A stretch of DNA of 64,000 nucleotides, from the NCBI GenBank assembly GCA_973895155.1, contig OZ316899.1, positions 186,001 to 250,000 of the forward strand. Direction: 5' to 3'. Numbering within the stretch: position 1 is the stretch's first letter; the number at the start of each line of letters is the position of its first letter. The DNA is from Marsupella aquatica (lineage: Eukaryota > Plantae > Marchantiophyta). The translations under genes and the position numbers were made by a program. The notes under the pieces were generated by a model. That model was not told the origin of the DNA and did no database searches. It worked only from the letters and a program-made list of their open reading frames with translations. Of the stretch, positions 1-64,000 are shown one piece after another.

Positions 1-1
1 T

Positions 2-3000
2 CAACCCACGGCCCGAGCTATCAGATTAGCAAACGGGGCAAGGGTCCTCCCATTAGGCACGCTCACACGAGTGCTCACTCTGGTGGGAGGGGTAGAGTTC
101 TATCTCAACTTCTTAGTCATGAGGCCGGTTCGTCCCTCCTCTTATCCGGTTCTTCTGGGCAGGCCGTGGTTGTACGGTGGCCGCGTAGTCACGGATTGGG
201 GAAAGAAGGAGCTACGGTTTGGGGAACCCACCGTACGGGTATCCTGGGCAATGGACGATTATCAGGGAGAAACCCCACAAGGACCCGAGGAATATGATTC
301 GGAGACCTCGGAGGAAGAGGAACTCAATATGATCGAACTCATCTCGTCCCTATCCGAGGAAGATGTCTTCGGAGTTGAAGCAACCCGAGAAACACATCTC
401 CTAAATTACCCGAGGGCTGCCATTGAGTCCACCCCAAGCACATCTACTGTCGGGGATGAGGAAACGCACGAACAACTCGTCGAGACGGAGGACACGGCTC
501 CAGCTAAGCAGGGAGCCGAGGCTACTCCTTCCATTTCAGAGCCTCGTAACCATGAACCAGCCCAACAACCGCCTGAGGCCGGAAACTCGAGACCGAGACA
601 TAAAAAGCGAGTCTCATGGGATCCGTCCATTCCGCAATTGGAGGAAGTAAACCCCATCCCGAGACCAATCCCGGTCCCACCCATGTACGGAGGGGTTCGG
701 TTAGCTGAGCTTGACGCGAGCCTGGACCCGAGTCTGCGAAACCAGGTTGAAGTCATCAGGAAGGAGCACTACCGGAAGTACACTATTGGGATGGACAAAT
801 CTTTTAACCTGGGCCAAGCTCTGACGGGGAAGGCTGAAAAATCCATCCAAGCTTTGCTCAAGGAATATGAAGATGTGTTTGCATGGAGTCATCATGATTT
901 AACAGGCGTCTCCCCCGAGTTGGGAGAACACACGATCGATCTGAACCTAGGAGCCCATGCGGTACGACAGCGACAACGTCGCATGAATCCGAGGTACTCC
1001 ATCTTAGTGAAGGAGGAAATTGATCGTCTCCTCGCCACCGATATCATTTACCCGGTAATGGCCAGCGACTGGGTCTCTCCCATTGTCATTGTACCAAAGA
1101 AGGGAGGTACGGATGGAAAACCTAAGATTCGTATCTGTCAGGACTACCGTAAGCTGAATGACGCAACCCGAAAAGACCATTACCCATTACCATTCACGGA
1201 TATGGTTCTAGATATGGTGGCCCGAAATAATCTATACATTTCTTGACGGGTATTCAGGTTATAACCAAATCTGGATTCGTCTCGCGGATCAGCTCAAAAC
1301 AACTTTCACTATGGAGTGGGGGACGTTCGCATTTCGGAGGATGCCTTTTGGTCTGTGTAACGCCCCGGCTATGTTTCAGCGCCTTATGATGAATATCTTC
1401 CACGATTTCCTACGGGAATTTTTGGAGATATTTATCGATGACTTTGCCATCTTCGGAACCGTTGCCATGCACCCCGAACACCTACGACGAACGTTGCAAC
1501 GATGTCGAGATGTTAACCTCAAACTACATCCCGCCAAATGCTTCTTCGGGGTAGAGGAGGGGGTGTTACTCGGGCATCGTGTGTCCAAACGGGGCATTGA
1601 GGTGGACCAAGAGAAAGTTGCGGCCTGGATGGCGGTGGTGTTCCCCTTGGATCAAAAAGCAGTACGATCCTTCTTGGGCTGCGTAGGGTATTACCGCCGG
1701 TTCATTAAAGACTTTGCTAAAATTGCGTTGCCCTTAACTGAGATGATGAAGAAGGACGCAGCGGTCGAGGAGACACCCCGAAGACGGATTGCTTTTGAGG
1801 AACTCCGTAAACGACTCACCACCGCGCCTATCATGGTCACCCCAGACTGGAATAAGGAGTTCCACGTGTATGTCGATGTGTCAGGGTTCTGTATCGGATC
1901 CGTACTTAGTCAGCTAGATGAGGATGGACGTGATCACCCCATCTATTTCGCTAGCCGTCAACTATTTGCAGCCGAAAAGAATTATTCCCCCACTGATCGA
2001 GAAGCTTTGGGAATAATCTACTCGTGTAAAAAGTTCCAACACTATCTGCTAGGCTACAAGGTCATTTTCCACACGGATCATGATAGCCTGAAGTACATGG
2101 TCAACAAAGCGGATATGACAGGACGGATAGCCCGGTGGGTGCTACTTCTCCAGGAATTTAATTACGAAGTTCGGGTTCGGCCAGGAAGGGTACACCTCAA
2201 TGCCGATTTCTTTTCACGACTGGACGGCGTACCAGTCGATCAGCCAATTGATGATATTTTTCCGGATGAGGAGTTGTTCCACGTGGGGGAAGGGACACCA
2301 ACGTGGTACGGCTCAATAATCACCTTCCTTTTAACGGGCCGCATCCCTGACGGCATCAATCAGGAGGCCGCCGCTGTGTTTTTACGGAAAGCCGGGCCTT
2401 ACGTCATGATACAGGGTCACCTACATAAGGAAGGTATTAACGGAAAGTTACGACGCTGCTTAGAGTATAAGGAGACACTTATTGTGATACGGGCCCTGCA
2501 TGAAGAAGAAGCTGGAGGCCATTTCGCGGCAGTTACGACAGCCCGAAAGATTCTGGACTCGGGGTATTGGTGGCCTACGTTGCATCGAGATGTACAGCGC
2601 TTCATTAAGGGCTGTGACTTGTGTCAGTGAGCGGGGGCCCCGAGGCGGGCTCATCATCACCCGCTCACATCTGTGCTTCCATTGGCACCATTCGAAAAAT
2701 GGGGAATTGATTATATCGGGCCGTTCACTCCCGTTACCCGAAGGCGAAGGTGAAGGTACATCCTATTAGCTATTGATTACTCCACCAAATGGGTCGAAGC
2801 GCGGGCTACGGTAAAGGATGACGCTGCAACCAGTGCCAGATTCTTATACGAACAGATTTTCACCCGATTCGGACCGCCCTTAGAATTGGTAAGCGACCGT
2901 GGAACCCACTTCCTCAATGACACCATAGCCCAGCTTACGGAGCGTTACCTAGTCAAGCACCGCAAGACTACCCCATATCATCCTAAAGCCAACGGGATGG

Positions 3001-3644
3001 CGGAGAGAGCAAATGGTATCATTGGGAAGATCCTCAACAAAACTGTAGCTGCGCACAAAACGGATTGGGATGATAAGTTGTACGCAGCGGTGTACTCGTA
3101 TAATCTAGCTTACAAAACTACTACGAGTCACAGCCCGTACTTTCTGGTGTTCGGCCAACATTCGTTGGTGCCCGTCGAATTTGAAGTGCACACTCCACGG
3201 GTCAGCATTCGGGATCGCTTACCTGAATCTGAAAGTCTGTCAGACCGAGCTTATCAGATTGAAGCCTTGGAAGAAGCACGGCTACTGGCAGCTCGACACA
3301 CCGTGAAGAAACAGGCAACTTCGAAGAAGCAGCACGACAAAGGACTACGGAGGGTCGACGTCGTGGCAGGCGATCTAGTCCTTCTGTACGATAGTAGGTA
3401 CATGCAGTTTCCAGGGAAGCTGCATACCCGGTGGTTGGGGCCCTTCCTTGTCAATCAGATCTACCGAAACGGATCTTTGGAGCTTGCGACGTATGCCGGC
3501 GATTTACTCCCCATGCGAATCAGCTACGATCGTGTAAAAAAGTACCACCATCAAGATGACGACGCCGATAGCGATGTTCGCGAGGACGCTTCACAATTAA
3601 GCAGGGAGCTATGTGACGCCGCCGGTACGGCGGTTAATGAGTGA
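2..3644 (+). pseudogene. pol: gypsy pol (protease C-terminal half, RT, RNase H, integrase with HHCC, DDE and GPY/F module), disrupted
   Basis: Motifs: IRLANG...LLGRPWL (PR); WVSPIVIVPKK, ICQDYRKLN, MPFGLCNAP, FIDDF (RT); DVSGFCIG, EALGII, TDH (RNase H); H..GGH..CDLC, WGIDYIG, SDRGTHF, NGMAERAN (IN); WLGPF. There is one frameshift near 1237 (tac-a-ttt-ctt-gac-ggg restores FLDGYSGYNQI) and two in-frame TGA stops (2628-2630 and ~2751). Confidence 0.95.
3594..3611 (+). other. candidate polypurine tract
   Basis: Purine-rich aagcagggag lies immediately 5' of the LTR start. It is short and imperfect. Confidence 0.45.
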
Positions 3645-3969
3645 TTCAGTCTAACTGTGCTCGGCACGCGCGTTAGGTGGGTCTTAGGCCGCTATTATTA
3701 GCATAACGACAGTATTTAGATAATCATTAGGGGTAGGACATCATTAGGCAATAAGGGGGACTTCAGGTTCGGGCTGGCGGCGGGTCGCTATTCGCACACC
3801 CGGGTTACGAGCGTGGAAGGGCCCCTCCCTCGGGTCCGTATAACGAACTTAAGGAAGCGGCCACTGACGCACGCTAACTCAGACCGGCGGAGTGGCCGGT
3901 ACACCACAAGCGTGAGCGGTTCAGCCTATGGGCGTCGAGGAGACGTCGGGGATCGACAAGCCCTCAAAG

Positions 3970-3977
3970 TATAAAAG
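3970..3977 (+). promoter_or_regulatory. TATA box of LTR-A
   Basis: TATAAAAG about 100 bp upstream of the LTR-internal ATG (4078), conserved in the second copy (36482-36489). Confidence 0.6.
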
Positions 3978-4077
3978 GGGAGCCAACCCTTTGTAGTGCA
4001 CCAGTCCATCAGTCCGCGCGCCAGCTTCGACCCCAGCTCTCTCGTTCTCTCTAGGTCGCCACTACTATCTCCTCTGA

Positions 4078-6720
4078 ATGTCGCACACGATCCTCTCCAG
4101 CTCGGCCATTCGATTCTGGACGCAGTTCCTATCTACCGGAAGGCACTTGGCCGATTCATTGAAACACGCCAACCCGCGCCGATACGAAATCGAACGCGAA
4201 TACGAGAGAGCCATCCGCCTAGCAGGACGACACCACTACGTCCTTAACTTTGACTACCCGTCTCAGAGCGAGCTTTACCGACCAGCAGAGGTATCTGGGT
4301 ACTTCTTCAACGAAGACAAATATATCGGGTTCTGGGAAGCATTGCTTCGGCTTCCGGACGAGGTCTTCAATATCCCGGGTACAATCGACCTGCAGCGACA
4401 TCACTTCGACCACATCCCTGCCCGGGTTCGGGCTGTCATTAACGGCGAGTCCAATACCAACCGTTCGACAAGAGCGTCCGCACTCGCTTCGGAGAACTTC
4501 TACCAGCACCTGCAGAGCTTCATGGGAACTCGGCCATCAACCAACATGACCAACTCAGCCGGGCCCGTACCCGTACCCGTGCCCATGCAACCTCAGGCTC
4601 AGCTTCAGCTTCAGCCTCAGCCGCAGCCTAGCCAAACCCCACCACCTATCACCCAGCCAGCACAGGTACGCTCCGTCATCAACGCTGTGGATCTTAGCGA
4701 TGACGACGAGGCTACCCCACCCTTGACCAGGCGGCCCAGAGGAACAAGCGCTCGGGGGGCCGACACTATATCGTCCCCACCCCCTTCTCTGACCCCAGGA
4801 GCGGCCCCAGTAGACAACATGGTGACCGTGGCCGCCCCGGGCCCGTTACCAACCGCAGTGGCACTCCCCAGGCCCGATCGGGAGGATGGGGAAGTATCAC
4901 CTTCCCCGAGTCAGTCACCGGGAAAGAAGAGGAAGGAATCCGCCACTACATCCGGGTTACCGTTGGCCACGGTAGCCGTAGCCAAGGTGACGATGCACCG
5001 CATGGGGGAAAACGTTCACAGCAACATCCTCCATCCCAAGCATGCGGTGTACCTGAAGACTCAGGGATTTGAGCACCTCACCTCTCTCCCCTGGAACACT
5101 TGCAGGTACTACGGGGAGGACATGACAGAATTCGTCAAGAATTATGACGACGTACGTCAATAGACTCGGCTGCGGGGAAGGAATATGTCCCTCACAGAAG
5201 AACGGCTCAAGATGATCTTTGGGTTACCCGAAGGTGACCATCGAGTCGAATCACGGGCTCCCGGGGGCAAGGGGACCAAGTACCAATCTTCAAGTTTTCC
5301 CTCAGAGGGAGTAGTAGACAACGGGTTCGTGATGAGGACCTGCCTCATGCCCGAGATAGCTGAGCGGCTGGAGTTCCAAAGGTACGCTCTCCACATGATG
5401 GAACCCCGAGGGGAGATCTCCGCCACCCAGGTTATCCAGGTCGAGAACTATCGACCTAGGAAATGGGCGTCGTACTTCGCTAAGAAATTCCATGAAGAGA
5501 TGGAGCGGCGAAGGAAGACGTTGTACATTGGCGGGAAGGCGTATTTCGCTAGCCACATCGAAATCATTCTTGAGTGGTACGCTCGGTTTGATCGACGAAC
5601 CCTTCCCCGCATCAACGTTACAAAGCTGGTTCCAGCTAGGTGGGTTTTTCCGGCATTGGAGAGACGGCCCCAACCTGAGGCCCGAAGTCCAGTGGACACG
5701 CCAGCTTCACCCACCCCACCTCCACAAATAGCTGTAACCGTAACCGAGGAGGCGCCGGAGGGGTCGGTCGTTGCAACCGTTGATGCGACCCAACTAGCCG
5801 GGCTAAGTACAGAAGTTGGTATGGCAGAGGTCTTACCCGAACCCGGGTCTCCCAAGGACCCGCCGGTGGCAATTCTGGAGAACCGGACATCGCTGCAGGA
5901 GGACACTCCAGCCCCTTCCAACGTTATGTCCCCAGGGCTAGACGTCACTGCCCCGGCCCCTGCGCGTGTTGACGTCTGCCCGTGCCCAAATCCGGACAGG
6001 CACAACTTGGACCACCCGGAACTCTTCGTACAGGGTACGTTCCTGAACGGGCTTCTGGGAGATTTCTCTCATCAAATTGCCCGGGATACCGGGGAGTTCA
6101 TGGCCCGGAAGGTAGCCTGTTTCTTCAATCAGGAGTTGGTTGCCGCCGTAAAGGCAGGTCGGGCCGAGTCGGAGGCCCTTCAGAGGATAGAGCGGTACCG
6201 GGTGGAGTCCGTGTACCTAAAGAACAAAGTGGCGGCTCAAGAGGCTGAGCTTCTGGCACTACGACCCAAGGTTGCAGCCGCCGATGAGTTGTTAGCAAAG
6301 GCGTACGCTCTTACCGCCCTAGCCGAACAGGCCAAAGCTGGGAACGAGGCCAAGATTACACGACTCCGGAACCAGATTGACAGTTTGAAGAAACAAGCTG
6401 TCACCTGGCAGAAAGACCTGGAGGAGGTCGAGGAACGAGCCCAGCGGGACACGGCGGAGATAGCCACGCTGCAGGCCGAGATGGCGCGGCTCCAAACCGA
6501 GGCCGAGAAGCAGGACCAGCTGGCGGGTAAACTGACGAGCGACGCCCAGCAGCTGGAGGAGGCATGTCAGGAGGCAGTAGAGGAGACGGACGTGGCGAGG
6601 CGAGAGAACGAATCTCTGCTGGACCAGGTCCAGCTCCTCAAAGCGGACAATGACAGGCTTCGAAGGCAGCGGGATGGCCGTTCCCATTCGAGCGGCTCTG
6701 GCAAGCGTGCCAGGCATTAG
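4078..6720 (+). pseudogene. LTR-internal ORF (~880 aa): N-terminal domain, P/Q-rich linker, plant retroelement accessory domain (Transposase_32/PMD-like), C-terminal coiled coil; one premature stop
   Basis: ORFs 4078-5163 and 5185-6720 are in the same frame, separated only by TAG at 5161-5163, which reads CAT in the other copy. Core motif YLKTQGFEHLTSLPW...EFVKNYD...LRG..MSLTEERL..IFGLPEG...LEFQRYALH; the C-terminus is heptad-rich. Confidence 0.85.
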
Positions 6721-8055
6721 CGGCGGAGTAGGAATAGATTAGGATTAGGATTGGCTTAGTCAGGCTCTTGGGACAGGCACCTGCCTTAGGTACAACAGCG
6801 CTGCCCTGCTGTCCAGCCTGCGTAGATTAGGATCTTCTAATAAGACACAGCCGTTTTCCGGCCTGACTGTCAGCTTAGTTAGGACCTTAGTCAGCGAATC
6901 TTCGGCGAGAGGACACCCCGTCCCTCGGCTCTTAGTATTTAGTGTACCCCTCGGTAGAGGCAGGGGGGTTTTTAGTTTCAGAGTCGGACATCCGCGGGAT
7001 ATGCGGGGAGTCCCGACCTCTGGGAATGACAGAGTACCAAGGGGAGGGGGTAGGACTAAGCTCGTCGGGCGAGTGCGGAGCCGGGCTCCGTTGTAGTGTG
7101 CACCCTCGGCCTTGAACCTGTTCATTCCAGGGCTGTCGGGTCAACTAAGTGTACGCATATGTTCCCTTTGTAGTAAAATCCTTTCCCATCATTTTCCTTC
7201 GTGTAAATCGAGATTGTATGCATGTGTGCGCATATGTGTGTGGGTTTCTCATATATGGGTGGCAGCGCCAGGCCGAACGCACTACCCGAGACGTGCACAG
7301 GGTGCAGCCTGCGGGTAAGTGGTTGCGAGCACGGGTTGAGGACCGGTATCATCGAATCCGGATCGAAGGCGGACAGCACGAAGGCTTAGAAGCCCTTAAG
7401 CCGGGGTCGATCCTGCTATCGACTAAGGTACGTTCCGGCGGCGGAACACAAACCATACCTAGGAGGTGTCCGTATTTAGCAGTATGCGCACTTAGCGCTA
7501 GTTTACGAGAATAAGGTGCATTACGTGCTTCCCTTCCTGCCCGAACCCTCAGGTTTACGAGGGATGTGCCCGTCTAAGCTGAAGTCTGAGTTAAGGCCAA
7601 AGCCTACGATGTGACACTGTGGCTTTGTTACTTTTTGTGTTCCGACACTTTGCATCCTTTTTTAGTAAAGTAGTTGATTTTTGTCAAATTTTGAAGAGAG
7701 AGTGGGTGAGAGAGACAGAAACAGACGTGGGATTGCATTGCGACACTGGGCAGGCAGATAGGCCAAAGGAATTGACAATAATCTGACAACCCTGCATCAC
7801 CGATGCCTTGGAACTAGCACAGAATGAGGCGTTGGCAACTACCTCTACGTAGCCCACCCATGCTCCAAGAAATCTCAGTTGCCCTTTCCCTCATAGGATG
7901 AGCTGGATGTCACGACTCCAAGGTTCCACTACATCTAACAGAGCATCTTTAGTGTCATTACCACTACATCTGTGTTCCTTGGGGTGATCAGATCTAGTGT
8001 CTTGAGTCAAGCATTTTCCGCCTGTTGTTGATAGTGGGACTCAACAGAGCTCAAT

Positions 8056-8161
8056 CTTACTTAGAATATCCAGAATCATCTCCACCATTACCTCCCCATG
8101 GCACACCTTACTTAGAATATCCAGAATCATCTCCACCATTACCTCCCCGTGGCACACCTTA
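8056..8161. repeat. 51-bp tandem duplication (x2)
   Basis: cttacttagaatatccagaatcatctccaccattacctcccc(a/g)tggcacac starts at 8056 and 8107. Confidence 0.9.
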
Positions 8162-8549
8162 TTAAAGCTGCTCTTACCGATCCAGGACTATGACCTTCAC
8201 ATTTGTCACTTTGAGAAAACATCAACTAACAATATATAGGTGTTTGCAGCAACTCTGATATTTGTGGGGGCTAATGAGAGAGAAACCAAAGTCGCAGCAC
8301 ATTTATACATGACCAAGGGGGGCAGAGTCTACACTTGTCACAAGCTCCAGCAGGAGGTCGCTCATGGTTTGGGAGATCATTTAAGATTTGTAATGTTTTA
8401 AGATTTTCAATGCAAGACTTTCACTGCAATGGACAATAGATGTTAAATTAGATGTGACCTTTGTGACGCATTCTTGCCTCTGTGAAAGTATATCGTGCTT
8501 ATTGTCAAGAGATTGTCTCACAAATGTATATCCTTCCTTTTGACTTTTG

Positions 8550-8655
8550 TTGTGCCAAAGACTTTTACTGTGCCGAAGACGAAAACGAAGTTGTGCCAAA
8601 GACGAAGCTGTGATGAAGACCAAGCTGTGACGAAGACCAAGCTGTGCCGAAGACA
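8550..8655. repeat. ~17-bp minisatellite (aagctgtgncgaagacc-like, about 6 degenerate units)
   Basis: Repeated tgtgccaaagac / tgtgccgaagac / tgtgatgaagac / tgtgacgaagac. Confidence 0.75.
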
Positions 8656-11600
8656 AAACTGCGTTGAATTAAAGATCAACAACGAATTTCCAGGAGGTGA
8701 GTACACCATGTCGCGAATTGTAACCACTAGAACATAAATGTGAAGTACACGGCTTATATAATGAACAAGTCTGCATCACGACAGTGCTTGTAAACGTTTT
8801 TCACTAGCATTGCGCACCCTCATGGCTGCATGCCATTGCATTTATGCCCCGGCCCAGATGCACGCAGTCTGGTTGATCTAGTAATGCATTTACGCCCCGG
8901 CCCAGACTCCACTATAGCCAGCAGCCCATGTTCAACCATAACTACGACATCTGGTCAGCTTGGTTAAGCTTTATTCACTATGATCCAGACCTGTGGATTT
9001 TCTTTCCACACCGAGGCAAATTTAAGCAAGTGGACATTTCAATATCACCCACATCCCTAGCCAACCACGTTTTCTCTATTGCTTTCCTGAATGCATGGCC
9101 GAGAATAAAAGGAACATAGACGTCGCATGGTATCTAAACTTTAGTGTGCACGAGTTTTAGAGTGACGTTTTGGCTTACTGTCATATTCCAGATGGGATGT
9201 GCATTCAAGCTACTATAGTTTCAGAGTTGTTCTGCAATGGTATAACGCTATCATGTGGACAACTTTCTGGAAATTCTAAAGTATTGGAAGTTAGCATCCT
9301 TCTGGTTTTCAATGGTTTCTCCCCGTTGTGCCGATTGTTCAGTTGAAGCTGACAAAAATTTTATCCTCTCTCCCTGCGTAGCTAATTTTTGGGTGTTGTC
9401 GAGGAAGTGCTGCATCTGGAAAAGAAGTCTTGCGAATCTTGATTGACTACTTTAGTGTCTGCTACGACCCATTATCGATCCCATGGTCGGCGAAAGCCTG
9501 TCTGAAATCATGCGTAATTAATGAAGCCAATCAGATTGGCACTGAGCAATCGAATACTCCAATTTGGGCAGAGTTCGGCTTCGAGACTGTACCCAAACTA
9601 GCTTGCTGAGCCAGATGCTGAACTACTCCACGCCCAATCCAACTCGGCCCCGATGCCAATAGTACTACACATGCTATCGCATCATACCTAGCATGAAGTC
9701 TACACATCCTATCGCATCATACCTAGCATGAAGTCAGCTGATCAGATTGTACACTACACTGTTGGTCAGGGCTCAAATGCGAAAGCGTTATTCCTGCTAC
9801 TGGGGCCTACAGCAGCCTTAGCTCTCGCAGCAGATTAACAAAATATGCAGCAGCCGGGGCTGGGGCCAGAGTTGCAGGTCCAACCCCTCCAGTTGTTGAG
9901 GCGCCTACAGATCCTGGTTCATTGGGGTCATTCGGCCCATTACTCCCTTTGTTGCAAATCGACAGGCGCTTCGATATTTTGTTAATCATACCTCAGCGCC
10001 TACCCTTGCCCCATCGCCTCTATCTTAAAGCAAGATGAGCACCCGCATACGACTAATGTCTACCCAACACTCCCCCTTTCTATTTGGCCGCGCCAGCAGC
10101 CAGCCATGCATTTGTAGCAAGGTGCAAATTGGCATGACCAACACGACACAACAGTGTGAAGTATTTCGAGATCAAAATTCTTCTCGAATCTCCAATGTGT
10201 AAATGCGCACTCTATACGGGGCGAAATACTTCTCCTTCAATGTCTGTCTAGGTTGTTTCGAGCTGCTGCAGTTGTACTCTTCCCTATAAGCTGTGCTCTT
10301 GTCATTGGAAATGGAATGTGATTTAGTGAATGCCTTCTGCATATCAGGGCTAGGGATATCTACGATATTTTCTGTAGATGGCAATAGGAAAACATAGGAA
10401 ATGATGGTGGATATGTGCTCCTGTGTCGTAATTGTTTTTGTTTAGCTACAAAATAATGTTCTGGACCTAATTCCGACTTTCTATCCAGTTGACTTGGTTT
10501 ACAAGATGCTACTGGCTTGGTGGTGCATAAGGATCAACGCAATAAACTATCTTCTGCTACAGTTTAGTTCCTGGCCATATCATGATCGTTTATTAAGATT
10601 AATGGAGTCCCTTACCATGTGAGAAAATCAGTCGGTGCTTTCATCTCCACAAGATTTAGAGGTCTGTGTTTCTGAGGTGTTGTCAACACTGTACTGCCAT
10701 AGCAGCCCACTTATCATCCAAGGTTTCAGATTTCAAGCTGCCTGATTTTGGGGATTACTACTCATTGTGAATAAGAGCCTAGACATTTCAGATTAGGTCG
10801 ATCGTGGTCTGCAGAATGCGGTGAAAACTACTTCTCTCCTCGTCTATAACGTTTGTAATCTAAGTTGAATCATTATTACTGGAACTCGGTCACTAGCCAA
10901 TTTCAGAACAACCTTTCGTGGGCGACTTCTTGCAGTATTATTGCAGAGTCTCAATCTGCTCTTCATTGAAATTAAGATGTGGGTATGATTCTTGCCTCAG
11001 CTCCTTGAGAACAGATGATATTGCAGGCTTTGTGAGAAGTATTGTCTAGATTGAATGAATATCTACTACTCCCCTAATTAATTCGATTATACTAGAGGAG
11101 GTGCTGCATTCCGCAGAGAAGTGTTGATGAATACTGTTATTACTGCGCTTGAATAAATGCTTGCTCTCTCCAGTCCCAACGGCAAGGTTTATAATTATCA
11201 GATATTGTCGGCCTCGGTAAAGTCATTGACCTTCCCCCATTGTGAAGAGAAGATGAGTAAATTCTATCCCCACGCTAGCTATGTCCTTATGCTCCTCGCT
11301 CCTCCACTGCGCGCTTAGACTGCTACACGAGTCTTACAAAGCCCGGCCGATGCTGAACAGGGGAATATTTCCCATGCCATAAGGTCAGCTGCGCCACCAC
11401 GTTGATGTTAAAAATGTAATTATGTACACCGTTAAAGAAAGTGTCGATAAGGAACACCTCCCGGAGCCTCCTCCTCCGACTTCCAATCCCCGAATAAGCA
11501 CATGCCCTGCCCTGCCCTGCCCTGCCTAGGACTTCACTCTCGTGTCTCAATCGCAGTCATGAGTTCAGCATCATTGGTAATACCTACTGTGGTCCCCTGT

Positions 11601-12861
11601 GGCGCTGCTCTCCTTTGTATTGCGCGTGGGAAGACCGAAATCTAGCGACATTTTCAAACCATGTATTGTGCAGCCGTTATTAGCAACTCGCATCCTTTGC
11701 TCACAAATTAACTGTCTTTCTCTATCACGCCCACGGTATTGCTGCTGAACTTTGCAATTTCAAACACTTCAATGTAGGCCTCTTTAACTTTCTCTGGGCG
11801 CTTCAAGGAGATGGATTCCAAACAGCCCTCCACCGGGATCTAATCACTGAGACTACACTTCAATGCCTACAACGTCACTACGCGCGCCACGAAGCGAAGG
11901 AAAGGAATGACGGAAAAAATGTGGCAGAGGCTTGCCTCAATTCAGCTCGGAAGCTCTTCACCAACAGCTCAGTCGCACCAACAAATCAAGTTGGCCTACA
12001 CTGTAGTACCTAGGACTTCTGATTGCTGGTCTCATAGCTCGCAAGGTGCACTGTCAAATTCCCATAACGCCACGTTCGACTGGCTCAGCTCCGCTATCAA
12101 GAAGGATGGGCTTAGCCTTCTTGAGGTCGATCCACTTACGGTGACAATTCTCCGAGGAGAGCTCCTGGTCAAACTCTCGAGTGTCGTCCACCTTGAAGGA
12201 ACCGGAGCTAACTCCTTTCCAGCTTCCTTTCTGCAACTGCGCATGGCCAGCCTGCTCTACTTTCAGCTTTCCAGATGCTACTGCGCGTCAGGGAGAGCAC
12301 TCTGGGTTGTGGGTTGGGCAAAGCCTTCCCTCAAATCCACAATAGTTTTGAATCCCTTTCCACCAGCCGGCTTAGCCCTGCCTCACTGATGTCCCCACCT
12401 CGCCAGAAAGCCACATTTTCATCCTTGTAAAGGGATCGTGCACTTTTGGAAGACCGAAGCCTGATGGGTGCAAGATTGGGGATATCAGCGGAACTAGGGA
12501 TTCCCTGGAAAACCAGCATCCAGGCAAGGCAAGGCATTCTTCAGTTTCAGCATCCTTTCCTGAGCTTCCAAGCCTTGCTGAGAATCAAAGGGCAAGAGGG
12601 ATTCCAGAGCCCCCTCTGTTTGATGCTATGGAATGACATCTGATTTTAGGGTCCCTAAACCCTAGTGACATCTATTTGTAGGAAAGAAGTCTTCATTGTT
12701 TACAAACTTGATTCATGCTTGTTTCATAGCAGTCCTTGCATTAATTAAAACATCAATGTGCACTTAGTTAAGAGAACTACTATTGGGGAATAAATGACCT
12801 TGCCATAAGGGTACTCTATTTGGATGGCAGTTTTTACTGCAAAAGTGAGGAGGTCTGGCTG

Positions 12862-13190
12862 GGATGGGACACCTTTTAATGTTCATTGGGTTTGCGCATT
12901 CTTAAGCCATGAATTGCTGACTAGTTTGTTCAAGATGACTCCAAAATTCAATGAATCCAGTATATACTAGATGGACTAGGTCTATGCAACTAGGATGGGA
13001 CACCTTTTAATATTCATTGGGTTTGCGCATTCTTAAGCCATGAATTGCTGACTAGTTTGTTCAAGATGACTCCAAAATTCAATGAATCCAATATATACTA
13101 GATGGACTAGGTCTATGCAACTAGGATGGGACACCTTTTAATATTCATTGGGTTTGCGCTTTCTTAAGCCATGAATTGCTAACTAGTTTG
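12862..13190. repeat. 131-bp tandem repeat, about 2.5 copies
   Basis: ggatgggacaccttttaat... recurs at 12862, 12993 and 13124 with near identity. Confidence 0.92.
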
Positions 13191-13686
13191 TCTTCTGACC
13201 ATGTTGTCATTATTATAACAAAAATTAAAGATCTTTATTTAGTCCAATTTCAACTCACAAATTTCCAACCATACTTTGATAACCTACAAGCAATTTTTAT
13301 AGATAATTTTTGGTTACATGCATGAATGATCTTAGTGTACACATATATGACATTGAAATCTACAATTTATTATGTAACCCTGAGGATTATCATTACAATG
13401 ACAATAATTCTTTTGAATCCCATGGGGAAACCTTTGTATTTTATCTCATTCATATCCTTGAAATGGTGTTGCAGAGTTCTTTGGCTCTTCATGTGAACAC
13501 AAAATCAAGGTGTAGGGTGAGCAAATTTTGTAGTAGTGGGTCAGATCTCTGCGTGGGCTCACCAAACTGAAGGTAGGGCTGGTGTCCATCCTATACACAG
13601 TGACACTTCCAATTCATTCCGATTACAGCAAATGTCTTTCCAACATGCCAACTAAACTGCGATGTCGATCTTATTGATTTGTAGGC

Positions 13687-14367
13687 ATGGCACGTAACAA
13701 GCAGAAGGCCAAGAAGCCTAAGACGGAGGTGAGCAACACACAGGTGTCTTGCACAGATTGTGAGAAGTTCTCCAAGAGTCAGGTGTACCAGAAGGCAGCT
13801 CATTGTTGTGCCATTTGTGATGATGGTGGGGGCTTGGTTATTTGTGATGGCCCATGCATGAGACATTTCCACGTGAACCCTGAGTCTAACCTTGCCGTAG
13901 AGAACAACTGTCCAGGGGTGGGCCTCCCCTCTGCACACGAGGGAGCCTGGATGTGCACTGATTGTGTAGAGAAGCAAGCTAAGTGTGCACAGTGTGGGAA
14001 GTTGGGGTCTTATGAGACCTTTGCTGATGCCGGGCTAGTTGTTCAGAAATGCCCTGACAGATTTTGCATAAGATTTTATTGTTTGTCATGTTTGCCTACT
14101 CATGCCACAGTTTGCCCACTTCATACATGCAAGGCATGTGGTGAGCATAATGATGAGTATTGGACAGACATAGTCCATTGTGTTAGATGTCCCACAATGT
14201 GGCATTTTCATTGCTTGAAGGACCTTCAAGCAGAAGGCTATGCTTGTGACAGAGAAATCTATGATCACTCTGCACATGGCGTTGATCGATGGATCTTTTA
14301 TTGTCATCGCCATCCGATTGATCCTACTTTGCGCATTCCTGTCAGAGATCACATATCTTGGCTTTGA
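13687..14367 (+). CDS. stand-alone EDM2-like PHD zinc-finger cluster protein (226 aa)
   Basis: CAICDDGGGLVICDGPCMRHFH; CTDC..KQAKCAQCGKLGS; CP..FC.RFYC..C; CPLHTCKAC; CVRCPTMWHFHCL; WIFYCHRHPIDPTLRIPVRDH. This matches the PHD array and IYC..H.ID..L.TP.RDH tail of plant EDM2. A tttgtag acceptor lies 2 nt before the ATG. Confidence 0.85.
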   Translation: MARNKQKAKKPKTEVSNTQVSCTDCEKFSKSQVYQKAAHCCAICDDGGGLVICDGPCMRHFHVNPESNLAVENNCPGVGLPSAHEGAWMCTDCVEKQAKCAQCGKLGSYETFADAGLVVQKCPDRFCIRFYCLSCLPTHATVCPLHTCKACGEHNDEYWTDIVHCVRCPTMWHFHCLKDLQAEGYACDREIYDHSAHGVDRWIFYCHRHPIDPTLRIPVRDHISWL

Positions 14368-14749
14368 AGCTAAACGAAGTGGGTTGGCAGAGTGCCCCTA
14401 ATGTGGATGTATTGTTTGGAGATTGCAGAAAGTTCATTTTTTATGAGAAGGACCATTGAGATATTAGGCAGCAGTTATCTTGTGCTTACATGTGGCTAGG
14501 TACATGCCACTAAAAACTTACCTTAAGCCTTCTAGGATCTCTTCAGACTGAGCAATCATTTTGAAAATTATAAACTTATTATTATGTGCCTATGAAGTAT
14601 AAGGTTTTTTTAATGGATAACAAATTCTTAATTTGTATAAGTTCTTGATTCTGATTCAATGGGTACTAGTTCTTTATTTATAACATATTTTATATGTGGC
14701 ATCACAAAATAATACTCAAGACACTATCTTCTTTTTGTATTCTATGCAG

Positions 14750-14838
14750 TATCATTCATGGCAATATTTGAACAATATTGAAGCCAGACCCAAGAAAAGA
14801 AGTGACGACTACTTTGGACAAATCAGTACTTTGGAAAG
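14750..14838 (+). other. candidate internal exon (YHSWQYLNNIEARPKKRSDDYFGQISTLE)
   Basis: Pyrimidine-rich acceptor ttctttttgtattctatgcag and donor aag/gtgagc. In the paralogous copy at ~30297 the EARP codons differ only at synonymous positions (gaa/gag, gcc/gcg, ccc/cca) and the donor is kept. Confidence 0.5.
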
Positions 14839-15015
14839 GTGAGCACCTAAACATCAAATTTATCCCTTTTTGTACTCCTAAATCTTGAATGATTCATAAA
14901 TTTAATGATAAAAGTTACAACTTACGGCATTTCGGTACTCAGATCTTAAATGGTTCGTGTATATTTGACCGGAATTGTAATTTTTACTAAATAAATTATT
15001 GTTCTTACATGGCAG

Positions 15016-16380
15016 ATGGGAAAAAGAAAGCGTAATACTTTAAGAAAAAAAGAATTGGGGGAAGATTTTTCTGTGGATGTATTTGTTACAGTGTGGGAAG
15101 ACCTCAAAAAATTAGATACCATAAAATTGAAGTTTGCACTTCATTGGATTCTATGCCATGACAACATCCTTGAACTTTTTGTTAAAAAAGTTCTTAAACT
15201 AGAGTCTTCAAGATTTTCAAGAACACTATTCTTGAATGGGTATCAAAATTGTAGAAGCCATATCATTCAGATCTTTCCTCCTGAGGTGTTCATTGAAATT
15301 GATGACGTCTTTCTTCATCACAGTTTCAGACTAAAATTACCTCAACCTTTGAAAAAATCAATTACCATGTTTTCTAATCTTGACATTAGAAAGCTTAAAC
15401 TTTTTCAAAAAGAAAGAGATAATATTTATAGAAGTGGAGGAACTTATGCCAAAGTTGAAGTAGACGTTCAACGTATTTCCTCTTCAAAACTAAAAACACT
15501 TACGGGTGTAATTTTAGGCGATTGGGATCAAACTACAACAACATTTACCTCTGATCCAAACTTTATTTTCTCAAAATTTCCATCAGACCTCATTATCATA
15601 GAAGAAAAAAAAGGATTTACCTATCTTTTTGATAGGTCTGGAATCAACCCATATTTGATAGCAATGATATTCCATCAAGATATCCTATCACCTGATTCAA
15701 TGATCTTCATTCGAAGATTATTAGAACAATTATATGCTGCCCATCATGTTATCCAAAGAGGGAAAGGAAAAAGATCATGGGAAAGTAAGATGACAGGGTT
15801 TGGTCCTTTTCATAATCCTTACAAAAAAGATCAAAGTTGTGTATCTTTTTATACTCATGAACAAAAGATAAAGACATTCTTCAATCAAGATTGTCCTGAT
15901 GCAGCCAATTTTGAAGACATGGTAGATAAATATTTTCATCGAGAGTTAATCGATATTATACTTGGACTCTACATGTGGTTATGTCCACAAATGTTAGACA
16001 GTTTTTTAGATTATTCTCATCCTTACTTACGTTCAAATGATTATGAGATGAACATATTTGATAAAGCACTAAAATGTAAAGGTCCTAGTGCTTATCAATT
16101 ATATATTAGTAAAGATTATTGTGTAGAAACTCACGCTGATCATGATACAGCAGAATTTACTTTATGTTATGTTAGTCATCCTGATGCCAAAATTTCTCCT
16201 GGAAACTTTATTATTCCAGAGTATGGAATATTATTACCTATTAGAGATGGTAATTTATTTTCATTTCGTAGTGACATTGTCCATGGCACAGGATATAGAA
16301 TTCCAACATCAAATCCTATATACGTAGGAGCTGTTACCATAAACAAAAAATTAGATAGACTTTTACAAAGAAAACATTAA
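15016..16380 (+). CDS. 2OG-Fe(II) dioxygenase, TET/JBP-like (454 aa)
   Basis: C-terminal DSBH signature: KMTGFG; YQLYISKDYCVET-H373-A-D375-HD; GNFIIPEYGILLPIRDGNLFSF; IV-H423-GT. Intronless and visibly AT-rich relative to the flanks. The N-terminus carries a basic NLS-like stretch (KRKR...RKK). Confidence 0.75.
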   Translation: MGKRKRNTLRKKELGEDFSVDVFVTVWEDLKKLDTIKLKFALHWILCHDNILELFVKKVLKLESSRFSRTLFLNGYQNCRSHIIQIFPPEVFIEIDDVFLHHSFRLKLPQPLKKSITMFSNLDIRKLKLFQKERDNIYRSGGTYAKVEVDVQRISSSKLKTLTGVILGDWDQTTTTFTSDPNFIFSKFPSDLIIIEEKKGFTYLFDRSGINPYLIAMIFHQDILSPDSMIFIRRLLEQLYAAHHVIQRGKGKRSWESKMTGFGPFHNPYKKDQSCVSFYTHEQKIKTFFNQDCPDAANFEDMVDKYFHRELIDIILGLYMWLCPQMLDSFLDYSHPYLRSNDYEMNIFDKALKCKGPSAYQLYISKDYCVETHADHDTAEFTLCYVSHPDAKISPGNFIIPEYGILLPIRDGNLFSFRSDIVHGTGYRIPTSNPIYVGAVTINKKLDRLLQRKH

Positions 16381-16852
16381 TAAAAAAGCAAATATATTAT
16401 TTACATTTATAATTATTTTTTATTACTCTAGACAGGTTAAAGTCTGGGTTCTTTAATTTGAGGAATATAGGATCATAGGAAAATGTGTAAGAGTAGGAAT
16501 CATGGCATCTTATGCTAGGAGTGGGAAAACCAGGAGGGTTAAGAGGAGATGATGGTCCAACTTAAGAGGAGGTGAAAAGGACCTAGTAGTGAAAGTAGGA
16601 ATCTCAATGTCAAGTGGATAGTTTTCCTCAAACATGTCATATATCTCCCTTAAGTTCTTACAGATCCTTGAAAGGCCTATAAATACATCATCCATTTTGA
16701 CACTCTCATCCACTACTAGGTAATTTATCTTGGAGAATAGAATGGGAGTGGTATTCTTGACCAAGTATTCATCATGTTGGACCCTAGATATATCATTTAT
16801 TTCATGAAAAGGAGCTTTAGAACCAATTTTCTGGAGGCAACTCCAAGGCTAG

Positions 16853-16873
16853 TTAGGGATTTAGGGTTTAGGG
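16853..16873 (+). repeat. interstitial telomeric motif (TTTAGGG, about 3 units)
   Basis: ttagggatttagggtttaggg followed directly by T8. Confidence 0.8.
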
Positions 16874-17720
16874 TTTTTTTTCCTTCAAAAAAACCATAGA
16901 AACCCACGGGAAGGGGGGCCCAACAGGGCAACAAAAACCGAGGCAGCAAAATGCAAACCTGGTGAGACCAAGGGGTCCAAAGGTGCAAGGGCTCAAAAGG
17001 AGTGAACAAGGTAGGGAAAAGCACTAATCAAAGGAAAATCCTGTTAGCTATGACTGTTTCAACTAGAAAGCCATGCATGATCCGAACGAGTAATCCACCT
17101 AAGACGTTCCTTACTCACCAACTCTTTGACTCTCAATAATCTAGTATGTTTTCTACTGGGACCAGAGGCCTCACAGAGGCCATGCAAGGAATCCAACATT
17201 TCTGAAAGGAGGAGATTCAAGTTGAACCTTCTACTATTAGCACGATTAAAGCGCTGCTCGTTCCATGCTAGCCAAAGAGTCCAAAGCACATGGTAAACCA
17301 CAAAAACACGAATGGTGCCCTCGATTGGAGTGCAGCCAGTGACCTCCACGACAGAAAAAATGTTCAAGTACCGCCAAGAAATAACTCCAAGAAAAGTCCA
17401 CCAAGCTAGCTGCCAACACCTCTTAGCAAAGGGACAAGTGAAGAAAAGATGAGGAGAAAAACACCTCTAAAATATGGGCGCAAAGTAGACAGCTTCCATC
17501 TCCTTAATTTACCAATTCTGCTAGCTTGAACCCCAGTGAATAACCCTTGAGCTGCTATCCTCCAGAGAAAAATGGGGACTTTCAACGGTAAATCAGAAGA
17601 CCAGAGAGCATTCCAGAGTTTGTTCCACTCAAGGTCTAATAAAGAAATGCTCCAAATCCTATTAAGTCTTAGAGAATCAGAGCCTTTCGGTTGAATCACA
17701 GCCTTTCGGTCAAATCAAAG
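16874..17720 (-). mobile_element. 5'-truncated L1-clade LINE (zf-RVT C-terminus, 3' UTR, poly(A))
   Basis: Minus-strand WNKLWNALWSSDLPLKVPIFLWR (zf-RVT) and VLWTLWLAWNEQRFN, frameshifted between 17406-17699 and 17059-17367. A8 tail at 16874-16881. Confidence 0.8.
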
Positions 17721-18317
17721 GTACATGCACGGGCATTGGGCAGGGTGAATCTTGTCAGAAGTTCACATTTGTTAGACTAGAACCATTGGGTTGCACGAGC
17801 TTTGAGGTCTCCTAAGCAATCACCAGTGCCTTTGATTTTGTCCCTAAACTAAGCAAAGTTCTCTCGTAGCATGTTAAGGAGAGCCCTCTACCTCTAAACA
17901 ATGAGATCCTAAACTAACTTCACTCGAAACATCTCTAGGTATGTAAATAGACAAACACTCATCAGGGAGGTCCAATTCTCAATTTCACAAAGAGTAGACA
18001 TAGAAGTAGGCCCTATGGAGATAGATGAAATCAATAGAACGGAGAAACTAGTGAGGAGCAAGAAAACTACTCATACACAAATGGTCACTCCCAAGTTGGA
18101 ATTTTCCAAGTTTTAGAATAGAAAGAAAAGTGACTCTTCCATGGTAATAATGGATAGAAACCAAACAGAGATGAATAATAAGAAAAAAACAACTAATACA
18201 AAGATAAATTGAATTTAGGGGTGAAATGAATACAATGGGCATCATCATACCTCAGAGCTTTGTTCATTATAATCCCCTGGGAAGTCCACATCTAGAGATT
18301 TTGACTTTGATTCTTAT

Positions 18318-19823
18318 CTAAGTGTAATTGTAATCTGTAAACATATCAAAGTGAATTCGCTCCATGGTCGTGTTGTCCCTTTGATCAAGTGCAGCATATC
18401 GAGCTTCCCGGTCTTCATCTACTTGCTCTTGTCTTGCATGACACTGAGCCCATCTTCTCCTACTCATGTCATTCCTAAATGTCATTTGTCTCTCCTCTCT
18501 CTGTCCGGGGGTTTCCTCAACCATACCTTCCTCATTGTACAGTTTATACACACCGGGTCCTCGCTTGTCTGAAAGTTGTAGTTCATCATCAATGTCCTCT
18601 TCTTCCAGGGATTCAGTAATGAGGTAGGACTTACTGACACCTGTAGCACTTCCCCATCTTAGCATAGGTAGCTCACCTTTCAGAAACCCAGCTGCCACCA
18701 TCAAATTGTACATCCTAGCAGCTGAAGGCCCTGCTCGACTAAATAATTTCCACAAATCTAGACCACCATCCTCCATCTCTCCAGTAACTGAGATGCGTAC
18801 ATCTGCTTTCTTGCCTGACCTTCCCACAACTTCGTATAATGTTCTTGTGAAGCAATACCATTTAAAATACCGGGGATCCTTGAGCATGTTGTTGTATGTT
18901 TCAATGTGATGGACACTCCACAACCATTTCTCGATCTGCTCCAAAAAACTTATCTGCTGATTTGTCTTGTAACTAGGTGTCATTAGTATCCGGATACTTG
19001 GATGGTGCTGCCAGATAGAAAAGTAAGTGGGGGTCGCTTCATACATAACAGCTATTCCATCCTGTCCTTCTATGTGATCTCCCTCTCGCACTTGGTAATC
19101 CTGTGGTGGATCATGATATCCCCAAAGCAAAGCGGGACCAAAGTACTTCCCAATATTATAATTATACACACCTAGCTCTAACCATGTAATAACTACTTCT
19201 GTGGGAGTCACTGCTTCCCAATAACTACTTTTCTCCAAGTGAACCAAAGATACATCTTCTGGGTTAAAGGGGTATACATCATTTCTAAAGTAACCCCCTT
19301 GACGAGCCACCACCGCTGGGTCACGCCTCAATTCATAAAAGAACCTCATTGCCAAGTGACTAAGCTCAGGTGCAATTGGTAGATTAAAACTCATCCAATC
19401 ATCAGATACTACTATGTCAGAGGTGAAAAATGGGTTGAATGCTACAGTAACCCCGTCCCTCTCCATCTTCTTCCACTGGGCAGCCTGCAAAAATGTGATG
19501 AGTCGGGGAAGTGTATACTTCCCACAATTGATCCGTACTTCCCGAGCAGCCCACGTTTTCAATATCAAGGGCAACAACTCATATAACTTACTATAAACAT
19601 CTAGACAACATTTTCTCTGGTTATCCCTCTGTGCTAATCCCTCATGAACCATATTAGCCATTGCTTTAAGTGCAATAAAAGTTTCATTTTGAGGATGCTC
19701 CCTTTCTAATTCCGACAACATGAATTGAGCTATTCGACTGTTAGCCCGGCCTCCTAATCTATAAGACAAATCCTCAGGTAATTGTACATTAATATGTCCA
19801 GACCACTCAAAAAAAGGCAGCAT
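18318..19823 (-). CDS. hypothetical protein (501 aa), unrecognised; acidic/charged C-terminus
   Basis: Uninterrupted 1.5-kb ORF with globular-looking composition, starting 68 bp downstream of the 716-aa ORF on the same strand. Confidence 0.6.
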   Translation of the reverse strand: MLPFFEWSGHINVQLPEDLSYRLGGRANSRIAQFMLSELEREHPQNETFIALKAMANMVHEGLAQRDNQRKCCLDVYSKLYELLPLILKTWAAREVRINCGKYTLPRLITFLQAAQWKKMERDGVTVAFNPFFTSDIVVSDDWMSFNLPIAPELSHLAMRFFYELRRDPAVVARQGGYFRNDVYPFNPEDVSLVHLEKSSYWEAVTPTEVVITWLELGVYNYNIGKYFGPALLWGYHDPPQDYQVREGDHIEGQDGIAVMYEATPTYFSIWQHHPSIRILMTPSYKTNQQISFLEQIEKWLWSVHHIETYNNMLKDPRYFKWYCFTRTLYEVVGRSGKKADVRISVTGEMEDGGLDLWKLFSRAGPSAARMYNLMVAAGFLKGELPMLRWGSATGVSKSYLITESLEEEDIDDELQLSDKRGPGVYKLYNEEGMVEETPGQREERQMTFRNDMSRRRWAQCHARQEQVDEDREARYAALDQRDNTTMERIHFDMFTDYNYT

Positions 19824-19891
19824 GAATCTAATCCTTATGGGGACTTCATCCCAAATCTGATCCCAATCTCCAGGTCTGATATCCCTTTTAT

Positions 19892-22042
19892 TTACCTCTG
19901 CATTGGCCGAAGGGTTTCCAGTTCGAGGGCTTCATCAACCTCAATCGGATCCCAACGATCACTCTGCTCTCCAGACATTGTGGTCCAGTGGTTGATGCTG
20001 ATCTTTTTCAGGATCTCAACTCGTTGTTTGTTTATTGGGTCTTTCAAAGCCCCATCCAATAACTTGGTGGCTTTCTTTGCTTCATCTCTCAACTCTTGCA
20101 CTCGAAGTTCCCAAGCATCATAAGCATGTCGTGGTATCCGAACATCCTTAGAATTACATTGCACCAACTCTCGCTGGGCTATTTCACCCAACCACTTCTT
20201 TCTCTCCTTCTCTCTCTGCTTGGCACTTAATTCCAATGTTCGGATATACTCCACCCTCTCGAGGTTTTGCTGCTCCAACTTTTGTAATGCTTCAAAAGTC
20301 AGTGTGAGCTGCTGGGTAGTTTCTTTAAGCGACTTCTCTATCACTGTTATCATCTGAGAGGTATGACCTGCACATTGAGAGTGAGTATGGCATACTTTAG
20401 CAAATTCATCTTCTAATTGCAGCCGCTTCTCCTTTTCTTCTTCATATTGGCCTGAAGCCTCCTTGCTCGCTTTTTGGGCCTCCTTCAATTGTGCATTCAA
20501 CTCTCTGCCCTCTTCTTCAAAGGCAGCTACATACCGACTCAATTCTTCTGCCTTTGTGGTATTCTGAGTGTGTTGCTTCTCTGCTTCCTTCCGGACAGTT
20601 GTCACTTCCTCTATCAGCAAAGTAATCCTTGCCTCTTTTTCTTGGGACTTCATCTCCTGCTCATGCAACATTTGTTCTCGTATCTCCACCTTCTCATTGA
20701 GGAGTCTCACCATCTCCTTGTTTTCCTTCAGCAAACTCTCCAACTTCTCAATCCTCCCTTGGAGCTTAAGGTTGGTGTTGGCGCTTCTGAACATATCTTC
20801 TTCCTGCTGCTTTGCCTTTTCTCTCTCTCTTACCCCAGTTTCTACTTCGAGTGCACAAATGTGGGCCAACCCGTGCACTTCCTTGGCTTGTTGTAACCAC
20901 AAACGTTTGTCAGTTCCTACAGGGAAGGGTCGATTAATAAACTTCATCCTCTGCTCAAAGGAGGTGAGCTCAGACAAGACAACATTTGATAGCAACTCTG
21001 TCAACATTGGTTGATGGTATACATAATCAGATTGGGCAGTCGATGTCATAGCTTCTTCTTCCTCTTTGACCGGGATTATCACTCTCCTTTTCTTTCTTTT
21101 CAAGGACTTAACACATGCATTCCCCTTTATCCTCAATGTGCGTAATCCTTGTGCGCCTTCTTCATCAGAATTGTCCACTTCATCTTCACTGCTTGAGACC
21201 AGGCCCGAGACCAGGGATCCCTTTGGGGCATAGAGTCTCGGATTCTCTTCTTCCCCATCCTCGCTCTCCGACTCCTCCTTTTCTTCTTCCTCCTGATTTG
21301 CCTCCTCTCGCTCCTCTGAATCGCTGTCCTGCAAGGAGATTATTGTTACCCCGGTTGTGACCCTGTCGGCAGTGAGGGCGTGGTCCATCACTACGCTTAA
21401 TACATATGCACAAACTGACGGAAACAATGGTAGCCCCTTCCTGGTTATAACACTTGCAAGGTTGCGCTTCCATATCAACAATGGGTGAAGAGTTCCATCT
21501 AATACTCTCTTGGCAACTGATAGTTGCTCTGGCGTTACATAATGGTACCCACTCTTGAGGATTACCCACTTAGTAAAGAACTCCACATACTTGCGGACCT
21601 CTTGGTTTGTCATAACGCCATATTGGACCTTCTTCTCATGCTGGAGCTCTCCTCCTTGTTTTAGGAAGGCACTCATCTCTCTTCCCGTAAGTGCCTCAAT
21701 TGGATAGTCAGCTGGTAGGCTATCTGGGGCGGAAATCCCAAACAAAGTCGCTAATTCCTTGTTGGGGATGCGGTAGGCTTGTGCTCTGTATGTGATAAAC
21801 ACTCCAGTATCTGCAAAATTGACATCCACAATATCTTTGTAAAGCTGACAAGCACGATCAATTGATACAAACCTATCAATTCGGACAAGCCCATAGCATC
21901 GAGCCCTTTCAAATATCTCTCTGTATTCTTCAATGAAAGCCACCTCAGAGATTGAGTTCCTCAATCTTTCTTCTGGAGTTGATCGAGGTTGTTTATTTTT
22001 GGCTGGAGGGACCTCTACTCGGGTTTGATTTGGAGATGTCAT
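19892..22042 (-). CDS. retroelement accessory-type protein (Transposase_32/PMD-like domain + acidic linker + long coiled coil, 716 aa)
   Basis: N-terminal FIEEYREIFERARCYGL...ITYRAQAYRIPNKELATLFGI...YVEFFTKWV; E/S-rich linker; about 250 aa of heptads. A homologous fragment lies at 49217-49531. Confidence 0.7.
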   Translation of the reverse strand: MTSPNQTRVEVPPAKNKQPRSTPEERLRNSISEVAFIEEYREIFERARCYGLVRIDRFVSIDRACQLYKDIVDVNFADTGVFITYRAQAYRIPNKELATLFGISAPDSLPADYPIEALTGREMSAFLKQGGELQHEKKVQYGVMTNQEVRKYVEFFTKWVILKSGYHYVTPEQLSVAKRVLDGTLHPLLIWKRNLASVITRKGLPLFPSVCAYVLSVVMDHALTADRVTTGVTIISLQDSDSEEREEANQEEEEKEESESEDGEEENPRLYAPKGSLVSGLVSSSEDEVDNSDEEGAQGLRTLRIKGNACVKSLKRKKRRVIIPVKEEEEAMTSTAQSDYVYHQPMLTELLSNVVLSELTSFEQRMKFINRPFPVGTDKRLWLQQAKEVHGLAHICALEVETGVREREKAKQQEEDMFRSANTNLKLQGRIEKLESLLKENKEMVRLLNEKVEIREQMLHEQEMKSQEKEARITLLIEEVTTVRKEAEKQHTQNTTKAEELSRYVAAFEEEGRELNAQLKEAQKASKEASGQYEEEKEKRLQLEDEFAKVCHTHSQCAGHTSQMITVIEKSLKETTQQLTLTFEALQKLEQQNLERVEYIRTLELSAKQREKERKKWLGEIAQRELVQCNSKDVRIPRHAYDAWELRVQELRDEAKKATKLLDGALKDPINKQRVEILKKISINHWTTMSGEQSDRWDPIEVDEALELETLRPMQR

Positions 22043-24950
22043 TGTGAAATCTTTACAAATGAAGGTAGTTCAGTCAACTTATCCACTTCACAAACATTCG
22101 GAACATCCTTCCTTCCTAAAGATTTCAATGGGGGGCTCGCACTGTGAAAACTCTAATATACTTGGCAAACATGTTGGTCTCATAGATTGAAGTGGTTTCA
22201 ACAATGGCACGGTCAATTGAATAGCGGACGGTGGTCTTAGTGCCTTTCCTTTTATGGTGCTTGAATCCTCTTCCTCCTACGTCTTGGAGCAATAGCTTCC
22301 CTCGTTCCACTTCCTTCTGCATCCAAACAATGATGACTCTTCTTCTCTTGAATGGAGACTGAGGGTACAATCCCTCTTGTGATGATATTCGCTTGAATGG
22401 AGAGGGTACAATCCTGACACTGTTCATTTTCTTGTCGGCCACCCTTTTGTCCCATATCTCATGAAGTTGGGTACACCCCACACAACGTACGAACCATTAA
22501 AAGTTCCTGACGGTTAACCTAGTTGTACTTAGACAATACTTTAATATACAAATCATGACTTGTTAATCATTAATTATGCTTTATTATCACTCTTTGCAAC
22601 ACTATTAGGGGGTCACACATTACACACAATTTATAAAAAAGAAGATTGAACTAAAAAAGAACAAACTATATGACCAAAGGATAGACTCTCAATCTAGGGG
22701 ATCTTTCCGCAAGCCTCCTAATCCAGAATAGTTTTCATTACTTAGATAGTTTGCACTGCTATATATTATTCACAACTATATTATATCTCAAATGTATGTT
22801 TCATGAAGAAGTGGATTATAATTCCATTCCTCTCAATTAGTTGTTTATTTTAATGTACTAGAAAACTTAATTTCCACTCAATTAGTATTTTAATGTGTGC
22901 TAGCAGAACATTATAGACCATATTAGACTCTCAAAACTCAAGCTAAAAGCCCTTATTTTCCTGGTCATTATGAAGCAGATTGCAAAAATCACATCATTTT
23001 GGATGAGGTAATTAATTTCTCCTATATTTTCACTAAAATTTGTAAAACTATCTTATCATAACAATCTATGATACCATAACATTTTGGACCATAAATAATA
23101 GCCTTTGACAACTTGAGTTAAAGTTAATATCACATACATTAATTATACTCAAACAAGGCCTAAAAAATGTAACTAGGGGGCCCACGAACTGATTCCAAAT
23201 ACTCTTTTAGCTCCAATGCACTATCTTTAAAATTTGAAATATTATGGTATCTCCTCAAAACAACAAGCTGTAAGACTCTAATGCTTATACTGAAATCTCT
23301 TGTTTAGACTCTATTAGGGCATCAAAGCCCAGCCGTAACTCAGTTATAGCTTAGGACATAAATCACTTTTATGGCCTGGAAGTAACTTCTTATGGGGTAC
23401 TTACAAAGGTGCCCCGTAAGTCTCATACATCCTAAAGTTTTATGTCCGTAGGGTGAAGACCATCTCTTTTAAGAGAAGCCGCCCCGACACTAGTCACTAC
23501 TGCAACGCCTGCCCTGCACAAGTGGCCCCTACGATGATCCCACATGATGGAATGAGGGGTGAACTGAGTGTATTTTCCCCACTCACGAATTTGGGCAGCT
23601 CCTCTGAAATTCTTGATGAAATCCATCTGGGCATCACACTTAGGTCCACATTCATCAATATTGTTGCTGTTTGTCCTAAATTTGTAGTCAATGCACTATT
23701 GGGGTGAGGAAGAGATTCCCTCCAATCTTATTTAATGATGAGAGCCGCATAGGTGACGGTGAGCGAGCTCACCAACATGGCTGCTACGTCGAGCTGTGAA
23801 TTGTGGTGATGGATGGTTGTCTCCCAAAATCGTTCTACAGGCACTCTCGAGCAAGGAATTCTTCTAATTGTTTGCTGCTTGTTCTTCCATATTACATGAA
23901 TTTAGTTTTGACAAAGAACAAGCAGTTCTGAAACCGAGATTCTACGGGGAATAGAAATTGCTTGCTCTTGGATGTCCTTTGGTCATTTTAACAGACTTTC
24001 AAACAATGGATTTGGTTTTAGGAGTATGTTGGTGACAAATCCCCGCATGTAACAGTCTATTGCACATCACATGAAGCTGAAATGCCAATCTCTGTGCAAG
24101 CGCAATTGAACAACTATTGTTTTTTACTCATCTCTACTTCGATGTTGGTGTCTCTATTAGCTTTGAGTGCTTGATTTCAGTCTCTCTTAGCTTTGAGTGC
24201 AGAATTGTGACTACGCCTGTCGAAATAGTTTTGAAGCGCTCAATTGTCTCAGAAGTTATTAAATTCCTAGGTTCAACACAGTGGCAAAAGTTACGACGAT
24301 GCGCCGTCCAAATTTCTGCTGTTCTGATTCTGGCCAACGCTTTCTATTCTGGATTTGATTGCCACTACATTTACTTTGTTGCTAAGACCAAAAATCTCTC
24401 TTGAAGACTCATCGACAGCCTGCAATGGTGATGACACCTGCAACTTTGTCACCATCCTTAAGATTCTTTTCTACCCCATAACTAGTTCTTACAGGACGTG
24501 TCAAAGTACCTAATCAACTTCTGCCCTTAAAATTCCCGTAACTTTGTTTTACGGCTATTTGAAAGAGGGACTGACAGTGGACAGGGCTTATGGCTGTGTT
24601 TTGACACGCCCTATTGGCACTCTTGTTTGGTACTCTCATCCGAAGAGATCTAGTACAAAAGTTTATGGCTTTCTATGTCACTTCCCGATCAAATTTGTTC
24701 ATTGCTCTGACTTGCATCATTCAATTTAAACTGTGTATTCAACTTAACTGAACATCAGGACATGGAACACATTATTTACAATAATTATGCACAAGCACAC
24801 AACCAAGAATGTGTGTCCAGACCAACTTATAACACTAAGTTCTCTCAAAGATCAACCAAAAATCTTCAAATGAATGTAATTAATCTCCAAAATGTACTTC
24901 AATAGCTCTCCTCTAGACTAACAGGCCCTTTCTTAATCTTGGCCAGTTGG

Positions 24951-24952
<2 letters not shown>

Positions 24953-24990
<38 letters not shown>
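24953..24990. repeat. (CT)19 microsatellite
   Basis: Direct read. Confidence 0.97.
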
Positions 24991-24996
<6 letters not shown>

Positions 24997-25295
24997 AAGC
25001 CATCGTCGACAACTTAACTAGAAGGGAGAGATTTTTGTCCACTTATCAGTCATTTGCAAGCCAATCTCCTCATCACTGATGATGAAGGTAGGGATTTTCT
25101 GATTGCTCAGTGAATGAATGAGGGGGTCTCAACCTTCCTTTGACCCTAAATGCATGCTCCCTTCCTCCTCTTCCACAACCTTCGCTTTCATCTCCCTCAT
25201 CCATCCGTACTTGCACCACCATGAGAAATTTCACTCCTTGGTGGCATTCACTCATTCGAGGCTTGACACAGGGTATGGTCCTGCCCTATGGTCCT

Positions 25296-28200
25296 TTAAT
25301 CCTTTAAATTTTTTGTTTGAAGGTTTCGCCACTTGTCTTTCAGATCAATCTGTGTCAAAGTCAATAAAACATGATAGATGAGCATGCAATTTGTCTTGTG
25401 TGCAAGGGTAAATACAGTAATACAAAAAGTAGGATATAACCATAGAAGACTTACTTCAGACCGGTCAATGAAGTGTGCACCCTCGGAAGCAAGAATTCGA
25501 CTCCACTTGCCTGGTCCAAACCTGAAATTAACCTTGGCTTAGAAAACCTCTTGTTCTTAGAGAAAAACACCAATTAATACCAGCTAGGTAAGATATTACG
25601 TCAATGCATTTTGATTGATAAGTCATAGGTTCTCTACTTGCCTGCGGACTGCCTGTTTGAGACAATTTGTTTCCTCTTTAGACCACCTTTTAGTTGCCCT
25701 ACGAACACGTATTAGACCATTGGGGCCTTCTTTCATGACTGCCCGGGTGATCAATTTGGAATTTTGTAATCCAATACAATCTTGATGCAGCCTCAACCTC
25801 TTAGATGACGGGCTGGACGTATCCTCCTTCCCTGTGCCCTGCAAAGACATCCAATTTGTAATACTCCAGCAAGGATTGCAAACATTACAAAATACAGTAC
25901 ATCTTCCATACTGTACAAGATAGATGTTGTTGTCACCAATGATTGAAAACAATGAAGTTTCCTGCAGACCACCTCACCTTGGCACTCGAAGTTGCTAGAT
26001 TGCCCTCCTCTGCTTTGTCTTTGGATTGGAACGGGGTGATTAGGGACCGAGAAGGAGGATTTAGCAAATCTATAATTCGTTTTCTCCCTAAGTTCTTCCC
26101 CATATCACAAATGCCTTTGTAATTCTCACTCTGTGGGGCTGGAAGCTCAACTAATCTCTGTTCTTCCGGATGAATTAGGTGTTGGACTTCATTTGACGAT
26201 TGTTGCATTTTGCTAGTAGTAATTCCTCTGTTGAGCATATTAACCTCTGTGCTCACTTCTATCACAAAAAAAACACCACATTGGAGACTTCAATTCTCCA
26301 TCAACAGCACATACAAAGACCTAGGAGTCTGAAACTACTCTATACACTATCAATCTGAACTAATCAATGCTAGTTCTAGTGCAATTTTGGTCAAACTGTA
26401 AGACTACATATGAGTTGAACTATGACATTGGTGGGCACTACATACCATACACTGGTTGGAAGGATGCCTGCTTTGGCAACAATACAGGCGCCATGATCTG
26501 CTGGTTGGCCACCTCCAAAGGAGCTCCTTCATTCTCATCTATCAAATTCTCTTTACCTGTTCCAATCTCCACCCGCCTTGTTCTATAGTGATCCAATTTA
26601 GACTGCAAATACAACCATCCAATTAACGGAAATGATATTTCTCCACCACAATATGTATATTCACAATGACTTGCAGCAAACAACAAATCAGTCCCACCTT
26701 TTACCAAATCTGATAGCTAGTGAGAGAAGACAAGGCCCAAACATTGTTAAAACAATGCATCTGTCTCCTAGCCTGTGAGTGCGGGACAAAACCAATGGAA
26801 AAATCCCAAACTTTTTTTGCACCACTCCATCGAGCGGTGCAAATTAAACCAACTATTTAATAAGACATTTAAGGAAACAATCCTTTGGAGGAGGAGGGGA
26901 AGGGAGAGAATCATGAGCTAAGTTACCCAAGGTTGATCCAAATCAATACCTGAAGCTCAACTCGGACTTCCTCGGCAACACTTTCATACTTGTCTTTCAA
27001 AGTATCCACATCCCTACGAACTGCGGCCAAGGTGGTCACCATCATTTCATTCCTCTGTAGGAGTAGCTCCAACTTGACACCTATTGTGTTGTTTGCCTCT
27101 ACTTGCATCCTCAAGTTGGTCAGTATTGTTTCGTTCCTCTCTGTCTGTAACTCCAAGGTGGTTGTCATCTTCTCATTCCAGTCTTTCTGGCGCTCTTTCT
27201 CTATTTTCAACTCACCTACAACCTCCATCAAGCACAGGCATGATGTACAACAAGATCTGACTGTTTTTGAAGCTTCTGAAATGCTCAAGGGGAATACATT
27301 CTTTAGTGTGAATATGTCGGAGTGCTCCGGCAACTCCGTACCATTTGTTGTCAACTCGATACCAAATTTTGTCTTCAATTTTTCCTGTTCTCTATCCTCT
27401 GTTCCAGGCGTTGCTTCCGCTTCGCCCAATGTCTTCCTTGACATTTCATGTTCTTTACCCCCCGACAGAGGTTCTGTCTCTTGAAGACTCAATGTCTTCA
27501 TGGACATTGCATGATCTTCATGGATTATCCCAACCTTTGTCACCATCTCATTTTCACAAGCTCGATTGAACAAAGAACCATCTTGGTGTTCGTTCACAAA
27601 AGAACCATCTTGCTGACCTTGCGGCTTTGCTCCACTGGTTGAGAATAGCCCGAGAAGTCCTCCACTACTACATGGATCACCCTCATGCACACTAGAAACA
27701 ACAGTTCCTTTGGCATGTCCTGACATTGCATCATCGTCGTTCACAATTTGCAGATGCATTGTGAGATGTTTTTGTTCTGTGCAGTTCTCCTCCATCTCGT
27801 GGTTTTCCACTCCATGATGCTCCACACCCACTTGAGTAGATGTTTTCCAATGGAATACTTGTGGTCTTGGCAAAGACACAATTGAAGGGGACTTCTCACT
27901 CAACAGAATTTGCAGATGGGATCCAAAATTGTAAGTGCAAGTCATGTTACCTTCGGAGATTTGTTTCCGGGCTCTGCAAAGGAGGTCGATCAGTCTCCCG
28001 CCAAGATATTCTCCCCAATTCTTCCTACTACTTGTTTCTTCAACTTGCTTTATCTGGCACAAAGACACATCGGCCCTGCTCCCCTTAAAGTGAAGAGCCC
28101 CCAATTGAAACTCTAGCCTCTCTCTGATTAGGGAATCTTTGCAATATTGCAATGAGTAAGAACCATTGCTGTTCCTTTTAATCCCTGCAAATGACCTTGG

Positions 28201-28512
28201 ATTATATCGAACTGCTTTTTGCTCAAATGGCTCCCCTGACCCTTGCAACTTGAATGTCTTCTTGATAGAATCCAAACTCAAGTCTATTCTTCCCCCACAA
28301 ACCCATGTTTCAGATTGTTCACTGTCAAAGTTCCGGATGAAATCTATCATGTCAGACTTAGAATGACTCTTAGTGTCCCAACGAACTCCCAAAACACAGT
28401 CTGCAAGCCCATTGTGCTGAAGATATTCTGAATGTCGCGCTTGACACAATGTTGTCACCACAAGTGGTGGGATAAAATAGAATGTTGGCATCGCCATAGG
28501 CTTGGAAGACAT
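25296..28512 (-). CDS. spliced fusion gene: retroelement accessory domain + coiled coil + C-terminal TRF-like (telobox) Myb domain, ~772 aa; exons complement(26950-28512, 26446-26602, 25978-26258, 25642-25838, 25455-25521, 25296-25349)
   Basis: All five introns have consensus ends (gtattg, gtatgt, gtgagg, gcaagt [GC donor], gtaagt; AG acceptors) and the phases (0,1,0,2,0) join without stops. The last three exons give KRWSKEETNCLKQAVRRFGPGKWSRILASEGAHFIDRSEIDLKDKWRNL. Exon 1 has YLQHNGL...W...DFIRNFD...GGRIDLSLDSIKKTF...ERLEFQLGALH...FGSHLQILL, homologous to the LTR ORFs. The 5' start is uncertain. Confidence 0.85.
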
Positions 28513-28680
28513 CGTTGTCCCTTCTTGCCACTAGTAGGTATGTACACCAAACCTCTGGTGGCACACTATCTTGGTTTGATATCAGTTTGATATGTAGACA
28601 AATGTCATGCTAGACTCTGGTGACAATGAGAATGGTCGTGCTCCCCAGGTTCTTACAATAGTCTACGAGCCCATTACAAT

Positions 28681-29130
28681 AGTGTCAATAACACCAAGTA
28701 ATTAACATTCATCACCAAGAATGCTAAAATGCATTTGAGTCCGGATATTCGGGTGCTATGGTGATTGGCGCGAATGAAATCCGCCACTTCCCCGGGAAAA
28801 TTCACAATGTCTATGCACACATGAACCCACTGTCCCTACTTGTCAACCTTGGGTTCAACTAGAAAGAATTGTAGGGAACTAGATCCAGAGGCACATAGAC
28901 ATGTACAGTAATAAATCTGGTGTACAGTGTCAATAACACCAAGTAATTAACATCCATTGCTCAAAATGCTAAAATGCATTTGAGTCTAGATATCCGGTTA
29001 CTATGGTGATAGGCACAAATGAAATCCACCACTTCGAGGAAGATCCACAAAGTCTATGCACGCAGGAACCCATGTACTGTCCCTACCCATCAACCTTGGT
29101 TCAACTAGAAACAATTGTAGGGGAACCAGA
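28681..29130. repeat. ~246-bp diverged tandem duplication upstream of the fusion gene
   Basis: agtgtcaataacaccaagtaattaacat...ggttcaactagaaa begins at 28681 and 28927. Confidence 0.85.
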
Positions 29131-30294
29131 TCTAGAGACACGTAGTTATGTTTTGTAATAAATCTAGTGTGATTCAATCCATACAATTATGTTTAACTAT
29201 TCAATTTGTACAATTATGTTTAACTACAGTATAATATTCACGCTCATTCTATGATCCAAGCCGTCACCAAAGATTTGCTCCAGAGGGATAATAATGTGGA
29301 TTCCTATGAATCACCTAACAAGAAGCGGGCTCTAACTAAGTACAAGTGTCCCTAATTAAGGCTTCCATGCTTGAATTGGTCTTAGCCAATAGGAAGCAAG
29401 ACCAAATTAACAATACTTTTTGTGTCCTCATGAATACATATATATTCGAAGCTCTTAATCTACCACCAATGCTCTCTCCCCTTGCACCAGCCTAGGTACT
29501 TACATTCTTGAGGAGACCCACCCAGTGTGTCCAGAATGTTATACACAAGCCCAGGGAGAAGGAATTTTTTGCCCATTCCCTTTCTTTCAGTACACCTCTG
29601 TATGACATAAATTCCCATTGCGACATTTTCCTTTCTAGCATAGAGTGGGAGCCACACGAGGAGCCACGGCTCCACCCTTTCCCATTCTTTCAGTGTGCCT
29701 TTGGTGTAGAGCAGGAGCCAAATATTGGAACTGTGTAATCCTGCACACCTCTAAGCTTGAACTCAGGCAGACTAATTTCATAGTGTGTCGGATTGGGATA
29801 TGACAAAAAGCTAAAATCTCAGCCCACAAGATGCAGGTAATTAAGATTCCTTAGTTAGAAAACCCCTCCCTAACCCTAGTACTTCCGGAATGACATACAA
29901 AGGCCCAAAGGAAAATGAATTTTTTGCCTTTCCCAATCTTTCAGTTCTTTTAGTGCACCTTTAGCGTAGAGCAATCCAAAAGGATGAATAGGGCGTGTCA
30001 AAGTGTTACAGTCCAAAGAAATAAATCAAAGTGTTATGGGATTCATATTTTGGTAGCCCTTAGTGATTTTGTCTCAGTTGGCTGTAATAGTGTTTTATGA
30101 CCTGAGCAATAATTGAGTTACTTAAAATTGAGTGTTAAAATGCAACTTTAACACTCCTTAATGGAATCTTGGAACTATGTAATTATGCACCTCAGAGCTT
30201 GAACTTAGGTGGGCTAACTTTATGGTATGTACCTTTAGTATAAGGCAAACAAATAAAATTCCAGCCGACAGGATCATCCTAATTCACCATGTAC

Positions 30295-30728
30295 AAATAT
30301 TGAGGCGAGACCAAGGAAAGAACTATACACTCCTTGGGACAAATCAATAGTAGATTTATGAAGGTGAGTACCTTAACATCAAAATTCCCCCTTTCTTCCC
30401 ACCTAGTACATGTTGAAATATTCATAAATCTAATGATAAAAATTACAACTTACGGCATTTCGGTACTCAGATCTGAAATGGTTCGTGTACTATTTGACCG
30501 GAATTGTAATTTTTACTGAATTGGAATTAAAATCTTGAAAAAAATTCTGTGGATTTGTTTGCTACAGTGTGGGAAGATCTAAAAAAATTGACACCATAAA
30601 ATTGAAGTTTACACTTTATTGGATTCTTTATTATGAAATATTCTTGAACTTTTTGTTAGAAAAGTTCTTAAACTAAAGTCCTCAAGGTTTTGAAGGACAC
30701 TATTTTTGAATGGCTATCAAAGATGTCA
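30295..30728 (+). pseudogene. degenerate partial duplicate of the 5' part of the TET/JBP-like locus (small exon, intron, N-terminal coding region)
   Basis: Colinear with ~14775-15250 (e.g. ttacaacttacggcatttcggtactcagatct; cagtgtgggaaga; accataaaattgaagttt). It has indels and stops and lacks the catalytic domain. Confidence 0.88.
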
Positions 30729-30780
30729 CCTTTTGGACGTGGTTACAATTATCCCTATTTTCATTGCTCCCTGTGTGAAT

Positions 30781-31185
30781 GAGGGTACTCTTATCTCCTG
30801 AGGGTACCCTTGTGCTTGAGGGTACTCTTATCAGTGAGGGTACTCTTATCAGCGAGGGTACTCTTATGGATGGGAACGCTTATCAATAACGGTACTTTGA
30901 TCAATAAGGGTACCCTTATCAATGAGGATACTCTTATCTCCTGAGGGTACTCTTGCGTATGAGGGTACTCTTATCAATGAGGATACTCTTATATCAGAAA
31001 GAGTACTCTTATCAATGAGGATATTCTTATATCAGCAAGAGTACTCTTATCAATGGGTACGCTTATCAACAATGGTACTTTGATAATGAGGGTACCTTTA
31101 TCAGTGAGGGTACTCTTATCTCCTAAGGGTACCCTTGTGTTGGGCCTTGTGCATGAGGGTACTCTTATTAATGAGGGTACTTTTA
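30781..31185. repeat. minisatellite with core gagggtactcttatc and variable linkers
   Basis: Roughly 20 degenerate copies, with embedded palindromes agggtaccct and aagagtactctt. Confidence 0.9.
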
Positions 31186-32958
31186 TTAGTCATAGCAAGC
31201 AACAAAGCAGGCAGGGGACCCCATGAAGGCGCCCCGCGCCGGCAAAGGGACTCCGAACGTACTGAAAGGACCCTAAACCTCACTAGACCAACATTTTGGG
31301 TATTGCATGGACAAATACTGGCCGAAGTACATGCCTAAATTTACCTGCTCTGTATTAGTTCCCTAAACCAGGGGTGATTTTTTTCATCAAATCCATACGT
31401 TGTATCCTAGTTTGTTTCACACATGATGTAAACCTACATAATGTGAAAGTGGGAGAGAAGAAAAATAGCAAAAACCAATGCAAGCGAAAAAAATTCAGCT
31501 TTTTCTAGGAAGAAAAAAAATAAGGCAAACAAATAAAATTCCAGCCGACAGGATCATCCTAATTCACCATATACTTCCAATATTGGGTAGGTGTGCAACG
31601 TGGAGAACAATGCAATAATAATAAATGCATGTCATAAATATGTACATTATTGAATGACAATAATTGCATTTTTTCCTTCCTAAATAGCAAAGAATGACCA
31701 CAGCATACAATGATGTGAGAACCCAATATGCTCAACCGTGTGCAGTGGTCTGCCTTTGCTACTTTGGCATTATTTTCCCAGATGCACAATATATAATCTG
31801 ACGTTAGATAAGGGGGTTTATTTTAGCTCAGGTCTCCTATCAACTTAAGCTTGCTCTTAAGTATAGCTTCTTTGTGGGTGGCTATTTTGATTGCACACTC
31901 TGCTTGAGCTTGACTATCTTCAATCTGGCCTCTTGCTTGATCATCAGTCATCACCCACTAGCTTCAGTGCAGCCTGACCTAGTGCCCATATAACCAAGCC
32001 CACCCTAATCTTTGGCCTCAAAGGGTGTTCTTTTCCTTACCAATGAAACAAAACTATATCCAAATAAATTGACATGATATATTATTTGAGGAGTATGTTG
32101 TCATTATAAAATCTCCAAATTAAAACCCCAAATGATATATACCTTCCAAGACTTCTAGCTACAATGGCAACTAACTCTACTTTTTATGCATTGTGTTTTC
32201 TATATGTAATCTTCAAACAAGAGTGACAATGCACCCAATATATTCTAACCACCACCACAACACAAAGACCAGTTGTGGGCATAGAGATAAACAGACCCAA
32301 AGGGCCAAAGCACCTTCTCTAGCACCTTAGTGTCAAGGATGTCTACATAGTGCTAGGATGGACCTATATCTACACAAAGATTGAACAAAATCATGAATCA
32401 TTCTCGCAAACTACTTTACTACTTCTTTCTCAAACATACATCTATCAACATAGGTATATTTTCTATTCCGCCACCAAAATATACCTCAACCAATGTATTA
32501 CACCGGCCCAGCCTAAGGTCTTCTATGCTTCATCGTATACACTCACGGCTAAGCTTGGTCCCGGATAGCTACTAAACCATGACTTACCCCTAGCAGTCCA
32601 TGCGACTAATCCTTCCAGCCCCCAATCCTTGCCCGTATACTTGCTCATTCACATACACATATACCTCAACTCCTGGTAATACTGAGTAACTCTTGGATTG
32701 ATGGGGGAAAAATCCTTACAGCCAAGCATAGCCTTACACTTATAGTTGACTTGATGAACTCGGAAGAGACAATGCCTAATGGCAGTAGACCCTAAGCTTT
32801 AACAAAGCCCGGCTTCGTACTTGCCCTACAAGATTCACTGAGCTAGAGTGTACTCCTTAGTACACTTGGCTCCTCCATGTGAGACTCCCTACTTCACTAT
32901 AATAATACTAATGCTTTGACAATCAGGATTCCCCCCCACCTCCTACCAGGGGATGCCC

Positions 32959-32976
32959 TATATATATATATATATA
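32959..32976. repeat. (TA)9 microsatellite
   Basis: Direct read. Confidence 0.9.
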
Positions 32977-35900
32977 TTATTTTTCTACTTCTAACTACTC
33001 CGTTTTAATTCCTACATTACTTACCTAGTTCTAACCTAACAAAAATTGTGGGCCCCTCCCACTACCCCCTATTGCGGGACCGTTTTGCCGAGCTCTCATA
33101 GCCAGACGCACATCGTGCCCGTTCCTTGTAACGGTCACGATCCCTTTGCAAGATTGCCACCTGCTCCTCCAATTCCGTAACGCTTGCTCGTGCAGTCTCT
33201 ACTTCGGCTGCAGTTTCCAAGAACTCATCCCTCAGCTGCGTGGCCTTGTACTCCATCTGGAGAATTTGTGCCACGTGGCCATCTTTCGCCTCGGCTAACT
33301 CAGCTGTAGCTGAGGCTTCCTTAGCCGCAGATTCGGCTAACTGCTCCTTCAGACGAACAACCTCTGCTCCGCTTCCCTCTTCCATAGCCATAGTCGTGCG
33401 CTTGTTAGCTGCATCTAACTGACGCTTAAGTTGAGCAATTTCTTGTTGCTGGAATATTATTTTCCCATCCCTAGATGACTTCTCTAGCTCGTAGACTTTG
33501 AACGCCGCCTGCCCTATTGCTAACTCCTTCTTGTCTTTGATGGTGTTGTTGCGGCATTCGACCAGCTCTTCCTCTCGAGTAGTCAGCTCTACTCTCAATT
33601 CTTTGAACTGTTCCTGGAGTTGTCCCAAACTCTTCTTTGTGAACTCCAGCTCCGCATTCCTAGCCGTTACGATGGAGGTTGAGGTTTCCAGTCGTTCTTT
33701 AAGGGTTGCCACCTCCGCCACATTGTGTGCCGCAAGAGAGGACTCTGTTGCTAAGTCTTGCTTGGCCTTAGCCAACTCCCTCTCCGTTATGACTAGTCGT
33801 GCCACCTTAGCCGCAACCTCATTTGACACCACCTTAGCCGTAGCTAGTTCCACCTTGGCCGCCGTTAATTCCTCTCTCAACGCAACCACTTCCCTCTCTA
33901 GCTGGATTCGTGCCTCCACTACATCGTTGGCCCTTATCACTTCCTGCTCCCTTAGTGCCCTATCTCGATCCAGCTCCTCGAGGATACAATGTTTCATTAG
34001 TTGGACGGCTGTGAGTCCCAACTTGTATGAAACATCTAAATGGAACGCATGAAGTCTGTTGTCCAAAGTATCCTGGCCCACAGCCTGGAAATTTCTAGGA
34101 CGTGGTTTCGTCTCCCTCTCAATTGTTGAGCTAAGCTGAGCCAGCGCATCCGCAGCTGTCCCCTGCGATGGTGCAGCCTCTTCTGGTTCAGTAGGGTATC
34201 CCGAGGGCCCATCCTCTCTCCCTTCGTCGCTCGCCAAAAAACCGGGTTCTATAGCAGTGGCTACGACATCATCGATCGCGTTTGATGGTACTACCGTATC
34301 CGCGGAATTCGCCGTTGCCGCAATTGTTTCCACTTCATCCTTCTCCAGCCCTTCTGTGGTCGGTGGCGACCCTTCTCCTTCTTGGCCATCCTCCTCCTCG
34401 TCACCCATTCGAAGTCTTTGTTGGCGCTTGTTGACCAGCCTTGGTCTTGCAACCTTAGCCGTTGCTGCCTTCTTAGCTGTAGAAGACTTGTCATGGATCT
34501 CGACGCCCTTTGCCGTAACATCCTTGGCCTTATCCGTGGCAGCCTTCCACGTAACTACGGCTACCGTTCCCTTGGTCGCTTCCTGGCTTGTGCCGGGCTC
34601 TTTTACCCGTGTACTTGCGGGTCCAATTGTAAACGCTTGACCCCTTCTCTCCGTGAACTCTGCTGCTTTGGGATATTTCCAATGGAAGGTGGCGAGGTAG
34701 TCGTGCCTGAGTTTTGGAAGGCATAGTGACCATCCTCGTGAATACCATTCAAGAATAATCTCAATGTGACTGGCTGCATAAAATTGACCCCCAATGCTTA
34801 AAGCTCTGCGCCCACTGTCCAGCGTCATATGTAGCTTACGGGTAAAGTGGGTGGCCCAACTTCGTGGCCTGGTATCCTCCGTCTGTAACACTTGGGCCAC
34901 CGAAATCTCCATTCGTATCTCCACCATATGGAGTGCATAGCGTTGGAACACGATTTGTTCCCGAGTTTGATCGTTGATACACTTTCTCAAAGTGTATCCG
35001 TTGGCACATCGGGCATCAGAATTGAAACCCGTTGGCTTGTATTCCTCGGTCTCCTGGGTGGTCAGCCTTAGTTCCACCTTGTCTTTGCCTTCGGGCAAGC
35101 CAAAGATGCATGTAAGCCTGTCCTGACTTAGGGACATGACCCTCTCTTGGATCATCGTGCACTCGTCCTCTGCCCTAAAATTCTCCAGGAAATGATAAAT
35201 CAAATCGTTGGTGAAGCGATTTGTACACCACGGTAAGGAGACAAAATGCTCAAACCCCTGGGCCTTAATATACTCTTGATTGGCCTCCATGAGCATATCC
35301 CTTTGCGCTGCCTGGTCCATGCGGACAGGGACAAGACTTACATCTGGGGATGCTTCCCTAGACGGCGGGGTCTGGGCCTTCCTCTTCTCCTTACCCTTAC
35401 CCTTATTACCCGCAGTCCTAGCCATTTCCTCTCCTTCCGGTGTTCGCTGCTCCGCCGTTGCTAGGGCTGTGGGTGGTATTCTCCTCGCTCTGCGTTTCAA
35501 CTTTGGACTCGATTGTGCTGAGCCGGAGCCGCTTGCTGTTTGCTCGGTGTTGCACACCTGTCGCATTGCTGTGGACACTTGCTCGATCGGGGCTGGCTGG
35601 CCGTGCTGAGGCCTGATGCTTGTCTCCGCGCCCCCTCCTCCGAGCTTTCTTAGCGATGGCAATGTAGAGCTTGATGGTCCCGCTGCTACGATTGGTTTAG
35701 AGTGCAAGAGCACAATTGTAGTGGCTGCCAATGACTCATCCACTTTGTCAAGGTCTATCACTGGTCTTAGAAGCTTAGCGCTCTCCCTCGCTATCTCCTC
35801 CCGTTCCTTCACTTGCTCCGGTGCAAAGTATGTTGTAGCTCGTGCATGCAACTTGTCGAGGTGGGCTCGATTCAGTCTTCCTGACCCCAGAAGACTAAAG

Positions 35901-36481
35901 CACCATTCTGGAAGTCGCACTAGAGCTTCATTTATCGACAAGAACTTCTCGGACTTGTCGAAGAAGAGTTTGCTCACCACCCCTTCGCCTACTACTTGTG
36001 GATCCACCTGCAAGGGTTGATTGATACAACAGTGGCCGCTAATCTCAGATAGTAGTTCTACCCCTAACCTCTTTTCATACTCATACTTCTTTGGTTGTAG
36101 CTTTTTGAGTGAGTCTGCTAACTGTGACGCCGCCGGTATGGCGGTTAATGAGTGATTCGGTCTAACTGCACTCGGCACGCGCGTTAGGAGTGTCTTAGAC
36201 TGCTATTATTAGCATAACAACAGTATTTAGGTAATCATTATGGGTAGGATATCATTAGGCAATAAGGGGGAATTCAGGTTCGGACTGGCGGCTGGTCGCT
36301 ATTCGCACACCCGGGTTACGAGCGTGGAGGGGCCCCTCCCTCGGGTCCGTATAACAAACTTAAGGAAGCGGCCACTGACACGCGCTGACTCAGACCGGCG
36401 GAGTGGCCGGCACACCACAAGCATGAACGGTTCAGCCTATGGGCGTCGAGGAGACGTCGGGGGATCGACAAGCGCTCAAGG

Positions 36482-36489
36482 TATAAAAG
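36482..36489 (+). promoter_or_regulatory. TATA box of the solo LTR-A
   Basis: TATAAAAG about 100 bp upstream of the ATG at 36590. Confidence 0.6.
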
Positions 36490-36589
36490 GGGAGCCAACC
36501 CTTTGTAGTGCACCAGTCCATCAGTCCACGCGCCAGCTTCGACCCCAGCTCTCTCGTTCGCTCTAAGTCGCCACTACTATCTCCTCTGA

Positions 36590-39220
36590 ATGTCGCACAC
36601 GATCCTCTCCAGCTCGGCCATTCGATTCTGGACGCAGTTCCTATTTACCGGGAGGCACTTGGCCGACTCATTGAAACACGCCAACCCACGCCGATACGAA
36701 ATCGAACGCGAGTACGAGCGAGCCATCCGCCTAGCAGGATGACACCACTACATCCTTAACTTTGACTACCCATCTGAGAGCAAGCTTTACCGACCAGTAG
36801 AGGTATCCGGGTACTTCTTCAACGGAGACAAATATATCGGGTTCTGGGAAGCATTGCTTCGGCTTCCGGACGAGGTCTTCAATATCCCGGGTACGATCAA
36901 CTTGCAGCGACATCACTTCGACCACATCCCTGCTCAGGTTCGGGCTATCATCAACAGCGAGTCCAACACTACCCGTTCGACAAGGTCGTCTGCCCTCGCT
37001 TCGGAGAACTTCTACCAGCACCTACAGAGCTTCATAGGAGCTCGGCCAACAACCAACATGACCAACTCAGTTGTACCCATACCCGTACCCGTACAACCTC
37101 AGTCTCAGCTTCAGCCTCAGCCGCAGCCTAGCCAAACCCCACCACCGATCGCCCAGCCAGCACAAGTGCGCTCCGTCATCAACGCTGTGGATCTTAGCAA
37201 TGACGACGAGGCTACCCTACCCTTGACCAGGCGGCCAAGAGGAACAAGCGCTCAGGGGGCCGATACTATATCGTCCCCACCCCCTGCTCTGACCCCAGGA
37301 GTGGCCCCGACAGACAACATGGTGACCGTGGCCGACCCGGGCCCGTTACTAACGGCAGTAGCACTACCCAGGCCCGATCGGGAGGATGGGGAGGTGTCAC
37401 CTTCCCCAAGCCAGTCACGGGGGAAGAAGAGGAAGGAATCCGCCACTGCATCCGGGTTACCATTGGCCACGGTAGCCGTGGCCAAGGTGACGATGCACCG
37501 CATGGGGGAAAACGTTCACAAAAACATCCTCCATCCCAAGCATGCGGTGTACCTGAAGACTCAGGGATTCGAGCACCTCGCCTCCCTCCCCTGGAACACT
37601 TGCAGGTACTACGGGGAGGACATGATGGAGTTCGTCAAGAATTATGACGACGCGCGTCAACATACTCGACTACGGGGAAGGAGTATGTCCCTCACGGAAG
37701 AACGGCTCAGGATGATCTTCGGGTTACCCGAAGGTGACCATCGAGTCGAATCACGGGCTCCCGGGGGCAAGGGAGCCAAGTACCAATCTTCAAGTTTTCC
37801 CTCAGAGGGAGCAGTGGACAACGGGTTCGTGATGAAAACCTGCCTCATCCCCGAGATAGCTGAGCGACTGGAGTTCCAGAGGTACGGCCTCCACATGATG
37901 GAACCCCGGGGGGAGATCTCCGCCGCCCAGGTTATCCAGGTCGAGAACTATCGACCTAGGAGGTGGGCGTCGTACTTCGCTAAGAAATTCCATGAAGAGA
38001 TGGAGCGGCGAAGGAAGACGATGTACATTGGCGGGAAGGCGTATTTCGCTAGCCACATCGAGATCATTCTTGAGTGGTACGCCCGGTTTGATCGACGAAC
38101 CCTTCCCCGTGTCAACGTTACAAAGCTGGTCCCAGCTAGGTGGGTTTTCCCGGCCTTGGAGAGACGGCCCCAGCCCGAGGCCCGAAGTCCAGCGGACATG
38201 CCAGCTTCACCCACCCCACCTCCACAAGTAGCTGTAGTTGTAACCGAGGAGGTACCGGATGGGTCGAGTGTCGCAACCGTTGATGCGACCCAACAGGCCG
38301 GGCTAAGTACAGAAGTCGGTACGGCGGAGGTCTTACCCGAGCCCGGTTCTCCCAAAGACCCACCGGTGGCTATTCCGGAGAACCGGACATTGCTACAGGA
38401 GGACGCTCCAGCCCCTTCCAACATTACGTCCCCAAGGCTGGACGTCACTGCCCCGGCCCCCGCGCGTGTGGACGTCTGCCCGTGCCCAACTCCGGACAGG
38501 CACAACCTGGACCACCCGGAACTCTTCGTACCGGGTACATTTCTGAACGGGCTTCTGGGAGATTTCTCTCATCAAATTGCCCGGGATACCGGGGAGTTCA
38601 TGGCCCGGAAGGTAGCCTGTTTCTTCAATCAGGAGTTGGTTGCCGCAGTAAAGGCAGGTCGGGCCCAGTCAGAGGCCCTTCAGAGGATAGAGCGGTACCG
38701 GGTGGAGTCCATGTACCTAAAGAACGAAGTTGCGGCTCAAGAGGCTGAGCTTCGGCAACTACGACCCAAGGTTGCAGCCGCCGATGAGTTCTTAGCAAAG
38801 GCGCACGCTCTTACCGCCCTAGCCGAACAGGCCAAAGGTGGGAACAAAGCCGAGATTACACGACTCCGGAACCAGATTGACAGTTTGAAGAATCAAACTG
38901 TCACCTGGCAGAAAGACCTGGAGGAGGCCGAGGAACGGGCCCAGCGAGACACGGCGGAGATAGCCACGCTGCAGGCCGAGGTGGCACGGCTCCAAACCGA
39001 GGCCGAGAAGCAGGACCAGCTGGCGGGTAAACTGACAAGTGACGCCCAGCAGTTGGAGGAGGCTTGTCAGGAGGCAGCAGAGGAGACGGATGCGGCGAGG
39101 CGAGAGAATGAATCTCTACTGGACCAGGTCCAGCTCCTCAAGGCGGACAATGACAGGCTTCGAAGGCAGCGGGATGGCCGCTCCCATTCAGGTGGCTCTG
39201 GCAAGCGTGCCAGGCATTAG
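36590..39220 (+). pseudogene. LTR-internal ORF, second copy (~876 aa); one premature stop
   Basis: In frame from ATG 36590 to TAG 39220 except TGA at 36740-36742, which is CGA in copy 1. It is open across the position where copy 1 has its stop. Confidence 0.87.
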
Positions 39221-40706
39221 CGGCAGAGTAGGAATAGAGTAGGATTAGGACTAGCTTAGTCAGGCTCTTGGGACAGGCACCTGCCTTAGGTACAGCTTCG
39301 CTGCCGTGCTGTCCAGCCTGCATAGATTAGGATCTTCTAATAAGACACAGCCGTTTCCGGCCTGACTGTCAGCTTAGTTAGGACCGTAGTCAGTGAATCT
39401 TCGGCGAGAGGACACCCCGTCCCTCGGCCCTTAGTATTTAGTGCACCCCTCGGTAGAGTCGAGGGGGGGGGGGGTTTTAGTTGCAAAGTTGGGCGTCCGC
39501 GGTATGTGCGGGGAGTCCCGACCTCTGGGAATGAAAGAGTACCAAGGGGAGGGGGTAGGACTAAGCTCGTCGGGCGAGTGCGGAGCCGGGCTCCGTTGTA
39601 GTGTGCACCCTCGGCCTTGAACCTGTTCATTCCGGGGCTGTCGGGTCAACTAAGTGTACGCATATGTTCCCTTTGTAGTAAAATCCTTTCCCATCATTTT
39701 CCTTCGTGTAAATCGAGATTGTATGCATGTGCGCGTGTTGGTTTCTCGTATATGGGTGGCAGCGCCAGGCCGAACGCACTACCCGAGACGTGCACAGGGT
39801 GCAGCCTGCGGGTAAGTGGTTGCGAGCACGGGTTGAGGACCTGTATCATCGAATCCGGATCGAAGGCGGACAGCACGAAGGCTTAGAAGTCCTTAAGCCG
39901 GGGTCGATCCTGCTATCGACTAAGGTACGTTCCGGCGGCGGAACACAAACCATACCTAGGAGGTGTCCGTATTTAGCAGTATGCGCACTTAGCGCTAGTT
40001 TACGAGAATAAGGTGCATTACGTGCTTCCCTTCCTGCCCGAACCCTCAGATTTACGAGGGATGTGCCCGTCTAAGCTGAAGTCTGAGTTAAGGCCGCAGT
40101 CGATGACGTGACACTAACGTTACTCCTATCTGGACAAATTTGATCCAGAAAGCATACGCCGTCCCTTCATTCAGCATCTGGTTATTGGAGAACTTACGGG
40201 TAAGGAATGACTGCGATTTCTTATCCATAATCTAGCTGCAATTGCTCTCTGTACTCCTGATTCTCTCGAGAAACTTTGTGCGTCTATCGATTGGAGCTAC
40301 TCGTAGCTAGGGCGAGCGAAGGTCGATCGAACCAGCAAAGCAAGGGAATTGCGAGTGTGAATAATGAAGGTTTGGGGTGGCCTTGCTTGCCTTACCCTCT
40401 CCGCTGTGGTTGAAGTCCCTCGTGCTAGTGCCGCCGCCGGTCCCAACCATGAGAATCTGCATCGATTTCACGTTCTTGGCGTATGACTTATCCGCGTACG
40501 GCGTACTTACTCCCGGGAACATAGTGACGGCCATCACTAATAACCGAAGGGAACCTTCATCTTTAACGGCTGTCAGTCTACTCTTCTTCTAACTACTCTA
40601 GTCCCCGTCATTACGTGCGTACTTCACTCTTTCTACGTACCTTCTACCTAATTACCCCGTCTAAACTCCGTATCTTGCGTATACCCTATTCTTTAGCCGC
40701 GTCACA

Positions 40707-40880
40707 AACATTCTAGCCCCTTCCAAGTTCCGGAGAGTCCAAAGCCTTAGTGAACCATGGAGATAGTGGAGCATCACAGTTAATTTGTGCAAAAGTCTTT
40801 TGAAGCCAAGTCCCCCTTCAACTCTTGGGAGAGACATCTTGGCCCAAACCACCAGGTTCATTAGACTTATGACTTGATAC
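40707..40880 (-). mobile_element. short L1-clade LINE fragment
   Basis: LVVWAKMSLPRVEGGLGFK matches the common plant L1 motif V.W..(C/S)LP..EGGLG. Confidence 0.55.
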
Positions 40881-41044
40881 AATCTTCATTTAATAACTAT
40901 AGTACAATATTCACTAATCATCAGTATATGGTAAGCTCCAATTCCTCCATATAGTATGTAGACAAAAATTGAAGCAATCGATGAAATAATTAGCAATTTC
41001 ATTACACTTGATATAATTAATTACAGTGCTTCCTTACTTCTTCC

Positions 41045-43684
41045 TCACCAGTACTCAGGATATTTTGTTTTCACAATAGCAGCAGCAAACAGAACAAAGT
41101 TATTCACTACTTTCCCTGTACCTATCTGCATGAACCAAGTAGCAAGTTCTTCATCACTTTTCTCTCGAATTTCCGGAAATTCCTTGAACAATTCTGTTTG
41201 TATCCAAGAAACCGTCCAGCCTTGCCACACAAAATGTCGAAGACGCTCGCCTGTTCTATCATTGCACTGATCACCATATGGTCCTTTATGAATACACATT
41301 CCAGTGACAACTACAGTATGTTGAAAGTGACACTTAAAACAAGTCCATGCATTTTGAGGGAATGTGTTCTTGCAGGTCCGGGCCTGGTGAGATCCTAGAC
41401 ATCTAAAACACAATGACCGCAATATAGGACAGTTGACAGCATTGTGTACTTCTTGCTCCCTTGATTTAGGACACTGACAAATTAAGCATTGACTTCCATC
41501 ACCCGCAAAAGTTCTGATGATACGAAGATCCCTTTTATCACTCTCAAAAGATCGGCTGTGTGCCATAGCCCTTAGCCTTGCAACCACAGGCTCTGCTTCA
41601 TGTACCCCTTGTATAATTGGGGTCATCGGCAAGGTGTTTCCTTGTCGTCTTGGCATGGGAGTGGCTGGGGGTTGCGTAGGAGTTTCATATGTTGACTCAT
41701 CCGAACCCCCTCTTCCTGGAATTCCCATTGAAGATGATGCTACCTCATGTGGTGGAATTGAGGCTGTTCTGCAAGGAATGTCTTGTGTGAACACCTCAAA
41801 GTCTATGTCCACACCTGGGCTGCACATCACAGATGCTTGGGAACACAAGTCACACAAACTAGAGAATGGAATAAGATGACATACTTGAGGTTTTCCATCG
41901 ACCTGGTCATGGAGCCCAAACCGACGACATGATGTCTTGTTCTCTATCCATTTGTGTGAAGCCGCTGTGGTTGAATCAATGCGTTCGGCCATCTTGCGAT
42001 AAGCAAGGTTGGTCACCACATAACTCATCGCTGGGAGCCCATCACGTCCACCTCGTCCAGATTCTTGGTGGAAGTGTTCCAGAGACCTGAAACTACCACG
42101 ATGAATGACAAGCTTAACCCATTTATAATTGTATCCACTACTAATCACTCCGGTGGCCACCATGATCTTACAAGCACCTGACGTCCAAGAACTCAATGAA
42201 GCCCTCTTCACCGCTATGTCCAGATGCGCATGCACATACATGCATGACATTTCTTTCCCTTGGAGGATTGTTGTAGTTGATTCCACCTCCTCGCGGGTTA
42301 GACAAAATACTAGGGCCCTCTCTTCTGGCAAAGAATATGCTCTCCAATCACGCAAAAGACTCACTATTTCTTCATCCATCATGTTATGGCCAACCTCAAC
42401 AACGGCATACCTGATGTTGGGTCTCACAGTAGGACAACGAATCCACACCATCTCTGTAGCTAACATCCGCTCAATATCAATTTGATTCTTGGGTGCTAGG
42501 GATGCGGTTAACCCTATGATTTGGCAATTAATTTCCATGAGGCCAACCAACTTTTTCATTGACGGTCGAAAGTCGGATAACAGGAGGTGCACCTCGTCGT
42601 AGAAAATGGAATGCAAGGAACCACTGCATTTCAACTGCTTTGCCAAGATAATGAATAGTTTGGATTCTGCAGCAGTCTCCACAGCCACAAAAATGATCGA
42701 AGGAGGTCTTGCCACTTCGACTGTGCCACCATCCTTATACACAACACAACTAATATTTGCTTGTTTGCATTCCTCTACGTGGCCCTCTACTAGGATAGTG
42801 AGTGGAACGATCACAATCACCGTCCTATTCTGTCCCATGGTGGAAGGTGCCATGAACACCAATGATTTTCCAGACCCAGTGGGTAGTATGGCAACAAAGT
42901 CCACCACATTATCTATGGATAGAGCAACTGCTGTTGCTTTTTCCGACGATTTCCACTGTTGATGACCAAGCCTTCTTAAGGCTTGACAAGCTCCAGCAGT
43001 CCTATTGAGACAAACTTGTAGCAGGGGATCACTTTCTCCACTTGCCAATAATGTCTGATGGATGTTTGAGTGGAAAACTGTAAACCGCCTCCTTTTGGGA
43101 ATTTGCCTCACCTCATATTCAACACCTCCAACGGGTCCCCAAAAGTCAAAAGGTGCAGTCGACATTACCTCGGGCCTCTGTGACCCACCGAGGCCAACCA
43201 ACTTGTGCCACAATCGTGACACCAATACACACCCTCTTAAAATATGTCCATCCATGCCTCTAGGATCCTTTGTACTATGAGCATAGTGATGGCCGACCGT
43301 AGCTGTTTCATGACCACCTGCTACATCCACAAGGTCTTCTTGTAAATGGGCCTTACAAGCTCGTATATTCTCACTCCAATGTGCTGCCACATGCCGGTAC
43401 TTTGCAATCCCAAATGGAATGCCGCAGTGCTTTTGGAAAGCATCTAATACACTGGCAGAAAGGTCTGCTCCCGTCAGCCTCTTGTCCATGGCCACAAACC
43501 AACAATCCAGGTACATTGCTGCAACTTCCGGACCCCACAAAATATTCACCACGAAAGATTGTACTGGGCGAACTAGACATAACAATTTCACAAATAGGTG
43601 GCTTTGATTGTCAGGAATGAACCGAGCAGTGAGGTTTATAGGTTTCCCAGCATTTGCACATTTGTGGTAGGATTGATAAACCAT
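41045..43684 (-). CDS. tyrosine-recombinase-like domain fused to a RecQ-type SF2 helicase with RQC-like and C-terminal Zn-binding regions (telomere-linked-helicase architecture), 879 aa; N-terminus apparently eroded
   Basis: Helicase motifs LPTGSGKS, DEVH, LTAS, TVRPNIRY, MVATGVISSG, HQESGRGGRDG; RQC-like CRR...CDLC; C-terminal CFRC..H..C and CFKC..H. N-terminal YHK...RFIP...VRP...KY-R97-H...AGG-H125-ETATVGHH-Y134-A. Upstream in-frame sequence (GDRAFIW) continues to a stop about 45 nt further 5'. Confidence 0.8.
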   Translation of the reverse strand: MVYQSYHKCANAGKPINLTARFIPDNQSHLFVKLLCLVRPVQSFVVNILWGPEVAAMYLDCWFVAMDKRLTGADLSASVLDAFQKHCGIPFGIAKYRHVAAHWSENIRACKAHLQEDLVDVAGGHETATVGHHYAHSTKDPRGMDGHILRGCVLVSRLWHKLVGLGGSQRPEVMSTAPFDFWGPVGGVEYEVRQIPKRRRFTVFHSNIHQTLLASGESDPLLQVCLNRTAGACQALRRLGHQQWKSSEKATAVALSIDNVVDFVAILPTGSGKSLVFMAPSTMGQNRTVIVIVPLTILVEGHVEECKQANISCVVYKDGGTVEVARPPSIIFVAVETAAESKLFIILAKQLKCSGSLHSIFYDEVHLLLSDFRPSMKKLVGLMEINCQIIGLTASLAPKNQIDIERMLATEMVWIRCPTVRPNIRYAVVEVGHNMMDEEIVSLLRDWRAYSLPEERALVFCLTREEVESTTTILQGKEMSCMYVHAHLDIAVKRASLSSWTSGACKIMVATGVISSGYNYKWVKLVIHRGSFRSLEHFHQESGRGGRDGLPAMSYVVTNLAYRKMAERIDSTTAASHKWIENKTSCRRFGLHDQVDGKPQVCHLIPFSSLCDLCSQASVMCSPGVDIDFEVFTQDIPCRTASIPPHEVASSSMGIPGRGGSDESTYETPTQPPATPMPRRQGNTLPMTPIIQGVHEAEPVVARLRAMAHSRSFESDKRDLRIIRTFAGDGSQCLICQCPKSREQEVHNAVNCPILRSLCFRCLGSHQARTCKNTFPQNAWTCFKCHFQHTVVVTGMCIHKGPYGDQCNDRTGERLRHFVWQGWTVSWIQTELFKEFPEIREKSDEELATWFMQIGTGKVVNNFVLFAAAIVKTKYPEYW

Positions 43685-44118
43685 CAGCGTATCAGATAAC
43701 CAAATGAATGCTCTATCCCCTTCTAACTACCGTACAACTCGAATGGGTGGGGTTGGCATATCCCCGTGTAGAGGTAGGGTAGTTATTAGTACCAGTGCCA
43801 GTGCCGCTCTAACGACAAACACTGAGCTTGAAGGGTGTGGTGGCCGCATCACCATGTAGTACTAGGGTACTTAATTATCAGTACAAGCGTCACTCAACAA
43901 GAAACACTCAGTCGCATATTCTGCTCGGGGCATCTCTCTCATACTCAGGTAGTTCAATGCTTTCATCGGGCGACGGGTATGAAACACTGTTCATTCGCAC
44001 ATTTTACTTTTTGGGCTATCGGCGGGCGAGGCGAGGTGAGGCGGAGCGAGAGAGAGACAATCCCTCTTACCCAGGTTTAGGGTTCAACCATCCTTTGGTG
44101 TCATTCTTTATTCGCGCT

Positions 44119-46342
44119 ATGACGATGGTGAATCAGGCAAGGCATTATTGGGGCTGTGTTCTCGAGTACGGGGGTCTACTCATAGCAACATACGAAGAGC
44201 AGCAGCCAGAGCAAGCAGATGAAGAGAGACAACTCATACAAAAGTTGTGGGAGCTCCTTGAGGTTGCATTCGTCGGCGGGGAATGCATTTATGTGGATCT
44301 TTTATGGTCACCATCGGTTGATGAACTCAACCGCATTTGGTTTGAGGAGGATCAGTTGTTGTCGGTAAGGCGAGCGATTGATAGGTGTCCAGACGACAGG
44401 TGGGTACTACCAGACTGGACGTTGAAGTGGACGCCAGAGGCTGTGCTAGGTGAAGGCTCACGGCGAGGAAGCAAGGGGAAACAAGCTCTGCTGGCAGCAA
44501 ATGCACGCGGGAAGAAACATGAAGAGGCAGTCGCTGCACCACCGGCAAAATTAAAGAAGAGTGGAGCAGGTCGGCAGTCAGCACGACCGCGACGAAACGG
44601 GACACCGACAGTGCCACCAACAAGTCTAGGTCGGAATTTGAGACTGGGGAAGAACCGGGAGGAATTGATGCTGCGGCCACCACATCGACGCCGAAGGATT
44701 GGAATTGGAAGGGTTGGGTTGACACGGTAGTAGAGGAACTTTGACTCAAATTTATTCAGGATGACAACGATGTATTCCGAGTCGTAGTTTCGGGCAGGTA
44801 TCCCAAATTCCTACACGGGTCGGGGCTGGAGAAATTTGTCTGGTTACCCTGGACTGCGCAAGATATAACCCACAAAGAGATGATGATGTTCGTAGCTAAT
44901 TGGGATCCTGAGCGCAAGCTCACACATATACTTGGTCGAGAATTCCAATTTTCAGAGAAGGTGGTATCCGAAGTGTTCGGGCTAGCCTTGGGAGAGCCGG
45001 TTAAAATCGGCAGGATGGTTCACGTTAAGGACACCAAGTGCAGGGACTTTGAGGGACCACCCAACGTGAACGGATTCTTGCGCTGTCAATGTATCAATAT
45101 TCAGACTCGCGACATCCTGGATTTCCTTCAAGTTACGATGTCGTTTACTTCGAGATGGCCTGAGTTCGGGAAGAATGAGGTGGCATTGGTAAATCAGCTC
45201 AGCACAGGGGTGGACTACTGTGGTTTTCTTTTCAAGAGATTGTTGGAGGCGTTGAATACCAATCATAGAATGATGTCGGTTGGGGGTGTTTCCCGGCTGG
45301 CATATCACTTGCCACTAATCATAAAACATGCTCGAACTCAACTACATCAGCCAGCAGAGATTCCCACTCAAATCGGACTAGGGAAGGGACAAGAAGATGA
45401 AGAAGGCCGGGACCCAGCACTTATCATGTGGAGTAAGAAACCACTGCCGCTGCCGCTAAGGCACACAGCAGAGGTCGACACCTCAAAGTCCCAAACAGAA
45501 CTAGGAGATGACATGGGAGTTCCTGTGCAGAACGCCAAGGACGATGAGGTTGAGCAATTGTTTTCCCGACAATTCTCCTTGGGGTTAGCTCTACCGGCTA
45601 GAAGGACGATATCAAAATCCTCTGCTGAGAACAATGGCGGAGACGAGTCTGAAAATAACCCGGCCGTAGGACCACCCGCAAGAATCTCGATTGGACACGA
45701 GACGGTTCCGATTGTGGAATATCAACCCGATGCTGAATCACCAAAGGGAGCCCAAACAATTGAGAAGGCTGCACCCCTTTTATAGGAGGAGTTGCGGCAG
45801 CTCGTGCAGGAAGTTCGGCGGAAGGAGGAGGAGGCGTCCAAAGCTAAGAAATCGCTTGAGTCGCTTTGTATTCCATTGAGTAAGGTGTTGCAGGAGACAG
45901 CCATACTCCAAACTTGGTATACAGCCGAACTGGCAACCGAGAAAGCAAAGACCGCTGATGCCAACATAAATTTGGTGAATTACGACATACCAAGCACCAG
46001 CAAGTGTCTGATTTGGAACTCAAGTTGGCCAGAGCAGTTCAGGACCTGGCCAAGGAAAGGGACAACTCGATCCACAAGTTGGGTTTAGCCGCAAAAGAAC
46101 TGGAGGCCGACAGACAAAAGTCAGAAGCCAAACTTGGGGAGATGCAAGCTAAGTTAGAGACAGAGGTTGCAAGTCTTCGATCGGAGAACCAGGCACTCCA
46201 ACATCAATTGCAAAAGGCTAATGAGGAGTTGATGTCAGGAACTGCAGAGAGACAGGCTTTAGGGTTGGAATGCGAAGATCTCCTTGACCGGAATCAGCTT
46301 CTGAAAACGCAAGCACAAAATCAGCTAAACCAGCTGAAGTAG
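44119..46342 (+). pseudogene. frameshifted member of the retroelement accessory-domain + coiled-coil family
   Basis: FLHGSGLEKFVWLPW...MFVANWD...ILGREFQFSEKVVSEVFGL...NG...CINIQTR...SVGG...LAYHLPLII, then coiled-coil ORFs 45792-46088 and 46004-46342. Several frameshifts and stops. Confidence 0.72.
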
Positions 46343-49216
46343 CTCATGGGTTTAGGGTTTAGGGTACCTGTATATAAAGCAAGTTGTTCAATCAGGAGTT
46401 GGTATTAGCTTCAATTCCAAGACACTGAACATTGAGTAATGCCACACAGATCAGCACAACGTGAAGGGTCAGTTTCATGATTACTATTCATTCACATCTT
46501 TTGCAATGTGTTGTCTTGTAGACAGGCATGGGCGAGCCACTCAAACTGTGGATCGCATAATTTTAGGGATGCGTGGAGGTATAAAGTGATGGAATTTCCG
46601 AGGCTGTTGGGCACACAAGCGAGTGTGGATCGTGGAAACGGGGCGAAGCCAGCTACAGACGTTCTACATTCAACTTTAAACCCTAAATCCAACATAGCCC
46701 GGGGGGCGGGTGTTACCAGACAAGCTTGCAACGTCTCTCTAGTGGGTTTCCAATGTTCAGGAGCTGGTGGCCTTCCATCCATGTTTTGGCTGGCCCTGAG
46801 GCTGCCTTTCAACAGTTCATGGACAAGGTCATCATGCGGGTCCCTAAGACCCGCCGTCATGTCAGTGGCATGAAGCCACTGGCCTCGACATGATGCCTCG
46901 TCATAGATACGCGTTTCCCCAAGCTGGTGCCACAATGTGTGGTTCACAGGCTGGCCCTGCCTTTTTATGATAGTTCAGGGTCGATTGCAGAATCAAATGT
47001 TTTTCAGCCCGAGAACGTGTGCTCTACAAAGCGACCATAAGTTATATTGACCATAGGGTTCCGGATGATTCCGAAAACTTACGTTTTGAAGGCCACGACT
47101 GTTAAAGTACAGAAGGATGATACTCCATGTTTTTGTGATGACGGCACTTCCCCTGTGATAACCCCGAACTTCCCCTGTTTTGTTGAAGATCATATTTTTT
47201 AAGGGTCACGCATCTCCCCAAATTGGGTTCTGAATTTTGGAATTCTGAATTGATACATGAGTATCTGGTGTACACCATGCCTTTGTTTAAGGAGGATGAT
47301 ACTACTCCTTCATTTGTTATGACAAGACAGAGCAAATTGAATTTGCAATGGCCCAAAGCATGATGCACCCTCAACCCTGAATATGAACAATTTCCACGGA
47401 TGCCTCCTGTGGATACGTACACGCGGCAGCGGCAGTACCAGGCAATGCTAGGAGCACTTAAATATAGATTTGGTAAAATCCGGTCCCCTCCCCCCTTAGA
47501 TATTCCACGGAACATCGAGGTGCACTCAAGCGGGTATGTTGGACCTTTCATTTCAGGGTCCTCCATCCAAACAAATGCACATCCATTCACTTGGTTGTCA
47601 TACTTACTCCGACCGATGATGCATACGGCCAATGTTTGCTAGACCGCAAATCTGCTTCAGGTTACTTATTCAAATTAGGCGGAGGAGCCTGTATCTACAT
47701 CTGACACACTTTTAGTTTGGCTGTATGGCCACAAGAAACCCAGCCCGGGGCTAACAAGTCACTTCAAAACCGGAGCATCATATAGCACATACACATCCAT
47801 TTAATTTCACTTTAACAGGGAGCAATGTCTATTTACGATTTCTTGTCCACTACCAATATGCAACGTTTTATTCAGCTTATGGATGTACATGCTATTTAAT
47901 ATACTATTGGCTACATATATAGGATTCAGCGGAGGGCATGGTATGAGTAGAAAACGGCGGGACCGTAAGACATGAGGATCAAAAGGGGAACACAACCTAT
48001 GATCAACGGCTGACGTGATAGTCGCCAAATAGGCAAAGACAGGGAGGAGCCTCAATGTAACGGCGTCACACTTCCCCAAACTACTGTACATTCGACCCAA
48101 AAGGTTCCAATACCCCCTGTGGACTAAAAGTGAGAACGGAAGTGAACACCTTTGACAGACCACTGGATGGTTCCCCGCCGGGGCTTCTTCACTGGCCGGT
48201 CTTACGGAGTGCGGTGCTCCCTCTACAGTGGTTGAACATCTCGTTTACCTGTCTGCCATGGTGCCGGCTTCACCGGTTTTTTAGCATGTCGATCATCCTC
48301 CGGTTGTTGCCCCCCTTTCGTGGGCCACCCTATTGTACTGGGTCACTTCAAATGGAATTAAATTTGATGTGTCAAGGCAAAAACTTTGACAGACCTCGGG
48401 ATGACTTTGACGGACCACGCGACGATCGTGTGAAAGAACGTGCAGGGAGCTGCCATGATGATTAGTCATGTGCTGGTGTTGGTTGCAAGTGGATGCGTGT
48501 TGAAGTGTCGGCACAGCTATCTCGCTTGTTGGACGTTGGCTGCAGAATCAGGCCGGCGAAAGTCCGGCTGGAGGATTTGAACACCAACATACTTCCCCGC
48601 TATGAAACCTTCATCGATCTCATTTGATTTTCACCGGCTTTGATTTTTCACCTGGCATTGAGCATGTCCAATCTTCGCAGGGCCACTATCGGTGTTGACA
48701 CACAGCATAAGAAAGATCTACAAAGCTTTGATCAGCGGCAGCAACGCTGCGAGTTCAGCCAGTCGATTTCATTGTAAGCGTGGCATGACGATGTGCAGCC
48801 CCCCTTAATTTTGTCGTTAGCAACAAAGGCATCATTGAGCGACCAAAAGCCTACGAATGGGGATGGCTTACCCACCATCCTAACCGGATCTTTAGGAGTT
48901 AATAAGTGTATGTTTGGCCGTGGGAATCATTATGACCAAAGGACATGGGGATGCGACACAGTTTCACGCTGAGAGCAGGTCGTCCGAACATGGAAGCTCA
49001 CGCCACTTTGAAACTGGCAGAACGACGAAGAAAGCATAAGGAGAAAGTTTCTCGGGCCTGGGAGCTCATCGCGCAACTTTAGAGTTTCCAAACTCCCTCA
49101 CTCCAAACAGCTCTCCAAAATCACGGCCTGATCCGAATGGATCGTTGCCTATCAATATATCGGGATGGCTAGCGGCGTGTGCTCCAAGGTTTCTAAGGTG
49201 ACGATATCACCTGAGT

Positions 49217-49531
49217 CGTTACGATGGAAAGACCTACAACATCTCCAAAGCACGGTTGTGCGATATGTTTGGATTACCAGTTGTAGGGAGGCTGTCACTT
49301 GCGTATAAGGTAGAAGCACTGGATAAAGGAGAAACCGCCGCATTTATACAATGGGCGGAGGTTCGGATAAATTGGAGCAAGATTCAATATGGCTCTATAA
49401 ACAGCAAGGAGCGCCGGAACTATGTCGAGTTCTTCACCAAATGGGTGTTGATTTTTCATCACACTAGCCCCACACAACTCGCATTGCCCAAGGCAGTGCC
49501 GGAGGGAGTCTACCAACACGTCCAGGTATAG
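49217..49531 (+). pseudogene. fragment homologous to the 716-aa ORF at 19892-22042
   Basis: RYDGKTYNISKARLCDMFGL...YKVEAL...KIQYG...RNYVEFFTKWV versus TYRAQAYRIPNKELATLFGI...YPIEAL...KVQYG...RKYVEFFTKWV. Confidence 0.75.
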
Positions 49532-52500
49532 AAGGCTTGCCTATACGAGACCATCCATGCAAAGGGATGCCCGAGGTTCCCTTCTTTAGTGGCATACGAA
49601 GTAAGTGTAATCCAGGTTGCAGTGTTGGATTCCCTTCGTACATTACACGTATATATATATATATATGTTCCTGGATTGAAATCAATCAGGGCATGGACTA
49701 TGGCAGGCTGGACTACATATATTACACATACATGTTCCTCGATTGAAAGTTGCTAATTTGAATTTTGCACGAGGACGGTCCACACTCTAAACTATTAATT
49801 ACTGACAAACGGTTGTCCAACAACGACAAATCCGTCTGGAGCATCCATCACATGTCATTACACCACATACTGCTCTTCATCTTGCATGAGCTTCCAGTTT
49901 CCATCATGTTCGGGTAATTTGGTGCCCCAAGCCCTTTGGTGGCCTACGCTGTGAATGGTACATTTTATTATTGGTTTGCTTTAGGGTTCAATCCCGGGTT
50001 CAATCAGGATTTAGGGTCCTGTACTCTAAAACCCTAAATGATATTAATCCGTCCTGTGAAATTATTGCTCCGACTTACCAAAAACTTACAGTCGCAATGG
50101 CAATGTCTAATAGTTGCATATCATTGGTGTGATACAGAGCAATTGAGGGGAATCTGCTTGTCTGGCTGCTATTATTGGCTCCCTATATATGGTTCAAGTA
50201 CCTACGGGAATTGACCAATCTATGAGTTTTATTATGACGCACACGTTACCTGCGTTCCATGTGTACTCCAAGATTCTACGTACTACCTCTTGGTGATGTT
50301 AAACCGTAAACTTGTTGATGTCCCTCGCGCGCCTGAATGAGTTAACTCCCTTAGCTTCATCTTCAATGAATGTACATCCAAGACATTCAGAGTCTCCTTT
50401 AATCCTTCAATTCTATTAGGGATGGAGGGGGGAAGGAACTTAAAGGTGGAGCACAGGGAGCAACCAACCGAAGGTTGCCTGGACACTTTGTCCGAACAAG
50501 ATTTCTCCCTTCATGCATGAATGTCGTATTTGGCTATGAGGACGCGATTCTACTACTCTATGATACTTTAACTCGCCTTTTTCGAGGGCACACCTTCTGC
50601 GCCCAGGTTACGCTATAAGCATTTTTATGACAAAATGCAGACAGTCAGTGAGCTCCCAAATCTCACACACACAACCCAGTCATTAGGCTCTCCGGAAACG
50701 CAAAGGTTTACCAACAATATATCGGTGGAAAATATAAAATACCGGAATCTCGGGACGAACAGCTTCCCAATCTGTGTATGCATAGTCGTTGGGACAGAAC
50801 TTGGAACACATTAATGAAATCACGGGGAGGTGACCGTACGTACGGTCCACATACAGCAAGGCTAGCGAGCTGGGCCAAAATCACTTCCCAGCACTCTAAA
50901 ATTCTGTACACTAGCTTCTAACCATCTAACTACATTGTCGGCACGTCGAAGTCACGACCTCAAAAAAAAGCTCTCGATCAAGCCACACGTAATTTTCTGC
51001 GTCCTCCGGATTGAAGGGGAACTCGTCGGTTTGCGTGAGCTCTCCGATCCTTGGCAGGCTACAGCCAGTGGCAGGATCAATCCCTTTTCAATTTGTCATA
51101 ATACTCCCAAGCTTCATGTCTAATTAGCATGGGGGAGGACTGGTAGATGTACAAAACTCATCCACCCACTGCTGGATACTGCGATATATGTGGGTGGTGT
51201 AAAAATGAAAGGACTGAAGACCATGTACATGTCGTGCTGCAATGTCGTTAGTTGCGTTCCACTCTGCTGCTTAAATAATTAAAAAGAGGTTGATCATTTG
51301 GGGCAGCGTACGTACTTCCCACGGACTTTTCATTTTCCCCAATTCAACTTTCCAACACAAGGGGTACCACTAGACCGGATTATTTTCCTATGGAGTCCGG
51401 GGCTATTATATTGAACTTCTGAATGATTGTGCCTCCTCGGAACGTCGATCCGGGTACCGATGATCTCCATGTACTAGAACTGTCAGGTATAATTGAGGGT
51501 TGGCAGGGTGTTCTATCTCTAATTCCAATTAATAATACACGGAAATTGCGTGAGTCCGGTACTTGCCTTTGGGTACTCGATATTTTGGATTGTAAGGGGT
51601 ATTACATACATAATCCGGTCAAGGTTTCCTGGTCGAATGGCGCGTTTATTGTTAATTCTTGCACCCGACGGAATGATGTGCAGGGTCTCCAGCCCCATTG
51701 CCTCATCCGCTTCAATTGATCATCGTCAGAACGCCCACCCGCTGGACTGATCGAAGAAGCCCTTTCGGGAATAGAATGCTCACCAGTTGGACTTTCTTCG
51801 CTTACGTTGATCGGGTCTTCCAGCGCTTGTGCTAGTATATTGGCTGCAGTGGCAGCCTCCGCCCTTAGTTAACACCTGTACTTGGAATATCCCAAGCTTT
51901 GTACCGAACATATTAATTTAATGTTATTGCTGGACCAGTTCGTTCCCAGCTATGTACTTCCCTCAATCACTTCTCCATTTCTTTATCTCTCCTCTATGCA
52001 CTCTCCGCGAGCGCGGCAATTAAGTGTAAGCACTCTTCTCCTCCAGCTGCTGCCGGAGTCCTTTGCACTGAACTTCATCCCGATGGAACTTTTGTTCGTA
52101 CACCAACATCTCCATCCTTGCCGTGCTCTCCATGGAACCTTTGTTCCTATACTCCCATGGCGGCTGCAAACGCCCCCTTTCTCCGTCGCAGCTAGCAGAA
52201 TGGCGATCATCTCTCGCCGGTGTTGGACTGGTAAGTGACCTTATTGGCATAGTCGACGCTACAAACGCTTTAATCATTCTTTTGTCGGTGGATGGCGTGG
52301 GTGATTATAAACGCCGGCATGGCAAAGTCGCTCTGCTTGGTTGCATTGCCTGGCCGAGTGGATAAGTTGCTTCTCACCACAAGTGCACCGGTGGCATTTT
52401 GGTGCACCGTGCTCTTCGGACTGAAAACACCAAACAAACAAAAAACTGCATTTTGCGACTATTTGGATCAGTCCTTAAGTACCGGTCCACACAAAACAAA

Positions 52501-53229
52501 GGCTCTACACGAGAGCCGCATATCCCGGGTCGAAATTGAATTTAGGGACAAAGTCCGCTTAGGTTTAAGGTGTATGGTTGTTGTTTTTCAGTTAGTGGAC
52601 AGTTATGGGCTATTTCTGCCCCTTCAGAGTTGAGGGTGTCTCCACAAAGACTCTAGAGAGCTTGAAAACCGGGGGGTGTGTGGTGTTGAGCAGGGCATGG
52701 GTTCAGTTGGGCCGGAGCCAAAGAACGGATACCAGCAGGGTGAATGGTGCCATGGTATGATGCCATGAGAGTTTGCAATTGAGGCAGCTGCACTATCCGG
52801 GCTCCTTATCAGTTGACGTTTTGAGGTTGGGGGCGAATGGACTTCCTTCTTTATTACTCTCCAACACCATGTCACCTTGGATGTTTGAGAGGGGGTGGTC
52901 CCCTCATATATACTACATAGGGGTCGTGTGGGGCAGCTCACGGTCGTCAGCACAGCCGCACAGGGCCTCCGGGCGGGGTGACCTCTCCCACCCTAATAAT
53001 AATATTTTATTATTAAAAGCCGCTCCCTCCCTCCTCATATATGTGTGGCGCCGTGGCGGGGAGGCGGGCTTGTTGCTCCCTCCCTTGTTGGTGGGAGGGA
53101 GCAACATTATTATTATTACTAGAACTAGAATCAAGCTCAATACCCGTGCGTTGCACAAAAGAAGTTTAGGGTTTGTGGTATGCATCCCTATTCATGGTAT
53201 GCATCAGAGTTCATCCCTTTATGTTTTGC

Positions 53230-53900
53230 ATGGCCGTGGCAGGGAGCCACAACAAAGAAGGGAAAGGTTTAGGGAAAACCCCTTAACCCGTAAACACAAA
53301 ACCCTAACTGCCAGGAGGGAAGGCTGAGTGGTGCCCTGGATTGATACCATCAGGGCCCGTGATGAGATTGCTGCACTATGCGGGGTTCTGATCATGAGTT
53401 GACATTTCGAGAATGACTGGATTGGAGTTATCCCTTTGTGTGTGCAAGGCCGGGGCAGGGAGCCATGACGAAGAAGGTAAGGGTTTAGGGAAAACCCCTA
53501 AACACGTAACCACAGAACCTTAACCGCCGGGAAGCCTGAGGGGTGCCCTGGTTTTCTGCCATGAATGGAGTTTGAGGTAATTCCAGGTTCGGGCAACCCA
53601 AATAAACCTTAAACTCCGGGCGGGTGTGTGCTGGCCAGCTGCACAGGGAGAGGCTCTACGCGATAGTCGTGCAGCGGGGAGTGGAAGAAGGCAAGGGTTT
53701 AAGGAAAACCCCTAAACACGTAAACACAAAACCCTAACAGCCGGGAGGGAAGGCTGAGGGGTGCCCTGGTTTTCTGCCATGAATGGAGTTTGAGGTAATT
53801 CCAGGTTCGGGCAACCCTAATAAACCCTAAACTTTGGGCGGGTGTGTGCTGGCCAGCCACACAGGGAGAGGCTCTACGCAATAGTCGTGCAGCGGGGAGG
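53230..53900. repeat. ~215-bp tandem repeat (about 3 units) containing head-to-head telomere motifs
   Basis: Units around 53265, 53480 and 53695 each contain ggttta(g/a)ggaaaacccct(t/a)aac. The last two units are nearly identical. Confidence 0.85.
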
Positions 53901-54149
53901 TGCTACGGTAGTATAGTTTTGTGGAGGGCGTTCGTGTTCTCTAAGGCGAGTGCTGTGCCCATGGAGTGAATGTGGGTTGAGGGTCTAGGGTCACACGTCC
54001 TGGTTGCTGTAAAGCCAGAAATCGGGTGTCGCAAAATTAGATGGCGGGGAAATGATTGAGTGTTACGGAATTGGCCAGAAAGAGGTGAATCCCGTGAGTG
54101 AAGTTCCAGGAGAGGCAGAGGTGAGGCAGTCCACAGTGGCCGTAGCGTA

Positions 54150-54930
54150 TGGAGAGGCTCTACGCGATAGATGGCAGGGTAGGCAGAGTTGGTGTGAGGG
54201 GAGTACAGGAAGACGGCCGCAGTGCTATCCGGGCTCCCGAAGCCGTGACGTTTGAAGAATGGTGCAGGGATTGATTTACTTTGTATTTTCATGGCACGAC
54301 TGTCTTTTTCGGGCATTCAAGGCAAGAAGAACACGAAACTAGGGTAAACCCTAAACCGTAAACGGTAAACCTTGAACCGGAAACGGTAAACCCCGAAACC
54401 CTAAACTAAACCCAAAATGATGGGGAGGGTGGGTGGGCAGAGTTGATGCGAGGGGAGTATGGGAAGAAGGCCTTAGTGCTATCCGGGCTCCCGAAGTAGT
54501 GACGTTTGAAGAATGGTGCAGGGATTGATTTACTTTGTATTTTCATGGCACGACAGTCTTTTTCGGGCGTTCGGGGCAAGAAGAACACGGAACTACGGTA
54601 AACCCTAAACCGTAAACGGTAAACCCCAAACCGTAAACGTGAGTTGGCATTTGGAGGATGATAGGATTGTAGTTGATCCCTTGGTGTATAGGGGGCCGTG
54701 GGAGGGAGCCACGAGGAACAACACAAGGGTAAGGGAGCCCTAAAATAAACCCTAAATGACGGGGAGGGAGGGTGGGCAGAGTTGATGCGAGGGGAGTATG
54801 GGAAGAAGGCTGCAGTGCTATCCGGGCTCCTGAAGCAGTGACGTTTGAAGAATGGCGCGGGGATCGACTTGCTTTGTAATGTTGCTTCCTTTGTATTTTC
54901 ATGGAGGGACGGTCTTTTTCGGGCACTTGT
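54150..54930. repeat. second repeat family (~250-340-bp spacing, 3 units) with degenerate CCCTAAA-like tracts
   Basis: gtgctatccgggctcc...gtgacgtttgaagaatgg at 54222, 54476 and 54815; aaaccctaaaccgtaaacggtaaacc tracts. Confidence 0.85.
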
Positions 54931-55615
54931 GGGAAAAAGACCACGAAAAAGACCGCAAAGACCACGCATTGCGATCGCTGGGCTGCACGAAAATGTATAT
55001 ACTACAACAGTTGTACGTCACACTTTCCAACATGGTGCCTTCTAACATCACGGGAGGATATACATTTGGATCCATGCATTCTAAAAATTGGATATCAAAA
55101 TGTGATAGTCCGGATGACAAAGCTTAGTTCTTTGGGGTACATTGCATTGGTGGTGATCAGGTGAACTTTGTTCATGATTTATGTCATCATTTGGGCTAAT
55201 TGTTTCGTTGAGTGCTAAAGCCTAAACACCTGAACTCCCAAGACAAAACTCCCGAACCCATTGTGCAAGCCATAAACCCAAGGATAAGCATTCAACCGGC
55301 CCATAACCTGTGATTGTGTGCCGTTACAAAGAGATGGAATGAAATGATCGCTCACTGCTTTCATTCAGTGTAGGCTGTGTGAATCACATCGAGTCCGTCC
55401 GGAAAGTAAAAAATGCGCCAGGAAAAACCCCGGTGGATACACGCCCAAAGCCAGCCACTCACACGACAAAAGTGTAGAGCAAACCGGACAGAAACATGAA
55501 AATGACAACATGTGCTTCTATGAGACGATTGAACCAAGTACAGTGCTAAGCCTCATGACTGGCGTCTTGGAGATACCTACTCCAACGTCTAAAGTTTGCC
55601 TATCCTAAACCTACC

Positions 55616-56056
55616 CTAAACCCTAAACTGTAAACCCATAATCTTGCGTTCGATCATCGGATGACTTGCTGTCGGACTTGAACAGATTCCTCTCAGCGGT
55701 CCGGATCCCATAATTTCCTTCAGCCTAGCAATAAACCGGGATGATAGACGGACAGCCACCAAACTCGACGCCATCGGACGATGGCTAGGAAATGCTACTG
55801 CCTTCTGCTTCCGGCTCTTCCCCCATGTTGCCGTCATAGGCTCGGAGGTTACAAACTCCACCTCAGCAGGTTGGGCCATCGATGGTCCCACCGATGTGGG
55901 TACGGCCATCTCTTGTAGGTCGAGGATGGTAGTGGTGGGTGTAGCCATCGCTGGGCGGGATGGGAAATTGGTCCCATATGAAGTCGTCGGGTCCCCCGGG
56001 GGCTTCGAGTCGTCCGTGTCCGAGCTCACCTCAATTGTGTTCACCTCCGTAACCAC
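55616..56056 (-). CDS. possible exon or short S/T/P-rich ORF of unknown gene, flanked by CCCTAAA tracts
   Basis: 146-codon GC-rich open frame (IEVSSDTDDSKPP...KSRKQKAV) with no recognisable domain. Telomere motifs at ~55605-55627 and ~56100-56117. Confidence 0.3.
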   Translation of the reverse strand: MVTEVNTIEVSSDTDDSKPPGDPTTSYGTNFPSRPAMATPTTTILDLQEMAVPTSVGPSMAQPAEVEFVTSEPMTATWGKSRKQKAVAFPSHRPMASSLVAVRLSSRFIARLKEIMGSGPLRGICSSPTASHPMIERKIMGLQFRV

Positions 56057-58686
56057 ACGGCACTGATGTGCGGATGCAACATAAGTGCACTGTGCTCATA
56101 AACCCTAAACCCTAAACACTCAACCCTCAACGAACCGGTACATTAAGAGGTTGAGTCCAACCCCAATCCGGTCTTCTATTCCTTTGCTGGAAACAGTCAA
56201 TCCTGTCAATATTACTGTGAGTTTCAAAGCTGGATCAAACATTTTGTAGTTGAGGCGACTGAGAAATGCCCTTGACTGAGACATACCTCTAGAAGAATCT
56301 TACTAGTGTAATGCCCAATGAAGAAATACCTACACAAGAACACTTGTGCTCATCTACTCTAATTCTCCTATTTACTATCTAGGTAAGTTCCCACAAACCT
56401 CCAAGTACCACTCCTCAAACTGAATTGGCTTGTGGCCTCCATAGGTACCTCCTCCTACCTTCAATTGTTACCCCCAGTAGCTCCTTCCCGGTATCTAGTA
56501 ACTCTCTAATTCTTGACCCTAAATCCTGGGCACTCATCTCAATCCTCAAATCTCTCTCTCTTGGATTCCAACAGCACTCCGATCTCTCCATACTCAACCC
56601 TAGGGTGTCTACTTGACCTGGTATCACTCCTTGGATCCCTGAGCAGCACCCATAAGCCACAAGCAATGCAAACGAAATTTCCCTCAAATCTCAATGCAGG
56701 TTCCAATGGAAATGGGCTGCGAATCATGACGATAATGATGATGCGCGCAGAAATTTGTTTGGATTATTGTACAAAATTGGATTGATCTTCTTCACGCAAA
56801 TGATACCAAGCTATTTAAAAGGTCCAAATGTGATAGCTCCTGTGTTGTACAATACGATGAACTGAAAAACGTTTGGCTTCAATTTAACCTGATTAAAAAA
56901 TAAAAACCGAAAACAACAATTCTATCAGGTTGCTTCATATATAGTCCGGCTGAAGAGAGCCCCAGCTCCTTTTTGATCATTTACTTGGAATCTCCAAAAA
57001 GACTCACGTCATGCTTTCCATGCTGAACAGGAGTCCAACACTGCAACCTGTTCTTCTAAGCTTATTATACTGAAGCCATTTCTCTATCTGCAATAAGCTG
57101 CTGAGTACTGATAGTTGGGCTGGACTGGGGTAGTTGGCAATCGATTCCCTGCCAGTTTTTGCCAGAATCAACATCAACTGGCCAGGCTGCAACAGACGTT
57201 TCTTGCATATGGGACACTAATGGCAATGGAACATGTCCAGCTGTGCTGCTCTACCCCTAAACGAAAACATGGCAAAATGGATTTCAAAGAATTTTACAAC
57301 CCTAAACTCTCTCCACAACACTGAATCACAAATTCGTCAGAAGCAAAACACAAATTACCATCCAGGTCGTCTCCTTGGAAGATGGCCTCTTGGTGAATGA
57401 CATATTTGTCTTTCACAGGATTACAAAATCATAGGGTACTGTCGGGAATCATGAGAGTACTGCTAACTTGAGCCACAATTCCGCCCATCAACACTGCAAT
57501 TAATCCAGCCTAATCCAATTCAGAACTCGTCAACAAAAACTACTACTTCTTCTATGTCTTCTGCACCTGGTGTTGTTGTACCGTGATCCAAAGCAGGATC
57601 TGGGCAGCCACTGAGTCCTCCCAAAGCCTCTCACCATGATCCAATCCACCCTCCACTTTCAACCCGAGCTAGGTAAAAGGATCAACAAAACAATGCCAAT
57701 ACACGATTCAAGGTCAGACCTTTTTGTCACACATGCAAACACCAGAAAACCCAGCTGAACTGGAAAAAATATGAGGAAATGGCACCGGTCAAACTTCTCA
57801 CAGAGCACTGGCTTTGGCCTCCAATGGAGACCACCACATGGGTTACAGCCGCCTGCCCTGCCCTGCCCTGCCCCGCCCCGCTCTTGTTGCTTGGGTCATT
57901 TTCTTGCTACTGCTGTATCCTAAACATGAGCTCCAATAGGCACACTCCGCCAGTTTCCATCCATGCAGCTAAGAGCTAAAAAGAGAGAACGGGCATTCGA
58001 GTAGATCCACATTCAAGCTTGTCGAAGGAGGAGTGCAAGGAACGAAGAGAGGCTCGGATTTGAGATGACAGGGCTCCCAGACAGGCTAAAATATCTGACT
58101 ACAGAGAACCAATTGAATTTATCGAAGCTCCTAGTGAATCAATTGAATTTCCTCCTGTCCACATTGACAAATAACGGAAATAAGTGCCTCATTTCATTGC
58201 AATGTCCCACTAAATTTGACAGCACATTCGCATCAGCAAGAGGTGGAGAGTAGATTGGCAGGGCTGAATCAAGAATGAACCCCAAACTTAAATAGCTAAG
58301 TTCAGTTCGAGCAGTTGAGATCTACCGAAAAGAGATTGTTGTAGTACTACGTGTGTCTCTGGTGGACGCGATTGAAAACATTGTTGTATGAATTGGAAAG
58401 CTCATCACCATGGCCACAGACTCGGTTTCAAGTCGTTAGTATTGATTTTCAAACTCTTTCCCAGCTCACGCATTTTGGAATGCATTTACGCTCAAGCCCG
58501 TTGTGTTTTCAAAACACTCACCCTCGCTCCCAAGTTCAACAAGCCCCCATAGTGACGGTCTCGAGGCTTCACTCATTACTTAAGACTAGCACCAACTACC
58601 CATTCTTTCAATGTCAGTACCTGAGGAGAGTACAATAAAATGTAAACAAAATGTATTCCATATTCCAACTCTTGAAATGTCTCTTT

Positions 58687-58766
58687 TATAAAAGCGCCAA
58701 CTACAACCTACAGTTGGGGTCTAAGAAGCCTAGGCCCCAACTCGTCCTTGTAGTTGGCGCTTTATA
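58687..58766. other. 80-bp foldback (MITE-like or pre-miRNA-like hairpin)
   Basis: Perfect 16-bp arms 58691-58706 / 58748-58763, inner 12-bp stem 58712-58723 / 58731-58742 with one G:U pair, 7-nt loop. Confidence 0.8.
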
Positions 58767-59199
58767 AGTAAGATAGCAAATCGAGTCACGATGGGCGAGA
58801 GAACTAACAACTATTCACATCAAGCATGAAATGCTCGTCCGGTATCCAAGCTAGCTGCCGACGCCGTGCGTTTGGTTGTTGCATGATCATACGTTGACTA
58901 TCGCCTCACTATCAACAAAAAAAACGTTCAACAAAAAAATATGAGAGTCATTGTAATCGGAGAGAGCCAAGTGCTAAGCAATACTGGACTCCAAGCAAAG
59001 CCTCTTGCATACAACTGATCAATTGTGCCGAAGCAGTAGAGTACCGTCCATGAATAGTACTCACGCACTCAGGGCTTTAGGTAGTTCTTTCACCCGGACA
59101 AAGATTCACCGCACCACCATACACCTGCAAAGGATTCCGCGATCGATCAATCTCATGAGCACTCCACTCACAGAACTCCAGATAAAGTAATGCTAAGCT

Positions 59200-60417
59200 T
59201 TATGAATTATCTCTCAATCTCTCATCCATTGGGGATCCCATGATAGTGTCGGGATTCTCGATGTCTGTCAGAGAGAGGTGATGTGTAGTCCTAGGGGCTT
59301 TTGATTGTCCTTCGGTGAATGGATGTTTTGATTGGATAGGACTCTGGGTGGGTGAATAAATGGAAGTGGGACTGTATGGAGTAATACAGTTATAGGTTGG
59401 CGAGGGTTGAGTAACAGAAGCAGTCCTTAATCTATCTTCAATAGGGAGGATTTCTTCTGGATCACAGGTCAGCATTCTGGACAAACTGTCTACTATATCC
59501 TGATTAAAAATAGCCTTCCCACCATCAATCAATTTCTCTGGATGATTGTGTTCACTGGCAGGGATAACAGGGAGAGGAGAGTGGTCGGTCGGACTACTAT
59601 TAGTATGGTAAGGTGTAATCTCAACGTGAGGATTAATATCCTCATCCATAAGTTCCAGAGCAGTTGGTATAATTTCTTGATGACTGGCTTCTGATGTTTC
59701 CTCCATTCTCAGATCATCGAGTCTCGAATCAGCCTCCGAATGTTCCACATCTAATTCCTCCAATAGTGCAATCCTTTCGAGCTTCTCCTGTGGGAGTAGA
59801 CAGTCTCCATACCAGTAAAGTTGACTGAGGTAAGCTGGGAGGTATGTAGGTTTTTCATTCTGTACAACATTGATTTGACTGAGGATGGTACGTGTGTCTC
59901 AGTAACAATCCCCAATTAACTTCAGCAAGTCCCTTCCATGAAGTAACAAATGTGTTCGCCAAAGATACAGGTACCATGTAAGGTCAAGTGGGATGGAAAA
60001 TCGGCACTAAAACTCAAGGATAATTTTGAAGGTATAATCAATACATTGATTTAGCTTCCATCCATCCTTCGTATTTCTCGTCCCAACGAACATTGGATCA
60101 GATAGAGTACTCTTTGCAGATTGTAAACCACAGCCTTCTGATGGACAACTAAAAGCGTCGGCCACAAATTCCAAGTCCCATTTTTTGGGATATGCTCGAA
60201 CAGTCTCCTGAAAAGTTTTGGGAATCTGAGACTCATCAGCGAACTCGCGCAAGTAGGTAGGACACACAGAAGACCACGGAATGGATAGAAGTTTTCCCAG
60301 GTGCATAACTTCTAGAGCATCGGTCAATAACATCAAATCCCTCTCCAGTGCGGGGTACTTCACAGGTACAGCTTTCAGAATAGGGGAATCGCCACTCATC
60401 TCCTCCACGCCCGCCAT
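59200..60417 (-). pseudogene. frameshifted gypsy-associated accessory ORF (LLSIPW...LREF...LEF.VPIFHP...LANTF...VNWG...YLPAYLSQLY type) with S/P-rich tail
   Basis: ORF 60007-60417, its continuation in shifted frames over 59760-60000, and ORF 59200-59763. Confidence 0.6.
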
Positions 60418-60689
60418 GGCAAGTTGTAGCCACGGTTCTTGGAATTTGATTCACTATTGCCACATAAATCTAAGTTGCAAAACGTTGGACGTATTGGCGT
60501 GATCGCGCATGAGCGTATAAATGCCACAGCGCTCAAGCATCTCTACATATGGGCGTATGATCGTCGAGGCCTTTGGTAGCAAACAGGGAAGTGGAAATAT
60601 TCATCGCGAGCAGGTGGTCCAGTAAGTCACTCTGTCACTCCCTCCTCATCGTCGATGGTTACTTTCGGTTACCGGCAGGGTGGGCTGCG

Positions 60690-60785
60690 TATAAGCGTCT
60701 GGGCGCATCAGCGCATAAGCGCCTATGCGTCTCAGCGCATCAGCGCATAAGCGCCTATGCGTCTCAGCGCGTAAGCGTATAAGCT
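60690..60785. repeat. 32-bp tandem duplication built from the GCGCATAAGC motif; motif recurs at ~62155-62200
   Basis: gcgcatcagcgcataagcgcctatgcgtctca x2; related gcgcataagc copies about 1.4 kb downstream. Confidence 0.7.
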
Positions 60786-62399
60786 GCTACTGTGACTCCG
60801 GTTTGACATGGCTGTAAAAGGAACTAGTTTTAGGAGACTATAGGGATGTACTTGAGGATGGCTTAACTACTCTAATGCTCCTAATTAATATAGATAACCT
60901 GAGGCGAATCACTACTTATCTCAAAAAGTTGAAAATCACACTAGGGACATAAATAAACATTTAAGATCCAAAACTCAGTATTCGTTCCCATGGAAGAACA
61001 TGTAAGGAATGATTTTCTATGATTTAGCACTTTTGAATGACTTAAGTAACAAAAACACAAAGGTGAGCCTTTTACTATGGTTGCTCAGCAAGGCATAGTT
61101 TTGAATGTTTGCTTAACATTGTAAATAAAATAACAAAATGGAAACAATTAACAAAACACAATAAAATCTTGAGGTATGGTGAGGGAGTCTGGAAAATACC
61201 AAGGTAACTTCTCAACATAACTTAATTTGAGATGATTTAAGGTATTGAACTTGTAAGGACATTTCTGGAATGGAATACTTTACTGGGATGGTTGTTAGGG
61301 TGCCGTCTACACATCTCAACCTTTCCTTCCGAGGTACTAAGTTAGGATTAACAACCAATCACTTCAGCATCCAATCGGTACTTTGAGTCACGAATATCAA
61401 ACACCATCATCAACAACTTAAAGTCATAGGTAATTGGGTGATAACATTCTTTGCACTTCGTGCACAAGCAATGTTATGCCAAAAACATATGCATCAAGAA
61501 CTCAAGAATGTATAGCCTTCACCAATTAAGGAATCTATCTCCATACATTCAAAAGATTCATCAATCATAAAGTTTTACTTCTCTGGTCTGAAATCTCAAC
61601 ATTCAAACACAAGGAAGGGGAAGAAATCCTTTGTATTAAGTACTCATCAATAACATAGAGTGCTTGCTACAAATGGAGGTAACAAAGTTGCAGACTTGCA
61701 ACTGAGCGCTCATGAAATTTCTTCACACAAGAAATGACATGAGAACTACTACTTATATGCTAGCAGGAACAAAAGGGAAAAGAGTTAATGAAAGGACATG
61801 CCCTTTCTTATCTCAAGGGTCATGGGTAAAAGTAAAGTAATAAAAGTGGACTATAGGAGTACCCAAGGTTCAGTGGAATGTTCCTGGAATGAAAAACTAA
61901 CTAAAATATATCTCAAGGGTTAACTATTGTAAAAGGGAATTTGTGGTAAAACTAATGAATAGGGGTTTTATCCAAATTTTAATTTCTAAACTAAAAGTCA
62001 TAAAATGTGAGACTTTGTTGAAGTGGTCTCTGATGTATATTCTTCATGCTGGTAAAATATGAGACTTTTCTGAGGTGCCTAAGTGTCTCAATAAAATAGG
62101 TAAAAGTATTAAAAATGTTACAGAAAACGAAAACCGGAAAATTTTCCAAGTGCTGGGCGCATGCGCGCATAAGCTCATAGGCGCATAAGCGCATTAGTGT
62201 TTTCGCGTCTAAGCAGAAAACAATAAAACTAAAATATTTTTAATTTTCAAACCACATGTCGGTTTGAGTTGAGATTTTCAGGGTAGGTTCTACTACGTAA
62301 GGGCTATCTCCTGGAAAAGTATGAGACTTTTCTGACTATCTTAACTATTTAACTAAAATTGCATGGATCTATATAACTTAACTATGGTCTTAGTAGAGC

Positions 62400-63652
62400 T
62401 AATCTTGTTGGAGTAGTGCCGTCGGATCTGGTTGCTGAGCTCTGGTGTAGGTGTTGGTCTGCATAGCTTCTCAAATTGCATCCATATCTTGAGTGTGATG
62501 CCGATAGAAAGGTAAGGACTTCCGCTGTCGTTCAAGATCAAGTACAGGAAGAAGCCTCCGATGTAGCATGGTATTTACCTTGCTAGCTTGCATGTAAATA
62601 CCAATGAAGTCGTAAGTGCAGCAAGTAGCATGGTAGTTTTGAGGAAACTTGGCCATGAATACCTCGGAGTCTTTGGCGAATGGTAGGAATGAAGTAACTC
62701 TAGGTAGGAGTTCACGCCACTTCAGAGTATACTCGTTAATCGCTGAGAAGTGATGTTATTCCAAATCCTCTGCTTCTCAAATACTATAGTAACAAATCGT
62801 TGGAGGACAACAAGCTAGACTGGAGAAGCTTCATGATTCATCTGAAATCTCCTCTTGGTTTGTCTTAAGAAGACAATGATGAACTCCAAGACATAAGCAG
62901 GTAGATTCCCGAAATAAGCTAGAGCTAGATCTCCATTCTCCAATACAAGGTGTCCAACGAGGATCATGACAGCGAGTATAGGGCAAAAATGCTCCGCTTC
63001 TGTCCAGATCTCATCCATCTCTGCTATCTCCAAGCGAGTGACCTCTAGCAGATGAAGTTTCAAGATATAAAGGCATTCAACTCTCTTCTTATGGTAATAT
63101 TTCCAAAACTCCAAAATAGGAGGGGATCTAAGGTCTGAGACTCTAACAAACTCAGCAAACTGTTAAATACTCTCCTGAGGGGTTTTTGGATCGATATGCA
63201 GAGTAGGGATAAAATTGACTTGGCATGACTTGTCTTGACTGGGTGGAAGAGTGTCAGGGAAAGAAGTGGCAAGATGTGCATCTGTAGGAGTGATCTCAGG
63301 TTCTGGAAAACTAGGGAAAAGTTGGTTTGGTTGGTTTGAAGGACTATAAGGAGAAGTAGGTGAATGGCTAGAAGGAGAACTAGAATAATAAAATGGGAGA
63401 GCCTGATGCTGAGGTATGATAGCGAACTGCAGAATAAACTTGCTTGGTGTTGTAGCCAAACATCTGAGTGAATCTGTGGACAAGATCTTCACAGTCTTCC
63501 AAGTGCTGGTCGTGGCTTGAAATACGTGATAATCTATACATAACCTCATCTAATACTTCGATCAAATGACCGGGATCACATTCCAACATCTTGCAAATCT
63601 CACCCACAAGATTAAAATAGTACTCAATTGGATGTCGGGGTGAAGTATTCAC
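62400..63652 (-). pseudogene. degenerate ORF of unknown (probably TE accessory) origin
   Basis: Consecutive same-strand open frames (63380-63652, 63163-63549, 62815-63114, 62471-62656) separated by frameshifts or stops. Shares an ML.CDP block with 59200-59763. Confidence 0.4.
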
Positions 63653-64000
63653 AATTTGTTGAAGATCTGTTCTCAGTGGTGGTAACGGTCTCCTCAGTAG
63701 GAGCGGATCGGGGAGTCGTCAGAGGGAGAGGCGAAAATCTGTAGCAGAGGTTGCTACCTCGAACCTGGACCAGGGCTACCCAGAGCGACTTGCGGGGAGG
63801 AATTCAAAACCTTTACCGAGAATAATTCGATTTCACTTACACTCATCTTGCCACATGCAAGGAGTAAAGTAGATTGAGTCGAGTCAAAATAATACGTCAG
63901 TTTGTTTACATGTATCACCAGGAAATGAAAATCAAAGTGGGCTCCAATCAAAAGGCCGCCCCTCTGTAAGCTTGCGTTTGCTGCTGGGACGATTGTTGAG

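Follow-up and report, generated by a model that had tools for sequence, protein, structure and literature searches.

We consider it somewhat probable, from sequence and structural models, that a 4-kb long terminal repeat (LTR) of a gypsy element encloses a conserved 880-codon gene whose predicted product, a nuclear, oligomeric DNA-binding protein with the VANC21 fold, likely binds its own family and counters host silencing. The element was identified in a 64,000-nt stretch of Marsupella aquatica DNA, referred to in its whole length as the window, and its features are collected in Table 1.

Table 1. Features of the gypsy element, its solo LTR and a distant homologue, in window positions.
Feature	Position	Strand	Basis
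Broken Ty3/gypsy pol: protease-region end, RT, RNase H, integrase; three frames	2..3644	+	ORFs, Pfam
Pol-end motif and polypurine-tract-like junction (AAGCAGGGAGCTA), adjoins LTR	3576..3611	+	profile and aligned view
3' LTR, copy A	3612..7616	+	4005 bp, TGTGAC...GTGACA; 3' end backed by contigs of 4/4 public runs
TATAAAA box, 108 nt ahead of ORF start, then pyrimidine-rich patch; predicted accessory-gene promoter	3970..3976	+	kept in copy B at 36482; function inferred
Accessory ORF in LTR, 880 codons, one premature stop in copy A	4078..6720	+	ORF list, alignment with copy B
Helical domain at the N terminus, about aa 1-121; conserved among full-length homologues	4078..4440	+	alignment, model pLDDT 74.7
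Core domain, aa 300-530, predicted VANC21-like (PMD-related) DNA-binding fold	4975..5667	+	model of copy-B equivalent, Foldseek, VIA-align
Premature stop codon, copy A	5161..5163	+	alignment with copy B
Predicted coiled coil	6229..6678	+	sub-threshold matches to several coiled-coil Pfam families
C-terminal KRARH, NLS-like	6703..6717	+	sequence
T-rich stretch with TGTA words; candidate poly(A) region of accessory transcript	7150..7260	+	by eye; inference
AATAAG then pyrimidine patch, about 105 nt before LTR end; candidate genomic-RNA core promoter	7510..7551	+	kept in copy B at 40007; weak inference
CTGTG, predicted target-site duplication (TSD) of the element, 3' copy	7617..7621	+	5' partner outside window
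Element C, distant homologue (core 39% identical), start TGTGACG at 40706	33062..40706	-	homology
Solo LTR, copy B 36123-40113, and CTAAC duplications 36118-36122 and 40114-40118	36118..40118	+	alignment, TSD
Copy B ORF, premature stop 36740-36742	36590..39220	+	alignment with copy A

The unit designated copy A is the 3' LTR of a Ty3/gypsy element, and its ends are set independently by the alignment with copy B, by a pol-end/polypurine-tract (PPT) profile and by the contigs of the public runs. Copies A and B are 93.3% identical over 4016 alignment columns, with the start TGTGAC and the end GTGACA common to both. The profile, made solely from the metagenome elements L001, L002, L003, L006 and L007, has its best window match at 3576 (score 21.5, next 13.1), 36 nt ahead of the TG of the LTR versus 35 nt in those five elements, and the run contigs exit the unit at 7616/7617 into differing flanks. 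Copy B is a solo LTR: a single repeat with CTAAC on both flanks and without internal region, sitting inside a split ORF. Taken alone, a 5-bp flank match is weak evidence, since 10 of the 3975 TG..CA pairs of the window show one against about 3.9 expected by chance. A repeat search of the 4-kb unit found no long direct repeat within it, which rules out a small element bounded by short LTRs of its own. No PBS or gag junction of the copy A family was present among the pieces listed at 7616 (32 of 127), where junction contigs may overlap too little. In X1-X3, contig depth summed across the entire unit with its ORF was 4.5-5.1 times that over pol, a ratio that is not a copy number; X5 was excluded as erratic. 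The LTR identification of the sequence-only reading is supported.

The accessory frame opens with an ATG at 4078, closes with the stop at 6718-6720 and is followed by 896 nt of non-coding DNA. A complete gene inside the LTR had been proposed, with a TATA box, about 880 codons, a downstream spacer and a KRAR terminus. All of these components were recovered, the last as KRARH, which we take to be NLS-like, and the enclosure of the ORF by the LTR ends holds, with a homologous layout in relatives; being within the LTR, the gene is also expected, as had been suggested, to be duplicated with each retrotransposition. The word "complete" does not apply, because copies A and B each contain one in-frame premature stop, in both cases a sense codon in the other copy. 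From the comparison of the two copies, the putative 880-codon gene is under purifying selection: dS is 0.173, dN 0.045 and omega 0.26 (876 codon pairs; Fisher p 1.7e-18), with omega below 0.4 in 5/5 ORF segments. Omega was 1.0-1.35 in four of the five other frames, the fifth sharing third positions, and the minimum in 300 neutral simulations with the same transition bias was 0.43. The sole indel between the copies in the ORF is of 12 nt, in frame. An env-like reading of the ORF was rejected, no transmembrane segment being present in the protein (maximum 19-residue hydropathy, KD19, 1.05).

The pol of the host element presents the order RT, RNase H and integrase on 1212-3641, with Pfam matches to RVT_1, RT_RNaseH, Integrase_H2C2 and rve, and a PPT adjoining a TG...CA LTR, as in Ty3/gypsy; the protease label was read by eye, without a Pfam match. 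The integrase frame extends 33 nt into the LTR. The window opens inside pol, and the 5' LTR of the element falls beyond its edge. The nearest named relatives belong to the liverwort Calypogeia, with 68-69% identity to Calypogeia fissa proteins. An RT/RH/INT tree, midpoint-rooted only, without named Athila references and without six loci whose matches were short, groups the window with Calypogeia and L001-L007 in a clade of 22 rows (97/92), separate from the seed-plant rows (100/100). The 6 changes of the layout label counted on this tree carry no meaning, its unlabelled rows being proteins that lack DNA context. The PBS motif of the relatives L001 and L002 is presumably of the tRNA-Asp type, the primer type of the Athila clade in REXdb. 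This clade shares with the window element a 5-bp TSD and has neither extra archaeal RNase H nor chromodomain, for which no Pfam match was identified in the window pol pieces or the L001 pol. Phygy and Selgy, as described in the available text of PMC6317226, are non-chromoviruses of non-seed plants whose polyprotein nearly fills the internal region, as in L001 and L002. The same text gives them a 4-bp TSD and tRNA-Trp/Ala primers and reports no eORF there, unlike the present element with its 5-bp TSD and its relatives' Asp-type PBS; membership in Phygy/Selgy was rejected on the TSD length.

Related loci were found with the pol alignment, and the layout was identified in six of the seven closest metagenome elements (L001, L002, L003, L004, L006 and L007). 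In those six, the PPT and TG lie about 15-90 nt from the pol stop and a homologous ORF starts about 435-770 nt inside; L005, with about 330 nt after its last pol frame, was left out of the count. Compared profile to profile, the metagenome ORFs match the window family at 97.4% (E 1.4e-11; L007 not in the alignment), and with a tighter alignment of 12 sequences the link is weak, at 36.8%. The order in L001 and L002 is LTR end, PBS, gag (Pfam on L001), pol, PPT and LTR start. Both carry TCCCACA and TGGCGCCGCTGCCGGGGA ahead of gag, the inverted partner of the TGTGGGA start, and their 5'-LTR end is not repeated in the 869 and 1370 nt present after the 3'-LTR start, that is, not before the ORF. The exact 27-nt LTR-end pattern had 0 matches in the metagenome contigs. 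Seed-plant-like loci with LTR pairs (L018, L039 and L042; 648-1565 nt aligned) contained no ORF of at least 200 aa in the repeats and no core match. In L056 the core HMM matched weakly ahead of RT, in two short pieces (E 0.005), which was taken as noise. Judged by these predicted gene orders, the gene-in-LTR layout is lineage-wide.

Two other accounts of the unit have to be weighed. A dead captured passenger would fit the stop in both window copies and is contradicted by the selection signal, with its frame and simulation controls, by the in-frame indel and by the homologous ORFs of L003 and L006, which are open over 632 and 641 codons; we find it scarcely credible. Very improbable, too, is an independent mobile unit, either a non-autonomous element or a DNA transposon, inserted by chance at the end of pol: although the unit is far more abundant than pol and lacks a PBS junction among the pieces listed, it starts exactly at the conserved PPT junction, keeps the same order in six related elements, and has TG..CA ends and a 5-bp TSD with no long terminal inverted or direct repeats.

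Word-based searches returned no homologue of the ORF; an HMMER scan identified 96. The Transposase_32/PMD domain of the earlier reading was not recovered, neither PF20167 nor PF10536 matching the ORF at E<=0.1; PF20167 gave sub-threshold matches in 3 of 50 homologues (best 30.3 bits, cut-off 45) and PF10536 none among the ORF and its homologues. The core domain was found at five loci of the window, in unrelated repeat contexts. In element C the first ATG lies about 480 nt inside, the ORF is split by the copy B insertion and the protein ends in KRSRNRG; its 3' end and TSD were not found. Two LTR ends could not be demonstrated for the four other window homologues (C, D, E and the one at 59-60 kb), and two Riccia homologues are annotated as fused to a Harbinger-type DDE_Tnp_4, so the domain is not confined to LTRs. 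The ORF 19895-22069 (minus strand), which looked alike by eye, was discarded after a profile comparison of 0.2%.

The core model, of the copy-B equivalent, reached a pLDDT of 91.8. In the PDB, the top Foldseek match was the VANC21-DNA structure 9lnj (E 0.02, prob 0.99, TMq 0.53; next E 3.7), and VIA-align gave Z 8.4 with 9LNK and 8.2 with 9LNJ (rmsd 4.3, 211 of 231 residues aligned), the next being Z 2.0 among 48,161 chains. Identity is 10-11% and the fold score moderate, VANC21 being the only PDB protein matched. The core contains 38 K+R versus 27 D+E. The N-terminal domain had no clear fold match (best Z 5.2 among many near-ties), a sequence-profile search of the PDB found nothing, and the viral fold library gave no convincing match (best E 7.6e-3, TMq 0.23). 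That the protein might be a nuclear anti-silencing or chromatin factor, as had been guessed, thus finds its support in the VANC21 fold match and not in Pfam.

VANC21 belongs to the Arabidopsis Mutator-like DNA transposon VANDAL21 (PDB 9LNJ/9LNK; Hosaka et al. 2017, PMC5735166, in the part available) and is, like the product of the LTR-borne ORF, a transposon-encoded accessory protein; the two share the predicted core fold and a predicted coiled coil, which in VANC21 is an oligomerisation region (available text of PMC13547354). VANC21 is encoded by a eudicot VANDAL/Mutator DNA transposon, whereas the present gene lies in a gypsy LTR of a non-seed plant with liverworts as nearest named relatives. 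The LTR-borne protein, known here from sequence and model, differs further by its extra N-terminal domain. No YAGTATTAY-style dense array was found in the copy A LTR, where the top 6-mers occur 7 times, a weak excess (max-count p 0.025). The 6-mer excess is strong in L001, L002, L006 and L007, but likewise in two pol controls, and the TCCGGA-rich arrays of L001 and L006 are not LTR-specific, since they are present in their pol too. VANC is structurally homologous to MAIN according to the accessible part of PMC13547354. MAIN and MAIL1, with a related fold, are angiosperm host genes that promote silencing (PMC5418596, in part), and the LTR-borne ORF has no match to their PF10536. A shared fold by itself shows no function.

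The TATA box at 3970, the only canonical TATAWA box in copy A, would drive a self-contained transcript ending at about 7150-7260 within the same LTR; starting and ending inside one LTR, it could be made by 5', 3' and solo LTRs alike. Genomic RNA would start at a second promoter near the LTR 3' end, placing the gene in U3, carried once at the RNA 3' end and copied to both ends in plus-strand synthesis from the PPT. The layout may have originated once a 3' extra ORF, like those in the internal regions of seed-plant OTA elements, had become placed downstream of the PPT. The second-promoter site of the window is non-canonical. Counted back from the primer-side LTR end of L001, a TATAAAA lies at about 150 nt and an AATAAA at about 1.36 kb; L002 has no TATA in its 165 nt of LTR end. 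The second TATA-like site makes U3 somewhat more likely than R/U5 as the probable location of the gene.

The transcript layout of the sequence-only reading, in which the TATA at 3970 starts the genomic RNA and the ORF lies in a 3.2-kb R region before gag, the short accessory mRNA and the long genomic RNA differing by read-through of the 5'-LTR poly(A) site, is possible though doubtful. It agrees with the uniqueness of the box at 3970 and with the TATA-like box ahead of the ORF in L001, L002, L003, L006 and L007, but would require minus-strand strong-stop cDNA to reach about 3.6 kb and gag to be translated downstream of an 880-codon ORF, and the primer-side TATAAAA of L001 also argues against it. 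As to function, the protein would act in trans on family members through repeated short motifs, as VANC does on VANDAL. It is rather unlikely that the same LTR-borne gene and fold serve a plain LTR-promoter transactivator or a chromatin/integration tether instead of a methylation remover. This would suit a functionally mixed fold family, in which VANC opposes silencing and MAIN/MAIL1 promote it, as well as the search of the LTR in which no dense target array was found, the N-terminal domain without VANC match and, in one case, the landing of copy B within a related element, which would fit targeting. Against it, the sole solved structure matched is an anti-silencing protein, and the recurrence of the domain in unrelated repeat contexts, in the window and in Riccia, would be more in keeping with a portable counter-defence module than with a partner of integrase.

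Coding sequences inside or overlapping the LTR (U3) and copied to both ends are found in MMTV (sag), HIV (nef) and foamy virus (bel/tas). These are unrelated and much shorter proteins of animal retroviruses, and nef and bel merely overlap U3. Among plant OTA gypsy elements, the extra ORFs (PMD in Ogre, Transposase_28 in Retand, Athila ORF-1 and Grande gene23; available text of PMC6317226, PMC7264820 and PMC11963269) resemble the present one as accessory ORFs at the 3' end of non-chromovirus gypsy elements, as likely nuclear DNA binders and, for Grande gene23, in having their own promoter, predicted here; a remote PF20167 link is also seen in the three homologues mentioned above. As described in those texts, they are internal, between pol and PPT or ahead of gag. 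In the window element, unlike these, the ORF comes after the PPT; the gene thus falls within the LTR, would occur twice per element and persists in solo LTRs. No precedent for a plant LTR-enclosed accessory gene was found in the literature searched, subscription papers (e.g. Steinbauerova 2011) and Repbase entries being outside that search. Surveys and reviews place the extra ORFs of plant retrotransposons in the internal region, and a gene wholly within the LTR is easily missed.

Solo-LTR formation is normally the host's route to deleting retrotransposon genes. Here, with the gene enclosed in the LTR as a trait of the whole lineage, the solo LTR would become a gene-bearing unit. We propose, tentatively, that in a bryophyte gypsy lineage a VANC-like anti-silencing gene was transferred into the LTR along with its promoter and terminator, that solo-LTR formation would leave thousands of trans-acting counter-silencing cassettes, and that the VANC/PMD fold may be an old land-plant transposon weapon predating angiosperm MAIN and not first taken from MAIN by VANDAL. 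The fold ties a retrotransposon accessory protein to the anti-silencing factor VANC21. Whether the extra ORFs of gypsy elements encode counter-defence proteins can thereby be tested directly, and the link is also relevant to the question whether PMD/VANC-type domains began in transposons or hosts, left open in the available part of PMC5418596; a host origin of VANC is favoured in that of PMC13547354. Should the protein prove to be a demethylation factor with sequence specificity, more factors of this kind could be sought in liverwort families, as a new source.

The window opens on a broken gypsy pol containing RT, RNase H and integrase (Pfam), whose last frame extends 33 nt beyond 3612, into the LTR. 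This 3' LTR (copy A) is a 4005-bp unit repeated with 93.3% identity as a solo LTR (copy B), both starting with TGTGAC and ending with GTGACA. Copy B is flanked on both sides by CTAAC, in agreement with the sequence-only reading, which had fixed the LTR ends by a TSD-flanked solo copy. A 5-bp flank match is weak evidence alone (10 of 3975 TG..CA pairs, ~3.9 being expected), so the ends were fixed by other means. Contigs of 4 of 4 public sequencing runs, one possibly the source sample, leave the unit at 7616/7617 into differing flanks, and a pol-end/PPT motif profile derived from five metagenome elements only has its best window match at 3576, a spacing consistent with the TG at 3612 (21.5 vs 13.1). 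No long direct repeat was found inside the 4-kb unit. The accessory gene inside the LTR of this bryophyte gypsy lineage is almost certainly a real feature.

The flank at 7617-8200 is itself a low-copy repeat, and contigs of other runs continue before 7618 with different sequence, which may represent empty or other insertion sites. In several family members, the initial 20-30 nt of the LTR can be read by eye as a small inverted repeat resembling a hairpin (3612-3640 in the window, 2525-2546 and 2626-2650 in the metagenome loci L006 and L007). The purine tract AAGGGGAGGGGG is located at 7033-7052, 3' of the ORF; speculatively, it may derive from a former PPT predating the entry of the ORF into the LTR.

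The gene had been described as complete; each copy carries one premature stop (5161 in A, 36740 in B), with a sense codon at the other copy's stop position. Comparison of the two copies gave dS 0.173, dN 0.045 and omega 0.26 (p 1.7e-18), and the sole indel within the ORF preserves the reading frame. Of the five other frames, four gave omega 1.0-1.35 and the fifth has third positions in common with the ORF, and none of 300 neutral simulations fell below 0.43. The non-coding LTR parts (K 0.04-0.06) are less divergent than synonymous sites and thus look constrained too. The LTR encloses a selected gene, duplicated along with it and retained in solo copies. Summed contig depth, which is not equal to copy number, is even over the unit including the ORF and reaches 4.5-5.1x pol depth in runs X1-X3 (X5 was excluded, its pol bins ranging from 3 to 25,601); this excess fits many solo copies.

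Features of the window (positions in nt; homologues are those of the LTR-borne ORF)
Feature	Position	Strand	Remarks
Copy A	3612-7616		3' LTR
Accessory ORF frame, copy A	4078-6720		880 codons
PHD-finger ORF	13678-14367		just upstream of the 461-codon ORF
461-codon ORF	14995-16380	+	HxD...H pattern
Two adjoining ORFs	18318-22069	-	725 and 537 codons; no Pfam match
Core-domain homologue	26923-28530	-	one of three more in 64 kb
Partial copy	30296-30721		listed with the PHD-finger and 461-codon ORFs
Element C	33062-40706	-	second family, same opening: TGTGACG, ~480 nt lead, ORF ~1050 codons, all three domains
Copy B	36123-40113		solo LTR
DEAD/Helicase_C ORF	41045-43726	-	893 codons; intronless; resembles RecQ by eye; lies between C and E
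Element E, core-domain homologue	44119-46340	+	one of three more; also N-terminal domain and coiled coil; broken
Core-domain homologue	~59200-60600	-	one of three more in 64 kb

The closest named pol proteins belong to Calypogeia fissa (67-69%), followed by Riccia, which makes a leafy liverwort the likely host. A HMMER scan with four window homologues as query recovered 96 proteins; 22 were checked, the named ones being from Calypogeia, Riccia or 'hypothetical'. The order N-terminal domain, low-complexity linker, core and coiled coil is common to several homologues. The pol-based scan yielded 80 metagenome loci, and in 6 of the 7 closest (L001-L004, L006 and L007; L005 is outside this count) a purine tract and TG lie ~15-90 nt from the pol stop, with an ORF ~435-770 nt further, mostly preceded by a TATA-like box; that of L007 starts at the contig end and was identified by eye. 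The core HMM matches L004, L006, L003 and L002 (E 1e-8 to 0.02). Aligned against the window family, five metagenome ORFs gave 97.4% and E 1.4e-11 (profile), a narrower alignment giving only 36.8%. L001 and L002 have both junctions on a single contig: TCCCACA is followed by the primer site and gag, and its inverted partner TGTGGGA comes after pol. No second 5'-LTR end was found in the 869 and 1370 nt after the 3'-LTR start, ORF start included, so the ORF lies within the LTR in these loci too. In a midpoint-rooted tree, built without named reference lineages and excluding six short loci, the L elements group with the window and Calypogeia in a clade of 22 rows (97/92), separate from the seed-plant rows. 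Three seed-plant-like loci with LTR pairs showed no long ORF within the repeats. The LTR-enclosed ORF is a trait of the lineage.

A PMD/Transposase_32-like domain had been proposed for the protein and was not recovered by Pfam, where the ORF gave only sub-threshold coiled-coil matches and PF20167 (Transposase_32) was matched below cut-off by 3 of 50 homologues. The core domain (aa 300-530) was modelled with AlphaFold2 from 81 sequences (pLDDT 91.8, pTM 0.88), and the top Foldseek match was DNA-bound VANC21, the anti-silencing protein of Arabidopsis VANDAL21 (9lnj; E 0.02, prob 0.99, TMq 0.53; next E 3.7). VANC21 was also the sole match when 48,161 chains were searched independently (Z 8.4, rmsd 4.3, 211 residues aligned; runner-up 2.0), and a repeat comparison gave Z 8.2. 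The score is moderate, yet the match spans the whole domain and stands well apart from the remaining rows; judged by this model, the core very probably shares the VANC fold. The N-terminal domain (~aa 1-121) gave no clear fold match, no transmembrane segment was identified in the accessory protein, and A, B and C all have a basic C-terminus.

Copy B is inserted within the N-terminal coding region of the element C ORF, N-terminal-domain matches being identified on either side (E 4e-13 and a weak 0.07). Neither TSD nor 3' end was found for element C, nor LTR ends or transposases around the three further homologues. Three core homologues (P0066, and P0079 and P0096 of Riccia sorocarpa) are annotated as fused behind DDE_Tnp_4 (Harbinger-type) fragments; in liverworts the core domain may ride DNA transposons too. 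The DEAD/Helicase_C ORF is probably transposon cargo. The first of the two adjoining ORFs combines an acidic linker with a tail resembling a coiled coil, but was rejected as a core relative for want of a significant core-profile match. The HxD...H pattern resembles that of 2-oxoglutarate dioxygenases; its ORF had no Pfam and no PDB sequence match.

Together with the TATA at 3970 and the T-rich stretch at 7150-7260, the ORF would form a cassette expressible from any LTR. Placement of the gene in U3 is somewhat favoured because L001 has a second TATAAAA ~150 nt before the primer-side end and the window a weaker candidate at 7510; location in R/U5, raised in the sequence-only reading, is the less probable arrangement. 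The protein would be imported into the nucleus, form oligomers via the coiled coil, attach to DNA of its family and relax silencing in trans. VANC proteins recognise short motifs arranged in arrays and demethylate the DNA of the transposon family that encodes them (PMC5735166). Two points count against anti-silencing: silencing proteins are also among the fold family (PMC5418596), and the motif excess in the copy A LTR is only weak. On balance we lean slightly towards the predicted anti-silencing role. TCCGGA/ATCCGG is in strong excess in L001, L002, L006 and L007 (37 vs 2 expected in the L001 non-coding LTR), and likewise in the pol controls from L001 and L006; this is either a target motif or CCGG surviving selectively against methylation decay. 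Towards the 3' side of the LTR, L001 (180-677) and L006 (5440-5843) have repeats present in two copies with a 250-280 nt period, reminiscent of tandem VANC targets.

The element shares its TSD length and domain set with Athila, and a putative primer site seen in its relatives may be of the Athila type as well, which makes it at most a candidate Athila member. It differs from Phygy/Selgy in the TSD. The LTR-borne protein differs from VANC in its host element and from Pfam PMD in lacking a qualifying score; it is predicted to have the VANC fold. VANC and the PMD protein MAIN are structural homologues (PMC13547354). Retand extra ORFs are located between pol and the 3' LTR (PMC11963269), and known LTRs reach up to 5-6.5 kb, no gene being reported in them in the accessible portions of the sources. 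No LTR-enclosed accessory gene of plants was found in the open-access literature searched (subscription papers and Repbase were beyond scope). Animal retroviruses offer precedents in MMTV sag, nef and bel. In sum, a bryophyte gypsy lineage carries within its LTR an accessory gene of predicted VANC fold.

Follow-up and report, generated by a model that had tools for sequence, protein, structure and literature searches.

A predicted TET/JBP-fold dioxygenase gene and a PHD-finger gene are probably chance neighbours in a transposon-rich region of the liverwort Marsupella aquatica

Do two open reading frames that lie side by side in the genome of the liverwort Marsupella aquatica form a functional unit, or are they neighbours by chance? 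The question is raised by ORF-A (13687-14367, + strand) and ORF-B (15016-16380, + strand) in a window of 64,000 nucleotides, the whole stretch of DNA that was analysed (contig OZ316899.1, positions 186,001 to 250,000). A preliminary description had read the pair as a candidate reader-eraser module, an H3K9me-reading PHD protein next to a putative 5mC oxidase, inherited as two genes or spliced into one, that serves transposons against silencing. Its placement of two ORFs on the same strand and about 650 bp apart was right in coordinates and strands, and the gap from stop to start is 648 nt. A 454-codon ORF is very unlikely to arise by chance in DNA of 31.5% GC, and both ORFs are far beyond chance. 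Both have homologues elsewhere and dN/dS ratios of about 0.2 (0.21 for ORF-A against the related locus L007, 0.20 for ORF-B against the related locus L006), which indicates purifying selection.

ORF-A is intronless and encodes 226 amino acids with three NSD-type PHD-like zinc fingers and its own conserved stop after DHISWL. The coding sequence and about 200 nt of conserved 3' sequence make up a homology block (13675-14567, + strand), across which L007 and the window are 79% identical in blastn, with nothing aligned past the block. When the family profile (A6) was compared with the PDB, it matched residues 646-839 of NSD2 (E 2.4e-11), the stretch of PHD1-3. In Pfam, ORF-A itself matches the NSD-type PHD models PF23011, PF22908 and PF23004 below gathering (19-23 bits); in its homologues P0004 and P0005, PF23011 and PF23004 are above gathering and PF22908 is also reported. 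The alignment of five homologues has 72 invariant columns, including the Cys/His zinc ligands and the C-terminal D-H-I-S-W, and DHISWL-stop is the conserved terminus of the family. An AlphaFold model made from five sequences (pLDDT 45.7) was too poor for fold inspection. The naming of ORF-A as a PHD protein was thus confirmed by the NSD2 profile match and the NSD-type Pfam models, and on homology and conserved ligands ORF-A is a predicted PHD-finger protein with an NSD-type cluster.

The ORF-A product would presumably bind chromatin or histone tails. About 190 residues of the family align with the NSD2 segment, as part of the N-terminal PHD cluster of NSD1/2/3, and the zinc ligands are kept; in contrast to the NSD proteins, ORF-A is a stand-alone protein of 226 amino acids without SET or PWWP domain. 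The label 'H3K9me-reading' is an interpretation and not an observation, and we treat it as conjecture. The PHD5-C5HCH module of NSD3 (4gnd), the NSD unit reported as an H3K9me3 reader, gave a non-significant comparison with the family profile (E 0.2). Arabidopsis EDM2, whose PHD fingers are NSD-like but atypical, reportedly binds methylated H3 tails at heterochromatic introns, and presumably the idea of H3K9me reading came from there. The methyltransferase-like C-terminal region of EDM2 appears to be absent from ORF-A.

ORF-B encodes 454 amino acids. Its N-terminus is basic (MGKRKR), the N-domain is helical, and the C-terminal part folds as a double-stranded beta-helix in the model. Searched alone, it gave no Pfam match at E up to 1, so that the curated models PF12851 (Tet_JBP) and PF20515 (2OG-FeII_Oxy_6) were not matched in the scan, and no PDB sequence match. 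Sub-threshold Pfam matches were seen in distant relatives only (P0025 to PF12851, E 0.13; P0049 and P0065 to PF20515, E 0.002-0.004). A word-index protein search returned one relative, P0001, and a metagenome locus scan with the dioxygenase alignment A4 returned none, while an exhaustive profile search of 1.84 billion representatives yielded a family of 61 representatives. This family is multi-copy and rich in fragments and decayed copies, and a chytrid fungal protein is among the distant relatives of the gene. The MGKRKR start is present in ORF-B, P0007 and P0032.

The family profile (A3) matched CMD1, the TET homologue of Chlamydomonas reinhardtii (7cy4), with E 0.0088 over the HxD..H core, which is the sole sequence-level match to the core. 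The AlphaFold model of ORF-B is confident (pLDDT 83.5, pTM 0.87), and in a Foldseek search with it ranks 1-22 were held by CMD1, CcTet and TET2 (E 4e-7 to 5e-5), followed by FTO, AlkB-type enzymes and small-molecule oxygenases. The matches have modest TM-scores (0.29-0.37), in part an effect of the query, which contained the unrelated helical domain of the N-terminus. The CMD1 profile match, the confident model and the 22 best Foldseek matches bear out the suggestion of a TET/JBP-fold dioxygenase. Judged by its modelled fold, ORF-B is a member of an undescribed and very divergent TET/JBP-like family in a land plant, one without a curated model or named relative. The further label '5mC oxidase' is again interpretation and not observation.

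Among known enzymes CMD1 (PDB 7cy4-7cy8) is the best match both by profile and by Foldseek (E 4e-7). The two proteins share the H-x-D-x-D motif, the distal-His motif HGT and an origin in the green lineage, and in both the canonical C-terminal 2-oxoglutarate (2OG) arginine appears to be unavailable to the co-substrate: CMD1 has the residue, but it points away, and the ORF-B clade has other residues at this position. CMD1 uses ascorbate as co-substrate, which ORF-B may do as well. The identity between them is just 13-17%, the helical N-terminal domain of ORF-B is different, and its acidic residue near CMD1 D350 is shifted by one position. The fungal TET/JBP enzymes (CcTet; PF20515), including copies borne by DNA transposons, take structural ranks 5-22 and resemble the ORF-B family in being multi-copy and rapidly diversifying with decayed copies; ORF-B differs from them in that no PF20515 or PF12851 match, transposase linkage, TIRs or TSDs were found for it, and in its land plant host. 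With the metazoan enzymes TET1-3 (TET2 catalytic domain, PDB 4nm6) ORF-B shares the fold, the iron triad and, by structural similarity, the base-flipping class, but it has no Cys-rich domain, no CXXC domain, no large low-complexity insert and no apparent equivalent of TET2 R1896, and the identity is 10-12%.

The HxD...H iron triad of ORF-B (H373, D375, H423) is intact and aligns with H345, D347 and H397 of CMD1 in the HMM alignment. Of the aligned relatives, 39 have sequence at these positions, and nearly all of them keep the triad. Within the motif H373-x-D375-x-D377, D377 at position H+4 is invariant in the family and the residue at H+5 is variable. Characterised enzymes recognise the N4 amino group of cytosine through an H+5 residue that is Asp or Asn (CMD1 D350, NgTET1 D234, TET2 N1387; PMC7854593, from which the CMD1 residue roles were taken). 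For 2-oxoglutarate binding the criterion applied was a pair of arginines for the C1 and C5 carboxylates (TET2 R1261 and R1896; NgTET1 R224 and R289). R248 is near-universal in the family and is the candidate first arginine, an equivalence drawn from sequence. In the column of I435, where the last core strand begins, Arg occurs only in the distant relatives P0049, P0061, P0062 and P0065, and the ORF-B clade has I, A, V, T or S; R418 and R428 are conserved nearby. With other residues in place of the canonical C5-carboxylate arginine, the clade may bind its co-substrate in another way or use one that is not 2-oxoglutarate. The loss is compatible with ascorbate use of the CMD1 type and is not diagnostic of it.

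By analogy with CMD1, TET2 and CcTet, ORF-B would flip a pyrimidine out of duplex DNA and modify the C5-methyl group on 5mC, possibly on T. The protein is probably nuclear, and its basic N-terminus resembles a nuclear localisation signal. It is also possible, though we consider it the less probable case, that a TET/JBP-fold enzyme of this kind does not act on 5mC in DNA at all but on RNA, on thymine as JBP does, on 6mA as reported for CcTet, or on a substrate other than nucleic acid. The acidic residue at H+4 instead of H+5 as in CMD1, NgTET1 and TET2, the missing canonical 2OG arginine and the modest TM-scores would fit such a substrate, as would FTO, AlkB-type and small-molecule oxygenases standing next in the structural ranking. 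Against it, all 22 of the best structural matches are DNA-base-modifying TET/JBP enzymes, CMD1 is the one protein matched in sequence at the core, and the N-terminus is basic and NLS-like.

Part of the DNA between the two coding sequences would belong to the ORF-B gene, which appears to start with a separate non-coding exon, followed by an intron whose end immediately precedes the ATG. ORF-A and ORF-B lie in separate homology blocks, 13675-14567 and from about 14706 onward. The approximate start of the dioxygenase block (14706-14749, + strand) is common to the window and L006 (alignment A5, blastn); upstream of it L006 is unrelated to the window sequence 14368-14705. The block is joined at about 14774 by a truncated and decayed second dioxygenase copy in the window (copy B; 30296-30741, + strand), which comprises the UTR exon, the intron with its hairpin and codons ~16-86 with stops. 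In a self-blastn of the window this copy, 15.5 kb away, is 75% identical to the 5' end of the ORF-B gene. The putative 5'UTR exon (14750-14838, + strand) has AG/GT borders (...TATGCAG| and |GTGAGC), and both copies in the window, A (the ORF-B gene) and B, share its GGTGAG donor with L006. The putative 5'UTR intron (14839-15015, + strand) ends in CAG directly before the ATG (CAG|ATG at 15013-15018). Inside it lies a conserved hairpin of ~80 nt (14909-14986), with >90% identity across three copies; 29 pairs are predicted, of which one is compensatory. Rfam gave no match to the hairpin and no credible family anywhere in 12000-18500.

The segment 14750-14838 had previously been proposed as a candidate coding exon between the two ORFs. 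The segment with its AG/GT borders does exist, but a coding role is not supported: the window has one open frame, L006 has none of the three, and in copy B the last codon is a stop to the reading frame. Because all three frames are closed in L006, the closest relative, the segment is best read as a 5'UTR exon. The splice arithmetic of that proposal is correct, in that the exon joined to 15016 is out of frame (a stop follows at codon 256), the acceptor ending at 15026 is in frame and a donor exists at 14341. An alternatively spliced PHD-dioxygenase fusion through this weak donor, the exon and the weak acceptor is therefore open on paper, as the path 13687-14340 + 14750-14838 + 15027-16380 runs for 699 codons without internal stop; we nevertheless hold it to be extremely improbable. 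Both sites that it would need are weak, and it would pass over the strong CAG|ATG acceptor that lies 11 nt upstream of the weak one and is also conserved in L006. It would also delete the invariant DHISWL tail of the PHD family and the MGKRKR start of the dioxygenase, with its conserved MGKR, and no relative longer than 457 amino acids was found among the 1.84 billion representatives searched (0 of the 61 in the family). We take the products of ORF-A and ORF-B not to be fused, and there is no evidence that connects their functions.

Co-inheritance of the two genes had also been suggested, and the related loci speak against it. These are short contigs of 1-5.5 kb, and the informative ones hold distant homologues of 22-56% identity. 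In L001 and L008 a BRCT-repeat ORF, not a dioxygenase gene, comes after the PHD gene; the L001 ORF (L001:2983-3945) passes the gathering threshold of Pfam BRCT_2 and has its homologue in the L008 ORF (E 3e-6). In other genomes a BRCT-repeat ORF would be the usual neighbour of the PHD gene. On the dioxygenase side, no PHD gene occurs in the 1.5-2.3 kb that L003, L004 and L011 cover upstream of the gene, and L006, which is 79% identical to the window, has unrelated sequence and no PHD gene in the ~335 nt covered upstream of the block. L003 and L011 are not independent loci because they fall into one 90%-identity cluster, so the four dioxygenase loci stand for three homologues. Copy B of the window has no adjoining PHD gene either. 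The metagenome locus scan with the PHD alignment returned one short contig only, L010. A recurrent PHD-dioxygenase synteny was accordingly seen in none of eight informative places (L001, L008, L003, L004, L011, L006, L010 and copy B), among which L010 offers just 670 nt downstream and L003 and L011 count as one cluster. A PHD-dioxygenase pair with a longer spacer would escape the closest contigs, which are too short to exclude it, as L006 covers ~335 nt upstream and L007 ends 295 nt past the PHD stop.

We therefore regard ORF-A and ORF-B as probably independent, lineage-restricted genes that are chance neighbours in a transposon-rich liverwort region, ORF-B being a TET/JBP-fold dioxygenase gene; the reading of the locus as a reader-eraser module is not supported by the sequence comparisons. 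A younger association can be imagined, in which the dioxygenase gene landed by the PHD gene in this lineage and is now co-regulated with it, and the PHD protein, a polypeptide of its own, brings the enzyme to marked chromatin. The same strand, the short distance, the intact state of both genes under purifying selection and the plausible role of both products as nuclear chromatin or DNA proteins would agree with this. Both families were also seen in sequencing runs numbered close together (SRR18067xxx), which implies a shared taxonomic range, and dS to the closest homologues is similar for the two genes (0.57 and 0.68). We still consider such a young pair improbable: no informative locus has conserved synteny, the PHD family has a conserved neighbour of another kind, the BRCT ORF, the compositional histories differ (GC3 0.45 for ORF-A and 0.21 for ORF-B), and in a region rich in TEs mere adjacency says little.

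That the two genes serve transposons, as had been supposed, is likewise conjecture. In fungi, TET/JBP genes are carried by Kyakuja/Dileera/Zisupton, hAT, EnSpm and Helitron elements (PMC12730594), and ORF-B could by this precedent be the cargo of a transposon and protect its element from methylation-based silencing. The multi-copy family with its many fragments and decayed copies, the truncated copy 15.5 kb away, the chytrid relative and the position of ORF-B in a low-GC island (14600-16600) within a TE-rich region would all suit a cargo gene. The window, however, has no transposase domain in ORFs of at least 150 amino acids (unrecognised transposase families being possible), and neither ORF-A nor ORF-B could be connected with a transposase, TIR or TSD. 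A search for inverted repeats around the two genes yielded short matches only, no better than chance. We do not accept its best pair, 14600/16867 (75% complementary, of low complexity), as a TIR: the similarity to L006 and copy B does not reach back to 14600, and the pair lies outside their common block. None of seven related contigs, all short, has a transposase adjoining the dioxygenase gene, and the putative UTR exon and intron resemble those of an ordinary host gene. Cargo is for these reasons an unlikely reading, though a more plausible one than a young pair.

About 1 kb downstream of ORF-B lies a zf-RVT-like remnant of a non-LTR retrotransposon (17409-17699, - strand; PF13966 zf-RVT, E 0.0015, below gathering), which marks the end of the neighbourhood of the dioxygenase unit. 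PDB and Pfam searches with the large minus-strand ORFs nearby were uninformative. Direct repeats of 4 kb (3612-7618 and 36123-40115) were considered as LTRs around both genes and rejected, as the interval contains neither RT nor integrase and the first repeat simply comes after a gypsy pol. This Ty3/gypsy pol (1311-2627) is closest to sequences of Calypogeia fissa (67-69% identity) and Riccia sorocarpa.

To our knowledge, land plants are generally thought to be without the TET/JBP enzyme family. [quoted passage not shown] Targeted literature searches, with Iyer et al. (2014) outside their scope, found no report of TET/JBP genes in bryophytes. The dioxygenase is hence the interesting part of the locus, and a constrained, intact TET/JBP-fold family in a liverwort would extend the enzyme class into land plants. 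More tentatively, liverworts may carry an undescribed and diversified TET/JBP-like family that acts on methylated DNA bases, maybe with a non-canonical co-substrate as in CMD1, and provides an oxidative or hypermodifying route for 5mC beside the DME/ROS1 glycosylases; at this locus the gene could come under the influence of the neighbouring chromatin reader. The altered co-substrate site of ORF-B could point to another unusual DNA modification.

ORF-A, the PHD gene (13687-14367, + strand, 226 aa), and ORF-B, the dioxygenase gene (15016-16380, + strand, 454 aa), are separated by 648 nt and have the coordinates and strand of the preliminary description, whose assignments of ORF-A to the PHD proteins and of ORF-B to the TET/JBP-like enzymes also hold in kind. 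The reader-eraser module proposed there is not supported by the sequence comparison, and several independent lines speak against ORF-A and ORF-B as a unit. The homology block of the closest PHD contig (L007) aligns with the window over 13675-14567 only (79% nucleotide identity), and that of the closest dioxygenase contig (L006) aligns from ~14706 onward, also at 79%, the upstream sequence of L006 being unrelated to the window. A truncated, decayed copy of the dioxygenase 5' end at 30296-30741 (copy B) includes the upstream exon and intron and is without the PHD gene. GC3 is 0.45 for ORF-A versus 0.21 for ORF-B, and the latter is contained in a 2-kb low-GC island. In two other contigs it is a BRCT-repeat ORF that stands beside the PHD gene, and no PHD gene was found when 1.5-2.3 kb upstream of the dioxygenase were searched in three further contigs (L003, L004 and L011). 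L003 and L011 fall into one 90%-identity cluster and were therefore counted as one locus. A lineage-specific, recently formed functional pairing of both genes is very unlikely, and we keep it at all because the comparison contigs are short and mostly carry distant homologues.

The splice arithmetic behind the proposed fusion was right: 13687-14340, 14750-14838 and 15027-16380 together are open for 699 codons, and the strong acceptor at 15016 is out of frame, leading to a stop at codon 256. The fusion protein itself is not supported, as no family member is long enough and the conserved termini would be lost; the donor at 14341 would remove the invariant DHISWL tail of the PHD family and the acceptor at 15026 the conserved dioxygenase start. 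In addition, none of the three frames is open across the linking segment 14750-14838 in L006, and in copy B the segment is closed at its last codon. This segment is preceded by AG and followed by GTGAGC, and a CAG acceptor directly abuts the ATG of ORF-B. The GGTGAG donor is kept in all three copies (window, copy B and L006), but with its frames closed the segment is best read as a putative first exon that is non-coding, with a 5'UTR intron behind it that ends at CAG/ATG. The putative intron contains an ~80-nt hairpin (14909-14986, + strand; 30437-30515 in copy B; ~505-585 in L006), which is >90% identical among the three copies versus 75-79% for the adjacent coding sequence. Its predicted pairs number 29, one of them with a compensatory change (U-A to C-G), and fold z-scores of -2.1 to -4.5 were obtained on the + strand only. 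The hairpin has no match in Rfam; possible roles are that of an intronic precursor of small RNA and that of a regulatory element. L006 also shows a shifted mid-gene stretch with in-frame stops (1306-1500), after which the frame is regained; this points either to decay of the copy or to an error in assembly.

Judged by its sequence, ORF-A is a real, constrained, stand-alone PHD protein, because dN/dS versus the closest copy in L007 is 0.21. Along the protein PF23011, PF22908 and PF23004 follow in that order, all three being NSD-type PHD and sub-threshold in Pfam, and two homologues lie above the curated cut-offs. A search of 5.8 billion clustered proteins yielded just four relatives (43-77% identity, similar length, none with a name), and one more came from a metagenome scan. 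The family profile aligns over ~190 residues with the PHD1-3 cluster of NSD2 (646-839; E 2.4e-11) and gave no significant match to NSD3 PHD5-C5HCH (4gnd; E 0.2). The Cys/His ligands and the final residues D-H-I-S-W are invariant, with the stop directly after in five of six members. The structural model was unusable (pLDDT 45.7), and the H3K9me reading ascribed to ORF-A is not supported and stays a conjecture.

In two unrelated contigs, L001 (1911-3948) and L008 (232-1891), a tandem-BRCT-like ORF lies on the same strand as the PHD gene, 350-400 nt downstream of it. Both BRCT-repeat ORFs are mutually homologous (E 3e-6), and the one of L001 is above the Pfam BRCT_2 cut-off. The PHD family may normally be part of such a PHD and BRCT pair, or of a larger mobile unit. 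No BRCT-repeat ORF of this kind was found in the window. Of two further ORFs in L001, one is F-box-like and the other weakly matches the Transposase-associated domain (E 0.031).

For the dioxygenase gene as transposon cargo there is a precedent in the TET/JBP genes of many fungal DNA transposons (PMC12730594), and the dioxygenase family looks multi-copy, decayed copies included. However, no transposase domain was found in any window ORF of at least 150 aa, no credible terminal repeats surround the dioxygenase unit, no transposase was seen adjoining any homologue, and the UTR exon and intron resemble an ordinary host gene; we consider cargo unlikely. The service to transposons and the anti-silencing role that had been proposed for the gene pair are not supported.

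The window itself is eukaryotic and transposon-rich. The ORFs at 71-3644 belong to a Ty3/gypsy pol, in which RT, RNase H and integrase domains were recognised; its part at 1311-2627 has the nearest relatives in Calypogeia fissa, a leafy liverwort (67-69% identity), with Riccia sorocarpa next (52-55%), and on this basis we regard the source as a liverwort. Directly after this pol starts the first copy of a 4-kb direct repeat (3612-7618 and 36123-40115; 93% identical, 32.5 kb apart) with long coiled-coil ORFs in each copy (4078-6720 and 36854-39220), and the repeat probably represents the 3' portion of a gypsy-type element that has an extra ORF. Four large minus-strand ORFs (501, 716, 529 and 1038 aa; at 18318-22042, 26923-28512 and 33062-36178) have no match in Pfam or PDB; three of them share a globular N-terminal part, together with an acidic stretch and, C-terminally, a long coiled coil, and the group has the appearance of a repeat-encoded protein family that is as yet unclassified. 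Also on the minus strand, an 879-aa ORF (41045-43684) is RecQ-like, with DEAD/ResIII and Helicase_C domains, and its C-terminal region is rich in Cys/His. In its N-terminal part the motif GGHETATVGHHYAHS resembles, judged by eye, the tyrosine recombinase C-terminal box, a resemblance that would point to a helicase-bearing, Crypton- or DIRS-like element. An array of degenerate ~18-nt repeats (GAGGGTACTCTTATC...) at 30778-31190 directly follows the truncated dioxygenase copy, three tandem copies of an AT-rich 131-nt unit at 12859-13251 precede the PHD gene by ~450 nt, and a non-LTR element remnant is located downstream of ORF-B on the opposite strand. CpG observed/expected is 0.29 and 0.38 for the two genes (13687-16380) versus 0.66 for the whole window, a strong depletion that would fit long-term methylation of cytosines in the region.

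ORF-B alone gave no match to Pfam or PDB sequences and one relative in a word-indexed protein search. When 1.84 billion representatives were searched exhaustively with a profile, 61 relatives were obtained, mostly fragments from short contigs and at most 457 aa long; among ten looked up by cluster one had an organism assigned, the chytrid Geranomyces variabilis, with a distant protein. A 39-sequence profile matched the catalytic core of the Chlamydomonas TET homologue CMD1 (E 0.0088) with H-x-D-x-D and the distal HGT aligned, and distant family members gave weak matches to Pfam TET-like models. The AlphaFold model built on the 39-sequence alignment is confident (pLDDT 83.5, pTM 0.87), and among solved structures its best 22 matches are without exception TET/JBP enzymes (CMD1, Coprinopsis CcTet, human TET2), followed by FTO and AlkB with E-values roughly ten to hundred times higher. 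From the predicted fold alone we infer that ORF-B may act on 5mC in DNA. The basic N-terminus MGKRKR, conserved in three members, suggests import into the nucleus.

Within the family H373, D375, D377, H423 and R248 are nearly universal. In TET2 and NgTET1 the 2-oxoglutarate C5-carboxylate is canonically held by the arginine that heads the last core strand (PMC7854593); this arginine is found only in distant family members, and I, A, V, T or S occur throughout the ORF-B clade. In CMD1, which takes ascorbate instead of 2-oxoglutarate as co-substrate, the canonical C-terminal arginine is likewise unused (PMC7854593), whereas in the ORF-B clade it is replaced. We read ORF-B as belonging to the TET/JBP structural class, within a family that lies outside every curated model and appears to have an altered co-substrate site. 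Its dN/dS versus L006 is 0.20 (first 213 codons). The dioxygenase itself is the part worth following up, as on sequence and model it appears to represent, in a land plant, a constrained and putatively undescribed family of TET/JBP-like enzymes whose co-substrate site is non-canonical and whose nearest characterised relative is CMD1.

Follow-up and report, generated by a model that had tools for sequence, protein, structure and literature searches.

In land plants, ROS1/DME-type glycosylases are credited with active DNA demethylation, while TET/JBP oxygenases are known in animals, fungi, protists, green algae, and phages. An open reading frame (ORF) from the liverwort Marsupella aquatica raises the question of whether a land plant also encodes an enzyme of the TET/JBP class. 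In the literature that we searched, we found no report of TET/JBP homologues in bryophytes or other land plants. We analyzed the ORF within a window of 64,000 nucleotides (contig OZ316899.1, positions 186,001 to 250,000). It is probably a real, intact nuclear liverwort gene that encodes a very divergent Fe(II)-dependent dioxygenase of the TET/JBP clade.

We examined whether the ORF could be a product of chance. It starts with ATG and continues for 454 amino acids with no internal stops, giving a predicted product of 53 kDa with a pI of 8.8. At the base composition of the ORF itself (A 0.36, T 0.33), each codon has a stop probability of 0.079, and thus the probability of 454 stop-free codons is ~7e-17. 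The gene lies in a low-GC island (about 14400-16500); in 500 shuffles of this island, the longest open frame was at most 171 codons, compared to 461 observed. A chance origin can be excluded. Full-length relatives align to the protein from end to end (e.g., residues 3-445 of relative P0001 against 22-454 here), and the coding sequence is without interruption. The GC content of the ORF is 31.5%, with a GC3 of 21%, compared to a GC3 of 40-65% in neighboring ORFs. The original prediction of an intact, intronless, AT-rich ORF was therefore accurate, as it contains 454 codons without a stop, 31.5% GC, and an uninterrupted coding sequence.

The AlphaFold model of the 454-amino-acid protein (pLDDT 86.8, pTM 0.90) has a catalytic domain with a double-stranded beta-helix of eight strands at residues 361-441. 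We searched this model against the PDB with Foldseek, and ranks 1-22 were all CcTet, CMD1, or TET2, followed by FTO and anthocyanidin synthase. E-values were 1.2e-8 for CcTet, 3.6e-8 for CMD1, 1.7e-7 for TET2, and 3.8e-5 for NgTet1, with target-normalized TM scores of 0.42-0.47 for CcTet and TET2; FTO (E 2.4e-6, TM 0.27-0.30) and anthocyanidin synthase (E 4.8e-6, TM 0.22-0.28) had lower TM scores. Against BFVD, the best matches had E-values of 1.4e-12 to 2e-8, and the four best had target TM scores of 0.58-0.66. The top named matches (1e-9 to 2e-8) were "2OGFeDO JBP1/TET oxygenase domain" proteins of phages and Sylvanvirus, with alignments of 320-330 columns to phage TET/JBP proteins of 261-287 amino acids, while generic 2OG oxygenases and AlkB began only at ~3e-5. 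Query-normalized TM scores were only 0.35-0.41 for PDB and BFVD matches, partly because of an extra N-terminal domain in the liverwort protein. A structure search had been proposed to distinguish TET/JBP from AlkB and other 2OG families, and in both databases TET/JBP came first.

Sequence identity to any characterized enzyme is 10-14%. The protein had no match by phmmer against PDB sequences and none in a Pfam scan even at E <= 1, so that the PF12851 and PF20515 cut-offs were not reached. A full-length family profile (A1) did not recover a TET chain from PDB sequences; its match to USP16 was spurious, confined to a helical linker. A core profile of 17 family members (A6) had CMD1 as its top PDB match (E 0.0052, 19.9 bits), with the alignment covering HxD through the distal His. 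We also scanned 50 family members singly against Pfam. PF20515 (Tet-like) was matched in six (best E 8.9e-4) and PF12851 (Tet_JBP) in two (best E 2.9e-4), and these were the only Pfam families to recur; all eight matches were below threshold (best 20.6 bits versus cut-offs of 34.9 and 27) and covered the profile regions that hold the HxD and distal His. Neither the liverwort protein nor the 50 relatives matched AlkB-family Pfam domains or the 2OG-FeII_Oxy and DIOX_N domains of plant small-molecule 2-ODDs (DOXC class). Four independent results, namely two fold searches, the CMD1 match of the core profile, and sub-threshold Pfam matches that recur only for TET families, support the proposal that this plant genome encodes a TET/JBP-like dioxygenase.

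We next considered the residues expected to bind metal, co-substrate, and base. The positions named at the outset are all present in the ORF: H373, D375, and H423, and the strand GNFIIPEYG from residue 396. Conservation by column is 33/35 for H373, 33/35 for D375, and 27/27 for H423, so the predicted metal triad is retained in 94-100% of the family. TET2 and NgTET1 each use two Arg residues to bind 2OG at its C1 and C5 carboxylates (R1261/R1896 and R224/R289, respectively), and in TET2, NgTET1, and CMD1 the second of these lies at +10 to +15 from the distal His (PMC7854593). The original prediction stated that an Arg after the distal His was not obvious, and this was partly correct. An Arg does exist, R428 at +5 in "HGTGYR," and there is none at the usual +10 to +15. 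No other Arg follows the distal His. Every member of the closer subfamily has R428; across the family it occurs in 16 of the 24 members that cover its column and is missing from the remaining third. Further toward the N terminus, ~91% of the 22 members with coverage share R248, a candidate equivalent of the first Arg with which TET enzymes bind the co-substrate. The N4 of 5mC is read by an Asp or Asn at +3 from the HxD Asp (CMD1 D350, TET2 N1387, NgTET1 D234; PMC7854593). The liverwort family instead has a conserved Asp at +2, D377 (32/34), which the HMMER alignment pairs with CMD1 D349, one residue ahead of D350.

The N-terminal domain is all-helical and basic. Seven helices were predicted both in the full-length model and when the domain was modeled alone, residues 1-145 have a pI of 9.75, and the domain is kept in full-length relatives. 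A fold search of the PDB with the stand-alone model (pLDDT 75.7) found no structural relative (best E 3). Thus, the idea of a ParB-like or HTH identity for this domain is unsupported. A disordered tip with KRKR at residues 3-6 precedes the domain and looks like a candidate nuclear localization signal. Features of the gene and its surroundings are listed in Table 1.

Table 1. Features of the dioxygenase locus, with positions given in the window
Feature	Position	Strand	Evidence
Neighboring 226-aa ORF, NSD-type PHD zinc-finger cluster	13687..14367	+	Pfam below cut-off, PDB match
Putative non-coding 5' exon	14750..14838	+	Sequence; acceptor-like ...TATGCAG before, AAG/GTGAG after
Putative 5'-UTR intron, ends ...TTCTTACATGGCAG directly before ATG	14839..15015	+	Sequence
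Conserved block in putative intron, imperfect hairpin	14909..14986	+	Identity, folding z-scores
Dioxygenase CDS, single exon, intact	15016..16380	+	ORF list, chance test, AlphaFold model, fold matches
N-terminal all-helical basic domain, ~aa 10-140	15043..15435	+	Both models, charge figures
Catalytic domain, ~aa 146-454	15451..16377	+	Model secondary structure, BFVD alignments, core profile A6
R248 codon, candidate counterpart of first co-substrate-binding TET Arg	15757..15759	+	Conservation
H373-A-D375-H-D377 codons, HxD metal ligand pair and further conserved Asp	16132..16146	+	Family conservation, CMD1 alignment
H423-G-T-G-Y-R428 codons, distal metal-binding His and Arg at +5	16282..16299	+	Family conservation
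AATAAA, possible polyadenylation signal, overlaps stop codon	16379..16384	+	Sequence
Degenerate partial second copy	30296..30741	+	Self-BLAST, tblastn

Upstream of the start codon, splice-like signals suggest a putative non-coding 5' exon followed by a putative 5'-UTR intron. The donor of this exon is conserved in the second copy within the window and in a related contig, L002, and a 38%-identical relative in contig L001 has a similar pyrimidine tract and CAG 16 nucleotides before its start codon. Within the putative intron, one block is ~92% or more identical among the gene, copy 2, and L002, exceeding the conservation of the coding region. This block has folding z-scores of -2.1 to -3.1 on the plus strand in all three copies, compared to -0.4 on the minus strand. 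The block had no Rfam match, and scanning the whole window for Rfam families and tRNAs gave none either. At the other end of the gene, AATAAA is a possible polyadenylation signal. Scanning for promoters and terminators of bacterial type gave nothing informative, which is what one expects of eukaryotic DNA. We also considered a spliced fusion to the neighboring PHD ORF, and rejected it: read in phase with the ATG, the 89-nucleotide exon-like segment is interrupted by stops, and the single phase without stops enters the dioxygenase ORF out of frame, so that sequence alone yields no workable fusion model.

The PHD ORF shares the strand of the dioxygenase gene and lies 650 bp ahead of it; its GC content is 47%, compared to 31.5% for the dioxygenase ORF. 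Its Pfam matches, to PHD_NSD families, are below cut-offs, and its PDB match is to the PHD region of NSD2 (E 7e-7). Searching this and other neighboring ORFs (501-aa, 716-aa, and others) by tblastn against contigs of relatives found no conserved linkage, though these contigs are at most 4 kb, too short to show gene linkage. The TE-rich setting that had been described is confirmed, as a gypsy pol, a family of coiled-coil ORFs present in repeated copies, and a direct repeat of 4 kb lie in the surroundings. The DNA of the locus is methylated-looking and CpG-depleted (CpG observed/expected 0.38).

The window contains one intact copy of the dioxygenase gene and one fragment. The fragment, copy 2, comprises the upstream non-coding region and roughly the first 86 codons; it is ~75% identical, has lost its frame, and ends at a tandem-repeat array. 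The L002 copy is 79% identical and frameshifted, and contigs L005 and L006 have two-piece matches. The gene family appears small, with fast turnover and several degenerate copies.

This pattern would also fit a different role for the same enzyme, as the cargo of a mobile element, encoded by an accessory gene whose product oxidizes 5mC in the element carrying it, which would thereby evade silencing. Precedents exist in the TET/JBP genes of fungal KDZ/Plavaka, hAT, and IS3EU elements and in red-algal PAG3 (PMC12730594; bioRxiv 10.1101/2025.02.11.637652), and Plavaka elements are known in Archaeplastida, including moss (PMC13519894). Consistent with cargo, the family is multi-copy with decaying members (the copy 2 fragment, L002, L005, and L006), and the gene sits among TEs with a GC3 sharply unlike that of its neighbors. 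However, no transposase, integrase, or Rep domain was found in the window ORFs scanned, including those adjoining the gene. Inverted repeats around the gene were only short, chance-level pairs, with no terminal inverted repeats. In addition, the sequence common to the gene, copy 2, and L002 begins only ~200-300 bp upstream of the ATG, so that the neighboring ORFs, including the PHD ORF, are outside the repeated unit. Thus, carriage by a mobile element, as originally suggested, is not established: there are degenerate extra copies, yet no transposase or terminal repeats. We regard cargo as a possible but tentative explanation.

To place the putative TET/JBP-clade enzyme among known systems, we compared it to characterized relatives. 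CMD1 (5-methylcytosine-modifying enzyme 1) of Chlamydomonas reinhardtii (PDB 7cy4-7cy8) is the best PDB profile match, is among the top fold matches, and comes from the green lineage. Its H345/D347 region aligns with the H373-D377 segment, "VHGT" aligns with "VHGT," and HxD and the distal His are 50 residues apart in the liverwort protein, similar to the 52 of CMD1 (H345 to H397; PMC7854593). CMD1 differs in having only 13-14% identity and another N-terminal region, and its base-reading residues D350, F416, and R418 have no clear positional match in the liverwort protein. The co-substrate of CMD1 is vitamin C rather than 2OG (PMC7854593).

CcTet of Coprinopsis cinerea (PDB 7vpn/8jkk), of the fungal Tet-like family PF20515, is the top PDB fold match, and of the sub-threshold Pfam matches in the liverwort-type family, those to PF20515 are the most numerous (six members). 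CcTet is reported to be active on 5mC and 6mA (PMC11040006). Fungal Tet-like and liverwort families are both multi-copy with decaying members in TE-rich DNA, but many of the fungal genes are on KDZ/Plavaka, hAT, or IS3EU transposons, while the liverwort gene has no linked transposase and a land-plant host. A foreign (viral or fungal) origin, originally hinted at from the composition, is not established: a pattern scan of IMG/VR gave no relative, no viral genes neighbor the dioxygenase gene, and the sequence leans only weakly toward fungal Tet-like proteins and algal CMD1.

The best fold scores, covering the whole catalytic domain, were to phage and giant-virus TET/JBP oxygenases (BFVD A0A516LZ85 and A0A6J5MJF4; Sylvanvirus A0A3G5AIZ8). 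These are minimal enzymes of 261-287 amino acids with 8-14% identity that do not have the N-terminal helical domain. Like the liverwort protein, animal TET2 and Naegleria NgTet1 have the fold, the HxD...H triad, and a conserved Arg further upstream. The liverwort protein is without any Cys-rich or CXXC domain or low-complexity insert; the Arg-x5-aromatic-x-His that follows the distal His in TET2 and NgTet1 (PMC7854593) is not recognizable in it. Red-algal PAG3, compared by description only, also combines a presumed N-terminal DNA-binding module with a 2OG-type oxygenase in TE-rich DNA (bioRxiv 10.1101/2025.02.11.637652). The PAG3 N terminus is ParB-like, whereas the liverwort N-terminal domain has no ParB or other fold match, and PAG3 travels with Plavaka, whereas the liverwort window has no Plavaka transposase.

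The intact ORF, its fold, the conserved metal triad, purifying selection, and the plant setting are shown by the analysis; we infer further that the gene is expressed and that its product is an active nuclear enzyme that binds metal and co-substrate and acts on DNA. The KRKR tip would direct nuclear import, and the basic, family-specific N-terminal helical domain would probably contact DNA or chromatin. Fe(II) would be held by H373, D375, and H423 inside the double-stranded beta-helix. The co-substrate, 2-oxoglutarate or possibly ascorbate as in CMD1, would be bound with the help of conserved Arg residues, for which R248 and R428 are candidates. The enzyme would then oxidize the methyl group of a flipped-out 5-methylpyrimidine in DNA, most likely 5-methylcytosine, with D377, just past HxD, as a candidate reader of the exocyclic amine of the base. 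A broader reading, which we put forward tentatively, is that liverworts have a working TET-type pathway: a lineage-restricted family that oxidizes 5mC, or derivatizes it in a CMD1-like, ascorbate-dependent reaction, with its own novel N-terminal domain for targeting DNA or chromatin.

It is unlikely, in our estimate, that this TET-fold oxygenase acts on something other than DNA bases, such as RNA, a protein side chain, or a small molecule, or performs CMD1-like chemistry with a different co-substrate. The Arg pattern past the distal His is unlike that of TET2 and NgTET1, identity to characterized enzymes is low, and the next-best structural class is FTO, an RNA and DNA demethylase. On the other hand, the top structural matches and the only sequence-level matches are TET/JBP enzymes that modify DNA bases, no Pfam match is of the plant small-molecule 2-ODD or AlkB type, and the N-terminal domain is basic with an NLS-like tip.

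We also considered whether the gene is a non-functional relic, a recently dead but still-open copy of a decaying family. Among 1.84 billion proteins, only 46 represent the family. The 30 of these that we checked all come from raw-read or metagenome assemblies, and none from an annotated proteome. A word-indexed protein search recovered one relative from the single sequence and five from a profile, with no bridge to annotated TET proteins. A pattern scan of JGI metagenomes with the protein gave no relative. An exact look-up in public assemblies had neither the dioxygenase nor the helicase protein of the window on record. The absence from the annotated proteomes checked, the many fragmentary or broken relatives, and the TE-rich, CpG-depleted location would fit a relic. 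However, several relatives are intact and full length (405-459 amino acids, 22-38% identity), the catalytic positions are all kept, and the open frame is far longer than chance allows (P ~7e-17). Moreover, the gene is under purifying selection, with a dN/dS of 0.195 over 213 codons against the L002 copy. We therefore consider a relic improbable, and less probable than a substrate other than DNA.

The host of the dioxygenase gene is indicated by its surroundings. Identity of the gypsy RT/RNase H 11 kb from the gene is highest to the liverworts Calypogeia fissa (67-69%) and Riccia sorocarpa (52-55%), with 41-44% to seed plants and ferns, and sequence comparison thereby shows a land-plant, specifically liverwort, context. 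This sequence-based placement rests on one TE, near the window's left end, because no further liverwort-like gypsy pol pieces were found elsewhere in the window. The splice-like signals upstream and the AATAAA at the stop codon are of eukaryotic type. Contamination or an assembly chimera, with an island contributed by a plant-associated fungus, alga, or virus, could account for the anomalous composition, the relatives in environmental metagenomes, and the weak Pfam leanings to a mostly fungal family, but it is very improbable given that the island is internal to the 64-kb stretch and 11 kb from the liverwort-type gypsy element, that the same window carries a second, diverged fragment of the gene at a distance of 15 kb, that a pattern scan of IMG/VR with the dioxygenase protein found no relative, and that no viral or fungal genes were recognized near the gene in the window ORFs scanned.

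Land plants are thought to be without a TET-type pathway, and a liverwort one, if true, would break that view; it could serve host epigenetic reprogramming or allow mobile DNA to escape methylation-based silencing. If the enzyme is active, plants would join the theme seen in fungi and red algae, in which DNA-modifying oxygenases travel with or reside in repeats. An active enzyme would also provide a concrete gene with which to address an old question, whether the oxidized methylcytosines reported in plants can arise enzymatically, in at least one land-plant lineage. This enzyme family was missed by domain libraries and genome annotation and was recovered by fold-level search.

The original prediction of an intact dioxygenase reading frame was confirmed: the ORF listing gives an ATG-to-stop frame of 454 codons whose product carries H373, D375, and H423 at the predicted positions, and the predicted GxFxxPEYG strand is present as GNFIIPEYG from residue 396. 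At the GC content of this ORF (31.5%), a stop is expected about once per 13 codons, and the probability of 454 stop-free codons by chance is about 7e-17. The longest open frame in the low-GC island around the gene (about 14400 to 16500) spans 461 codons, versus at most 171 in 500 shuffles. The ORF has a GC3 of 21%, versus 40 to 65% in long neighboring ORFs, and a CpG observed/expected ratio of 0.38. Such composition had been read as a hint of foreign origin, but low GC3 and CpG depletion would accord equally with a gene that has long resided in methylated DNA while selection acted on its protein. Nothing supports a viral origin; an IMG/VR pattern scan returned no relative, and no viral genes adjoin the dioxygenase gene.

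Searches with the protein gave no Pfam match, even at E ≤ 1, and no phmmer match to PDB sequences, and the full-length family profile (A1) matched the PDB only spuriously. When 1.84 billion cluster representatives were scanned exhaustively with HMMER, only 46 relatives emerged, mostly fragments. When the profile covered the catalytic core alone (A6, 17 sequences), the top PDB sequence was CMD1 (E = 0.0052), aligned from HxD to the distal-His motif VHGT. When 50 family members were scanned against Pfam one at a time, only two families recurred: PF20515 (Tet-like 2OG-Fe(II) oxygenase; 6/50 members, best E = 8.9e-4) and PF12851 (Tet_JBP; 2/50 members, best E = 2.9e-4). All of these matches are below the curated cut-offs and sit on profile segments with HxD and the distal His. 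By the formal Pfam criterion, the dioxygenase protein itself falls outside the TET/JBP families.

The A1 alignment of relatives was deep enough for AlphaFold to give a confident model (mean pLDDT 86.8, pTM 0.90), with seven helices in the N-terminal part (aa 10-140) and a second, alpha/beta domain in which the final eight strands (aa 361-441) make up a double-stranded beta-helix. Foldseek against the PDB returned exclusively TET/JBP enzymes at ranks 1 to 22, namely CcTet (1.2e-8), CMD1, and human TET2, followed by FTO (2.4e-6), anthocyanidin synthase, and NgTet1. Matches to predicted viral structures (BFVD) were stronger than those in the PDB, the best ranging from 1.4e-12 to 2e-8, and the top four had TM scores of 0.58 to 0.66 normalized by target. 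The named viral matches are "2OGFeDO JBP1/TET oxygenase domain" proteins from phages and one giant virus; generic 2OG oxygenases and AlkB appeared only from about 3e-5. In both structure sets, the closest named matches were TET/JBP enzymes and not other 2OG oxygenases. The predicted TET/JBP-like identity was borne out by these two fold searches, the match of the core profile to CMD1, and the recurring subthreshold TET families, and no AlkB, JmjC, or plant 2-ODD family appeared in Pfam scans of the protein or the 50 members. We therefore accept the TET/JBP-like assignment for both fold and clade and consider the protein best described as a new and highly divergent TET/JBP subfamily.

The predicted metal site is clearly kept in the family, since the triad is conserved (H373 and D375 each in 33/35 members, H423 in 27/27), while the predicted co-substrate and base-reading residues match the TET pattern only loosely. 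In TET enzymes, the two 2OG carboxylates are bound by a pair of arginines (R1261/R1896 in TET2, R224/R289 in NgTET1) (PMC7854593). R248, conserved in about 91% of 22 members, could reasonably be the first. No obvious Arg had been noted after the distal His, and indeed none occurs at +10 to +15, where TET2, NgTET1, and CMD1 have theirs; R428, overlooked at the time, lies five residues past H423 and would have to be the second, as the sole candidate. R428 occurs in 16/24 members and is invariant within the closer subfamily. In the TET pocket, an Asp/Asn three residues past the HxD Asp recognizes 5mC at N4, and the second Arg is followed by an aromatic residue and His or Arg (PMC7854593). The conserved Asp here, D377 (32/34), is at +2 instead; HMMER aligns it with CMD1 D349, the residue just before D350. 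Other conserved positions are G263 (25/26), Y368 (29/33), and N443 (21/25). CMD1, a TET homologue, uses ascorbate in place of 2OG (PMC7854593). The earlier caution that activity or substrate may differ was justified by these loose matches.

The N-terminal region (aa 1-145) is basic (pI 9.75), with KRKR at positions 3 to 6 in a disordered tip, and its helical bundle is kept in full-length relatives. Modelled alone, it reached a pLDDT of 75.7 and matched no PDB entry significantly (best E = 3). Its charge and position would suit nuclear import and contact with DNA or chromatin.

The closest relative comes from a public sequencing run (contig L002). Across the first 213 codons it shows about 79% DNA identity and 75% protein identity to the gene, and further along its own reading frame is lost. 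The dN/dS over these codons is 0.195, and thus the sequence evolved under purifying selection. Several full-length relatives are uninterrupted (405-459 aa, 22-38% identity). The region upstream of the ATG resembles a eukaryotic 5' UTR with an intron, a gene model read from sequence features (table below). A relative that is 38% identical (L001) likewise has a pyrimidine tract and CAG, 16 nt ahead of its start codon. Within the putative 5'-UTR intron, a block of about 78 nt is at least 92% conserved in three copies, more than the coding sequence is; its counterparts lie at about 30434-30511, in the degenerate second copy, and at about 503-583 of L002. On the + strand, all three copies fold into an imperfect hairpin (z -2.1 to -3.1), with one U-A to C-G double change in L002, and the block has no match in Rfam. 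It could act as a regulatory element of the intron or give rise to a small RNA.

Features of the dioxygenase locus and its surroundings
Feature	Position	Strand	Remarks
Ty3/gypsy gag-pol region	71-3644	+	Three ORFs (RT/RNase H/integrase zinc finger, then integrase core); left window end
4-kb direct repeat, left copy	3612-7618
4-kb direct repeat, right copy	36123-40115
Shared-domain ORF	5185-6720	+
Shared-domain ORF	26923-28512	-
Shared-domain ORF	33062-36178	-
Shared-domain ORF	36854-39220	+
Shared-domain ORF	44880-45785	+
Tandem array	12859-13251		131-nt units, three copies
PHD ORF	13687-14367	+	Intact, 226 aa; three NSD-type PHD zinc fingers; 650 bp upstream of dioxygenase gene
Acceptor-like site	before 14750	+	Sequence reading
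Exon-like segment	14750-14838	+	89 nt; stops in frame of ATG
Donor AAG/GTGAG	14838/14839	+	Conserved in second copy and L002
Hairpin block	14909-14986	+
Pyrimidine tract and CAG	directly 5' of ATG	+	Sequence reading
Dioxygenase ORF	15016-16380	+
AATAAA	overlaps dioxygenase stop codon	+	Sequence reading
TTTAGGG, two adjacent copies	16860-16880	+	About 480 bp 3' of gene
501-aa ORF	18318-19823	-
716-aa ORF	19892-22042	-
Degenerate dioxygenase fragment	30296-30741		Upstream region and about 86 codons
Tandem array	30778-31190		Short GAGGGTACTCTTATC-like units, directly past gene fragment
RecQ-like helicase ORF	41045-43684	-	Intronless, 879 aa
Partial relative of 716-aa ORF	49220-49639
Tandem array	53207-54948		214-254-nt units

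For the gypsy RT/RNase H/integrase ORF (1311-2630), identity is highest to the liverworts Calypogeia fissa (67-69%) and Riccia sorocarpa (52-55%) and falls to 41-44% for seed plants and ferns. The window therefore derives from a land plant, most likely a liverwort other than Calypogeia, and the predicted plant host, more precisely a bryophyte, holds on the basis of a single gypsy element 11 kb from the gene; no further gypsy pol fragments occur elsewhere in the window. The exact protein is not on record in public assemblies, and all 30 family representatives checked come from raw-read (Logan) or JGI/ENA metagenome assemblies, none from an annotated genome. Among the papers searched, we found none that describes a TET/JBP homologue from land plants, ferns, or bryophytes. 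The interpretation is supported for fold, clade, and host: a known kind of enzyme, TET/JBP, in an unexpected lineage.

Repeats dominate the window, and the predicted TE-rich surroundings are evident in the gypsy gag-pol, the 4-kb direct repeat (93% identical, 32.5 kb apart, with coiled-coil ORFs), and at least five ORFs sharing a domain of about 200 aa. The degenerate fragment, together with relatives L005 and L006, which match in two pieces, indicates that the dioxygenase family duplicates and decays. This resembles fungal TET/JBP families, which ride on transposons (KDZ/Plavaka, hAT, and IS3EU) (PMC12730594). In red algae, Plavaka elements have an accessory gene for a 2OG oxygenase (bioRxiv 10.1101/2025.02.11.637652), and reports of Plavaka elements in Archaeplastida include a moss (PMC13519894). 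As a variant of the main explanation, the gene as transposon cargo is thus live but unproven: no scanned ORF of the window has a transposase-type domain, no terminal inverted repeats were found around the gene, and the sequence common to the copies starts only 200-300 bp 5' of the ATG.

The PHD ORF has Pfam matches below cut-off and matches the NSD2 PHD region in the PDB (E = 7e-7). Its adjacency to the dioxygenase gene is suggestive because chromatin-reader domains are known to occur fused to TET/JBP enzymes (PMC4738411). Its composition differs from that of the dioxygenase ORF, and it is absent from the unit repeated in the second copy and L002 and from the contigs of relatives. A spliced PHD-dioxygenase fusion was rejected, as the sequence offered no in-frame splice model.

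On the other side of the gene, the 501- and 716-aa ORFs are consecutive, intact, and convergent on its 3' end, with no Pfam or PDB sequence match. Both copies of the 4-kb repeat have ORFs with a coiled-coil C terminus: the right copy has a single ORF of 788 aa, and the left copy, which comes after the gypsy pol, has two, of 361 and 511 aa. Each repeat copy may represent the 3' portion of a separate member of a single retroelement family. The domain common to the five long ORFs (about 150-290 aa, 23-46% identity) has no Pfam match, and they probably represent an uncharacterized repeat-encoded protein family of this plant. The helicase ORF matches RecQ1 (E = 8e-26) and Pfam DEAD and Helicase_C, in repeat-rich surroundings. 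Motifs similar to the plant-type telomere motif TTTAGGG also occur in repeats near 53.2-53.8 kb.

Follow-up and report, generated by a model that had tools for sequence, protein, structure and literature searches.

A candidate six-exon gene of Marsupella aquatica with a predicted PMD/VANC-fold domain and a C-terminal telobox Myb, and its relatives in other loci

Whether a transposon-type domain and a telobox Myb, encoded one behind the other on the minus strand of a 64,000-nucleotide stretch of Marsupella aquatica DNA (hereafter, the window), belong to a single gene, and to what kind of gene, is the question raised by this locus. A sequence-only reading had proposed a new chimeric gene in which a domesticated retroelement domain is spliced to the Myb. 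The exons and the frame of that proposal were confirmed: six exons running from 28512 to 25296 on the minus strand, joined at 26950/26602, 26446/26258, 25978/25838, 25642/25521 and 25455/25349, yield a spliced frame of 2319 nt (772 codons plus TAA) devoid of internal stops, and splice signals are present at all of these junctions [Table 1]. Four of the five introns are of the GT-AG type and one (intron 4) is GC-AG, with AG at every acceptor; the phases from intron 1 to intron 5 are 0, 1, 0, 2 and 0. The start codon is consistent with the N-termini of homologues, and exons 2 and 3, which yielded no match to Pfam, carry no known domain. No long direct repeat was found flanking 25296-28512, no terminal repeats bound the six-exon gene, and its location is not that of an LTR as judged by TG..CA ends and a target duplication.

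Table 1. Coordinates in the window of the six-exon gene, the parts of its exon 1 and the other domain-X copies
Feature	Position	Strand	Description
Exon 1	26950-28512	-	Domain X, disordered linker and helix; donor CAG/GTATTG
Intron 1	26603-26949	-	GT-AG, phase 0
Exon 2	26446-26602	-	Linker; open in frame, within an 89-codon ORF
Exon 3	25978-26258	-	Linker; open in frame, within a 110-codon ORF
Exon 4	25642-25838	-	Encodes a basic, NLS-like stretch together with Myb helix 1; next intron GC-AG, phase 2
Exon 5	25455-25521	-	Myb helix 2; required for the 41.8-bit Pfam Myb score
Exon 6	25296-25349	-	Myb recognition helix with telobox motif IDLKDKWRNL; stop TAA at 25298-25296
Domain X, residues 1-209	27886-28512	-	Globular domain of predicted PMD/VANC fold
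Predicted disordered linker, residues 210-410	27283-27885	-	pLDDT <50 over 210-371 and 384-406
Helix, residues 411-521	26950-27282	-	Single continuous 110-residue predicted helix, presumed coiled-coil stalk
LTR-borne domain-X paralogue	4849-5700	+	In 3' LTR (3612-7618) of a Ty3/gypsy element; in-frame stop at 5161-5163
LTR-borne domain-X paralogue	37499-38194	+	In solo LTR 36123-40115
Third domain-X paralogue	34637-35323	-	Within 1038-codon ORF 33062-36178; same clade as the LTR-borne copies
Distant domain-X paralogue	44769-45326	+	Head to head with helicase gene 41045-43720

It takes the splicing of exons 4-6 to form the Myb domain. The product of the three joined exons scored 41.8 bits against Pfam Myb_DNA-binding (PF00249; gathering cut-off 24.4), as compared to 14.8 bits for exon 4 by itself. 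In a comparison with solved structures, the best 14 matches were all TRF1, TRF2 or Terfa, the next ones being plant TRP1/TBP1 and yeast Tbf1, and the motif carried by the third Myb helix is a telobox of the VxxKDxxR type. No Myb extension follows, the frame being closed 8 residues past WRNL (12 past WR). The domain is thus of the telobox type and without an extension, as had been proposed. A Myb extension of ~30 residues after the telobox defines TRFL Group I, and Arabidopsis TRFL proteins devoid of it showed no binding to telomeric DNA in vitro (PMC4700174). The window itself is enriched in telomere-like motifs that may serve as targets: it has 7 dimers where 0.05 would be expected, and 16 teloboxes where the expectation is 0.65. 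A telomere-like satellite is located at 53-56 kb.

The N-terminal part of exon 1 (domain X) was less readily classified by sequence. Exon 1 had no match to Pfam, PMD (PF10536) included, at E values up to 0.1; none of 26 aligned members of the domain-X family matched Pfam PMD at E values up to 1, and one aligned relative matched Transposase_32 weakly. An AlphaFold2 model of domain X, built with 26 homologues in the alignment, reached a pLDDT of 93.3 and a pTM of 0.89. Its sole match among solved structures was VANC21 (PDB 9LNJ/9LNK; Z 9.4 over 199 residues), a DNA-binding factor by which VANDAL21, a MULE transposon of Arabidopsis, counters silencing; against 48,161 chains, VANC21 scored Z 9.2 and the runner-up 2.2, with VANC21 alignments spanning 199-201 residues. 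Predicted-structure clusters of the Atlas that matched domain X were those of PMD (TM 0.65), DUF1985 (0.67), Transposase_32 (0.61) and ATHILA (0.63) together with a Peptidase_C48-linked cluster, all cluster matches falling within TM 0.61-0.71, and a feature search with domain X likewise pointed to PMD-superfamily clusters. The predicted fold, modelled with high confidence and shared over the whole domain, is that of the PMD/VANC structural superfamily. The relation to PMD proteins put forward in the sequence-only reading is therefore upheld at the level of the fold (VANC21 and Atlas matches) and not at that of the Pfam PMD family. Behind domain X, the disordered linker carries a short motif, GLLGLFS, common to the LTR-borne paralogue in the alignment, and the helix that follows was predicted at pLDDT 86-96 over residues 411-520 and ends at the exon 1 border, immediately at the donor. 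A self-association run with two copies of helix residues 418-521 gave a score of 0.15 against a mark of 0.32, a result which counts neither way.

In line with the earlier description of exon 1 as transposon-like, residues 18-204 matched the ORFs 5014-5571 and 37526-38071 at 27-29% identity (E about 4e-18). Both ORFs sit in a 4-kb repeat, the two copies of which (3612-7618 and 36123-40115) are 93.25% identical. This repeat is a true LTR, given its TG...CA ends, the 5-bp target duplication CTAAC of the solo copy (36123-40115), and the integrase ORF and purine-rich tract after which the other copy (3612-7618) stands. The LTR-borne ORFs and the six-exon gene have in common a homologous domain X, the GLLGxFS motif and a layout in which a spacer separates the domain from a C-terminal coiled coil, the LTR-borne paralogues matching coiled-coil Pfam families at the place corresponding to the helix. 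The LTR-borne ORFs differ from the six-exon gene in lying inside 4-kb LTRs, in an extra proline-rich N-terminus of ~200 residues, in forming a separate clade, and in ending after the coiled coil without Myb exons. A relaxed search for further Myb exons within the 64-kb window found none, and the four other copies of domain X in the window are thus Myb-less. Outside the window, a word-index protein search with exon 1 returned no relatives, probably for the reason that its candidate list was taken up by coiled-coil words. An exhaustive HMMER search of 1.84 billion representatives returned 62 relatives of domain X, the closest of which (P0001) was 47% identical. A Myb on the same polypeptide was found in none of the 20 longest of these 62 relatives, an absence that is weak evidence since almost all are ORFs called without splicing.

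The orthologue search for which the sequence-only reading had called returned a domain-X ORF followed by Myb exons on the same strand in four other loci, namely in Calypogeia fissa (L001), on one metagenome contig and on two Logan contigs (the last three being L002/L003, taken as one, L004 and L005); a further locus, L006 (P0014), lies on a contig too short to tell and was left out of this count. The order of domain X, helix and Myb recurs in all four. Open spliced models were obtained at three of them (488+ residues at L002/L003, 531+ at L004 and 545 at L005), and the Myb introns are of phases 2 and 0 in every model, that of the window included. Exon 4, with the intron at the same place and in the same phase, and exon 5 have counterparts at L001, L002, L004 and L005, and exon 6 at L001, L004 and L005; a phase-0 donor directly follows the helix in the window gene, L002 and L004. 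Since the pairing recurs in four loci, it is to be ascribed to an old gene family and not to chance proximity, and the claim that the transposon-type part and the Myb belong together is sustained. The Calypogeia fissa copy is degraded, with stops, and partly duplicated in tandem, and its annotation splits it into three genes, of which one encodes a Myb protein of 79 residues. We considered and rejected a larger element shared with this locus, as domain X and the Myb exons are alone in common and the flanks differ.

In the phylogeny, the Myb-linked copies formed one clade (support 94/90) and the LTR-borne copies a separate one (99/98). The Myb-linked copies, of which one or more come from a second liverwort genus and one from an organism of 60% GC, are 29-49% identical, and a pairing common to copies this divergent must be old; the idea of a new chimeric gene is thus not retained. 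Neither is that of a retroelement domain domesticated by the host, since exon 1 is closest to other Myb-linked genes and not to the LTR-borne copies. One of these Myb-linked relatives stands beside a gene of the telomere-linked-helicase type, so that a retroelement may or may not have been the donor, the transfer may have gone either way, and the gene may now serve the host or a mobile element. We define here a domain X-helix-Myb family, in which the six-exon gene takes its place by its same-strand Myb exons, their phases 2 and 0, and its position in the Myb-linked clade. No description of a combination of domain X with a telobox Myb was found in the literature, and the family is previously undescribed.

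The splicing of exon 1 to exon 2 in the plant is what we infer: the locus was matched in four sequencing runs, none on record as RNA, which gave genomic contigs that are collinear with the window, introns included, and show no splice joints. The exon 1 frame continues for 8 codons into intron 1 to its own stop at 26925-26923, so that exon 1 could stand alone like its LTR-borne paralogues, which end right after the coiled coil and are Myb-less. The locus might accordingly be split into two transcription units, without an exon 1-2 splice: a transposon-type protein of 529 residues (28512-26923), and a small Myb protein with its start in exon 2 or exon 3, two exons that contain ATG codons. The splitting of the Calypogeia fissa locus in its annotation would fit such an arrangement. 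Yet no start codon is conserved in the linker exons, the phase-0 donor directly after the helix is kept in the window, L002 and L004, the frames are open across the junction in four loci (the 81-nt intron of L004 being even in frame), and the linkage in the same order and on the same strand is kept at 29-49% identity. We therefore consider two separate units quite improbable.

Comparison of related strains bears on the state of the copy. The indels listed in exons were of 12 nt and 3 nt, both frame-keeping and both located in the disordered linker (27283-27885), whereas those listed in introns and the 3' flank were of 1 nt or 13 nt, the 1-nt ones lying in intron 1 and none in exons. Among the best-supported 40 of 131 differences, 20 fell in exons, 14 of them non-synonymous and 6 synonymous, some of the contigs being perhaps paralogues; the exon differences listed show no clear purifying selection. 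A silent relic, either recently inactivated or never expressed in transposon-rich subtelomeric heterochromatin and open in frame by virtue of its youth, would account for a majority of protein-altering changes, for the lack of an RNA record among the four runs, for the broken state of the Calypogeia fissa relative and for surroundings dominated by LTRs and repeated gene fragments. Such a relic would not be expected to retain 772 intact codons and all ten splice signals, nor exon indels that keep the frame when those outside are not multiples of 3; three other members of the family are open as well, and we regard this reading as very improbable.

At L002/L003, a gene for a 1490-residue DEAD/Helicase_C protein of the telomere-linked-helicase type stands ~1 kb from the Myb-linked gene, the two being head to head; this protein shares 33% identity (E 2e-128) with the helicase encoded at 41060-43720 in the window. 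The distant domain-X paralogue of the window is itself head to head with that homologous helicase, read depth over exon 1 was several-fold higher than over the flanks in three of the four genomic runs, and the Calypogeia fissa copy is, as noted, degraded and partly duplicated in tandem. These observations suit a selfish subtelomeric element travelling with a recombinase-helicase gene of the telomere-linked-helicase type, of which the domain X-helix-Myb protein would be an accessory targeting subunit and not a host protein: the Myb would direct the element, or products of it, towards telomere repeats, the VANC-like domain would shield it from silencing, and the window copy would be a stranded remnant. 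Against this, no helicase or recombinase adjoins the six-exon gene, and none adjoins L001, L004 or L005 (nor was a helicase found beside L006); the gene next to L005 resembles an ordinary host gene of the F-box/kelch kind, no terminal repeats surround the gene, and the paralogues are old, at 29-49% identity, and not near-identical as in a young transposon family. We hold this explanation to be unlikely. More speculative, and a long shot in our estimation, is the extension of it to the whole family, whereby domain X-helix-Myb proteins would be the homing and anti-silencing subunit of unrecognised mobile elements dwelling in the subtelomeres of bryophytes and related green lineages and built on a recombinase-helicase of the telomere-linked-helicase type, the Myb steering to TTTAGGG and the VANC-like domain undoing silencing, possibly together with the TET/JBP-like dioxygenases of the region.

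The reading that we favour, with a confidence slightly above even, is that of an intact member of an old multi-copy family whose protein would comprise a PMD/VANC-fold domain, a disordered spacer with a coiled-coil-type helix of ~110 residues, and a spliced linker leading to a C-terminal Myb of the TRF type. Having neither recognisable transposon borders nor a helicase partner, the window copy is in our reading resident and no longer mobile, one member of a family of the subtelomeres. The helix may make the protein oligomeric, in which case avidity would let several Myb domains of the oligomer bind TTTAGGG-type repeats that are tandem or clustered and so compensate for the absent Myb extension, much as in the dimeric TRF1 and TRF2. 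The PMD/VANC-like domain would thereby be tethered at telomere-like repeats, where, by analogy with VANC21 and MAIN/MAIL1, it would act on DNA or chromatin, most likely against silencing.

Among known systems, the closest to domain X in structure is VANC21. VANC proteins, which have the same fold, are sequence-specific anti-silencers of transposons, and the VANC21 entry is that of a complex with target DNA. The alignment to domain X (Z 9.2-9.4) covers ~200 residues, nearly the whole domain, at an identity of just 13-14%; VANC21 is without a Myb and comes from a dicot DNA transposon, whereas the six-exon gene has no transposase beside it. The PMD, DUF1985, Transposase_32 and ATHILA families are transposon-associated or transposon-related chromatin proteins; predicted structures of these families match domain X (TM 0.61-0.71), but without a Pfam PMD match here. 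In Arabidopsis, the PMD proteins MAIN, MAIL1 and MAIL2 and the telobox readers TRB meet at the same promoters, with opposite effects on Polycomb silencing. In that plant the PMD module and TRB reside on different polypeptides, whereas here the module and a telobox reader would be one chain. The PMD-C proteins (MAIL1/MAIN and MAIL2) act at motifs often found beside teloboxes and oppose PRC2/Polycomb silencing (bioRxiv 10.1101/2024.09.27.615353); the fold of VANC is also that of MAIN, and coiled coils are predicted to mediate the oligomerisation of VANC and of Athila proteins (PMC13547354). A conserved natural fusion would thus offer a one-chain test of the effect of a PMD/VANC-type module tethered to a known DNA motif, would bear on the handling of subtelomeric chromatin in early-diverging land plants, and would tie a family of transposon accessory proteins to repeats of the telomere type and also, in one organism or more, to a gene of the telomere-linked-helicase type.

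On the Myb side, TRB/SMH proteins have an N-terminal Myb and a central histone H1/H5 (GH1) domain, whereas the Myb of the six-exon gene is C-terminal and exons 1-3 have no linker-histone match. TRFL Group I (TBP1, TRP1 and TRFL1/2/4/9) possesses the Myb extension that the protein of the six-exon gene is without. A similar layout is that of TRFL Group II (Arabidopsis TRFL3, 5, 6, 7, 8 and 10), with which it shares a single C-terminal telobox Myb free of an extension (PMC4700174) and to which it adds the predicted 110-residue helix and the PMD/VANC-fold N-terminus. With the domain X-helix-Myb arrangement, the telobox proteins of plants gain a fourth architecture in addition to those of TRB, TRFL Group I and TRFL Group II.

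Joining the six exons that the sequence-only reading had proposed for the reverse-strand gene at 28512-25296 (see table) yielded a 2319-nt frame of 772 codons followed by TAA, with no internal stops, and that reading's exons and frame were borne out. Introns 1-3 and 5 have GT donors and intron 4 has a GC donor (CAG/GCAAGT), all introns end in AG behind a pyrimidine-rich tract, and the intron phases are 0, 1, 0, 2 and 0. The plain ORF list of the window displays the gene only as separate pieces. The start at 28512 aligned with the N-termini of homologues of the globular domain encoded by the beginning of exon 1 (27886-28512, residues 1-209), referred to below as domain X, and linker exons 2 and 3 returned no Pfam match. 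Just upstream of the start codon, 28681-29035 hold a ~245-bp tandem repeat, which is rearranged in related strains (joint 28900>28681 plus 25 extra letters). A search of sequencing runs for the locus found no RNA run and four runs with the locus, all genomic, from two related organisms and devoid of splice joints. The exon junctions were therefore assessed by comparison with other loci.

Exons of the window gene, additional domain X copies in the window, and open models at other loci
Feature	Coordinates or source	Strand	GC	Basis or model	Intron phases
Exon 1	28512-26950	-		proposed from sequence alone	
Exon 2 (linker)	26602-26446	-		proposed from sequence alone	
Exon 3 (linker)	26258-25978	-		proposed from sequence alone	
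Exon 4	25838-25642	-		proposed from sequence alone	
Exon 5	25521-25455	-		proposed from sequence alone	
Exon 6	25349-25296	-		proposed from sequence alone	
Additional domain X copy	35323-34637	-		sequence match	
Additional domain X copy	44769-45326	+		sequence match	
L002/L003	metagenome and Logan contigs		60%	open, 488+ residues; contig ends first	0, 1, 2, 0
L004	Logan contig		52%	open, 531+ residues	0, 1, 2, 0
L005	Logan contig		49%	open, 545 residues	1, 2, 0

Exon 1 had no match in Pfam, and HMMER, run exhaustively against 1.84 billion representative proteins, retrieved just 62 relatives of domain X; some belong to Calypogeia fissa (NCBI), a leafy liverwort, and the others to Logan or metagenome contigs that lack annotation. 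An AlphaFold2 model of residues 1-215, built on an alignment of 26 relatives, reached a pLDDT of 93.3 and a pTM of 0.89. Its sole match among solved structures was VANC21 in complex with its target DNA, at a Foldseek probability of 0.99 and a Z of 9.4 across 199 residues; when 48,161 chains were scanned, VANC21 reached Z 9.2 and the runner-up 2.2. Predicted-structure matches (TM 0.61-0.71) fell in clusters with PMD, DUF1985, Transposase_32, ATHILA and Peptidase_C48-linked proteins, and a feature search pointed in the same direction. VANC is itself reported to be structurally akin to MAIN (PMC13547354). Given these structural matches and the lack of a Pfam PMD match, the model places domain X in the PMD/VANC fold group, outside the Pfam PMD family; the PMD kinship hinted at from sequence thus holds for the fold and fails for the family. 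In the model of the entire exon 1 product, the folded domain (residues 1-209) is followed by disorder (roughly 210-406) and by a single unbroken helix (411-520, pLDDT 86-96) that terminates exactly at the exon 1 donor.

At the other end of the protein, exon 4 by itself scored 14.8 bits against Pfam Myb, below threshold, and spliced exons 4-6 (59 residues) reached 41.8 bits, where the gathering cut-off is 24.4; the domain therefore requires removal of both introns, the GC-AG one included. The 14 top sequence matches among solved structures were telomere-repeat Myb domains (zebrafish Terfa, human TRF2 and human TRF1), with plant TRP1 and TBP1 and yeast Tbf1 lower in the list, amid c-Myb and other Myb domains. 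The third Myb helix reads IDLKDKWRNL and the protein ends 8 residues beyond it, so that, unlike TRFL Group I, which is defined by a Myb extension of roughly 30 residues (PMC4700174), the protein is devoid of that extension.

Exon 1 residues 18-204 also resembled window ORFs 5014-5571 and 37526-38071 (27-29% identity, E about 4e-18), both of which lie in a 4-kb repeat (copies 3612-7618 and 36123-40115, 93.25% identical). The repeat is an LTR, as its ends are TG...CA, its solo copy (36123-40115) is flanked by a 5-bp target duplication, CTAAC, and its copy at 3612-7618 directly follows RT/RNase H/integrase ORFs and a purine-rich tract. A 788-codon ORF in the solo LTR encodes domain X and a coiled coil. 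The insertion site of this LTR is the 5′ end of ORF 33062-36178, which has a paralogous domain X of its own. Myb exons adjoin none of the four other domain X copies of the window, and none of the 20 longest of the 62 relatives matched Pfam Myb.

The pairing recurred at other loci. The nearest relative from C. fissa, P0023 (49% identity across 91 residues), lies at locus L001, where a coiled-coil ORF and then three Myb exons come after it on that strand; the two introns between these exons are positioned as in the window gene, and NCBI annotates the end part as a 79-residue Myb protein. L001 is a degraded copy in which both domain X and the counterpart of exon 4 contain stops. Its Myb-exon part is present in tandem (7143-8367 and 9639-10863, 94% identity, 2.5 kb apart), the stop in the exon 4 counterpart being in the first copy. 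Three more loci (L002/L003, L004 and L005) displayed the same order and strand. The two Myb introns are of phases 2 and 0 in all models, and a phase-0 intron straight after the long helix is common to the window gene, L002 and L004; in L004 this intron is 81 nt long and in frame. GC-AG introns occur in two family members at different introns (L004 2386-2483, after the linker exon; window 25641-25522, the first Myb intron). A maximum-likelihood tree built from 33 domain-X sequences placed every locus with Myb exons in one clade (support 94/90, or 94/69 with P0010 of L005 included), in which Myb exons were present at all five readable loci, and the LTR-borne copies formed a separate clade (99/98). 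That domain X and the Myb exons are two linked genes, transcribed separately, appears improbable beside these shared arrangements. We lean toward reading the window gene as one intact copy from an old family whose members join, by splicing, a PMD/VANC-fold domain and a long helix to a telobox Myb. That the chimera is new or a domesticated retroelement, as first proposed, is not supported: the pairing is ancient, its closest kin are Myb-linked genes and not the LTR-borne copies, and any transfer may have run in any direction among host, LTR element and helicase element.

That the window gene is a silent relic is in our view improbable. Among the indels listed between related strains, those in exons are of 12 nt and 3 nt only and those in introns and the 3′ flank of 1 nt or 13 nt. 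The listed exon substitutions (6 synonymous, 14 non-synonymous; a partial list) show no constraint and count against strong selection. In three of the four runs, read depth on exon 1 exceeded that of the flanks several-fold; in one of the two organisms, it was raised on the Myb exons too and not on introns. This points to close paralogues.

Telomere-like motifs are abundant in the window: with up to one mismatch allowed, there are 7 occurrences of (TTTAGGG)2 where 0.05 would be expected, and there are 16 of AAACCCTAA where 0.65 would be. The sites lie mainly at 46-56 kb (46351-46364, 53166-56116), with one at 16860-16876; many telomere-type repeats fall within 215-255-bp satellite units at 53-55 kb. 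The Myb-linked gene of L002/L003 (L002 5617-7440, +) stands head to head with the gene of a DEAD/Helicase_C protein of 1490 residues (L002 143-4615, -). That protein is 33% identical (E 2e-128) to the helicase at 41060-43720 of the window, whose telomere-linked-helicase-type gene (41045-43720, -) is itself head to head with a distant domain-X gene (43828-45785, +). The two pairs, whose domain-X members belong to different clades, may represent a conserved two-gene unit. No helicase was found beside L001, L004 or L005, the neighbor in L005 resembling an F-box/kelch gene. That the window gene serves as accessory subunit to a selfish subtelomeric element with a helicase seems rather unlikely to us. 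Other families recur in the window. Positions 30407-30741 are a fragment (73-92% DNA identity) of a TET/JBP-like gene (14879-15252 and 15016-16380), spanning its 5′ region and initial codons, so that this family too is repeated locally, and a 716-codon ORF without Pfam match (19892-22042, -) has a 143-residue stretch in common with 49220-49639 (+; 36% identity, E 2e-20), the pair forming another unnamed repeated protein family.

If the window gene is indeed an intact chimera, its long helix would make the protein multimeric, and the Myb domains of the multimer could then bind clustered TTTAGGG-type repeats. Each kind of domain is known already; no paper was found that reports a PMD- or VANC-type domain and a telobox Myb in one chain. 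If VANC21 is a guide, as well as MAIL1/MAIN and MAIL2, which act beside teloboxes and oppose PRC2 (bioRxiv 10.1101/2024.09.27.615353), the PMD/VANC-like domain would act at such repeats on DNA or chromatin, probably against silencing.

Follow-up and report, generated by a model that had tools for sequence, protein, structure and literature searches.

The question raised by this locus is what a long intronless gene in Marsupella aquatica encodes and whether it is, or was, the engine of a mobile element. A sequence-only reading of the window (the whole stretch of 64,000 nucleotides that was analysed, GCA_973895155.1 OZ316899.1:186001-250000) had described the gene as a fusion of a tyrosine recombinase (YR) and a RecQ helicase, of the fungal telomere-linked helicase (TLH) type. 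Catalogues of TLH and Y' helicase genes at fungal chromosome ends go back more than 25 years, and these genes are induced or amplified upon telomerase failure. The TLH family was previously described in fungi and in one choanoflagellate, and fungal TLH genes are usually viewed as subtelomeric families spread by recombination, not as transposons. The domain that defines the family is described only as a conserved TLH-specific motif in the literature that we searched, with no function assigned to it. That literature, which included few subscription journals, holds no report linking TLH, Y' or YRF1 to tyrosine recombinases and none of TLH genes in plants or bryophytes, and an earlier description of either is possible.

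The gene and its surroundings, in coordinates of the window, are as follows.

41045-43684, minus strand: open reading frame (ORF) of 879 codons, ATG to stop, open throughout and without intron
43685-43720, minus strand: 12 codons (GDRAFIWLSDTL) that extend the reading frame from the first Met back to the breakpoint, homologous to the family
43720/43721, no strand: truncation breakpoint, where family homology stops, the contigs of other copies diverge and an unrelated repeat begins
43721-45785, plus strand: unrelated repeat with two ORFs of ~300 aa, standing in place of the 5' part of the gene
40924-41044, minus strand: 3' trailer, probably holding the (approximate) 3' limit of the repeated unit
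36118-40118, plus strand: LTR-like direct repeat of 4 kb, bounding the locus on its 3' side, with a second copy at 3612-7616

The ORF, intronless as had been read, encodes in this order the C-terminal half of a TLH (YR-like) domain, a linker, a RecQ-type helicase, zinc motifs and a C-terminal region. The part expected to hold the first catalytic Arg had been described as eroded near 43730-43830; what we found instead is an abrupt stop of homology at 43720/43721. Contigs of three sequencing runs (X1, X2 and X3) depart from the window sequence at exactly 43720: past this position, X1 and X2 contigs (organism A) encode SSLLIRNTAT before GDRAFIW, matching homologues, and the X3 consensus (organism B) encodes SSVLVRVTAT, a noisier match. 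Since contigs from the same organism continue past 43720 with the expected upstream residues, fuller copies of the gene exist, and the copy in the window is one that was 5'-truncated by the unrelated repeat. Cut at this point, it is left without Arg I and without the C2H2/OrsD-type zinc fingers of the N-terminus. The missing N-terminal half was absent from the window by tblastn and by profile HMM in all six frames, and there is therefore no intron or displaced exon within the window.

The depth of the contigs and their divergence support a multi-copy gene: the word depth of the multi-copy contig is ~10 times that of the unique flank in run X1, a ratio that gives the copy number only roughly. 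This multi-copy contig stops at 40946 and the contig of the single-copy flank at 40923, which probably puts the 3' end of the repeated unit at approximately 40924-40946. The window copy is ~99% identical to the other copies, and its pN/pS against a collapsed contig was 0.47 (21 differences, not significant). That its ORF is still open would be explained most simply by the copy being recent. The exact window protein has no record in public assemblies, as judged by exact-protein comparison. Looking for RNA evidence gave no run that was labelled as RNA.

The gene had also been proposed to mobilise neighbouring cargo, a role for which we found no link: its neighbours are unrelated LTR-like repeats that cut the copy. 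One ORF of the truncating repeat is 23% identical to ORFs of the LTR-like repeats. No telomere array lies beside the window copy, the only TTTAGGG runs being two copies long and 12 kb away.

Within the ORF lies the helicase, which is followed by two zinc-type motifs.

42485-42904, minus strand: ATP-binding lobe of the helicase (Pfam DEAD, aa 261-400), with motifs I PTGSGKS, II DEVH and III TAS
42038-42331, minus strand: C-terminal lobe of the helicase (Pfam Helicase_C, aa 452-549), with motif VI HQESGRGGRDG
41843-41929, minus strand: RecQ-like Cys4 pattern CRRF...C...CDLC (aa 586-614), kept in Calypogeia and Sphagnum copies
41372-41488, minus strand: Cys/His-rich region with CCHC knuckle CFRCLGSHQARTC (aa 733-771), aligning with fungal and bryophyte homologues

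Motifs I, II, III and VI are all intact, which together with the Pfam matches bears out the complete RecQ motif set that had been noticed. Among PDB sequences, the core best matched RECQ1 (3e-26) and E. coli RecQ (2e-23), with WRN and BLM also found, and these RecQ-family matches spanned E 3e-26 to 1e-13, compared with only 4e-10 for the best DEAD-box helicase. The zinc-knuckle-like motifs that had been noted behind the helicase are present as the Cys4 pattern at aa 586-614, which we take to be a RecQ-like zinc motif, and as a CX2CX3HX4C knuckle at aa 759-771. Pfam PF16124 gave no match at the Cys4 region, and neither RQC (PF16124, PF09382) nor HRDC (PF00570) domains were found by Pfam anywhere in the ORF. 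The protein thus shares the RecQ-type core and the Cys4 pattern with canonical RecQ proteins (RECQ1, E. coli RecQ, WRN, BLM, plant RECQL), but it lacks their RQC winged helix and HRDC, belongs to a separate clade, is intronless and is repeated. In the helicase tree, the bryophyte clade (support 100) falls within a TLH-like group (support 97), and canonical RecQs, among which Closterium was the sole representative of the plant lineage, are separate from the window protein (support 97-99). The gene is indeed unlike an ordinary plant RecQ, as the sequence-only reading had held.

The region ahead of the helicase is where the recombinase had been suspected.

43190-43684, minus strand: C-terminal half of the TLH domain (YR-like, aa 1-165), profile positions 254-438 of 461
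43661-43663, minus strand: K8 (in YHK), candidate catalytic Lys, K in 101/102 family members
43394-43396, minus strand: R97 (in YRH), candidate Arg II, R in 100/102
43310-43312, minus strand: H125 (in GGH), candidate His/Trp III, H in 93/102
43283-43285, minus strand: Y134 (in HHYAH), candidate nucleophilic Tyr, Y in 102/102

A profile HMM of the TLH domain matched this stretch of the window with an E-value of 7e-22. AlphaFold (AF2) models of the domain were built from P0001, a homologue from the liverwort Calypogeia fissa, together with 101 aligned relatives, and they were confident (pLDDT 82.9 and 84.8, pTM 0.83 and 0.87). The structural matches of the P0001 domain model included S. pombe Tlh1 (1.4e-12) and Tlh2 (1.6e-11) as well as Y'-Help1 (E 2e-7 to 6e-5 and query-based TM 0.42-0.51), with XerC/XerD/XerA and Tn554 TnpB following behind them in the list. 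When the same model was compared with 48,161 PDB chains using VIA-align, only 30 chains reached Z>=5, and the best 28 were all tyrosine recombinases, type IB topoisomerases or Ndc10: XerA (Z 11.7), XerH (10.7) and Cre (9.3) came before IntI (9.0), TopIB (8.8) and XerD (8.8). Superpositions with YR and Topo IB structures aligned 160-180 residues at ~3 A. Recombinases also headed the Foldseek list against the PDB, but with E-values of 0.4-2, which are not significant. As modelled, the TLH domain thus has a tyrosine-recombinase/type IB topoisomerase catalytic fold at the level of the family.

A candidate catalytic set is conserved along with this fold. In the numbering of P0001, these are R156 (101/102), K211 (101/102), R301 (100/102), H329 (93/102) and Y338 (102/102), so that R-K-R-H-Y is conserved at 91-100% across the 102 members; K211, the counterpart of K8, sits in the P0001 model between two long strands (202-209 and 220-225). 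The R-H...GH...Y arrangement that had been picked out in the window falls on these columns as R97, H125 and Y134, with K8 in addition. At Arg I, an R-x-x-E aligns by hhalign to R173-E176 of Cre, in an alignment that is not significant, and the 102 members do not conserve the His of a canonical HxxR motif. Like the YRs and type IB topoisomerases with which it shares its predicted fold (XerA, XerH, Cre, IntI, lambda Int and Flp; bacterial, poxviral and eukaryotic Topo IB), the TLH domain carries R, K, R, H and Y in canonical order with similar spacing; unlike them, it contains large insertions (370 aa versus ~180 aa), is fused to a helicase, does not conserve the HxxR His and has no significant sequence similarity to any of them.

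Searches at the sequence level found no recombinase. Pfam gave no recombinase family in the pre-helicase regions of the window ORF and of seven relatives at E-values up to 10, nor in all 101 alignment members at E-values up to 1; a PHROGs scan of the 102 members gave no match; a profile search of PDB sequences returned only chance kinase matches (E ~1); and the family profile, aligned by hhalign to Cre and lambda Int, scored probabilities below 1%. Viral-contig additions to the Cre and lambda Int templates brought only copies 99-100% identical, and no power was thereby gained. The C-terminal 190 aa gave nothing informative in an ESM Atlas feature search (best score 0.70), and one relative in AFDB bears the automatic name 'Tyr recombinase domain-containing protein'. 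The YR fold that had been suspected for the N-terminal region is therefore upheld by the structural matches of the P0001 model to PDB chains, with no support from sequence profiles.

It is against this background that two other origins can be weighed: a helicase accessory to a DDE transposon, or a plant RecQ paralogue of the ordinary kind whose YR-like motifs arose by chance. RecQ helicases have been reported in KolobokH and Academ elements (PMC9587614; PMC3627910), but the pre-helicase region is predicted to fold as a YR/Topo IB domain rather than an RNase-H-like DDE domain, and Pfam detected no transposase family either in the window ORF or in relatives of full length. A paralogue is opposed by the lack of RQC and HRDC and by the place of the helicase apart from canonical RecQs in the tree, and the motif residues are not due to chance because they are conserved across 102 relatives. 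We consider both versions highly improbable.

The relatives of the gene tell where the family lives. The window protein is 43% identical to P0001, and 96% of its length is colinear with fungal OrsD+helicase proteins of 1300-1500 aa, at 24-26% identity; together with the model matches to Tlh1/Tlh2 and Y'-Help1, this agrees with the fungal telomere-linked helicase type that had been proposed. A profile of the pre-helicase domain matched 7044 cluster representatives, and Ascomycota was the commonest phylum among the ESM Atlas clusters of relatives. Colinear single-frame copies were found in Calypogeia and in the moss Sphagnum, and the copies examined there are pseudogenes with scattered in-frame stops. 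N-terminal parts of the kind missing from the window occur in both, as OrsD with in-frame C2H2 fingers on Sphagnum contig L004 and as an OrsD-like stretch at 9191-9457 of Calypogeia L001. The P0269 cluster at 90% identity contains a Sphagnum jensenii protein, and the S. jensenii copy lies at ~52-56 kb of a 15.9-Mb chromosome, that is, ~52 kb from its end. The TLH family, with the same architecture, thus extends to land plants (mosses and liverworts). Word-indexed protein searches with the TLH-domain part retrieved only Calypogeia and one Sphagnum cluster, and the plant range of the family is probably undersampled.

A fungal contaminant, or a very recent transfer from a fungus, could be mistaken for a plant gene here, given that nearly all relatives, and all of the named ones, are fungal. 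The ORF is nevertheless contiguous with the twice-present 4-kb LTR-like repeat and with the truncating plant repeat, so that plant-type repeats stand on both sides, and the unique-flank contig of run X1 runs from the LTR end into the 3' flank without a single difference. Near-identical sequence was also found in runs of three organisms, and the closest relatives are in the bryophyte assemblies of Calypogeia fissa and Sphagnum jensenii, the latter on its 15.9-Mb chromosome. Outside bryophytes, identity to the nearest relatives, which are presumably fungal, drops to only ~25%, and the bryophytes form a long-branched clade that is not nested near any sampled fungus. Contamination, which the sequence-only reading had named as a danger to its claim, and a very recent transfer from a fungus are accordingly very unlikely.

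Compared with the known TLH systems, the bryophyte family has the architecture and the multi-copy state of the fungal TLHs (Magnaporthe TLH1, Ustilago UTASa, Fusarium, Botrytis) and of S. pombe Tlh1/Tlh2: C2H2/OrsD fingers, a TLH domain of ~250-450 aa, a RecQ-type helicase and a C-terminal Cys/His region. The likeness extends to location for one Sphagnum copy, which is subtelomeric. The differences are a land-plant (bryophyte) host, a distinct and long-branched clade and, for the window copy, truncation and an interstitial position between LTR-like repeats with no adjacent telomere array. The Y' helicase of S. cerevisiae (Y'-Help1/YRF1) has the same predicted pre-helicase fold and is also part of a repeated unit, but it is far more divergent (12-13% identity), with no match at the sequence level.

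Altogether, the locus probably represents a young copy, non-autonomous because of its 5' truncation, of a multi-copy TLH-family gene, whose full-length form is a unit with a YR-like module and a helicase. The full-length bryophyte protein would carry C2H2/OrsD fingers, then the TLH domain, then the RecQ-type 3'-5' helicase with its zinc motif, and finally the CCHC knuckle. Its YR-like module may cut and rejoin DNA through a phosphotyrosine link and its helicase may unwind or branch-migrate the substrate, so that the unit would propagate, by copying or moving itself, across chromosome ends and elsewhere, in a Crypton-like manner. The window copy itself, which had been cast as the motor or integrase, is without Arg I and the whole N-terminal third; with the zinc fingers and its own 5' region gone as well, it is incapable of moving itself. 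Neither the window nor the copies examined showed element ends, target-site features or circular forms, and mobility is therefore something that we infer for the full-length unit. In the Sphagnum copies, no element end was reached, the shared sequence running >4 kb upstream. A 5' boundary shared by L002 and L003 had been considered as such an end; we rejected it as a truncation of L003 alone, because L004 and L005 share >4 kb further upstream.

The same family could instead be a host gene family for chromosome-end maintenance, spread by subtelomeric recombination or segmental duplication, with the YR-like module acting as a topoisomerase-IB-like swivel or a junction-resolving partner of the helicase, functionally like the RecQ-Top3 pairing, and with the window copy as a dead by-product. 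In telomerase-deficient survivors, S. pombe tlh1 and yeast Y'-Help1 have been proposed to take part in chromosome-end maintenance, and these are the proteins whose domains the TLH model matches. Type IB topoisomerases (Z 8.2-8.8) equal many recombinases in our comparison and have the R-K-R-H-Y pentad in common with them; the Sphagnum copy is close to a chromosome end; and the sequence of at least 7.9 kb shared by L004 and L005, including 4 kb of upstream tandem repeats, exceeds a single gene unit. The roles of TLH and Y' genes in telomerase-negative cells are summarised elsewhere (bioRxiv 10.1101/2024.02.27.582403). Such a history fits less well with a window copy that lies between LTR-like repeats without a telomere array, with Calypogeia and Sphagnum copies that are pseudogenes resembling silenced repeats, and with a family so huge and patchy (the 7044 cluster representatives), which is more typical of selfish elements. 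On balance, we regard it as unlikely.

If the probable reading, a truncated copy of a YR-like/helicase unit, is carried beyond bryophytes, the TLH/Y' helicase family might be, or descend from, an unrecognised self-propagating superfamily that combines a YR-type domain with a RecQ helicase and colonises chromosome ends, its bryophyte branch having been recently active; we put this forward tentatively, as a possibility. The superfamily would then span fungal TLHs, S. pombe Tlh1/2, Y'-Help1, the choanoflagellate TLH and the bryophyte clade. The fold of the TLH domain reopens in this way the old idea that Y'/TLH units are mobile elements, and a recombinase/Topo-IB-type fold with a conserved candidate catalytic set offers a directly testable mechanism, namely a phosphotyrosine intermediate. 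With its bryophyte members, the family can be studied in a second kingdom for telomere linkage, copy-number dynamics and possible inter-kingdom transfer, and the window copy, a truncated relic, is of value as a marker of the family and for its precisely mapped breakpoint.

Among described elements, an analogy can be drawn with Cryptons: these eukaryotic elements have a YR as their only catalytic protein, lack TIRs and consist of a single intronless gene. No helicase is encoded by Cryptons, whose ends and targets are defined, whereas the bryophyte unit carries a helicase, and no sequence similarity to the TLH family was shown for Cryptons or for the DUF3435 'captain' recombinases of fungal Starships. 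The Crypton-derived QRICH1 was among the weaker structural matches of the TLH model (9hjt, Z 5.2).

The sequence-only reading had proposed an intronless gene of the fungal telomere-linked helicase (TLH) type, in which a RecQ helicase is preceded by tyrosine recombinase (YR)-like residues and followed by zinc-knuckle-like motifs, and most of this description holds at the level of the frame itself.

Features of the window ORF
41045-43684, minus strand: TLH-type ORF, one uninterrupted frame of 879 codons
aa 261-400: DEAD/DEAH ATP-binding lobe (Pfam)
aa 452-549: Helicase_C (Pfam)
aa 586-614: four-Cys pattern CRRF...C...CDLC, C-terminal to the helicase
aa 759-771: CCHC knuckle CFRCLGSHQARTC, C-terminal to the four-Cys pattern
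K8: in YHK, upstream of R97
R97: candidate Arg II, in YRH
H125: in GGH
Y134: candidate nucleophilic Tyr

The single frame and both zinc-type motifs are thus present, and helicase motifs I (PTGSGKS), II (DEVH), III (TAS) and VI (HQESGRGGRDG) are unbroken. When the helicase core was compared with all PDB sequences, RECQ1 (3e-26) and E. coli RecQ (2e-23) came on top, followed by WRN, BLM, RECQ5 and RECQ4, and the best DEAD-box protein (4e-10) was a far weaker match than the RecQ family, in agreement with the RecQ assignment. We take the four-Cys pattern to resemble the RecQ zinc-binding subdomain, and Pfam found no match to an RQC winged-helix or HRDC domain in the window ORF.

The closest database protein is an unnamed protein (P0001) of the leafy liverwort Calypogeia fissa, whose residues 349-921 align with residues 2-600 of the window ORF at 43% identity. 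The next-ranked relatives are fungal proteins of 1300-1500 aa with an N-terminal Pfam OrsD region (C2H2-type fingers) and a helicase near the C-terminus; one of these fungal OrsD-helicase proteins, P0002, is 24% identical to the window ORF in an alignment that takes in 96% of it, C-terminal knuckle region included. This colinearity and the structural matches to Tlh1/Tlh2 described below bear out the proposed fungal TLH type. The family is very large: when 1.8 billion proteins were searched with a profile of the pre-helicase region, 7044 cluster representatives matched at E<=1e-3 and 1654 at the stricter E<=1e-30. Neighbours in the ESM Atlas and AlphaFold DB are annotated as helicase or C2H2, Ascomycota making up the majority of the ESM Atlas clusters among them.

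No recombinase link of the pre-helicase TLH domain came out of Pfam, PHROGs or a PDB sequence profile, and hhalign comparisons of the family with Cre and lambda Int were not significant, the family ARGxE motif falling on Cre R173-E176 in this non-significant alignment. AlphaFold2 models of the TLH domain of the liverwort homologue, built with 101-102 aligned relatives as input, were confident (pLDDT 82.9 and 84.8, pTM 0.83 and 0.87). Among 48,161 PDB representatives, the best 28 structural matches of the domain-only model belonged without exception to the tyrosine recombinases or type IB topoisomerases or were Ndc10, which derives from a YR, and only 30 chains reached Z >=5; a second structural search gave a similar picture. 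XerA was the top match (Z 11.7 over 172 residues, 3.0 A), ahead of XerH (10.7), Cre (9.3), Brujita integrase (9.1), IntI (9.0), bacterial Topo IB (8.8) and XerD (8.8), then Flp and the lambda, HP1 and P2 integrases, with protelomerases lower (Z 5.0-5.1, ranks 31-33). Foldseek against the PDB placed the same proteins on top with E-values of 0.4-2, which alone are not significant. Among Swiss-Prot AlphaFold models, S. pombe Tlh1 (1.4e-12) and Tlh2 (1.6e-11) were followed by eight S. cerevisiae Y'-Help1 copies (2e-7 to 6e-5) and then by XerC/XerD/XerA and Tn554 transposase B. 'Tyr recombinase domain-containing protein' is the automatic label of one AFDB relative. The claimed YR-like N-terminal region is therefore supported by structure, sequence methods being blind to the link.

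The predicted R-H...GH...Y arrangement was also recovered (R97, H125, Y134), and its columns are nearly invariant: among 102 family members, Arg I is conserved in 101, Lys in 101, Arg II in 100 and Tyr in all 102, while the His column holds His in 93 and Arg in 7, and a Glu three residues after Arg I is found in 102/102. In the P0001 domain model, the Lys lies between two long strands, Arg II inside a helix, the His after the next helix and the Tyr in a low-confidence loop directly ahead of the final two helices. We thus read the TLH domain as a putative YR/Topo-IB-type catalytic domain with large insertions that probably retains the chemistry. RecQ helicases are also encoded by KolobokH and Academ transposons (PMC9587614, PMC3627910); this type was rejected for the window ORF, where the DDE domain is absent and the fold disagrees.

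The 5' end of the window copy is abnormal, as had been claimed, and the defect is a truncation: the first-Arg region described as eroded near 43730-43830 is absent. A profile HMM run over the whole window found only profile positions 254-438 of 461 (frame 43726-41048), and tblastn queries taken from the N-terminal portions of the Calypogeia and Sphagnum homologues detected the missing part nowhere else in the window. When contigs from four public runs were aligned to 39900-45800, loose ends fell at exactly 43720 in three of the four runs. A 5.8-kb contig from the same organism matches 40946-43720 at ~99% identity and then continues for 3042 nt, its first 30 diverging letters encoding an in-frame SSLLIRNTAT immediately N-terminal to GDRAFIW; at the same spot, just past the Arg I motif, Calypogeia has KSFLIRNTGTGERSFFW and Sphagnum SSYLIRNTEHSDRTFYW. 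Since contigs encode the expected upstream residues past 43720, this organism has further copies in which the missing part is retained. From 43721 onwards the window consists of an unrelated repeat, and contigs holding that repeat elsewhere have differing left flanks. Because it lacks the Arg I region, the window copy cannot serve any element as an integrase, and the motor/integrase role proposed for it falls. Between its ORF and the collapsed contig there are 21 differences, of which 8 are synonymous and 13 are not (pN/pS 0.47, from too few differences to show selection), and the simplest reason for its open frame is that the copy is young.

The window ORF is colinear in one frame with a Calypogeia locus (L001) and a peat-metagenome contig (L002), and further copies were found in Sphagnum jensenii (L003) and on a metagenome contig of Sphagnum type (L004).

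Bryophyte TLH copies
L001, 9998-13636: Calypogeia copy, 2 internal stops
L002, 2072-6124: 2 internal stops, placed differently from those of L001
L003, 9437-13492: Sphagnum jensenii copy, full-length, colinear, 7 internal stops
L004, 4611-8636: 3 internal stops

Over 3.6-4 kb, these four copies contain no frameshifts, only in-frame stops, a pattern closer to C-to-T decay in methylated repeats than to decay by random indels; the differences listed in contigs aligned to the window are mostly transitions. The annotated P0001 is a patched pseudogene: the 'introns' of its gene model (L001 10001-13610) just bypass two in-frame stops, and its start is set ~650-800 bp downstream of where it should be; homology in this frame begins near 9191-9353, with an OrsD-like stretch included. 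L004 encodes an OrsD stretch and classical C2H2 fingers immediately ahead of the TLH domain and in frame with it, so that, together with Calypogeia, full-length bryophyte proteins have the complete fungal TLH architecture. The Sphagnum jensenii protein falls in the 90% identity cluster of the metagenome protein.

In the TLH-domain and helicase-core trees, the three bryophyte sequences group together with support of 99 and 100. This long-branched clade falls within the TLH-like group (support 97) and separately from canonical RecQs, including that of the charophyte Closterium, which excludes an ordinary plant RecQ. The trees argue against a recent transfer from any sampled fungus; with tree representatives unlabelled, the clade may stem from an ancient transfer or from vertical descent with loss.

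For full-length members, the most likely account is that the zinc fingers would position the protein, the YR-like domain would nick and rejoin DNA via a phosphotyrosine, and the RecQ motor would next unwind or branch-migrate the intermediate, which would permit copying or movement of the unit between chromosome ends. Extrachromosomal circles of yeast Y' units were reported in older literature, and these would suit a recombinase. In the main rival account, these are host genes for end maintenance that spread by recombination alone, and the TLH domain would serve as a Topo-IB-like swivel next to the helicase. This rival is suited about equally by the Sphagnum jensenii copy, which lies ~52-56 kb into a 15.9-Mb chromosome record and thus near a chromosome end (a single case; ~0.7% of positions are that close to either end by chance), and by the upstream region of >4 kb with tandem repeats common to Sphagnum contigs. 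L004 and a further metagenome contig (L005) share at least 7.9 kb at 98% identity, tandem units included. These two ~730-bp units, 67-69% identical (L004 2709-4180, L005 2229-3700), sit 0.5-2 kb upstream of the Sphagnum TLH-type ORF and may be a promoter, a subtelomeric repeat or an element end. The literature searched, which leaves out many journals, holds no report of TLH genes in plants or of a recombinase fold for the TLH domain. We file the TLH family as a known kind, and its member in a new kingdom and the structural reading of its defining domain as new; this structural reading merits an experimental test.

The neighbours had been proposed as cargo, and they are instead repeats that cut the gene.

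LTR-like repeat copies in the window
3612-7616 and 36118-40118: 4-kb LTR-like direct repeat, 89-96% identical, 32.5 kb apart
5185-6720 and 36854-39220: long coiled-coil ORF, one per 4-kb repeat

A Ty3-type pol fragment (RT-RNaseH-integrase zinc domain, 1311-2630) precedes the first 4-kb repeat, and the pair look like unusually long, ORF-bearing LTRs; one ORF of the repeat starting at 43721 is distantly related to ORFs within them. On the 3' side of the gene, the LTR-like repeat stops at ~40118, and a contig break at 40923/40946 puts the probable end of the repeated TLH unit ~100 bp past the stop codon. Contig word depth, a crude measure, is ~10x that of unique flank over the ORF in run X1 of the same organism and far higher in a second organism (organism B), an indication that the family is multi-copy. 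The 3' flank also has a 73-aa ORF (40661-40882, minus strand) containing WAKMSLPRVEGGLGFKRLL. By eye we take this to resemble the conserved C-terminal part of reverse transcriptases from plant LINEs, and the truncated helicase gene presumably abuts a LINE-like fragment.

Elsewhere in the window, a 454-aa ORF (15016-16380) proposed as TET/JBP-like matched no Pfam family at E<=1e-3, and the 226-aa ORF beside it (13687-14367) gave weak NSD-type PHD finger matches (E 1e-4, under Pfam cut-offs). The window holds no telomere array; the two-unit plant telomere repeat (TTTAGGG/CCCTAAA) occurs in four isolated runs (55614-55627, 56103-56116, 16860-16873 and 46351-46364), and three 21-nt matches with at most two mismatches were found in the window versus 0 expected by chance.
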